DNA of 30,099 nt from Gemmatimonadota bacterium (GTDB lineage Bacteria; Gemmatimonadota; Gemmatimonadetes; Gemmatimonadales; Gemmatimonadaceae): assembly GCA_031372565.1 (NCBI GenBank), contig JANMLN010000162.1, positions 1 through 30,099 of the forward strand, read 5' to 3'. Each line of letters starts with the position of its first letter. The stretch's first letter is position 1. This document shows positions 1-30,099 of this stretch, piece by piece. Below the pieces are notes generated by a model that was given only the letters and a program-made list of their open reading frames with translations, was not told where the DNA came from and made no database searches. The position numbers were made by a program, and so were the translations under genes.

Positions 1-141
1 TCGAGTTCATTGATCGCTGGTACAATCTGGAGCGGCTGCATTCGTCGCTGGGCTATCGCTCCCCGATGCAGTACGAACGGTTCCTGCACGATCAGGCCGC
101 TGCGGCCTGAGTCACGTGTCCACTAAACCGGGGTAAGTCCA
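1..141 (+). mobile_element. Right end of an IS3-family insertion sequence (transposase C-terminus plus right inverted repeat); truncated by the window edge
   Basis: Frame from 3 reads EFIDRWYNLERLHSSLGYRSPMQYE...AAAA* (TGA 108-110), the typical YNxxRxHSSLGYxSPxxYE end of IS3 integrase-core transposases; 117-141 TGTCCACTAAACCGGGGTAAGTCCA ends in CA like an IS3 IRR. Confidence 0.9.
3..110 (+). CDS. IS3-family transposase, C-terminal fragment (5' part outside the window)
   Basis: Manual translation; RLHSSLGYRSP motif. Not in the ORF track. Confidence 0.9.
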   Translation, partial: EFIDRWYNLERLHSSLGYRSPMQYERFLHDQAAAA

Positions 142-437
142 TCCTGAGCGAAGCGAAGGATCTGCTTCTGAGCAACTCCACCACCCCTCCTGCCGGCGCC
201 TGCTGGACACGACCTCCGGTCGCCTCCAGCCAGGCGAACGAGCCGCCGCCTCGGCAACCGATCGCCACCGATCCGCTCACGCGCGCCGCCGCTCGTCCGC
301 GCGACCTCGCCCCCTGGTTCGAGGACCCCGTCCCGCACGAGTGCCCGCTCTGCGGCTCGGACCAGATCATCGAGCGCAGCTGCAAGGTGCTGTGCGGCAC
401 CTGCAAGTCGATCATCCAGTCCTGCGCGGACCTCTGA
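111..437 (+). pseudogene. Small CPxCG-type Cys-rich zinc-ribbon protein, no canonical start codon (5'-disrupted or non-canonical start)
   Basis: Open frame 111-437 ends ...HECPLCGSDQIIERSCKVLCGTCKSIIQSCADL*, six Cys from 342, with coding-like GC3; no in-frame ATG/GTG/TTG upstream of the Cys cluster. Confidence 0.6.
142..167 (+). repeat. REP-like repeat unit, 5'-truncated at the IS end
   Basis: TCCTGAGCGAAGCGAAGGATCTGCTT, near-identical to copies at 439-468, 490-519 (inverted) and 5833-5863, but lacking the leading GTCR. Confidence 0.85.
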
Positions 438-438
438 C

Positions 439-519
439 GTCGTCCTGAGCGAAGCGAAGGACCTGCTTCTTGTCTTTTGAGACGGGCACAAGCAGGTCCT
501 TCGCTGCGCTCAGGACGAC
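439..519. repeat. REP-like inverted pair forming a 30-bp-stem hairpin; possible bidirectional terminator
   Basis: GTCGTCCTGAGCGAAGCGAAGGACCTGCTT (439-468) and AAGCAGGTCCTTCGCTGCGCTCAGGACGAC (490-519), one mismatch; lies between convergent ORFs. Confidence 0.9.
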
Positions 520-521
520 AG

Positions 522-549
522 CACGCTCACGACAACACGCTCACGACAA
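522..549. repeat. 14-bp tandem duplication across the acyl-CoA dehydrogenase stop codon
   Basis: CACGCTCACGACAA at 522-535 and 536-549. Confidence 0.85.
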
Positions 550-2358
550 CGCGCGCTTCGCCAGCTCCCGGCGCTCATCAATCGTCCCGCGCGCCTCGTC
601 CATGATCGGGTCGGTCACCCAGTAGCCCGCCTCGGCGCGCACGATCGTCGCGATGTCCTTGCGCCGCGCATCCACCTCCTCCTCGCGCGTGTCCAGCGCG
701 TTGCGTGCGTGCCGGAACCACCGCCCCGCCTGGACGCAGAACAGGTCCGCGAGCGCCAGCTCCCGCTCGCACTGTTCGACGCCACGCTCCGCAATCAACG
801 ATTGCGTGCGACTCAACACGGCCGCCGTCGCGAACAGCTGGATCGCCATCTCGGCCAGCCGCTCGACCACCAGCTGTCGCTCGATGATCTGCTTCTTGTA
901 CTTCATGATCATCTCGTCGGTGGCGCGCTTCAGTTCCGCCACGTGCTTCTCGAGATACTTCCCGTGCTGCTGCAGCCGCGGGTGCAACGGCGTATCGATG
1001 CCGTCGCTCACGCCGAGCACTTCGCGCACACGATCGGCCGCGTAGCCACTCACGATCCCGAAGTTCTTGACCGGCGCCCGCATCGCACCGCCGATCTGCG
1101 CCAACCGTTCTGCCGGCCCCTGGATGCCCGTCAGCCCGATGAACAGCCGCATCACCTCGTTGGCCCCCTCGAAGATCCGCTGGATGCGCGCATCGCGAAG
1201 CCAGCGCTCGTACGGTGCCGGCTGGCAGTAGCCGCGCCCGCCGGCCACCTGCACCATCTCGTCACTGGCGCGCCAGATCAGCTCGCACGCGAACACCTTG
1301 CAGATCGCGGCCTCGAGCGCCCAGTCGTGCGTATCGCTGTCGATCCCGTGCGCGAGCAAGCCGAGCATCGCTTCGCTCGCATACGTCTCGGCGGCCAGAT
1401 GTGCCATCTTGCGCTGCGTGATCTCGAAGTTGGCCAGCGGCTGGCCGAACTGCACGCGCTGCTCCGCGTAGCGCGCCATCTCGCCGAGCAGCTCCTTGGC
1501 GCCGCCGGTGCACCCCGCCGCCAGCGTGAGCCGGCCACCGTTGAGCACATTGACCGCCACCGCGAACCCCTTGCCCACCTCACCGAGCACGTGGTCGGCC
1601 GGCACCTGGAGGTTGTCGTACACGAGGTCAGCCTGCGTGCTGCCGCGGATGCCCAGCTTCTTGAACGTGCCCATGATCTTGAAGCCGGGCATGTCGGGGC
1701 GAATGATGAACGCCGTGGGTCGACGCTTCTTCACGCCGTCGCGCATCACCTCGGTCTGCGCGAACGTGGCAATGACGCCGGCCCGGTGCGCGTTGCCGAT
1801 CCAGATCTTCCGCCCGTTCAGGCTCCATGAGCCGTCGGGGTTCTGCGCCGCGCGCGACACGATGTTCTGCGCGTCGCTCCCGGTCTCGGGCTCCGTGAGT
1901 GCATACGCCGCCAGCATCTTGCCCTTGGCGAGGTCCGGCAGGTAGCGCGCCTTCTGCGCGTCGTTGCCGAACAGCACGATGGCCTTGGAGCCGAGCCCGC
2001 AATGCACTCCCACCAGCACGCCGAGCGAGGCGTCGATGCTGGCCAACGTCGCGAAGACGCGGGCGTACGCAGTCGCCGAGAGGCCCAAGCCGCCGTATTC
2101 CTTGGGAATCGACAAGCCGAGCATCCCCATCTCGGCGAACGCGGTGATCACCGCCTCGGGCACGGTCTCGTCGGCGTCGATCTGCTCGGAGTGGATCAGA
2201 TCACCGTGCAGCGCGCGCAGGCCGTTGATCAGGCGGCGAACGACCGCCGCTTCACCGGGATCGCGTGCTTCGAGCGACGGGGGATACGGAAAGATTGCCG
2301 CGTCGAGGATCGCGCCCGCGTAGAGGCCGCGCGTGAAGGAAGGCTTGAGGTCGGTCAT
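541..2358 (-). CDS. Acyl-CoA dehydrogenase (VLCAD/ACAD9-like, with C-terminal extension)
   Basis: 605 aa; YALTEPETGSDA, LNGRKIWIGN, KLGIRGS, RVQFG, QVAGGRGY, RDARIQRIFEGANEV motifs. Confidence 0.95.
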   Translation of the reverse strand: MTDLKPSFTRGLYAGAILDAAIFPYPPSLEARDPGEAAVVRRLINGLRALHGDLIHSEQIDADETVPEAVITAFAEMGMLGLSIPKEYGGLGLSATAYARVFATLASIDASLGVLVGVHCGLGSKAIVLFGNDAQKARYLPDLAKGKMLAAYALTEPETGSDAQNIVSRAAQNPDGSWSLNGRKIWIGNAHRAGVIATFAQTEVMRDGVKKRRPTAFIIRPDMPGFKIMGTFKKLGIRGSTQADLVYDNLQVPADHVLGEVGKGFAVAVNVLNGGRLTLAAGCTGGAKELLGEMARYAEQRVQFGQPLANFEITQRKMAHLAAETYASEAMLGLLAHGIDSDTHDWALEAAICKVFACELIWRASDEMVQVAGGRGYCQPAPYERWLRDARIQRIFEGANEVMRLFIGLTGIQGPAERLAQIGGAMRAPVKNFGIVSGYAADRVREVLGVSDGIDTPLHPRLQQHGKYLEKHVAELKRATDEMIMKYKKQIIERQLVVERLAEMAIQLFATAAVLSRTQSLIAERGVEQCERELALADLFCVQAGRWFRHARNALDTREEEVDARRKDIATIVRAEAGYWVTDPIMDEARGTIDERRELAKRALS

Positions 2359-2428
2359 GGAGCGAAAGCTGGTGCCGCGCGCACTGCCGGAAAAGCGGCA
2401 CGCGCGGCCCGTCTTGCGGTGCGATCGG

Positions 2429-2902
2429 CTACGGCACCACCGATACTGGCAGCACGGCGTCGAAGTCGGTGTGGTTCTCCACCGTGTGGAACAGCGACAT
2501 CGGCACGTTGGTGCTCGCCGTCAGGTTGGCGCCCGTCATGGTGCCCGTGTGCTTCTGGCCCGACGCGAGCACGAAGGAGAGCCCTGAACCGCTCGGCGGG
2601 GCGAAGCGCGCTTCGAATGCGGCATCGGTCATCACGGCATCCGGCGCGCCGGCGGCGTTGAGCCAGGTGATCCGGATGATGGTCGTCTGGTTGCGCGTGA
2701 GCTGCAGCGGCCCGCCCGTGGCGCCGCTGGGGGTCACGGTCACGGTCTGGGTCACGGCGCCCGTGCCGTCGAGCCGCTCGACGCGAGCGGACACCACCGT
2801 CACGTTCTCGTCGGAGTGACTATCAGAGCAGGCGCCTGCGAACAGAAGCGCAGCGGTGAGCGACGCGACTCGCGCGGTGCGGGACAACGTGGATGCGGTC
2901 AT
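2429..2902 (-). CDS. Putative lipoprotein partner of the TonB-dependent receptor, 157 aa
   Basis: Start reassigned to ATG 2902 (GAGGT SD upstream); signal peptide ending LLFAGAC, then SDSHSDE; C-terminal LFHTVENHTDF. Confidence 0.8.
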   Translation of the reverse strand: MTASTLSRTARVASLTAALLFAGACSDSHSDENVTVVSARVERLDGTGAVTQTVTVTPSGATGGPLQLTRNQTTIIRITWLNAAGAPDAVMTDAAFEARFAPPSGSGLSFVLASGQKHTGTMTGANLTASTNVPMSLFHTVENHTDFDAVLPVSVVP

Positions 2903-2954
2903 GGCAACCTCAAGCAAGGGAGTGTGCGAACGGTGAACGACATCGCGGCCAGAC

Positions 2955-5237
2955 TCAGAACGCGAGCCGGTACAGCACGGACAGATTCCGCCCCACTTCG
3001 GGGAGTACCACCTTGGTCCGGGCAAGGTGGTCGCGGTACAGCGTGTTGCCGGCATTGTCGAGCCGGACGGTGATCGTGTGGAGCTGCGCGCCGATCAGCA
3101 GGCGCGTGCCGATGGAGAGGTTGAGGACGCGATAGCCGTCCGTCGCGCGCTCGAAGTCGCCGGTCCGGTCCTGCGCGGCGGCGGCGCGTACGGTGACGCC
3201 GGCAAAGAACCGGCTCGACTCCCAGCGTGCGCCCACGCTCCCCTGCAGCGGCGGCACCCACGGCAGCCAGCGCGAAGCCGGACCGGCCGGAAACGAATCC
3301 GTCGGCGTGCGCACGGTCGGCACCGAGTCGCGCAGCGTCACGTCCGTGCGTTCGCCGCTCACGTACGACGCCGTGCCCTCGAGCACCCACGACGCACCCA
3401 GCGAGAGGGTGACCGCCCCTTCCATGCCCGTGAACCGCGCGGCCGCGTTCCGGTATTGGAACTTGGGTGCGAACCCCTGCCGCCCCGTCTCCCCCGTGTT
3501 CTCGGCGAAGATGAAATCGGTGAGCGTGTTGCGGTACGCGCTCACTTCCGCCTGCAACGGGCCACGATCCACGCGCACGAAGAGGTCCGCGCCGAGTCCC
3601 GTCTCCTGCCGGATGCCCGGGTTGCCCACGTCGTACGAATAGGCCGCGAGATGCGGGCCGTCGGAGTAGAGCTCGTTGAAATCCGGCGTGCGGAAGGCGC
3701 GCCCCACGCTCGCACCCACGCGCAGCCCGTCCACCGGTTGCACGAACGCCCCCATCGAGGCGCTCGCGGCGGCGAACTGTCGATTCCGCACCGGCACGAA
3801 CGCACCCCCCACCTCGACCGTGCGGCGCGGATCCAGCGGTGTGTACGAGGCGACGTCGTAGCGCACACCGGCCTGACCACGCACCATGCCGGTGCCGTAC
3901 TCCTGGACGGCGAACCCCGCCAGCGAGAGGTCGCGCGTGTCCGTGGCGCGATTGGCGCCACCCACATTGATCTGGCGCAGCTGGGCGCGCATGCCGACCG
4001 CGCCCGACGAAGCGAGCCCCCACGCGCCGTGGCGTGCCACCCCTTCCAGTGCCGCCAGCTGCTGCTGGTACGACACGGTCACGCGACCGGGGGCGCCGAG
4101 CTCGTCGTGGGCGTAGAAGGTGTACTGCGCGTTGCTGCGAATGGAGGTGAAAGGCCCGATCGCCACGTGCCGCTCCGCATCGCCGCGAACGCTGACGCGC
4201 CGCATCTCGATGTCCACGCCGTTCGGGTGTGCGCCCGTGAAGCCGCCCGGCAGTCCATAGGTGCTCACGTAGCCGCGCACGGCCACCCCCACGTGGCCGT
4301 CCGGGCCCACGCGCGACGCGCCGATGGCCAGTCCGTGAGTCGAGAGGCGCGTGTTCCCCATCGTGCCTTCCGGCGTGCGAAGGTCGCCCGCCTGACGCGA
4401 GGAGCCTTCGACGCGCACCGCCGTCGTCCCGAGGCGCGTCGACAGCACGCCGGTGACGCTGCCACCGGGCTGTGCCGAACTCCCCTGTACCGTGATCGCG
4501 CCATGCGCGTCGTCGGGGAGCGAGGTCGGCACCACGTCCTGCACCACGTTGACGACGCCACCCAGCGCGCTCGAGCCGTACAGCAGCGACATCGGGCCGC
4601 GCACGACCTCGATCTGCTTGGCCGACGCCGGTTCGATCGCGGTCGCGTGGTCGGCCGACATCGCGCTCATGTCACCCGGACGCAGGCCGTCCTCGAGCAC
4701 GAGCACGCGGTCGCCGCTCAAGCCGCGCAGCACCGGTCGCGCCGTGGCCGGTCCCATCGATGTCGCCGTGAACCCGGGCGTTCCGGCGAGCGTCGCACTC
4801 ACCGTCGCTTCCAGCCGCCGATCCAGCGCCGCGCCCGAGACGACCGTCGTCGGATTGAGGGCATCCACGCTTGCGCGCTCGTCGACGGCGCCCGTGACCA
4901 CTGCGGTCGCGAGCTGCATGGCGGACCGCACCAGCGTCACCGTGACGGCGAGCGGTGCCGCCGCGACCACCGTTCCGCGCACCGTCTGCCCCGCAAAGCC
5001 GATGCGCTGCACGATCAACGTCACGGGCCCCTCCGGCACCTCCGCAAAGCGGAACCGGCCGTCCTCGTGCGTGGTCACCTCCCGGTGATACTCGAGCAAG
5101 CGCACGCGCGCGAACGCGGTCGGCCCGCCGGACGCCGAGTCGCGGACGAGCCCCGCGATCGCGCCGCGTGGTGCCTGGGCGTTGGCGCCGCCGGTGAACA
5201 CGGCCAGCCCGACGAATGCTGCAAGAACTCGACGCAT
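2955..5237 (-). CDS. TonB-dependent receptor, ZnuD-like metal-uptake type, with N-terminal carboxypeptidase-regulatory-like domain
   Basis: 760 aa; signal peptide, TonB box VVTG, plug PVLRGLSGDRVLVLEDG...DMSAMSADHA...IEVVRGPMSLLYGSSALGGVVN, ELYSDGPHLA, terminal Phe (YRLAF). Confidence 0.93.
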   Translation of the reverse strand: MRRVLAAFVGLAVFTGGANAQAPRGAIAGLVRDSASGGPTAFARVRLLEYHREVTTHEDGRFRFAEVPEGPVTLIVQRIGFAGQTVRGTVVAAAPLAVTVTLVRSAMQLATAVVTGAVDERASVDALNPTTVVSGAALDRRLEATVSATLAGTPGFTATSMGPATARPVLRGLSGDRVLVLEDGLRPGDMSAMSADHATAIEPASAKQIEVVRGPMSLLYGSSALGGVVNVVQDVVPTSLPDDAHGAITVQGSSAQPGGSVTGVLSTRLGTTAVRVEGSSRQAGDLRTPEGTMGNTRLSTHGLAIGASRVGPDGHVGVAVRGYVSTYGLPGGFTGAHPNGVDIEMRRVSVRGDAERHVAIGPFTSIRSNAQYTFYAHDELGAPGRVTVSYQQQLAALEGVARHGAWGLASSGAVGMRAQLRQINVGGANRATDTRDLSLAGFAVQEYGTGMVRGQAGVRYDVASYTPLDPRRTVEVGGAFVPVRNRQFAAASASMGAFVQPVDGLRVGASVGRAFRTPDFNELYSDGPHLAAYSYDVGNPGIRQETGLGADLFVRVDRGPLQAEVSAYRNTLTDFIFAENTGETGRQGFAPKFQYRNAAARFTGMEGAVTLSLGASWVLEGTASYVSGERTDVTLRDSVPTVRTPTDSFPAGPASRWLPWVPPLQGSVGARWESSRFFAGVTVRAAAAQDRTGDFERATDGYRVLNLSIGTRLLIGAQLHTITVRLDNAGNTLYRDHLARTKVVLPEVGRNLSVLYRLAF

Positions 5238-5360
5238 GAGAACGAACCGCGCTCGCGCACAACGAGCGTGCGCGCGCGACAGAAGCGGGATGTGGGAACC
5301 TTCAGCGCGCCAGAAGGGGCGCGCGGGGCTCGGACGCTCAGGCGTCCGGCGTACGCAGGG

Positions 5361-5705
5361 TCAGCGCTGCGGCGGGGCGCGCGACGACGCGATGCCGCGC
5401 TCGCGCGACACCGGGTGCTGCCTGGCCGACACGATCGCGCCGTGGACCGGCGCCTGCCCGAACCACGCGCTCAGCCGCGGAGTCGGCGTGGACAGCGCAC
5501 GCAGCTGATGGCACCAAGCGCAACGCGCATGGTCGTGTACCGCGTGCGCCGGATCCTGACTGGGCGCCTCGACGTGCGCGACGCGGAACGTCTTCGCTCC
5601 CTCTGCCCGCGCTTCCGCGAACGGCACGGCCAGCGCCCCGACTCCCCACGCGCCGAGCGCGAGGAAGCCGAGGACCAACCGGAGGGTGCGGAACGCGCGG
5701 AGCAT
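5361..5705 (-). CDS. DUF2946/CruR-like leader protein (signal peptide, His-rich CxxC, C-terminal RAPP arrest motif), 114 aa
   Basis: MLRAFRTLRLVLGFLALGAWGVGALAVPFAEA...HAVHDHARCAWCH...SSRAPPQR*; co-directional and 123 bp upstream of the TonB receptor. Confidence 0.8.
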   Translation of the reverse strand: MLRAFRTLRLVLGFLALGAWGVGALAVPFAEARAEGAKTFRVAHVEAPSQDPAHAVHDHARCAWCHQLRALSTPTPRLSAWFGQAPVHGAIVSARQHPVSRERGIASSRAPPQR

Positions 5706-5712
5706 CGGTCGG

Positions 5713-5718
5713 ATACTA
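5713..5718 (-). promoter_or_regulatory. Possible -10 box for a leaderless transcript
   Basis: TAGTAT on the minus strand, 7 nt before ATG 5705; no SD present. Confidence 0.45.
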
Positions 5719-5816
5719 GTAGCCCTGCCTACGGGCGCAAAGCGGGGCGCACCGCGGTTCCCGCCCTGCGGGGCCGCGCGGTTGAGTTGGACTGTCCGGC
5801 GGGGCAACTTACGGCG

Positions 5817-5863
5817 GTCATCCTGAGCCGACTGTCAGCCTGAGCGCAGCGAAGGATCTGCTT
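5817..5863 (+). repeat. REP-like repeat: partial copy followed by a full copy
   Basis: GTCATCCTGAGC (5817-5828) then TGTCAGCCTGAGCGCAGCGAAGGATCTGCTT (5833-5863). Confidence 0.8.
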
Positions 5864-5926
5864 CCCGCCGGTCCCCCAGCCGCGCCTTCTCCGTGCTCCG
5901 GACGACCCTCCTCCTACACCCCCTTC

Positions 5927-7309
5927 GTGGCCGCTGCGCCTCGCACCACCCCCAGTCACACGCCGTCCCACGGGGGCGACGCGCTGCCGGGCGCTCCCAC
6001 CTTCCTGCCGAATCCGAGGCGCATCCTCTGGCCCACGGTCGTGACGGTGGTGCTGCTGCTCCCCGGCCTGTATCCGCTGCCCGCCCTGCGTGATGCCCTG
6101 AACGGGCTCGCCTTCGACGGTGGCCGGATCGTGGTGTCGACCTGGTACCTGCGCTTCGCCCCCATCTTCAACCTGCTCGACGCACTGTCGCTCCTCACGT
6201 TGCCGCAGCACTACGGCGTCATCGGTACGGTGCTGCTCTGGTGGGCGTTCTGGCGAGCGCGCTCCCGCTTCCGCAGTGCGCAACCGCCCGCCTGGCCGTG
6301 GGAGCTCGCCGGGGTCATCGGCGTTCTCGCGGCCATCGTGAGCGTCTACGCCGCCGGTATCCTGCTGCCACGCCCCATGGCACGGCTGCAGGTCTTCGAT
6401 CCCGAACTCGTCGTCGTCGACTTCCACTCGCACACCCTCGCGTCGCACGATGGACGCCGCGGCTTCGACGTCGAGCAGAACCGTGCCTGGCACGCGGACG
6501 CCGGCTACCACGTCAGCTACGTCACGGACCATCTGTCCAGCCAAGGGGCGCCGAGCTGGCGCGAGATCGAGAAGGGGCTCGCGGCAAACCCTGCGCGCGC
6601 CGGCGAACGCACCATCATTGCGGCCGGCATCGAGGCGCACTCCAACGGGACGCACGTCAACGTGCTCGGCGCACGCGCGGTCGACCTCGCACTCTTCGGT
6701 CCCGCCGATCACCTCAAGGCCGGCGCGCGCCTCGCCTCAGGCGCCATCCCCGTGGTGCTGCAGACGATTCCCGCCAACCTCGACTGGTTCGCGCACGACG
6801 GGATCGACTCGGTCACCCCCACGATCGCCATCGAGGTGAACGACGCCGCCCCCCGCGGCCTCGCGCAGAATCTCCGCGATCGTCCGCGCATCCTGCGCAT
6901 GGTCGACTCGCTCAACCTCGCCCCCGTGGCCGCGAGTGACAATCACGGCTGGGGCCGCACGGCCGCTGCCTGGAGCCTCGTCCGCATTCCGGGCTGGCGC
7001 AACCTGCCGCCCGACTCGCTCGCGGCGCACATCGAGGAGATCGTGCGCACGCGGCGGCGCTTCGCCGTGCGCACGATCGAGCGTCGCACGCCACAGGTGG
7101 GCCCGCCGGTGAGCGAGCTGTTCTTCACCGTACCGGCCTTGCTCTACGAACTGAACGCGAGCATCTCGGCGATGGAGCGGCTCTCGTGGATCATCTGGAT
7201 CTGGGGCCTCGCGTTCATCGGGCCATGGCTCCGCTTCGTCTTCGTGCGCCGACTCGCCATCCGCCGCAGTACCCGCGACGCCGCGGACGCGGCACAGGGC
7301 CCCCGATAG
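5927..7309 (+). CDS. Membrane-anchored PHP-domain (phosphoesterase-like) protein
   Basis: 460 aa; N- and C-terminal hydrophobic helices; PHP motifs DFHSHT-x2-SHDG, VTDH, GIE-x6-H, ASDNHG. Confidence 0.8.
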   Translation: MAAAPRTTPSHTPSHGGDALPGAPTFLPNPRRILWPTVVTVVLLLPGLYPLPALRDALNGLAFDGGRIVVSTWYLRFAPIFNLLDALSLLTLPQHYGVIGTVLLWWAFWRARSRFRSAQPPAWPWELAGVIGVLAAIVSVYAAGILLPRPMARLQVFDPELVVVDFHSHTLASHDGRRGFDVEQNRAWHADAGYHVSYVTDHLSSQGAPSWREIEKGLAANPARAGERTIIAAGIEAHSNGTHVNVLGARAVDLALFGPADHLKAGARLASGAIPVVLQTIPANLDWFAHDGIDSVTPTIAIEVNDAAPRGLAQNLRDRPRILRMVDSLNLAPVAASDNHGWGRTAAAWSLVRIPGWRNLPPDSLAAHIEEIVRTRRRFAVRTIERRTPQVGPPVSELFFTVPALLYELNASISAMERLSWIIWIWGLAFIGPWLRFVFVRRLAIRRSTRDAADAAQGPR

Positions 7310-7683
7310 TGTCCTGGTTCGCGATCGCGCTCGGCGGCGCTGCCGGCTCGGTGCTGCGCCATGCCGTGGGACTGTGGGTCCAGCGCGGGATCCCCGGCTT
7401 TCCCTGGGGCACCTTTGTCATCAACGTGTCCGGGTCCTTTCTCCTCGGCCTGCTCGCGCGCGGGCTGAGCGGTGACGCGGTCAACCCCACCGCACGTGCC
7501 GCCCTCACCATCGGCCTGTGCGGCGGCTACACCACCTTCAGCACCTTCAGCTTCGAGACCATGCGCCTCATCGAGGACGGTCTCGCCGGACGTGCGGCGC
7601 TGTACATCGTTGCCTCCGTGCTCCTCTCCCTTGCGGCCATCTTCGCCGGTGCGGCGCTCGCACGCGTCGTCGTTGGCCGCTGA
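7309..7683 (+). CDS. crcB: Fluoride efflux channel CrcB/FluC, 124 aa
   Basis: GTG overlaps the upstream TAG; GGAAGSVLR, FPWGTFVINVSGSFLLG, GLCGGYTTFSTFSFE motifs. Confidence 0.95.
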   Translation: MSWFAIALGGAAGSVLRHAVGLWVQRGIPGFPWGTFVINVSGSFLLGLLARGLSGDAVNPTARAALTIGLCGGYTTFSTFSFETMRLIEDGLAGRAALYIVASVLLSLAAIFAGAALARVVVGR

Positions 7684-7694
7684 GCCCTCCGCCC

Positions 7695-9080
7695 ATGACC
7701 GCCACCGTTCCCGCTGACCTCGCGTCGTTCCTCACGACGCACGATGCACGCATCAAGTCGGAGTTGGATGCGTTCCTCCGCATTCCGTCCGTGAGTGCGC
7801 GCTCGGAGCACGACGCCGACACCCGGCGCGCCGCCGACTGGCTCGCCGCCGAGTGCACGCGCATCGGACTCGCGACCGAGGTGATTCCCACCGAGGGGCA
7901 CCCGATCGTCCTCGCCGAGTGGCGCGGCGCGCCGGGCAAGCCGACGGTGCTGGTGTACGGCCACTACGACGTGCAGCCCGCCGAGCCGCTGGAACTCTGG
8001 ACGTCGCCCCCGTTCGAGCCGCAGGTGCGCGACGGCAAGCTCTACGCGCGCGGCTCGGTGGACGACAAGGGCCAGCTCTATCTGCATGTGAAAGCGCTCG
8101 AGGCGCACTTGGCCGTGCGCGGTGCCTTGCCCGTTAACGTGATCCTGCTCGCGGAGGGCGAAGAGGAGGTTGGCAGCGAGCACCTGGCACCCTTCGTGGC
8201 GGCGCACGCGGCGCGACTCGCGTGCGATGCCTGCGTCATCTCCGACTCGGCCATGTTCGCCCCCGGGCTCCCCTCGCTGCTCTTCGCGCTGCGCGGACTC
8301 GCGTACTTCCAGCTGGACGTGCACGGCCCCGCGCAGGATCTGCACTCGGGCAGCTACGGCGGCGCGGTGGTCAATCCCGCGATGGCGCTCGCACGGATCC
8401 TGTCCACGATGCACCATGCGGATGGTCGGATCGCGATTCCCGGCTTCTATGACGCGGTCAAGACGTGGGAGGAGAACGTGCGCGCGCGGATCCGTGCGCT
8501 CCCGTTCGACGACGAGCACTTTCGGGCCGAAACGGGTGCGCCGGCGCTCGGTGGCGAACCGGGGTTCAGCACCCTCGAACGGCTCTGGACGCGGCCCACG
8601 TGCGAGGTCAACGGCCTGTTGAGCGGTTACACGGGCGAAGGCGCCAAGACCGTGCTGCCGTCCAAGGCGATGGCCAAGGTCAGCTGCCGGCTCGTGCCTG
8701 ATCAGACGCCGGCCCAGATCGAGGCGCTGATGCAGGCGCACGTCGAGCGCGTCGCGCCGGCCGGGGTGCAGGTCACGGTGACCCACCTGCATGGCGGCCA
8801 GCCTTGGCGGGGCGAACCCGAAGGCCCGTTCTTCCATGCGGCCCAGCGCGCGCTCGAAGCCGCGTTTGGTCGCGCTCCCGTTCTGACGGGCGAAGGGGGG
8901 TCCATTCCGGTCGTGGGGGACTTTCAGCGGATTCTGGGCGCGCCGGTCATCCTCATGGGGTTCGGCCTGCCGGGGGAGAACGCCCATGCGCCGGACGAGT
9001 GGCTCAGCGTGACCAACTTCGAGACCGGGATGCGCGCCGTGGCGGCCTTCTGGGACGAGGCCGGCCAAGTGGGTGGCTAG
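7695..9080 (+). CDS. M20-family dipeptidase (CNDP/Dug1-like), 461 aa
   Basis: YGHYDVQP, ARGSVDDKG, EGEEEVGS, DLHSG, GGSIP, ENAHAPDE; start set at ATG 7695. Confidence 0.93.
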   Translation: MTATVPADLASFLTTHDARIKSELDAFLRIPSVSARSEHDADTRRAADWLAAECTRIGLATEVIPTEGHPIVLAEWRGAPGKPTVLVYGHYDVQPAEPLELWTSPPFEPQVRDGKLYARGSVDDKGQLYLHVKALEAHLAVRGALPVNVILLAEGEEEVGSEHLAPFVAAHAARLACDACVISDSAMFAPGLPSLLFALRGLAYFQLDVHGPAQDLHSGSYGGAVVNPAMALARILSTMHHADGRIAIPGFYDAVKTWEENVRARIRALPFDDEHFRAETGAPALGGEPGFSTLERLWTRPTCEVNGLLSGYTGEGAKTVLPSKAMAKVSCRLVPDQTPAQIEALMQAHVERVAPAGVQVTVTHLHGGQPWRGEPEGPFFHAAQRALEAAFGRAPVLTGEGGSIPVVGDFQRILGAPVILMGFGLPGENAHAPDEWLSVTNFETGMRAVAAFWDEAGQVGG

Positions 9081-9219
9081 CGTCACGACCTTTCCACGGT
9101 TCACGCGTGGCCTAGCGCCATACCCCGGGGTCCTGCGAAATTTCGCGGCTGCGACCGTGCCGTTGGTGCAGGCGCTGTCCCTGATCGTCGTCATCTCCCG
9201 CAATTTTTCGAGGTTCGCA

Positions 9220-9882
9220 ATGAAGCTTCGTCTGGGTGTTGCCGCAGCCCTTGCCCTCGCTGCTGCCCAGTCCACTACGGCCGCCGCGCAGGCCACGGCC
9301 GCCGTCCTGCCGTGGGAGGTCGCCCTCAGCATCGGTGATATCGCCCGCAGCGCCTCGGTCGCCAAGGTCATGGGGGTGCGGACCGTGTGGAACGACCGCG
9401 TCAACCTCCATTGGGGGCTGCGCGGCACCTTCTTCTTCGGTGACGGTGTGCCGCACCCGGGCGTCGGCGATGATCGCTCCACCGTGTTCGTGCCCAACAT
9501 GCAGTCACTGGCCGCGAACGTCATGATCGGCGCGGGCATCAAGGTCGGCTCGGGGATCGAGCTCGGCATGAACGTCGACCTCACCGGTCTCACGCTCGGC
9601 ACGGAGCGCAACGCGGTCCTGCAGAATCCCGGGATCCGGAGCGTGAGCGTGGCACCCGTCTGGTTCAACGCCTTCGGGTTCGGTTCCGAGCGCACGCGTG
9701 GGTCGCTCAACTCCCAGCTCTACCTGATGTACGAAGTCAGCGACGAGTGGAAGCTCAAGGTCGGGTACAGCAACCTGTGGACCGACTACGCCCTGCAGAA
9801 TCCGCTCAGCAACGCGCCGATCCGCTATCGGTCATCGTTGCCGACCATCCTGATCGGCGGTCGCTATACGCCCAAGGACTGA
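9220..9882 (+). CDS. Exported protein, probable small outer-membrane beta-barrel, 220 aa
   Basis: GAGG SD, MKLRLGVAAALALAAA...AAA signal peptide, alternating amphipathic strands, C-terminal ILIGGRY. Confidence 0.65.
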   Translation: MKLRLGVAAALALAAAQSTTAAAQATAAVLPWEVALSIGDIARSASVAKVMGVRTVWNDRVNLHWGLRGTFFFGDGVPHPGVGDDRSTVFVPNMQSLAANVMIGAGIKVGSGIELGMNVDLTGLTLGTERNAVLQNPGIRSVSVAPVWFNAFGFGSERTRGSLNSQLYLMYEVSDEWKLKVGYSNLWTDYALQNPLSNAPIRYRSSLPTILIGGRYTPKD

Positions 9883-9900
9883 GGCGCGACGGTTCGTGAA

Positions 9901-9940
9901 CGCGACGGGGCGGGTGCCAATCGGCATCCGCCCCGTCGCG
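9901..9940 (+). terminator. 18-bp GC-rich hairpin, terminator-like (no U-tract)
   Basis: CGCGACGGGGCGGGTGCC-AATC-GGCATCCGCCCCGTCGCG, 18 nt after the stop at 9882. Confidence 0.6.
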
Positions 9941-10033
9941 CATTCAGCGACAGGCACCCGCTCGCGCAGCGTCCGCTCGCTCGCCCTGACGTCCGGACGT
10001 AGCTTGTCGCGAGCGTCCGGCACATCTCCTCCG

Positions 10034-11590
10034 ATGAACCGTCCCATGCGCCTTCGCCTCCTGCACGTCTCGTGGTTGGCCGCTGCCATCGCACCCGCGA
10101 CGCTCACCGCCCAGCGCGTGGCAGCACGCACAAGCGTGACGTCCGTTCCAGCCGCGATGGCCCAGGTGCGCGAAGCCGACCTCAAGCGCGATCTCTACGC
10201 CATGGCATCGAGCGCGATGCGCGGCCGCGAAGGGGGCACGCCCGACGAGATGCGCGCGTCGATCTGGGTCGCCGAGCAGTACGCGAAGATCGGCCTCAAG
10301 CCCCTCGGCGAGGACGGCTCGTACTTCCAGTGGTTCAGCATGCTGCGCACCCGCGTGTCGGTCACCGCGAGTCGCGTCAGCATCGGCGGGAAGTCACTCG
10401 CGCTCTTCAGCGACGTGACGGCACCGAACGTCGTGCCGATCGAGGCCTGGGGCGCCGTCACCTGGCTGGCAAATGTCAGTGACACGACGATCGACGTGCG
10501 CGGCAAGATCGTCGCCGCGCAGCTGCCCGCGCCCAATCCCGCGACCATCCGCCCGACGAGCTATCCCGCCAACGTTCGGTATGTGGACGCCGCGATCCTC
10601 GCCATGAACCAGCGCTTCGCGCGGCGGGGCGCCCTTGCCGTGCTGCTCGTCGCGGACGCCAAGACCGACGAGGCGTTCGACGCCTTCGCCACCATGCGCG
10701 AGCGTGGCAGCTACGACGTCGATCGTGCGGCATCGCGCACGAACGGACAGCCCACGCGCGTCCCTCCGCCGCCCGCACTCGGCGCCGGGCCGGCGCCGGT
10801 GCTGCTGCTGCGCGCGTCGATGGGTGCGGTCCTCGAGCGTGGTCCCGGCGTCGAGATCTCCGTCCGCCTCGAGCGCTTCGAAACGCAATCGGTGAACGTG
10901 ATCGGCGTCGTGCGCGGCATCGATGCCAAGCTGCGCGATGAGTACGTCCTGTACAGCTCGCATCAGGACGCCAACGGTGTGCGCTTCGTCATCGACGGCG
11001 ACTCCGTGTGGGCCGGTGCCGACGATAACGGCTCCGTGAGCGTGGCCGAGTTCGCGGCTGCGCGTGCGTTCGTGAAACAGCCGGGTCGGCGCTCCGTGCT
11101 CTTTGTGCACCATGGCTCCGAGGAGCGCGGCCTCCTCGGGTCGCGCTATCACGCCACGCATCCCGTCGTGCCACTCGCGAAGGTCGTCGCCGTGCTCAAT
11201 GGCGACATGATCGGACGCAATCATCCGGATACCGCCAGCCTGCTGGGCAGCCAGCCGCCGCATCGCAACTCCAGCGACCTGGTGGCGATGGCGATGCGCG
11301 CCAACGCGCTCACCGGCAAGTTCGTGCTCGACTCGCTCTGGGATCGCCCGACGCATCCGGAAGGCTGGTACTTCCGCAGCGATCACGTGCCGTACGCCCG
11401 CCTCGGCGTCCCGGCGCTCATGTGGTCAACCAACCTGCACGATGACTACCACACCGTGCGGGACACGCCAGATCGCATCGACTACGCCAAGCTCACCCGC
11501 ATGGCACAGTGGATGTACCTGACGGGGTGGTTCGTGGCCAACGCCGACACGCGACCGGCCACGGACCCGGGCTTCAAGCTCGAGCGGTAG
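10034..11590 (+). CDS. Exported M28-family aminopeptidase with PA-like insert
   Basis: Signal peptide; MRGREGG, SSHQD, GADDNGS, SEERGLLGS, NGDMIGR, RSDH, DYHT motifs; start 10034 or 10046. Confidence 0.92.
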   Translation: MNRPMRLRLLHVSWLAAAIAPATLTAQRVAARTSVTSVPAAMAQVREADLKRDLYAMASSAMRGREGGTPDEMRASIWVAEQYAKIGLKPLGEDGSYFQWFSMLRTRVSVTASRVSIGGKSLALFSDVTAPNVVPIEAWGAVTWLANVSDTTIDVRGKIVAAQLPAPNPATIRPTSYPANVRYVDAAILAMNQRFARRGALAVLLVADAKTDEAFDAFATMRERGSYDVDRAASRTNGQPTRVPPPPALGAGPAPVLLLRASMGAVLERGPGVEISVRLERFETQSVNVIGVVRGIDAKLRDEYVLYSSHQDANGVRFVIDGDSVWAGADDNGSVSVAEFAAARAFVKQPGRRSVLFVHHGSEERGLLGSRYHATHPVVPLAKVVAVLNGDMIGRNHPDTASLLGSQPPHRNSSDLVAMAMRANALTGKFVLDSLWDRPTHPEGWYFRSDHVPYARLGVPALMWSTNLHDDYHTVRDTPDRIDYAKLTRMAQWMYLTGWFVANADTRPATDPGFKLER

Positions 11591-11616
11591 CGCCGTCGCC
11601 CGGTCCGCGACGGCGC
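11590..11616. terminator. 10-bp hairpin between convergent M28 peptidase and rho
   Basis: GCGCCGTCGC-CCGGTCC-GCGACGGCGC. Confidence 0.5.
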
Positions 11617-11629
11617 ACACGCGGACGTC

Positions 11630-13177
11630 TTACAACCCGTCGAGCAGGGCGTCGTTGGTCGTCGTGTTCGCGATCCGCTTGATCAGCCACTCCATCGCGG
11701 CCTGCGGCGGCATCTGGCCAAGCCCGCGCCGGAGCATGTGCACGTGCTCGAGCTGATCTGGTCGGAACAGCTTGTCCTCGCGGCGCGTCCCGCTGGTCGC
11801 GATATCGACGGCAGGGAAGATGCGCTTCTCCGCCATCGAGCGATCCAGCTTGATCTCGCAGTTGCCGGTGCCCTTGAACTCCTCGAAGATCACGTCGTCC
11901 ATGCGCGAACCCGTCTCGACGAGCGCGGTGGCGATGATCGTGAGCGAACCGCCCCCGTTGGCCTCCGAGACGGCGCGTGCGGACCCGAAGAAGGCCTTGG
12001 GCTTGGCCATCGCGGTGGCATCGAGACCGCCGGACATCGTGCGCCCGGTACCGCGCTCGGCCGTGTTGTGCGCCCGTGCCATGCGCGTGAGCGAGTCGAG
12101 CACGATGATCACGTCACGCCCCAACTCGACGAGTCGGCGCGCGCGCTCCAGCACCATCTCGGTCACTTCGACGTGCCGCTTGGCCGGTTGGTCGAAGCTC
12201 GAGGCGATCACCTCGCCGACCCCCCACGAGATGGCTTCGCTCACTTCTTCCGGCCGCTCGTCCACGAGCAGAATGAGCAGCACGGCCGCGGGGTGATTCA
12301 TGGCGATCCCCTCGGTGACGGCATGCATGAGCATGGTCTTGCCGGCACGGGCTGGCGCGACGATCAGCGCACGCTGACCGTAGCCGATCGGTGCCACCAG
12401 GTCGATCGCTCGACGTGTCAGCTCGGGGCCGCCCTTGGCCGGACGTCCGGTTTCGAGAATCAGCTTCCGGTCGGGGTAGCTGGCCACCAGTGACTGGAAG
12501 TCGGGCCGCTTGAGGCTGCTCGCCGGCTCCGCGTCGTTGATCTGCTGCACCTCGACGACCACGGTCCGGCCGCGGAAGTCGCGTCCGGTCGTCGCGGTGA
12601 GCTTGTCGCTCTTGCGAAGGCCGAGCTGCCGCACCTGCCATGGCGCCATGAACGGATCGGTCGGATCGGCCAGATAGCTCGCCCCCGGGCGGCGCACGAA
12701 TCCACCGTCGCGCGAGGGATCGAACCAGCCCGTCACCTCACCATCAGCCACCACGGCCTGCTGCGGAGGCTGCTGCCCGGAGTTGCCCTGTTGGGCGCCA
12801 GCAGCCGGGGCATCACCGCCGTTCCCGGGTCGATCACGGAACCGACCGCGACGACCGCGGCGCCCGTTGCGTCGCCCCGCGCCGCCCCCCTGCTGCGATC
12901 CGGCACCGCCCGCGCCATGCTGGTACGGCGACTCGGGACGCGAAGGCGCACCCTCACCACCGTTGCCTCCAACGTCGCGCGGAGCTCCGTTGCCGTCCGG
13001 CGCGTGCGTTTCCTGACTTCCCCCGCTCTGCGCAGGGGGCGGCGCGTCCGGCGCGTCGGCGGCGCCGTCGCTGGAGGGCGCGTCGGCATCCCGGTATGGG
13101 TTGTCCTGGGAGGCGTCACCTTCTGGGCGCTTGCCCGTGGTGCGCCGGCGACGATACGGACGTCGACGTTCGGTCAT
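11630..13177 (-). CDS. rho: Transcription termination factor Rho, divergent, with long low-complexity N-terminus
   Basis: 515 aa; APIGYGQR, Walker A APARAGKT, DERPEEV, LDSLTRMARA, ETGSRMDDVIFEEFKGTGN, SGTRREDKL. Confidence 0.95.
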   Translation of the reverse strand: MTERRRPYRRRRTTGKRPEGDASQDNPYRDADAPSSDGAADAPDAPPPAQSGGSQETHAPDGNGAPRDVGGNGGEGAPSRPESPYQHGAGGAGSQQGGGAGRRNGRRGRRGRFRDRPGNGGDAPAAGAQQGNSGQQPPQQAVVADGEVTGWFDPSRDGGFVRRPGASYLADPTDPFMAPWQVRQLGLRKSDKLTATTGRDFRGRTVVVEVQQINDAEPASSLKRPDFQSLVASYPDRKLILETGRPAKGGPELTRRAIDLVAPIGYGQRALIVAPARAGKTMLMHAVTEGIAMNHPAAVLLILLVDERPEEVSEAISWGVGEVIASSFDQPAKRHVEVTEMVLERARRLVELGRDVIIVLDSLTRMARAHNTAERGTGRTMSGGLDATAMAKPKAFFGSARAVSEANGGGSLTIIATALVETGSRMDDVIFEEFKGTGNCEIKLDRSMAEKRIFPAVDIATSGTRREDKLFRPDQLEHVHMLRRGLGQMPPQAAMEWLIKRIANTTTNDALLDGL

Positions 13178-13611
13178 GTCGGGATATGGCGGGTCAGGCG
13201 CGCCCCGGTCGGCCGGTCGGCCCCGGCGGGCGCAGTGAAACGAATGGTGTCAGTCCCGGTCTCCACACAGGGCGTCTCTCGTGCCTGGAGCGCCCGATCG
13301 ATCGGGCGGCACGAAGTCGCTGTTGGGCCGGGGGCCTTGGCACGCGTCAACAATGACGCGCCTCGAAACGGCAGTCGCACGTGGGATACACACCATGGCG
13401 ACCGACTCACTCGTGAAGTACGCCGCCGGCCAATCGCGACCGTTGCGCTGCGCACCGAACCGTCGGTGAGTCCTGCGTCCTGCATCAACAAGCGAGCAGC
13501 ACCCGCTTGTACGCGCGTAATGTGAGTGCCGTGGAGACGGCGCGCAACCCACCAATGCCGCTAGCTTATCGCCCCACCCCCGTTCCATCACTTCCGACTT
13601 CACGCCGTCCC

Positions 13612-14199
13612 ATGCGTCACGAAGACCTGTCCCGTCGACTGGCCTCCGCCGTCGAGCACTTTCGCGCCGACGGTGATATGGGTGCCTTGCAGGAGACGCT
13701 GGCGCAGCTGGTGCGCGAGTCCCCCGCGTCCGAGCTGGCCGCCGCCGCCGAGCCGTATCGGACCATGCCCGAGGTGGCCGGCCCGATCTTCGAGAAGGTT
13801 GTCGAGGCGGACCCCGACAATGCCAAGGCGCTGGTGGCCCTCGCCAACGCCTACTGGCTGGCCGGGCGTGGCCCAGAGAAGGTAGGCGAACTGGCGAGCC
13901 GGGCCATCGCGGCGGACCCGGCCAACAGGGCCGGCTGGCATCTGTGGTGCCTCTCCGAGAGTGACCCCCGTGAGCGCACGATTCGCTGGCGACAGGTCGT
14001 GGCGCGCTTTCACGACGATGACCTGGCGCGGGCGACGCTGGCCGACAGTGCGGCATCCCTGGCTGGTGCCGAGCGCGACCCGGAGGCGCTCGCCCTCGCG
14101 ATCAGCGAGTACGAGATTTTGCTGGCGCGCGCGACGCGACCCGAGCAGCGCGAGGCGCTCGACAAGGCGCTCCTGACGCTCCGGGCATGGACAATTTGA
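13612..14199 (+). CDS. TPR-like helical-repeat protein, ~195 aa
   Basis: FEKVVEADPDNAKALVALANAYW, RAIAADPAN, AISEYEILL are TPR-type patterns; start ATG 13612 (13555 possible). Confidence 0.75.
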   Translation: MRHEDLSRRLASAVEHFRADGDMGALQETLAQLVRESPASELAAAAEPYRTMPEVAGPIFEKVVEADPDNAKALVALANAYWLAGRGPEKVGELASRAIAADPANRAGWHLWCLSESDPRERTIRWRQVVARFHDDDLARATLADSAASLAGAERDPEALALAISEYEILLARATRPEQREALDKALLTLRAWTI

Positions 14200-14212
14200 C
14201 CTAGTGGGCAAA

Positions 14213-14290
14213 GGCAAAATGTCCGATTCCGGCCGGCAAGAGTCGCAGAAAGGGCAGTAATGTCGCAAAGCCACACCAAAATGTCGCGAA
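14213..14290 (+). promoter_or_regulatory. Four phased direct repeats, putative AraC-family binding array
   Basis: AAAATGTCCGA, AAGAGTCGCAG, TAATGTCGCAA, AAAATGTCGCG with GTC cores at 14221, 14242, 14262, 14283 (21/20/21-bp spacing). Confidence 0.7.
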
Positions 14291-14398
14291 TTCGCCCGAC
14301 GGGAGGTGCCGCACTCGCCGAGACTAAGGGGTAGTGGGCGGTCTGACCCGGGCGCCGCCAGCTGAGAACATCCTGCCCGGACCGATCGATGGGCGAGC

Positions 14399-15625
14399 AT
14401 GAGACAAGCTGAGCTTCTCCGGCACCAGGCTTTCTTCGACCGACTGGCCATGCTGCAGGAGTCCGATCCTGCCTGGAGGACGTTCACCGCAGGGCTCCTC
14501 GTGTTGCGTCAGCTGGACGACCGATTCCGGGAGGGGTACGCCCCCGATGCGCGGTCCACGGCCGCCACGATGGAAGCCGTTCAGTCGGTCCCGACGACCG
14601 ACTCGACGCGCCGACTCTTGATCGGGCTCGCCGATCTCGCGGTGTCTGCTGCCCCCCCGCTGCACGCCCTCGGCGTGCAGCTGTTCGCCTGGGCACGCGC
14701 GTTGGAGAACGATGCGGCGTGGGCGGTCGCGCAGGACGTGTATCGGATGGTGACCGAGTGCATGCCGGTCGACGACGACCTGGAGATCGTGACCGACGCC
14801 TGGATGCGACGCGCCTACGTCGCCCGGATGATGGGTGCGTACGCGGACGCGGAGTTCGCGATTCAGCGCGGGCGCGAGTTTGCGGCGCGCCTGGGGGATG
14901 CCTCGCGGTTGCTGCGGCTGCGCATGGCGAGCGCGAACGTGGCGATCGATCGGGACCAGCCCGAGCTCGCCGAATCGATCATCGCCGAGACCGTGGCGCT
15001 GGCCGCGCCGCTGGGCGGACCGGTGTACAGCGAAGCGCTGCACGGGCGCGGTGAGGTGGCGCGGCTGCGGGGCGACTTGGTGGGTGCCCTGCAGTACTAC
15101 CACCGGGCGCTCGAGGGCGCGCCATCCGACATCGGGCGCGAGCGGCTCCTGCTCACGATCTCGGCGGTCAGCGTCGATGTGGGCGCACGCGGCATGGCAC
15201 GCGATGCGTTGCTCGTGCTCGCGGTCACGGCGCAGACGCGCAACACGCGCTGGCTCGCGGTGGTCAACCTGCTCGAGATCGCCGTGCTCGACCGGAACGA
15301 GATCAGCTTCGAGTCGTATCGTCGCGAACTGGCGCTCGAGCCACTCAGCCCGATCGCGGCGGGCTACTTCGCGCTGTACGAAGGCCACGGCCACCGGGCA
15401 TTCGGCCGACCGGATCTGGCCGCAGCCTCCTATCGGCGGGCGCTGGAAAACGCGCACGCCCACCAACTCGGGAAGCTGGCTGGCGAAGCGGAGGCTGCGA
15501 TGCTGCGACTGCGAGAGACCGCGGACTGGAGTGGCGCGGACGACGAGTCAGCACTTCCGCGCGCGCTCGAACCCCTGGCGCGGCGCATGCGCGAGATGCG
15601 CGAGAGTCTCCCCGGTGGGCGGTGA
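14399..15625 (+). CDS. Cytoplasmic TPR-like all-helical protein, 408 aa
   Basis: Repeats such as AWMRRAYVARMMGAYADAEFA, ALHGRGEVARLRGDLVGALQYYHRAL, EGHGHRAFGRPDLAAASYRRAL; no signal peptide, HTH or NTPase motif seen. Confidence 0.8.
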   Translation: MRQAELLRHQAFFDRLAMLQESDPAWRTFTAGLLVLRQLDDRFREGYAPDARSTAATMEAVQSVPTTDSTRRLLIGLADLAVSAAPPLHALGVQLFAWARALENDAAWAVAQDVYRMVTECMPVDDDLEIVTDAWMRRAYVARMMGAYADAEFAIQRGREFAARLGDASRLLRLRMASANVAIDRDQPELAESIIAETVALAAPLGGPVYSEALHGRGEVARLRGDLVGALQYYHRALEGAPSDIGRERLLLTISAVSVDVGARGMARDALLVLAVTAQTRNTRWLAVVNLLEIAVLDRNEISFESYRRELALEPLSPIAAGYFALYEGHGHRAFGRPDLAAASYRRALENAHAHQLGKLAGEAEAAMLRLRETADWSGADDESALPRALEPLARRMREMRESLPGGR

Positions 15626-15655
15626 CGCTCGCGGCGCTCGCCGCGCCGCTACGAC

Positions 15656-15766
15656 TCAGTTGCCGTTGCTCTCGGTGACGCCATTGCGGGTCGGCGCGGT
15701 CGGCGACGTGCAGGCAGCCATCGAGATGGTCGCGAGGGCGATCAGGGCAAGGGCGATGCGGCGCAT
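15656..15766 (-). CDS. 36-aa exported peptide / lipopeptide precursor
   Basis: GAGG SD 6 nt before ATG 15766; MRRIALALIALATISMAA-CTSPTAPTRNGVTESNGN*: basic n-region, hydrophobic h-region, lipobox-like MAAC. Confidence 0.75.
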   Translation of the reverse strand: MRRIALALIALATISMAACTSPTAPTRNGVTESNGN

Positions 15767-15805
15767 GGAAGCCTCAAGAGTGGTTGGTGGATTTGACTCG
15801 CCACG

Positions 15806-15875
15806 GAATGTCGGGACACGACCCCCTGTCGCAAATGCGCCAAATGCGACAGAATGGTGCAGATTTCTGACATTA
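15806..15875. promoter_or_regulatory. Divergent promoter region with four TGTC(G/A)-type motifs including an 8-bp inverted repeat
   Basis: GAATGTCGGGA (core 15810), CTGTCGCA (15826-15833) / TGCGACAG (15845-15852), and minus-strand TAATGTCAGAAAT (core 15869-15871, 21 bp from the core at 15848-15850). Confidence 0.7.
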
Positions 15876-15888
15876 CCATCCCAAACGC

Positions 15889-16707
15889 TTGCACGTACTG
15901 GCCGTTCTGCCCGCTCCACAGCTCACTCATCTGCGATCGGTGATCGAACCGGCGCATCGGGTGACAGCTATCGCGTCGTCGGTCGAAATGACCGAGGCCG
16001 GGCGCAAGCGCGCCTTCGACCTTGTCCTGATCGATCCGTCGATGAGTGCCGTGATCTCGATCGGCGAGATCATCGGGTTCCGTCGGGCATTCCCCTCGAT
16101 TCCGGTCATTCCCTACACCTCGATGTCGGCGTCGGCGATGCGCGCCATTGCCGAACTCGCGCCGCACGGGATCTCGCGCGTCATCCTGCATCGTGTCGAC
16201 GACTCGCCGCAGCGACTGCTCGACATGCTGCACGCGCGGCCGACCGATGCACTCACGCCACGGGTGCTGGAGATGCTCGACCCCGAGCTCTCCCGCCTCA
16301 CGCAGCGGGTGCGTGCGGGGGTCCACCGGCTCTTCGACGAGCCGCAGGCGTTCTACGGCGTGAGCGACCTGGCACAGGCGGCGGGCGTCAACCCCCGCAC
16401 GCTCTATCGACAGTTCGACACGGCCGGACTCGCACCGGCCCGCGCCATGGTCCTGGGCGCGCGGCTCCTCCGAGCGTACGTCTGGCTGCGCGATCCGGCC
16501 AACTCGGCACAGGACGTCGTTCGCAAGCTCGGTTTCTCGTCCCGACAACAGTTCGGCCGTCAACTCACCCGTGTGACCGGTGCGAGCGCGCGCGTCGTGC
16601 GCAGCTTGTCGTCGGACGACCTGATCGTCGAGCGCCTCGTGGCGCTCATTCGCGCTGCACCGCCGGGCGCGCCCTCTGATGCGATCGACGACCTCCGCGA
16701 GACCTGA
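15889..16707 (+). CDS. AraC-family transcriptional regulator with N-terminal receiver-like domain
   Basis: 272 aa, TTG start; DLVLIDP...IPVIPYT receiver-like core; two HTHs: VSDLAQAAGVNPRTLYRQF and AQDVVRKLGFSSRQQFGRQL. Confidence 0.88.
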   Translation: MHVLAVLPAPQLTHLRSVIEPAHRVTAIASSVEMTEAGRKRAFDLVLIDPSMSAVISIGEIIGFRRAFPSIPVIPYTSMSASAMRAIAELAPHGISRVILHRVDDSPQRLLDMLHARPTDALTPRVLEMLDPELSRLTQRVRAGVHRLFDEPQAFYGVSDLAQAAGVNPRTLYRQFDTAGLAPARAMVLGARLLRAYVWLRDPANSAQDVVRKLGFSSRQQFGRQLTRVTGASARVVRSLSSDDLIVERLVALIRAAPPGAPSDAIDDLRET

Positions 16708-16710
16708 CCC

Positions 16711-17133
16711 ATGCGCCGCATCCTTCCGCCCGTGCCATCGCCGCTGATGCCGCGCTGCCTCATCGTCGACGATGAGCCGGCCATCGGCCGCGCCCTCTCC
16801 CTCGCGCTCGCGCGCGATGGATGGAGCTGCGTGCACGCCTCGTCTGCCGAACAGGCGCAGGCCTGCCTGCGCGACCAGACGTTCGATGCGATGATCGTGG
16901 ACCTGCGACTGAACGACATGCGCGGCGACGTCTTCTTGCACGTCGCGTGCGCCGTGCAACCCGCGCTCGCCACCACGACGCTGTTCATGACCGGCGACAT
17001 CAGCCCCAAGGCCGACGCGTTGCTCGCCGCGACGCGGTGCCCGGCCGTGCACAAGTCGTTCGATCTGTTCGAGGTCACGGCGCAGATGCGTCGCTTCGTG
17101 CCACGGCGCGACTCAGGCTCGGCGCTCGGCTGA
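16711..17133 (+). CDS. Single-domain response regulator (CheY-like)
   Basis: LIVDDE, FDAMIVDLRLNDMRG (phospho-acceptor D), FMTG, HKSF; alternative start ATG 16747. Confidence 0.9.
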   Translation: MRRILPPVPSPLMPRCLIVDDEPAIGRALSLALARDGWSCVHASSAEQAQACLRDQTFDAMIVDLRLNDMRGDVFLHVACAVQPALATTTLFMTGDISPKADALLAATRCPAVHKSFDLFEVTAQMRRFVPRRDSGSALG

Positions 17134-17146
17134 GCGCGGCCCGCCG

Positions 17147-18130
17147 CTACTTCGCGGGGCCGACGACGAGACGCGTCGACTCGTTGCGGTCGAGGATCCC
17201 GACGAGCGCGTTGCCGAGCACCTGCTGTCGGTTCAGCGAGTGCTTGGTGAATCCTGCGCTGTAGGGCCCGCGCGACGGCGTGCCGCTCACTTGGAGCACG
17301 GCATCGAAGCGGTACCTCACCGTGCGCTTCGACTTGGGGTCGGTCCACTGTCCGGCCACCGCGAGCGCACGATTCCGCGGCCACAGGCCAAGCGGCAGCG
17401 CAAAGGTGCGCACGCGGTACCCGGCCACCGCGCTGTCGATCGCCATCACGCCGCGTGCGATCTGCTCCTGTACCATGCGATCGTCGTACTTGTTCAGCTG
17501 CGCATGCCACAGGGTGTGGTCGCACAGCTCGAACCCGGACTCGACCAGGAACTTCAGCTTGCGAAAGCGCCACGCTGTTTGTTGCCCCTCGATCCCCTTG
17601 TCGCCAAAGAACGCGTGGCCGGCGGTCGCGGCAGGCAGCAGGCAAAAGGTCGCCTTGTTGCGCCAATCCGGATGCGCCTTCGAGAACGCGAGCCAGATGC
17701 CCACGGCGCTCTCGGGGTCGATGACGAGTTGACCGTTGCGCTCGAGGTAGCGGAACTGACCGGGCGATGCATCGTCGAAGGTAAACACCACCGGAGACGT
17801 GCCCGCCGGAATGTCGAGCACGCCGTCGACGAGCTCACTCACCGTGACGGGTCGGTACCCACGCGCGTACAGCAGATCGAGGTCGCGGCGAAAGCTCGCC
17901 GTGGAGCGCGTCCAGCGGGCGTCGTCGCCACCGATCTTGTGATACTCGAGGATGGGCACCGTGCCGTCACGGCGCGGAGGACGCGCCGTTTGGGCCACGA
18001 GCGCGGTGGAGAGCGCGAGATGCGCGGCCACGCATGCGGTCGCGAGGAGACGCGAGGGGGTGACGCAGACGCGCGCCGCGGCAAGCAGGTCGCCACGGCG
18101 CGCGTGCGATGACAGGCACGTGCGAATCAT
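17147..18130 (-). CDS. Exported polysaccharide deacetylase (CE4/NodB-like)
   Basis: VPILEYHKIG, VVFTFDDA, DHTLWH, TFALPLG; N-terminal signal-like segment; start uncertain. Confidence 0.88.
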   Translation of the reverse strand: MIRTCLSSHARRGDLLAAARVCVTPSRLLATACVAAHLALSTALVAQTARPPRRDGTVPILEYHKIGGDDARWTRSTASFRRDLDLLYARGYRPVTVSELVDGVLDIPAGTSPVVFTFDDASPGQFRYLERNGQLVIDPESAVGIWLAFSKAHPDWRNKATFCLLPAATAGHAFFGDKGIEGQQTAWRFRKLKFLVESGFELCDHTLWHAQLNKYDDRMVQEQIARGVMAIDSAVAGYRVRTFALPLGLWPRNRALAVAGQWTDPKSKRTVRYRFDAVLQVSGTPSRGPYSAGFTKHSLNRQQVLGNALVGILDRNESTRLVVGPAK

Positions 18131-18159
18131 GCCCGCAAGTTATCGACCTGCACGTCGCG

Positions 18160-19425
18160 CTACGCGATGCCGAGCCACCCCGCAGGCGATACGTCGAACC
18201 CCGGAAAGACGGCGTCGAGCGACGTGGCACCCAGCCGACGCGCTGCCACTTCGGCGAACACCGCGCGAAAGTCGGTCGTGAGCGCGAGGTCGCGCCCTTC
18301 GTACAGCTGCTCGCGTGCGAGCCCGGGCCAGCGGCCGTGCACCTTGCCGCCCTTGAGACCATCGCCAATCACGAACATGGTCGTCGCGTGGCCGTGATCG
18401 GTGCCGCCGTTGCCGTTCTGCCGCACCGTGCGACCAAACTCGGACATGGTCAGCACGGTGACATCGGCCATCGCGTCGCCCAGGTCCTGCACGAAGGCTG
18501 CGATCGCGCGCGCAAACTCGTCGAGCCGATTGGCGAGCTGCCCGGTGGCGCCGCCCTGGTTCACGTGGGTGTCCCACCCGCCCACATCGGCGAACGCCAG
18601 CTCGAGGCCGACGTTGGCGCGAATCAACTGCGCGATCTGGCGCAGCTTCTGCGCAAACGGCGTGGCCGGATACTGCGCGCCGTTGCGCGGCGCGTACTGC
18701 TGCGGATTGGCCGAGCGCAGCAACTTCATGGCCTCGAACATCTCGCTGCCGCTGGCGTGGACCACATCGGCCTGGCCCGTGCGGTACAGCGCCTCGATGC
18801 GCGCCGCAGCGTCGACGTTGGTGGCGCGCAAGGCGAACGCATCGAGGCCGTCCATGGCCACGGTGGCCGATGGTCCCTCGAGGATGCGCGGCGTCTGTGC
18901 GGTGAGCGCGACCGCGCGAAAGGGCGACGGCGCGCCATTCACGAGGCAGGCCTCACACGTGCCCTTGGCGGCCAGATACCGGTTGAGCCAGCCGCTGGCC
19001 GTCCCCTTCACGTCGGGAGTGGCCGTCTCCATGTAGTCCTGCGCATCGAAGTGCGAGCGCGTGCTGCTGGGACTGCCGACTGCCGCGATCGGCGCCATCA
19101 GTCCCCGCTGGTACAGCGGCAGAAGCGGCGCCATGGCCGGGTGGAGCCCGAAGAAGCCATCGAGGTCGAGCGCCCGATTGGGCGCCCCGGCGCTGGGCGC
19201 TGGCACGGCGATCCCCGGTCGTGCCTCGTAGTAGGCGCGCTCGCCGAAGGGGACCAGCACGTTCAGCGCATCGGCGGCGCCGCGCTGGAAGAGGCAGACG
19301 AGGACGCGGCCCTTGCCCCCCGCGCCGTGCGACATGGCATACGCGCCGCGCCGCAGGAAGCTCGGGCTCAGTCCCAGCGTCACGAGGCTCAGGGCCCCGG
19401 CCTTCATGAAGACGCGACGGCGCAT
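18160..19425 (-). CDS. DUF1501 domain protein with Tat signal
   Basis: MRRRVFMK twin-arginine; FQRGAADALN, RSHFDAQD, GGWDTH, SEFGRT, GTDHG, TTDFR. Confidence 0.9.
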   Translation of the reverse strand: MRRRVFMKAGALSLVTLGLSPSFLRRGAYAMSHGAGGKGRVLVCLFQRGAADALNVLVPFGERAYYEARPGIAVPAPSAGAPNRALDLDGFFGLHPAMAPLLPLYQRGLMAPIAAVGSPSSTRSHFDAQDYMETATPDVKGTASGWLNRYLAAKGTCEACLVNGAPSPFRAVALTAQTPRILEGPSATVAMDGLDAFALRATNVDAAARIEALYRTGQADVVHASGSEMFEAMKLLRSANPQQYAPRNGAQYPATPFAQKLRQIAQLIRANVGLELAFADVGGWDTHVNQGGATGQLANRLDEFARAIAAFVQDLGDAMADVTVLTMSEFGRTVRQNGNGGTDHGHATTMFVIGDGLKGGKVHGRWPGLAREQLYEGRDLALTTDFRAVFAEVAARRLGATSLDAVFPGFDVSPAGWLGIA

Positions 19426-19438
19426 CGTGTGATCGCTC

Positions 19439-21331
19439 CTATCGACGCTGAAACTCAGGCGATCCGATCGCCAACGCGACGACCTGCGGCAGTCCGGTCA
19501 GCGCCGGCAGTTGACGAAAGAGCAATGCGCCGGCGCGCGCCATGGCCCCGGCCCCTGCGCCGACACCGGCACCCGGTGCGGGTCGCGTCGCGGCCAGTGG
19601 CATCCGGTCCGCCATCATCGCGTTTGGCGGAGTCGCCGCACCCGTCATGCTGCCATCGTCGGCGGGCGCGGGGGCCGCAGCCGACCGTGCCGCGGCATCG
19701 CCCAGCGGGTGCGACCCCGACGTCAGGATCGCGCGCGTGTCCGGCGACACGTCGCCGCCCAGCAGCTCCTGCACCACATGGTCGACCTGCGTCGCCCGCG
19801 GCGCGCGCGCGAGGTCGCGACCGGCGTTCCACGTCCCCGGGTTGGCCCCAGGCAGCCGGTTGGCACCGACGGCGAAGCCGAAGTTGATGCGATTGAGGAT
19901 CGCACCCGTGTTCATCCACTCGCGCCCCTGATCGGGCCAGCCGTTCGGCGCCTGGTGGCCCCACAGCGGCTGGCCGAGCTGCGCGATGGCCACGGCCGTG
20001 CGTGGCGTCGAGTCGGCCCGCGCGCCCAACGCACGCGAGGCGCTCACCACCACCTCGAACGGCGACTTGACCTTGGCTCGCCATGCCGCACGCGCAAAGA
20101 ACTCCGGCGACTTCACGATCGTGCGCACGACCTCGCGCATGTCACCACGCGTGCGCTGCCAAGTGCGCACGGCGCGCTCGACGAGCGCGTCGTCCGGTTG
20201 GTCGCTCACGAGCCGGATCACGAGTTTGCGCACGATGAAGCGCGCGGTCGCCGGATGCGCGGCGACCAGGTCGAGCACGTCCTCACCGTCTTCGATGCCG
20301 CGCCCGCCGGGCAACCGCTGCCCGAGCAGCTCCTTGGGGTCCGCGTCATGCATGCCCGGTCGGAAAACGAAAGGCCCACCGCGCGCCGGCTGGTCGACGG
20401 TCCAACCCGTGAAGGCGCGCGCGACGCTGATGACGTCCTGCTGCGTGTAGCCGCCGTCGACACCCAGCGTGTGCAACTCGAGCAGTTCGCGCCCGTAGTT
20501 CTCGTTCAGGCCGCCCCGACGGCGCACCATCATCCGACCACCCCCCGCGGGCCGCGCCCGCAGCTCCAGCAACGTCGGGTGCGTGCTGTCGGCCATGCTC
20601 TGCGCATTGTCGAGATACAGCAGCATGGCGGGGCTGTGCGCCACGGCGCCGAGCAGGTCGCGAAAGCGGCCGAGTGCCCGCGGCCGGATCACGTCGCGCT
20701 CGTACTGCGGCAGGTAGTGCCGCATCGTCGGGCCCTTGGCCACGAACACGTTGAAGTGGTTGAGCCAGAATTCGGTCAACACCGCTTCGAGCTGCCGCTC
20801 GGTGCCCACGGCCCGCGCCACGCGCGATGCCTGCAGCTGCGCCACCATCTGTCCCTGCGCGCGCTGCATCTCGCGATAGCGCACGGAATCATCGGCGCTT
20901 GGCACGTCGCCGTCGCGCTGCATTTGCCGCCTGACGAACGCCGGCGGCGGTGAGCGATCCATCAGGTCGGCGGGCGAACCGGCGAGCAGGGCAAAGCGGT
21001 CGCTCACGGCATCGAGCGCCGTGTCGCCTATCGTGGTGGGCTGCAGCTGACGGTCGATCCACGCGTCCACTCCCATGGCGCGCACGGCCGCGACGTCGCC
21101 CGGTCGCGGTCCGAACGCCAGACGATTCAGCACGTGGAGCGCTTGCTGGTCCTCGGTGAGTTCGCGCGGGAGCGCCGACACCGCCTCCAGCTCCGGGCTC
21201 GGCGCGAGCGTCGGCACGCCCGCCCCGCCGCCGCCCGCGCATGCGGCCAGCGACGCGAGCAGCGCCGCGGCCAGCGCGCGGTGGGCGCCGACGTGCATGT
21301 GGGAGCGAAGGCGACTCGATCGTGACGTCAT
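19439..21331 (-). CDS. DUF1800 domain lipoprotein
   Basis: LAAC lipobox; HVLNRLAFGP, FWLNHFNV, MLLYLDN, NENYGRELLELHTLG, SPEFQRR. Confidence 0.92.
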   Translation of the reverse strand: MTSRSSRLRSHMHVGAHRALAAALLASLAACAGGGGAGVPTLAPSPELEAVSALPRELTEDQQALHVLNRLAFGPRPGDVAAVRAMGVDAWIDRQLQPTTIGDTALDAVSDRFALLAGSPADLMDRSPPPAFVRRQMQRDGDVPSADDSVRYREMQRAQGQMVAQLQASRVARAVGTERQLEAVLTEFWLNHFNVFVAKGPTMRHYLPQYERDVIRPRALGRFRDLLGAVAHSPAMLLYLDNAQSMADSTHPTLLELRARPAGGGRMMVRRRGGLNENYGRELLELHTLGVDGGYTQQDVISVARAFTGWTVDQPARGGPFVFRPGMHDADPKELLGQRLPGGRGIEDGEDVLDLVAAHPATARFIVRKLVIRLVSDQPDDALVERAVRTWQRTRGDMREVVRTIVKSPEFFARAAWRAKVKSPFEVVVSASRALGARADSTPRTAVAIAQLGQPLWGHQAPNGWPDQGREWMNTGAILNRINFGFAVGANRLPGANPGTWNAGRDLARAPRATQVDHVVQELLGGDVSPDTRAILTSGSHPLGDAAARSAAAPAPADDGSMTGAATPPNAMMADRMPLAATRPAPGAGVGAGAGAMARAGALLFRQLPALTGLPQVVALAIGSPEFQRR

Positions 21332-21457
21332 GCGCTGGGCGACGGTGGGGGACGCTCGATGTTAAGCCGCGAGCACCGTGCGGAAGCTGCCGTAATGCAC
21401 GCGTGTGCGGACCTGACCCCTTGAAGGATGGCCCCTCGTCCGGGTTGATTGTAGAGA

Positions 21458-21886
21458 ATGACTTCGACTCGGAGAGACGTCGCCCTGGCGTCAGGGATCA
21501 CGGCCAGCGCAGCGACGCTGGGCGTGCTCATCGGCTTGGGCCGCGCCTCGGCCGATCCGTTTTTCGCGTTGGCGGCTGGTGGACATCTGTGGTTCGGGGC
21601 CTCCCTGCGCGCCGAATGGCCGTACGTCTTCGCAGGCGCGGCACGGCACCTGCTGCTGGTGTCGCCCCTGGGAGCGGCGGTCGCCCTTGCGCCGTGGTCG
21701 CGACGACACCTGGTGGAGGTGGCGCTGGCGGTGGCAGGGGTCGCGGTGCTCGCGGTGCCCTATCTGCCGGACCTGATCCGCCCGCTGGCCCTCGACCTCT
21801 CGTGGGCGGAACGGGTGGTGACCTGGATGGCGCTCTCAGGCGGGCTCGTGCTTGGCGCGCGTCTGGCGCCCGACCCGTCGACCTAG
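21458..21886 (+). CDS. Hypothetical membrane protein (~4 TM), 142 aa
   Basis: Four hydrophobic segments; fills the gap divergent from DUF1800. Confidence 0.65.
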   Translation: MTSTRRDVALASGITASAATLGVLIGLGRASADPFFALAAGGHLWFGASLRAEWPYVFAGAARHLLLVSPLGAAVALAPWSRRHLVEVALAVAGVAVLAVPYLPDLIRPLALDLSWAERVVTWMALSGGLVLGARLAPDPST

Positions 21887-21973
21887 CGTGTAAGGGAATT
21901 CCCGCAGACCGGTGGCATGTGGCCTATTGACGGCCCCTCGAATCCGAGCGAGCATCGGACGCAAGGAGACCAC

Positions 21974-22240
21974 ATGCCAAGGCCCAGTGTCGTGCAACCG
22001 AAGCTCCGCCCATCGCAGGGCGATCGCGTCATCTCCGATGACGACGGCCTCTTGTGGAGCGCCACCTTGGTCGAGGACCAGGGCGATGTGCTGGTGATCT
22101 TCCACTGCATCACCGATGCGCGACGCTCCGGCCGCATCTCGTGCCTCGCCGTCGACCTCGGCATGCCGTTTGCCGACCTCCCCGACGAGACCGTGCGCGA
22201 CTGGCTCCGACACGCGCCGCCGATCGGGCGGCTCTACTGA
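21974..22240 (+). CDS. Small hypothetical protein, 88 aa
   Basis: AAGGAG SD before ATG 21974; ordinary globular composition (RVISDDDGLLWSAT...DLPDETVRDWLRHA). Confidence 0.75.
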   Translation: MPRPSVVQPKLRPSQGDRVISDDDGLLWSATLVEDQGDVLVIFHCITDARRSGRISCLAVDLGMPFADLPDETVRDWLRHAPPIGRLY

Positions 22241-22265
22241 CCCGCCTGCGGCGGGAGGAGGGGGT

Positions 22266-24371
22266 ATGCGCGAGTATGGCTCGAAGGAGATCCGCAACGT
22301 GGCTGTAGTGGGACACGGCGCGAGCGGCAAGACGACCTTGGTCGATGCCCTCGCGTTCGTGTCCGGATCCAGCAAGCGGCATGGCCGCGTGAAAGACGGG
22401 ACAGCGCTCACCGACTACGCACCCGAAGAGGTTGAACATCGATACTCCATCAATCTTGGGCTTGCACACGCCGAGTGGATGGACAGCAAGATCAACCTGC
22501 TCGACACGCCGGGCTTTCTCGATTTCGAGGGCGACACCACAGCGGGACTGACCGCCGCGGATGGCGCCCTCCTGTGCATCAGTGCCACTGCGGGCGTTGA
22601 GGTCGGCGCCGAGCGGATGTTCCGCGCGGCTGTGGCGCGCCGCGACCCCGTGCTCTTCGTGGTCACGATGCTCGACAAGGAGCACGCCAGCTTCGCGCGG
22701 ACCTTCGAGCAGATCAAGGAGCGGCTCACGGCGCGCGTCATTCCCGTCGAGATCCCCCTCGGCGAAGGGCCCGGGTTTCACGGCCTGCTCAATCTCTTCG
22801 AGAAGACGGCGCGCACCTTCGTGAAGGGCACGAAGAGCGGTGAGTACATCGAGGGCGACGTGCCGGCCGAGGCGCGCGCGACCTTCGATCAGTACTACAA
22901 CGAGCTGATCGAGACGATCGCGGCCGGCGACGACTCGTTGCTCGAGCGCTATCTCGAGGGTGCGGAGATCTCGCGCGAGGACGCGATGGCCGCGATGAAG
23001 GAGGAAATGAAGCGCGGGGAGGTGTATCCGCTCTTCTGCTGTGCCGCCGAACTCACCTACGGCACGCGCGAACTCCTCACCAAGATCGTCGAACTGATGC
23101 CGACCGCGTACGAGATGGAGGAGCTGCACGCCTTCACCGGCGCCGAGGGCCATCGCACGGTCGAGATCCATGCCGAGCCCGAGGCACCGTTCTCGGCGCT
23201 CGTGTTCAAGACGGTGGCCGAACCACACGTCGGGGATGTGTCGTACTTCCGCGTCTTCTCGGGCACGGTACGCAGTGGCGCCGAGGTGTACAACGCGACG
23301 CGCGATCACGCCGAGAAGATGGGCCATCTGGCCGTCCCGCAAGGGCGCGAGCGGATCGAGGTCTCGCGGTTGCTGCCGGGCGACATCGGCTGCGTGGCCA
23401 AGCTCCGCAACACGCACACCAACGACACGCTCTCGACCCGCGAACATCCGGTGCGACTGCCGGGCATCGCCTTTCCCGAGCCATTGGTGCATTTCGCGGT
23501 CCATGCGGCCACGCGCGCCGACGAGGACAAGCTGCAAGCCGGGCTGCATCGGCTGCACGACGAAGATCCGACCTTCGAGCTCCACTACGACGGCGAAACG
23601 CATGAAACGATCGTCGCGGGCATGGGGGAGCGGCACCTCGAGATCGCGATGAGTCGGCTCACGCGGAAGTTCGGCGTGCTCGCCGAACTCACGCCGCCGC
23701 GCATTGCCTATCGCGAGACGCTGACCGCCTCGGCGCAGGGCCAGGGGCGCCACCGGAAGCAGAGCGGCGGACGCGGGCAGTTCGGCGACTGCTGGGTCCG
23801 CCTGTCGCCGCGTTCCCGCGGAGCGGGCTACCAGTTCACGAACGAGGTCGTGGGCGGCGCCATCCCCGGCAAGTTCATTCCGGCGGTGGACCGGGGGGTG
23901 CAGGAGGCGTCGGTGCGTGGCGTCCTCGCCGGCTATCCGATGGTCGACTTCGCCTGTGCCTGCTTCGACGGCAGCGCGCACTCGGTGGACTCGAACGAAA
24001 TGTCGTTCAAGATGGCCGGCATTGCGGCCTTCAAGCAGGTGGCTACCCAGGCACGACCCGTGCTGCTCGAACCGGTGGATCAGGTCGAGGTCACCACGCC
24101 TGAACAGTATCTGGGGGATGTGCTGGGCGACCTCTCTGCTCGTCGCGGGAGCATCGTGGGCACGGAACTCGCGCTGGATGGCCTCGGCACGCGCGTGCGC
24201 GCGATCGTGCCGCGGGCCGAGTTGCATCTGTATGCCACCCATCTCTCGTCGATCACGCACGGCCGCGGCTTGCTCGCGCGGCGCGTCGAGGGCTACGAGC
24301 TGATGCCCACCGAGGCGGCGCAGCGGCTCATCGCGAGCAGTCGCCAGGTGGAGGAGCCGCTCGAGGCGTGA
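22266..24371 (+). CDS. fusA2: Elongation factor G paralogue (EF-G2 / EF-G II), 701 aa
   Basis: GGAGG SD; GHGASGKTT, DTPG, GMGERHL, KQSGGRGQFG, HSVDSNEMSF, LLEP; RYSI replaces RGITI; not in an str operon. Confidence 0.92.
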   Translation: MREYGSKEIRNVAVVGHGASGKTTLVDALAFVSGSSKRHGRVKDGTALTDYAPEEVEHRYSINLGLAHAEWMDSKINLLDTPGFLDFEGDTTAGLTAADGALLCISATAGVEVGAERMFRAAVARRDPVLFVVTMLDKEHASFARTFEQIKERLTARVIPVEIPLGEGPGFHGLLNLFEKTARTFVKGTKSGEYIEGDVPAEARATFDQYYNELIETIAAGDDSLLERYLEGAEISREDAMAAMKEEMKRGEVYPLFCCAAELTYGTRELLTKIVELMPTAYEMEELHAFTGAEGHRTVEIHAEPEAPFSALVFKTVAEPHVGDVSYFRVFSGTVRSGAEVYNATRDHAEKMGHLAVPQGRERIEVSRLLPGDIGCVAKLRNTHTNDTLSTREHPVRLPGIAFPEPLVHFAVHAATRADEDKLQAGLHRLHDEDPTFELHYDGETHETIVAGMGERHLEIAMSRLTRKFGVLAELTPPRIAYRETLTASAQGQGRHRKQSGGRGQFGDCWVRLSPRSRGAGYQFTNEVVGGAIPGKFIPAVDRGVQEASVRGVLAGYPMVDFACACFDGSAHSVDSNEMSFKMAGIAAFKQVATQARPVLLEPVDQVEVTTPEQYLGDVLGDLSARRGSIVGTELALDGLGTRVRAIVPRAELHLYATHLSSITHGRGLLARRVEGYELMPTEAAQRLIASSRQVEEPLEA

Positions 24372-26839
24372 CGACGGACGCCTCCGCTCGGGACGCAGGC
24401 GCGCCGCCGGTGACCGTCAAGGTTCCGGCGGCGTTTGCTCCCGCATTTCAGGCGGCGGAAGCGTTCGTCCGGCGCTACTTCGCCGATCGGGTGGACGACC
24501 CGGAGCACGGATCGATCACGATCTCGGGCGAGCGCTACATCCTGGTGCGGGCGGCGTCGATGTCGGTCGAGTTCTTCGACCTCGTGCGGTCGCTCTACGC
24601 CGATCGGGGATTGTCCGAGGCGACCGGGGTGGCCGCGAACCTGTTGTACGACGTCGCCCATGCGATCGGCAAGGCGGACGCGCGGGCCTTCAACGTGCGA
24701 ACCGGCGGTCACGAGCCGATTGCCCGGCTGTCGGCGGGGCCCGTGCACTTCTCGCACGCCGGCTGGGCCTTCGTGGACATCGATGCGCAATCGTCGCCCA
24801 GCCCGGATGACGCGTACCTGCTGGTGTATGACCACCCCTACTCGTTCGAGTCGGACGCGTGGCTTCGGCAGGAACGCACGTCCGACTTTCCGGTGTGCGT
24901 GATGAATGCGGGTTACTCGTCGGGCTGGTGCTCGGAGAGTTTCGGGCTGGAGCTGGTGGCGGCGGAGATCACCTGTCGCGCGCGCGGCGACGACCGATGC
25001 CGGTTCGTGATGGCCCCGACGACGCGCATCGAGGCCCGTGTCGCGGAAGTCCTGGCGCACACCCCCGACGCGATGGCGCCCGTGTCGATTCCGGCCTTCT
25101 TCCGCCGCAATCACACCGAAGAGGAGCTGCGGCGCACCAACGAGCTGCTCGAAGCCCGCGTGCGCGAACGCACCCAGGCGTTGCAGCGTGCGAACGCGGA
25201 GCTGGCGGCGCAGGTCGAGGCGCGCACCCGATCGGAAGCGGCGTTGGCCGAGCGCGAGCGGCGCATGGAGCAGGCGCTGCAATCGGTGAAGGCCGGCGCG
25301 TGGCATTGGGATCTCGAGCGCGATGAAGTGGACTTCAGTGCGTCATTCGCGCCGCTGCTCGCGCAGCCGTCACCCGCGTCGGGTGCCGCCGTGCGTGCGG
25401 CGGTCTTCAACCGGTTGCATCCCGACGATCTGCGGCAGCTCCTGCGCGAGGTCCCCCGATTGGCGGCACGCGTCGGCGAGGTCGAGCGCGAGGTGCGCGT
25501 GCGCTGGCATGGCGGCGACGATGCGTGGCGCTGGATCTCGGTGCAGGCCCACTTCGAACCGGGACCCGACGGGCGTGTGGTGCGGGCCTTGGGCGTCGTG
25601 GTGGACATCACGGACCGCAAGGCGGCGGCCGAGGAGCGCGTCACGCTCGAGCGCAGCATGGCGCAGGCACAGAAGCTCGAGTCATTGGGCGTGCTCGCCG
25701 GCGGTATTGCCCACGACTTCAACAACCTGCTCGTGGGCATGCTGGGCAACGCGGAGTTGGCGCAGGCGGAGCTCGCGCATCTGGAGGGGGGCGACGCGAG
25801 CGAAGCGGTGGAACTGGTGCACCAGATCGAGCGCTCCGCGTCGCGGGCCGCGGGCCTCACCCGGCAGATGCTGGCGTACGCCGGGCGCGCGCGGTTCGTG
25901 CTTGAACCGATCGATGCGAACCGCACGATTGTCGACGTGATCGACCTCGTGACGGCGGCCATCTCGAAGCAAGCGACGCTCCAGTTCGACTTCGCCGACG
26001 GGCTGCCACTGATCGAGGCGGACGGCACGCAGCTGCGTCAGGTCCTGATGAACCTGATCGTGAATGCCAGCGATGCGCTGCTCGATCGGCCGGGCACGAT
26101 CACGGTCGCCACCCGGCCCGTCGAGGCGGATCGCGCGCTCCTGCGGACGCTGGTGCTGGGGGACGAGCTGCCGGAAGGACTCTACGTGCGCTTCGTCGTG
26201 CGTGATACGGGGGTCGGCATGACGCCCGACACCATGGCGCGGGTCTTCGAGCCGTTCTTCTCGACCAAGTTTGCGGGGCGCGGACTGGGGCTGGCGGCGG
26301 TGCTGGGCATCGTGCGGGCGCACAAGGGCGCGATCGGGCTGGAAAGCGAGCCAGGCGCGGGCACGGCGTTCACCCTGTTGCTGCCGGCATCGCTGCGACC
26401 GCGGACGGAGGCCGTCGTGACGCCGATGGGCGGAACGTCCGTGGCGGTGGCCCCCGAGGGGGGGACGGTGCTCGTGGTGGATGACGACGAGACGGTGCGT
26501 GAAGTCGCGCACCAGATCCTCAAGCGGGCGGGCTTCCGCGTGCTGCGCGCGGTCGACGGTTTGGCTGCGCTGCAGATCGTGCGGACCGAGCCGCGCATCG
26601 ACCTCGTGCTGCTCGACGCCTCGATGCCCGTGATGAGCGGTCCCGAAACGATCGAGGCGTTGCGCGCGTCGGCATGGCACGGACCGATCGTCGTGATGAG
26701 CGGACATGCCATGGAAGACGCGACCGCGGCCTTCTCGGCGTGGGACGCGCAGGCGTTCGTGCGCAAACCGTTCCGCCGCGCGGAGCTCGTGAGCACCGTG
26801 TTGTCGCGGCTGAGTGGGGCGTCGCAACAGCGCCCGTAG
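24368..26839 (+). CDS. Hybrid sensor histidine kinase: XylR-N/V4R - coiled coil - PAS - HisKA - HATPase - REC
   Basis: 823 aa; PVC...EITCRARGDDRCRF (V4R), LHPDD...DITDRK (PAS), GIAHDFNNLL, DTGVGM, FFSTK..GRGLGL, LVVDDD...LLD...KPF; GTG overlaps the EF-G2 stop. Confidence 0.93.
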   Translation: MTTDASARDAGAPPVTVKVPAAFAPAFQAAEAFVRRYFADRVDDPEHGSITISGERYILVRAASMSVEFFDLVRSLYADRGLSEATGVAANLLYDVAHAIGKADARAFNVRTGGHEPIARLSAGPVHFSHAGWAFVDIDAQSSPSPDDAYLLVYDHPYSFESDAWLRQERTSDFPVCVMNAGYSSGWCSESFGLELVAAEITCRARGDDRCRFVMAPTTRIEARVAEVLAHTPDAMAPVSIPAFFRRNHTEEELRRTNELLEARVRERTQALQRANAELAAQVEARTRSEAALAERERRMEQALQSVKAGAWHWDLERDEVDFSASFAPLLAQPSPASGAAVRAAVFNRLHPDDLRQLLREVPRLAARVGEVEREVRVRWHGGDDAWRWISVQAHFEPGPDGRVVRALGVVVDITDRKAAAEERVTLERSMAQAQKLESLGVLAGGIAHDFNNLLVGMLGNAELAQAELAHLEGGDASEAVELVHQIERSASRAAGLTRQMLAYAGRARFVLEPIDANRTIVDVIDLVTAAISKQATLQFDFADGLPLIEADGTQLRQVLMNLIVNASDALLDRPGTITVATRPVEADRALLRTLVLGDELPEGLYVRFVVRDTGVGMTPDTMARVFEPFFSTKFAGRGLGLAAVLGIVRAHKGAIGLESEPGAGTAFTLLLPASLRPRTEAVVTPMGGTSVAVAPEGGTVLVVDDDETVREVAHQILKRAGFRVLRAVDGLAALQIVRTEPRIDLVLLDASMPVMSGPETIEALRASAWHGPIVVMSGHAMEDATAAFSAWDAQAFVRKPFRRAELVSTVLSRLSGASQQRP

Positions 26840-27009
26840 GGCGTATCGGTCGTGAAGTCCTGGATCGGTCGGTCGATACTGCGGAGAGTAAGCGGCTGGG
26901 GTCGGCTGTTAACGAAGTGCCGCGTCGTGCGTATATCGGATCAGAGAGGCGGAACTCGGCAGCGGTGCGCCGGGTATCATGCCTTGCAGGACTCCCCAGG
27001 GGTGGGGAC

Positions 27010-27058
27010 GCACGGAGGGTGACGGCAGAATATCGCCGCACCCTCCGTGTGCTTTTCT
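27010..27058 (+). terminator. Intrinsic terminator-like hairpin
   Basis: CACGGAGGGTG (27011-27021) pairs with CACCCTCCGTG (27039-27049), inner CGGC/GCCG stem, followed by GCTTTTCT. Confidence 0.7.
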
Positions 27059-27108
27059 GTGACTATCTGGGCGCGTATTGTAGTTTCTCGGTGCCTGTTT
27101 CGACAGCC

Positions 27109-27208
27109 GACTAATTGTAAGTCTTTACTGTGTATGTGTTTATAAGGACGTACGAGGCGCACCAATCACTAATTGACAATATTATGGTCACTGACTATAA
27201 TTGAGTCA
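27109..27208. promoter_or_regulatory. Three GAC-N9-GTC palindromic operator-like sites
   Basis: GAC-TAATTGTAA-GTC (27109-27123), TGAC-AATATTATG-GTCA (27174-27190), TGAC-TATAATTGA-GTCA (27192-27208). Confidence 0.75.
27173..27201 (+). promoter_or_regulatory. Perfect-consensus sigma70 promoter
   Basis: TTGACA (27173-27178) - 17 bp - TATAAT (27196-27201) within an AT-rich patch. Confidence 0.9.
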
Positions 27209-27285
27209 ATAAAGGCACTCCCGCCGCGAGGCGGGGCCGCAAAGCCTGGAGTCTCACTTACGCTGAGATCGTCCGGTTACCCGCA
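27208..27285 (+). ncRNA. Cyclic di-GMP-I (GEMM-I) riboswitch aptamer
   Basis: GGCACT-CCCGCC-GCGA-GGCGGG-GCCGCAAAGCC...GTCTCA/TGAGAT...TCCGGTTACC: P2 with GNRA loop, GCAAAG junction, P3 and GTTACC end; ligand positions equivalent to Vc2 G20/A47/C92 are G27214/A27241/C27280. P1 is not evident. Confidence 0.82.
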
Positions 27286-27306
27286 CCTCGGTTACGGAGA
27301 TTGGTC

Positions 27307-27414
27307 ATGACGTTGTTCGCTTCATCGCCGCGCGCACAGCAGCTGCTGCGCACCTTCACGCGCTGCTCCGCGCTCATCGCCGGCGGCGCCGCCATCGCGC
27401 TCTCCGTGGGGTAG
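27307..27414 (+). CDS. 35-aa small protein with hydrophobic C-terminus
   Basis: GGAGA SD at 27296-27300; MTLFASSPRAQQLLRTFTRCSALIAGGAAIALSVG*; below the ORF-track size cutoff. Confidence 0.65.
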   Translation: MTLFASSPRAQQLLRTFTRCSALIAGGAAIALSVG

Positions 27415-27463
27415 CGACGCCGTCGCGCCCCGCGCCCCGCTCGGGTCGGCCCACTGCGCGGCG

Positions 27464-28213
27464 TTACACCTTGTGGTAGCTGATGCGCGCCGCCTCGCGA
27501 CGGTCCGCGCCGGCGTAGATCTCGAAATCGGAGAAGAAGGCCGGCGCCTCCGCCTGCAGCGTGCGCAGCACCATCACCGCGCAGCGGCGGATCTCGAGCT
27601 CCGCCGCTTCACTCGAACGCAGCTCGAGCATCGTGCGCCAGGCCCGTGCGTTGCCCGTCACGACGATATTGGTCTCCGTCGAGTTCGGGAGCACGCCGCG
27701 CGCCGCTTCCCGCGCCATCTTGCGGCGATGCACCTTGTCGTCGACCCAGGCGTAGCGCGTCATGAGCTGGTCGACGAGCGCCACATACGACGTTTGTGCC
27801 GACGTGACCTGCGCCTTCCATGCCTCCTCGAGCGCGGCGTCGCCGATCATCGCCGGCGGCACCACGAACTCGGCCTTCGACTCGTCGACGTAGCGCTGTG
27901 ACAGCTGCGAGTAGGCGAAGCCGGCGCGGTGACGCACCAGTTCGTGCGTGAGCGAGCGGCTCACCCCTTCGAGCAGCAGGGAGTAGTTGGCGTGCTCGAG
28001 CACCGAGCCGTGCCCCTGCTTCTTGATGTTCTCGAGATACTCGCGCGTGGTGCGGCTCGCGGGATTCTTCTGGCTCATGTAGCAGAGCCGTCCGGCGAAC
28101 TCCGCCAGGCGTTCACCGTCCGTGCTCTCGCCGATCCACTGCACGGGCAGGTGCGCCGGCTCCGCGAACTGCGGGCGCGACAAAACGGTGATGCGGGGCT
28201 CGGTATGGAACAC
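27464..28213 (-). CDS. thyX: FAD-dependent thymidylate synthase ThyX, ~249 aa
   Basis: AGRLCY, GHGSVLEH, HELVRHRAGFAYSQLSQRYV (RHR-x8-S), AREAARGVLPN, AELEIR; GTG 28213 start is tentative. Confidence 0.95.
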   Translation of the reverse strand: MFHTEPRITVLSRPQFAEPAHLPVQWIGESTDGERLAEFAGRLCYMSQKNPASRTTREYLENIKKQGHGSVLEHANYSLLLEGVSRSLTHELVRHRAGFAYSQLSQRYVDESKAEFVVPPAMIGDAALEEAWKAQVTSAQTSYVALVDQLMTRYAWVDDKVHRRKMAREAARGVLPNSTETNIVVTGNARAWRTMLELRSSEAAELEIRRCAVMVLRTLQAEAPAFFSDFEIYAGADRREAARISYHKV

Positions 28214-28283
28214 GGCGATCGGGCGAAGGGGGCGAGGCGACGTGCGCGGGAGACGTGCGGTACGCGTCGTGCGCGGCGGGAAA

Positions 28284-29960
28284 CTATCCTGCCACGTAGG
28301 CGTCCACCAACTCCAACCGGCCCCGCGCGTAGTCGCGCGTCCGCCGCACCGTGTCGAGTACCGCGCGCGCCGCCCCGGGGAGTGCCGGTAACGCCGGGTC
28401 GTACTTGATCTGCTCGATGGCGCGCTGCCCGGGCTGCGGCACGATGACCCCGGGGTTGAGCCGCCCATCGGGATCGGCGGCCTGATGGATGGCGGACCAG
28501 TCGCCCATCGTGGCCGCGCCCCAGAGCGCCTCGTTGAGGGGGGCACGGAGTCGTCCATCGCCGTGCTCGCCGGCCAACGTGCCTCCCAGCGCCGCCGTGA
28601 GCTGCGCGACCTCCGTGAGCAGCGCCTCGAGGCGGGGGCGCCAGTCGTGTTCACGCAGGTCGACGAGCGGATTCACGTGCACATGGGCATCGCCGGCGTG
28701 GCCGAAGATGACGCCGCGCAGCTGCTGACGCTCGAGCGCCGCGCGCACCCCGCGGATGTACGCCGCCAACTGTGTGGGCGGCACGCAGCCATCCTCGATG
28801 ACCTGCACCGAGGCAATCGCGGGGTCGAGCGCTGCGAGGAGCGGGCTCGCGGCGTGGCGCAGCTCCCACAACTGGTGCTCGTCGCCGGGGGTGAAGCCGG
28901 CAGAGACGGTCGTGGCGCCTGCGGCGCGCAGCGCGGCGCTGAGCGTGTGGGCCACGTCTTCAGCCGTGGTGGCATCGGCAGCTTCGAGGCCGACGAGCAG
29001 CACCGCCTCCGTATCGGCGGGCACGGGAACGGCATGTGGTCCCGAGCGCGCCATGTCGAGCAGTGTGCGATCCAGCAATTCGCACGTGGCCGCGTGCGCG
29101 TCACGCGCGGCTGTGGCGCCCTGCGCCGCGGCGTCGAGGCTCTCGAAACTGGCGAGCAGCGTCGCACTCGCCGCGGGACGCGGTTCGAGCGCGACTTCGA
29201 GCGCGGTGAACAACGCGAGCGTGCCCTCGCTGCCGACGAGCAGATCCACCAGCTCGCCTGAGCGCTGCCATGCGGTGACGGCGTACCCGCTGGAATCCTT
29301 GCGCACCGCCCGCTGCGCGCGCGCGGCGGCGGCCGCACCGTGCGTCTGCGCCCACGCGAGCAGCCGAGCAATCGCGGGCACGTCGGGCGGAGCATGGCCG
29401 CGTCGCACCCAGGCGCGCGACCCGTCGGCAAAGACGCACTCCATCCCTGCCACCCACGGCCGCATCGCACCACGCGAGAGCGTGTGTGGACCGGCCGCGT
29501 TCGTTGCGGCCATCCCGCCCACGGTGCAGTACGCCCCCGAACTGGGGTCGACGGGGAAGCGAAGTCCCATCGCGGCCGCGGCCTGCTCGACCTCAGCGCG
29601 GAGGACCCCGGGCCCGACGACGATGGTGTGCGTGGCGGACGCGGCGATGCCGGGCGACGCGATCGGTGGTCGCGCCGTGATCGTTCCAATCGCGCGAAGG
29701 CGCGAGAGATCGACGATCACGCCATCGCCGACGGCTCCGCCCGCCATCGAGGTGCCCGATCCGCGCGGAATCAGCGGCTGCGAGGTGGCCGCGCTCCAGC
29801 GTACCAGCTGCACCACCGCCTCTGCGGTCGACGGCACGGCCACGGCGCGTGGCCACGCCTGCGCGACCCCGGCAGCCTCGCTGTAAGCCGCGCGCGCGAG
29901 ATCGTCGGCCCGAAAAACGCCGGCAAAGTCACGCGGTGCCGTGAGCGTCGTTCCCGTCAT
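28284..29960 (-). CDS. FAD-linked oxidase (GlcD / D-2-hydroxyacid dehydrogenase-like)
   Basis: 558 aa; PRGSGTSMAG, PVDPSS...TVGGMAATNAAG, GSEGTL, FGHAGDAHVH, AGEHGDG, DPDGRLNPG. Confidence 0.9.
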   Translation of the reverse strand: MTGTTLTAPRDFAGVFRADDLARAAYSEAAGVAQAWPRAVAVPSTAEAVVQLVRWSAATSQPLIPRGSGTSMAGGAVGDGVIVDLSRLRAIGTITARPPIASPGIAASATHTIVVGPGVLRAEVEQAAAAMGLRFPVDPSSGAYCTVGGMAATNAAGPHTLSRGAMRPWVAGMECVFADGSRAWVRRGHAPPDVPAIARLLAWAQTHGAAAAARAQRAVRKDSSGYAVTAWQRSGELVDLLVGSEGTLALFTALEVALEPRPAASATLLASFESLDAAAQGATAARDAHAATCELLDRTLLDMARSGPHAVPVPADTEAVLLVGLEAADATTAEDVAHTLSAALRAAGATTVSAGFTPGDEHQLWELRHAASPLLAALDPAIASVQVIEDGCVPPTQLAAYIRGVRAALERQQLRGVIFGHAGDAHVHVNPLVDLREHDWRPRLEALLTEVAQLTAALGGTLAGEHGDGRLRAPLNEALWGAATMGDWSAIHQAADPDGRLNPGVIVPQPGQRAIEQIKYDPALPALPGAARAVLDTVRRTRDYARGRLELVDAYVAG

Positions 29961-30099
29961 GCGCGAGTTCCGCGGCGGCGCGTGAGGGTGTGCACGGGAC
30001 GCGATCAGCGGTCCCGCGATGCGGGACGCGGGGTCGTCGGGGCAACGCCGCGGGCGTCCGCGCGCTTGGTTGGCGCGACGATCGTGGTGGAGAACGGAC

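Follow-up and report, generated by a model that had tools for sequence, protein, structure and literature searches.

Peptide communication by RRNPP systems (Rap, Rgg, NprR, PlcR, PrgX) is, in the source sections consulted, described for Firmicutes. The 'relaxed' generic signature of RRNPP_detector comprises, in the part of its description consulted (PMC10075063), a TPR protein of 250–500 aa, an ORF of 10–100 aa at a distance of −60 to 400 bp, a Shine–Dalgarno (SD) sequence, and a LIPO-type signal. For the enterococcal sex pheromones, the available portion of PMC4173765 describes a lipoprotein precursor that gives rise to the peptide ligand of a TPR-type receptor in the cytoplasm. Regarding very short lipoproteins, the consulted part of PMC7296081 gives the lipobox consensus as [LVI][ASTVI][GAS]C and describes Atu8019, an entericidin-family member of 53 aa with a mature form of 32 aa. 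A full-text literature search for RRNPP together with Gemmatimonadetes found no publication.

We analyzed a stretch of 30,099 nucleotides from a Gemmatimonadota bacterium, in the following called the window, together with five related Gemmatimonadota loci (six loci in all), from relatives that are all 52–82% identical. The four genes that a sequence-only reading had picked out, encoding a TPR protein, a 36-aa pre-peptide, an AraC-type regulator, and a CheY-like receiver, lie where that reading had placed them and are kept together in the related loci. We read the locus as a regulatory cassette specific to one lineage, a single clade of Gemmatimonadota, and give this tentative assignment a probability of roughly 0.45; it starts from what was observed, i.e., the genes, their folds, their conservation, and a shared element. 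Gene order contributes nothing to it. In 5/5 relatives, the neighborhood that begins with rho, or with the upstream TPR gene, and reaches to DUF1800 is kept in order as far as each contig extends, and since this whole stretch is conserved in close relatives, synteny is uninformative on functional linkage. The same applies to co-occurrence of the TPR, peptide, and AraC-type genes, which was checked in close relatives only and is non-discriminating, as every neighbor between rho and DUF1800 is likewise syntenic. Upstream of the four genes lies a further small TPR protein gene (13507..14199, plus strand; 230 aa from a TTG, with an alternative ATG at 13612), whose product yields weak TPR_19 and TPR_16 matches below the Pfam cut-offs. 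It is conserved in four of the five loci, the L004 locus being cut off before it, and we treat it as a context gene that may at most be a candidate member of the cassette. No histidine kinase adjoins the cassette; the nearest one, of the hybrid type, lies at a distance of 7 kb.

The AraC-type gene (15889..16707, plus strand; 272 aa) starts with TTG (start type TTG/GTG), has no SD sequence, and encodes an N-terminal receiver fold joined to an AraC/XylS HTH domain, as assigned from Pfam, alignment, and structural model. HTH_18, the C-terminal double helix-turn-helix, is matched at residues 161–238 (E 9e-12; 45.6 bits vs. a cut-off of 33.6), and the Response_reg match at residues 16–101 is sub-threshold (E 0.05). 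In the model (pLDDT 90.3), strands and helices alternate over residues 1–115, and Foldseek placed FixJ, PorX, RcsB, and NarL at the top (receiver 2qr3: TMt 0.73, rmsd 2.8). The Mg-binding acidic pair is replaced in all 19 sequences of this type, with L7 invariant and P8 present in 17 (S or T in the other two); the phospho-acceptor position D49, after strand 3, is kept in 18/19. Alignment, model, and Foldseek thus bear out the earlier claim of a pseudo-receiver, with the receiver fold present and the acidic pair absent. Judged by its model, the protein is an atypical response-regulator-like transcription factor with a (beta-alpha)5 receiver fold. Its phosphorylation is doubtful because strand 1 ends in Leu-Pro instead of the acidic pair. 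The downstream gene (16711..17133, plus strand; 140 aa) begins 3 nt past the AraC-type stop codon, a gap kept in 5/5 loci evaluated (L005 not included). Its product, recognized by Pfam Response_reg (E 8e-10; 39.3 bits vs. a cut-off of 30.2) and by NCBIfam receiver matches, carries the DD pair, Asp, Thr, and Lys, found as LIVDDEP, IVDLRL, FMTGD, and HKSF/HKPF in five aligned sequences; by these residues it is a canonical single-domain receiver of the CheY-like type.

On the minus strand, a small ORF (15656..15766) encodes the 36-aa pre-peptide MRRIALALIALATISMAACTSPTAPTRNGVTESNGN, as identified by ORF call, GC3, and conservation. An SD-like GAGG (15772..15775, minus strand) is situated 5 nt before its ATG, and the SD-led nature of the ORF proposed earlier extends to 6/6 loci, in which GAGG precedes the ATG by 5–8 nt. 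GC3 amounts to 0.89 (neighboring genes: 0.80–0.89), and differences at codon positions 1/2/3 sum to 54/39/121 over 15 pairs. Indels are all +3 or +6 nt, i.e., multiples of three, and the window copy contains a compensating +1/−1 codon change. As the ORF is kept in 5/5 related loci, with third-position bias and in-frame indels, it is, by these sequence criteria, a real and constrained gene; homologues of 36–37 aa form five protein clusters in the protein collection. The peptide consists of an n-region MRR, a hydrophobic core of 12 residues, the cleavage-site region S-M-A-A-C, and a hydrophilic tail of 18 aa, and reaches a maximum Kyte-Doolittle(15) value of 2.41. Its Cys is invariant in 10/10 sequences. 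L/M-A-A-C fits the lipobox in the consulted part of PMC7296081 apart from Met at −3, and the L005 sequence, with L-A-A-C, has a canonical lipobox. NCBIfam returned matches to lipoprotein signal regions only, all of them weak and below cut-off; no Pfam family at E ≤ 0.1 and no NCBIfam membership were found. The Atlas lead is to a colicin lysis protein (Lysis_col) cluster, with a feature score of 0.83 (lead threshold 0.9). The lipobox-like site with its invariant Cys favors signal peptidase II and indicates that the product is probably a membrane-anchored mini-lipoprotein; lipidation is not certain, because Met at −3 departs from the consensus and signal peptidase I might use the S-M-A that precedes A18. 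The tail ends in GVTESNGN in the window and in a conserved octapeptide GVTE(S/N)(N/T)G(H/N) across the homologues. Co-variation between tail and TPR protein, proposed earlier as a check, was not seen: the tail is nearly constant in 10 sequences (a small sample from one clade) while the TPR protein falls to 52% identity. By columns, 4/19 vary in the signal peptide, and 8/19 vary in the tail, which has two additional indel columns.

The peptide ORF ends 30 bp from the TPR stop codon, and both genes are convergent. Between their stop codons lies a GC-rich hairpin (15631..15649), obtained by folding the gap, that separates the two transcripts. The convergent gap of 27–33 nt folds as a hairpin in 6/6 loci (−10.6 to −27.3 kcal/mol) with differing stem sequences, and is probably a bidirectional terminator; a terminator scan passes over it because it has no T-run.

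The TPR gene itself (14399..15625, plus strand) encodes 408 aa, which form an all-helical solenoid according to Pfam TPR_1/TPR_2 (TPR_1: E 4e-9) and the AlphaFold model (pLDDT 95.2; 20 helices with a non-TPR N-terminal part). Its cytoplasmic location, as proposed earlier, agrees with the lack of any hydrophobic segment (maximum Kyte-Doolittle(15) 1.55), and Pfam found no HTH domain in it. The protein has 15 close relatives and belongs to a family of 660 representatives at E ≤ 1e-3, in whose Atlas clusters Gemmatimonadota is the commonest phylum; the ortholog clade has a support of 100 and a stem of 0.9 in the family tree. It is thus one ortholog group inside a large Gemmatimonadota-wide family. 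The AraC-type group comprises 25 clusters, counted by a less sensitive word-based search, vs. these 660 representatives, so most family members may work without an AraC-type partner. As side observations, one TPR-domain relative (P0067) carries an N-terminal ECF sigma factor, a single case that could be a gene-calling artefact, and 10 of 152 family representatives possess a Cys/His-rich N-terminal extension. Foldseek ranked LGN/Pins and designed TPRs first, with Rap, NprR, and RapH behind them at ranks 27, 38, and 46 (TMq 0.43–0.48); RapH-Spo0F (3q15) was aligned over 372 columns at TMq 0.47. The best structural and sequence matches are of the LGN/Pins and kinesin-light-chain types (Foldseek E 3e-5 with TMq up to 0.47; profile E 3e-14), and RRNPP receptors were absent from the best 60 PDB sequence matches of the 106-sequence family profile. 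Similarity to RRNPP receptors is therefore at the generic level of TPR solenoids.

The two control regions are linked by a shared DNA element. A TGTCGCA-like motif had been proposed as common to both intergenic regions; they do share an element. Over the whole window, AATGTC, AATGTCG, and TGTCGCA are no more frequent than expected by chance, but 5/8 AATGTC sites fall in the two regions. The shared element spans ~30 bp and reads TTGCGACA-N3-TGGTGCAGA-N5-GACATT. As GACA-N17-NACATT with an invariant GGTG, it is present in one copy per intergenic region in every locus, amounting to 11 copies in 81,250 nt vs. a mean of 0.09 in 300 shuffles for a pattern that was defined post hoc; the GGTG core was not required by this pattern, yet it is invariant. 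A profile built from the 11 copies found no further copy in the 81,250 nt (next E 0.44). Both sites retain the element in 5/5 loci having region 1, down to 52% protein identity. Intergenic region 1 contains four direct (A)ATGTCGC-like repeats (14218..14289; sequence, 5-locus alignment, and regex/profile scans), with GTC at 14221, 14242, 14262, and 14283, i.e., at spacings of 21, 20, and 21 bp, and the last two repeats constitute the minus-strand element copy (core 14259–14289). The plus-strand copy (15844..15874), located by regex and profile scans, ends 14 nt ahead of the AraC-type start in 6/6 loci, and the intervening bases differ. Relative to the far-side gene (mini-lipoprotein or TPR gene), the element is oriented alike at both sites. 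The minus-strand copy upstream of the TPR gene faces away from this gene, and the locus alignment revealed no conserved ORF or sequence downstream of it. An inverted repeat TGTCGCA-N11-TGCGACA is perfect in the window only, its left arm being degenerate in the other five loci. Facing the peptide gene, a promoter-like pair on the minus strand (15807..15833) is formed by GCGACA (15827–15832), 14 nt, and GACATT (15807–15812), which we regard as a putative promoter of the peptide gene. Of the six loci, five retain the AATGTC and CCCCCTGTC blocks, and L005 has CATACT instead of GACATT. A perfect TTGACA-17-TATAAT promoter occurs elsewhere in the window (27174–27202), which marks the element as a poor housekeeping promoter, as expected of a factor-dependent site. 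A shared and locus-specific element fits common regulation of both control regions.

On the cassette reading, the AraC-type and receiver genes would form an operon whose promoter region bears one copy of the element, the second being situated upstream of the TPR gene. The most plausible binder is the AraC-type factor, to which each element would present direct GACA(TT) repeats at a spacing of 21 bp; such direct repeats at 21 bp are the usual binding geometry of the AraC family. Besides autoregulating its own operon, the factor would co-regulate the mini-lipoprotein gene and the TPR gene. An unlinked kinase may phosphorylate the free receiver, which may in turn modulate the AraC-type factor, e.g., through receiver-receiver contact. 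The 36-aa product would be exported, presumably receive a lipid at Cys19, and remain anchored in the envelope as a lipopeptide of 18 residues; it would serve the circuit as an output, not as a diffusible signal. Under the same control, the TPR solenoid would act in the cytoplasm as an adaptor that binds proteins. An equally possible role of the element copy upstream of the TPR gene is to drive an antisense or short RNA.

This last point belongs to an alternative that we consider unlikely but serious, namely that the genes are conserved neighbors without a common function: a self-contained regulator operon, an independent mini-lipoprotein, and an unrelated TPR scaffold, with the second element copy being an antisense or small-RNA promoter or a relic. 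It would be in line with the unspecific gene-order conservation from rho to DUF1800, with the separate convergent transcripts of the TPR and peptide genes, and with the element itself, which looks like a weak sigma-70 promoter (GCGACA-17-GACATT) and lies as far from the AraC-type start as a promoter would. Tiny envelope lipoproteins are known as well, like Atu8019 with its 32-aa mature form in the consulted part of PMC7296081, and the weak Atlas lead to the colicin lysis protein cluster (0.83) points the same way. However, the element with its invariant GGTG persists at both sites in 5/5 region-1 loci down to 52% identity and is missing from the other sampled intergenic regions, and neither a relic nor a promoter arisen by chance would be maintained in such a manner; nor does any conserved ORF or sequence lie downstream of the minus-strand copy.

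Two further alternatives place the TPR protein at the center. In Firmicutes, Rap binds Spo0F, and by analogy the TPR protein could, without any peptide ligand, bind either the receiver or the AraC-type factor at its receiver-like domain and tune phosphotransfer or DNA binding, with the mini-lipoprotein as a regulated target only. The Rap-like build (408 aa, all-helical, with a non-TPR N-terminal part), the 372-column alignment to RapH-Spo0F (3q15; TMq 0.47), a free receiver encoded 1.1 kb from the TPR gene, and TPR-domain relatives fused to signaling or transcription modules (the ECF sigma factor of P0067 and the Cys/His-rich extension in 10/152) speak for such a module. We nevertheless judge it distinctly unlikely: the structural similarity is generic, the one sigma fusion may be a gene-calling artefact, and the wide TPR family probably has many different partners. 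The peptide communication favored by the sequence-only reading found no support, given the generic TPR similarity, the lipobox-like site with its invariant Cys, and a tail that does not diversify. Here, a processed peptide fragment would re-enter the cytoplasm and bind in the TPR groove, and the TPR protein would act on the receiver or AraC-type factor. The locus matches the 'relaxed' generic signature of RRNPP_detector, as far as the consulted part of PMC10075063 defines it. The solenoid is long, like those that bind extended peptides (LGN first, with Rap, NprR, and RapH-Spo0F also listed), its family is large and deeply branched in one phylum, as expected of an expanded receptor family, the tail closes with the conserved octapeptide, and S-M-A offers a possible signal-peptidase-I site. 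Against this, receptor likeness is generic (TMq 0.43–0.48, ranks 27–46, none in the best 60 PDB matches), the TPR protein has no HTH domain, the Cys invariant in 10/10 and the canonical L005 lipobox point to a membrane anchor, and the tail is undiversified at 52% TPR identity. Moreover, the TPR and peptide genes run toward each other and are separated by a terminator-like hairpin, and no oligopeptide permease was found within the 30-kb window. We therefore hold this explanation to be highly improbable. Little credence is likewise given to its specific form, in which the 36-aa prolipoprotein mainly supplies the ligand for a TPR receptor that sets the activity of the receiver-AraC factor and the free receiver. 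The ligand would then be the conserved C-terminal octapeptide once released or, in the manner of the enterococcal pheromones, a fragment of the unusually conserved signal peptide freed cytoplasmically after signal peptidase II cleavage, and the unphosphorylatable receiver-AraC factor and the free receiver would feed back on both promoters via the 30-bp element. If true, this would be a peptide-sensing circuit in a diderm phylum, with a receptor family expanded across Gemmatimonadota.

Returning to the cassette reading, the locus resembles several known systems in part. With RRNPP systems it shares a cytoplasmic TPR protein of 250–500 aa beside an SD-led ORF of <100 aa with an export signal. 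It differs in that its TPR protein has no specific sequence or fold relation to Rap, Rgg, NprR, PlcR, PrgX, or AimR and no HTH domain, its peptide combines an undiversified tail with an invariant Cys in a lipobox-like site, its genes are convergent, and its host phylum is diderm. Compared with the enterococcal pheromones (cCF10 and cAD1; LspA, Eep, and PptAB), as presented in the consulted part of PMC4173765, the cassette lipoprotein precursor could likewise yield a TPR ligand, and its signal peptide is more conserved than its tail. However, in enterococci ordinary, large lipoproteins serve as precursors and their genes lie apart from that of the receptor, whereas the cassette precursor is 36 aa as a whole, and neither a peptide-processing protease nor an exporter was seen within the window. 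Entericidin A/B and the colicin lysis proteins are similar in being very short precursors that have a lipobox and whose mature part runs to a few tens of residues; the cassette peptide lies outside their Pfam and NCBIfam profiles, has a shorter mature part (18–20 aa) that is Pro/Thr/Ser-rich and not amphipathic, and is linked to a regulator operon. Solenoids of the LGN/Pins and kinesin-light-chain types bind extended peptides of their partners in the inner groove. They provide the best matches of the TPR protein, a resemblance in repeat type, but are eukaryotic proteins whose context is not common with the cassette. Response regulators with an AraC output domain, like those of the YesN type, show the same order as the cassette factor, with the receiver fold in front and the AraC/XylS HTH domain behind it; unlike these REC-HTH_AraC proteins, the cassette factor has Leu-Pro in place of the acidic pair and is translationally coupled to a separate, canonical receiver.

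The window has a G+C content of 69%, and its relatives are metagenome-assembled Gemmatimonadota. Its central cassette comprises genes for a 408-aa TPR protein (14399–15625, plus strand; ORF list and Pfam), a 36-aa product (15656–15766, minus strand; ORF list), an AraC-type protein with an HTH_18 domain and a TTG start (15889–16707, plus strand; ORF list and Pfam), and a 140-aa receiver (16711–17133, plus strand; ORF list and Pfam). Upstream of the 408-aa TPR gene lie a gene for a small TPR protein (13507–14199) and rho (11630–13177), whose product carries a ~140-residue Arg/Gly/Pro-rich N-terminal extension ahead of the RNA-binding domain; this extension gave rise to many spurious low-complexity tblastn matches across loci. 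Downstream of the cassette, on the minus strand and convergent with the receiver gene, a conserved block (17147–21331) encodes a polysaccharide deacetylase, a DUF1501 protein with a Tat-like start (MRRRVF), and a DUF1800 protein (Pfam). Farther away, the window encodes peptidases and a TonB-dependent receptor, as well as an unusual pair within 22116–26839: the gene for an EF-G paralog (751 aa) overlaps by 4 nt the start of a gene for a hybrid histidine kinase (V4R, PAS, HisKA, HATPase, and receiver domains), which suggests that the two are translationally coupled. Rfam gave no match in or near the cassette, PADLOC reported no defence family, and neither canonical sigma-70 promoters nor intrinsic terminators were called in 13100–17300. 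A genome-context scan yielded 81 pattern matches, from which five related loci were confirmed.

The 36-aa peptide is encoded at the same position in all five related loci, with 71–89% identity. Its gene has a GC3 of 0.89, compared to 0.80–0.89 for the surrounding long genes and 0.61 for the enclosing 87-aa frame, and differences at codon positions 1, 2, and 3 amount to 54, 39, and 121 in total over 15 pairs. Length changes of +3 nt (locus L004) and +6 nt (L005), as well as an adjoining one-codon gain and one-codon loss in the window copy, are multiples of three or compensated, so that the reading frame is always kept. GAGG precedes the ATG by 5–8 nt in 6/6 loci. When the 87-aa ORF enclosing the peptide was searched against shorter proteins of the protein collection, a 36–37-aa protein called by gene callers was found in five clusters. 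By these sequence criteria the peptide gene is real and under coding constraint, a verified tiny gene of a kind that gene callers often miss. The precursor consists of MRR, a 12-residue hydrophobic core, S-M-A-A-C (S-L-A-A-C in L005), and a Pro/Thr/Ser-rich tail of 18–20 residues ending in GVTE(S/N)(N/T)G(H/N). The signal peptide varies at four of 19 columns, and the tail at eight of 19 columns plus two indel columns. An excerpt of PMC7296081 gives the lipobox consensus as [LVI][ASTVI][GAS]C; the N-terminus of the precursor fits a lipoprotein signal except for Met at −3, and the cysteine at the predicted cleavage site is invariant (10/10 sequences). Lipoprotein-signal-region matches in NCBIfam were all sub-threshold, and S-M-A could serve as a signal-peptidase-I site. 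Judging from the predicted signal, the peptide is most likely membrane-anchored, and with a mature length of ~18 residues it would rank among the shortest lipoproteins. The gap between the convergent stop codons of the TPR and peptide genes (15626–15655 in the window) measures 27–33 nt in the six loci and folds in each of them as a GC-rich hairpin whose stem sequence differs from locus to locus and which lacks a T-run. This hairpin between convergent genes indicates that TPR and peptide are separate transcripts.

The sequence-only reading had described a short motif common to the intergenic regions upstream of the TPR gene and between the peptide and AraC-type genes. The sharing was borne out in the form of a longer element; the short words themselves were not over-represented across the whole window. 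Alignment of the intergenic regions from the six loci revealed a longer conserved block. A single plus-strand match to GACA-N17-NACATT lies between the peptide and AraC-type genes (6/6 loci), and a single minus-strand match precedes the TPR gene (5/5 loci that include this region). No further copy was present in 81,250 nt, and shuffled sequence contained a mean of 0.09, a value to be read with the pattern having been chosen after the data were seen. The consensus is TTGCGACA-N3-TGGTGCAGA-N5-GACATT; its GGTG core, which the search pattern did not demand, is invariant in 11/11 copies, and a profile built from these copies retrieved no additional one. The element is oriented alike relative to the peptide gene and the TPR gene, 79 nt and 111 nt from the respective start codons. 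Upstream of the genes in the 17147–21331 block (deacetylase, DUF1501, and DUF1800) it is missing. In 6/6 loci, exactly 14 nt of variable sequence separate the end of the plus-strand copy from the AraC-type start (15875–15891 in the window), and this copy thus overlaps the core promoter of the AraC-type/receiver operon. Elsewhere in the window, a perfect TTGACA-17-TATAAT (27174–27202) indicates that this genome uses a conventional housekeeping consensus. This promoter is immediately followed by a c-di-GMP-I riboswitch (27204–27284, 51.4 bits) and a 35–37-aa ORF with a hydrophobic C-terminus (27301/27307–27414); a thyX-like gene on the opposite strand ends at 27464. Relative to this consensus, GCGACA-17-GACATT would be a weak, factor-dependent site. 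Four GTC-centred repeats upstream of the TPR gene are spaced by 21, 20, and 21 bp, and a spacing of 20–21 bp is a typical geometry for AraC/XylS-type binding arrays. The perfect palindrome TGTCGCA-N11-TGCGACA was found in the window only, among the six loci. A sigma-54 promoter reading of TGGTGCAGA-N5-GAC was rejected, as the GC at −12 is lacking.

The N-terminal 115 residues of the AraC-type protein were modelled as a (beta-alpha) receiver fold (pLDDT 90.3). Its best structural matches were the full-length response regulators FixJ, PorX, RcsB, and NarL, along with isolated receivers such as 2qr3 (TMt 0.73, rmsd 2.8). Where the acidic pair would follow strand 1, the protein has Leu7 (19/19 aligned sequences) and Pro8 (17/19), and Asp is retained at the phospho-acceptor position in 18/19; the earlier label of a pseudo-receiver is therefore a fair one. 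Translation starts at TTG or GTG in 6/6 loci, with no Shine-Dalgarno sequence before the start in any of the six. Together with the fixed distance to the element's GACATT, these features suggest that the leader is very short or absent. In a word-based search, the AraC-type group was small as well, with 25 clusters restricted to Gemmatimonadota. The adjacent 140-aa protein carries every canonical receiver residue. Its start lies 3 nt past the AraC-type stop in 5/5 loci evaluated, and this gap places both genes in one operon.

No hydrophobic segment was found in the 408-aa TPR protein, which was modelled as an all-helical solenoid of 20 helices (pLDDT 95.2; 106-sequence alignment). In a Foldseek comparison with the PDB, the TPR domains of LGN/Pins and designed consensus TPRs came out on top (E about 3e-5, TMq 0.40–0.47), with Rap of phage phi3T, NprR, and RapH-Spo0F at ranks 27, 38, and 46 (TMq 0.43–0.48). 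The best 60 PDB sequence matches of the family profile included designed TPRs, LGN, OGT, and kinesin light chains, and no RRNPP receptor. A word-based search returned 15 close relatives (53–82% identity), and an exhaustive search 660 representatives at E ≤ 1e-3, of which 377 pass 1e-10 and 95 pass 1e-30; almost all of the 660 are about 400–430 aa long and match end to end. Gemmatimonadota was the commonest phylum in all nearest Atlas clusters. The locus offers a way into a TPR family that spans the phylum, with proteins of ~410 residues in hundreds of 50%-identity clusters. A FastTree phylogeny of 118 members has many deep branches, and the ortholog group of the window forms a single clade in it (support 100, stem 0.9). 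In one representative, P0067 (644 aa), a complete ~400-aa TPR domain is preceded by an ECF sigma factor (Sigma70_r2 and r4_2); P0041 is the unfused relative closest to it in the tree. Ten of the 152 representatives examined (P0062, P0085, P0091, P0102, P0103, P0118, P0130, P0134, P0146, and P0156) share a Cys/His-rich N-terminal extension of ~55 residues, with the motif C-x-G-x3-H-x-W ... DAAKCCNG[YF] ... YYWRP and no match in Pfam; in the family tree, a well-supported branch has them together on the same side.

We tentatively read the cassette as an AraC-type-controlled unit with an anchored peptide output, with a probability of about 0.45. The AraC-type factor would bind the elements, autoregulate, and control the genes for the mini-lipoprotein and the TPR protein; through the free receiver it would be connected to an unlinked kinase, and the peptide would be the anchored envelope output of the circuit. 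The neighbours could instead be unrelated in function, which we regard as unlikely. The stretch from rho to DUF1800 is collinear in the related loci as far as each contig extends, so gene order is uninformative on linkage within the cassette; the shared element speaks for one regulatory unit of the AraC-type/receiver operon, the adjacent peptide gene, and the TPR gene. A reading in which the TPR protein acts on the receiver or on the AraC-type factor, in a Rap-like manner or as an anti-activator and without a peptide ligand, appears more doubtful still; the similarity of this protein to known proteins is of the generic TPR type only. Least probable is RRNPP-like peptide signalling, as put forward in the sequence-only reading. 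By the generic "relaxed" signature of RRNPP_detector (PMC10075063) the locus would qualify, but specific receptor similarity fails, the tail shows no diversification, and the peptide is most likely anchored. The proposal of a peptide-sensing module of this kind is accordingly not upheld.

Gemmatimonadota abound in soil and water, and to our knowledge almost nothing is known about their gene regulation. Full-text literature searches retrieved no paper linking RRNPP with Gemmatimonadetes, and none linking Gemmatimonadetes, AraC, and tetratricopeptide. The individual parts are of known kinds; within the literature searched, the combination of a degenerate receiver-AraC factor with a coupled free receiver, a private two-copy element, a mini-lipoprotein, and a TPR member of a phylum-wide family is undescribed. 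The atypical regulator, free receiver, TPR protein, and sharply defined 30-bp element at exactly two sites form a compact, testable set. If the TPR protein did sense the peptide, receptor-propeptide signalling would reach beyond Firmicutes; if not, the locus is still a clean model for the control of a degenerate receiver-AraC factor.

Regarding known systems, the TPR protein resembles the RRNPP proteins Rap, NprR, and RapH only generically, and LGN and designed TPRs rank ahead of them. A second comparison concerns enterococcal pheromones, which an excerpt of PMC4173765 describes as being cut from lipoprotein signal peptides. By analogy, a signal peptide of a lipoprotein-like precursor is found here too, and it is less variable than the tail.
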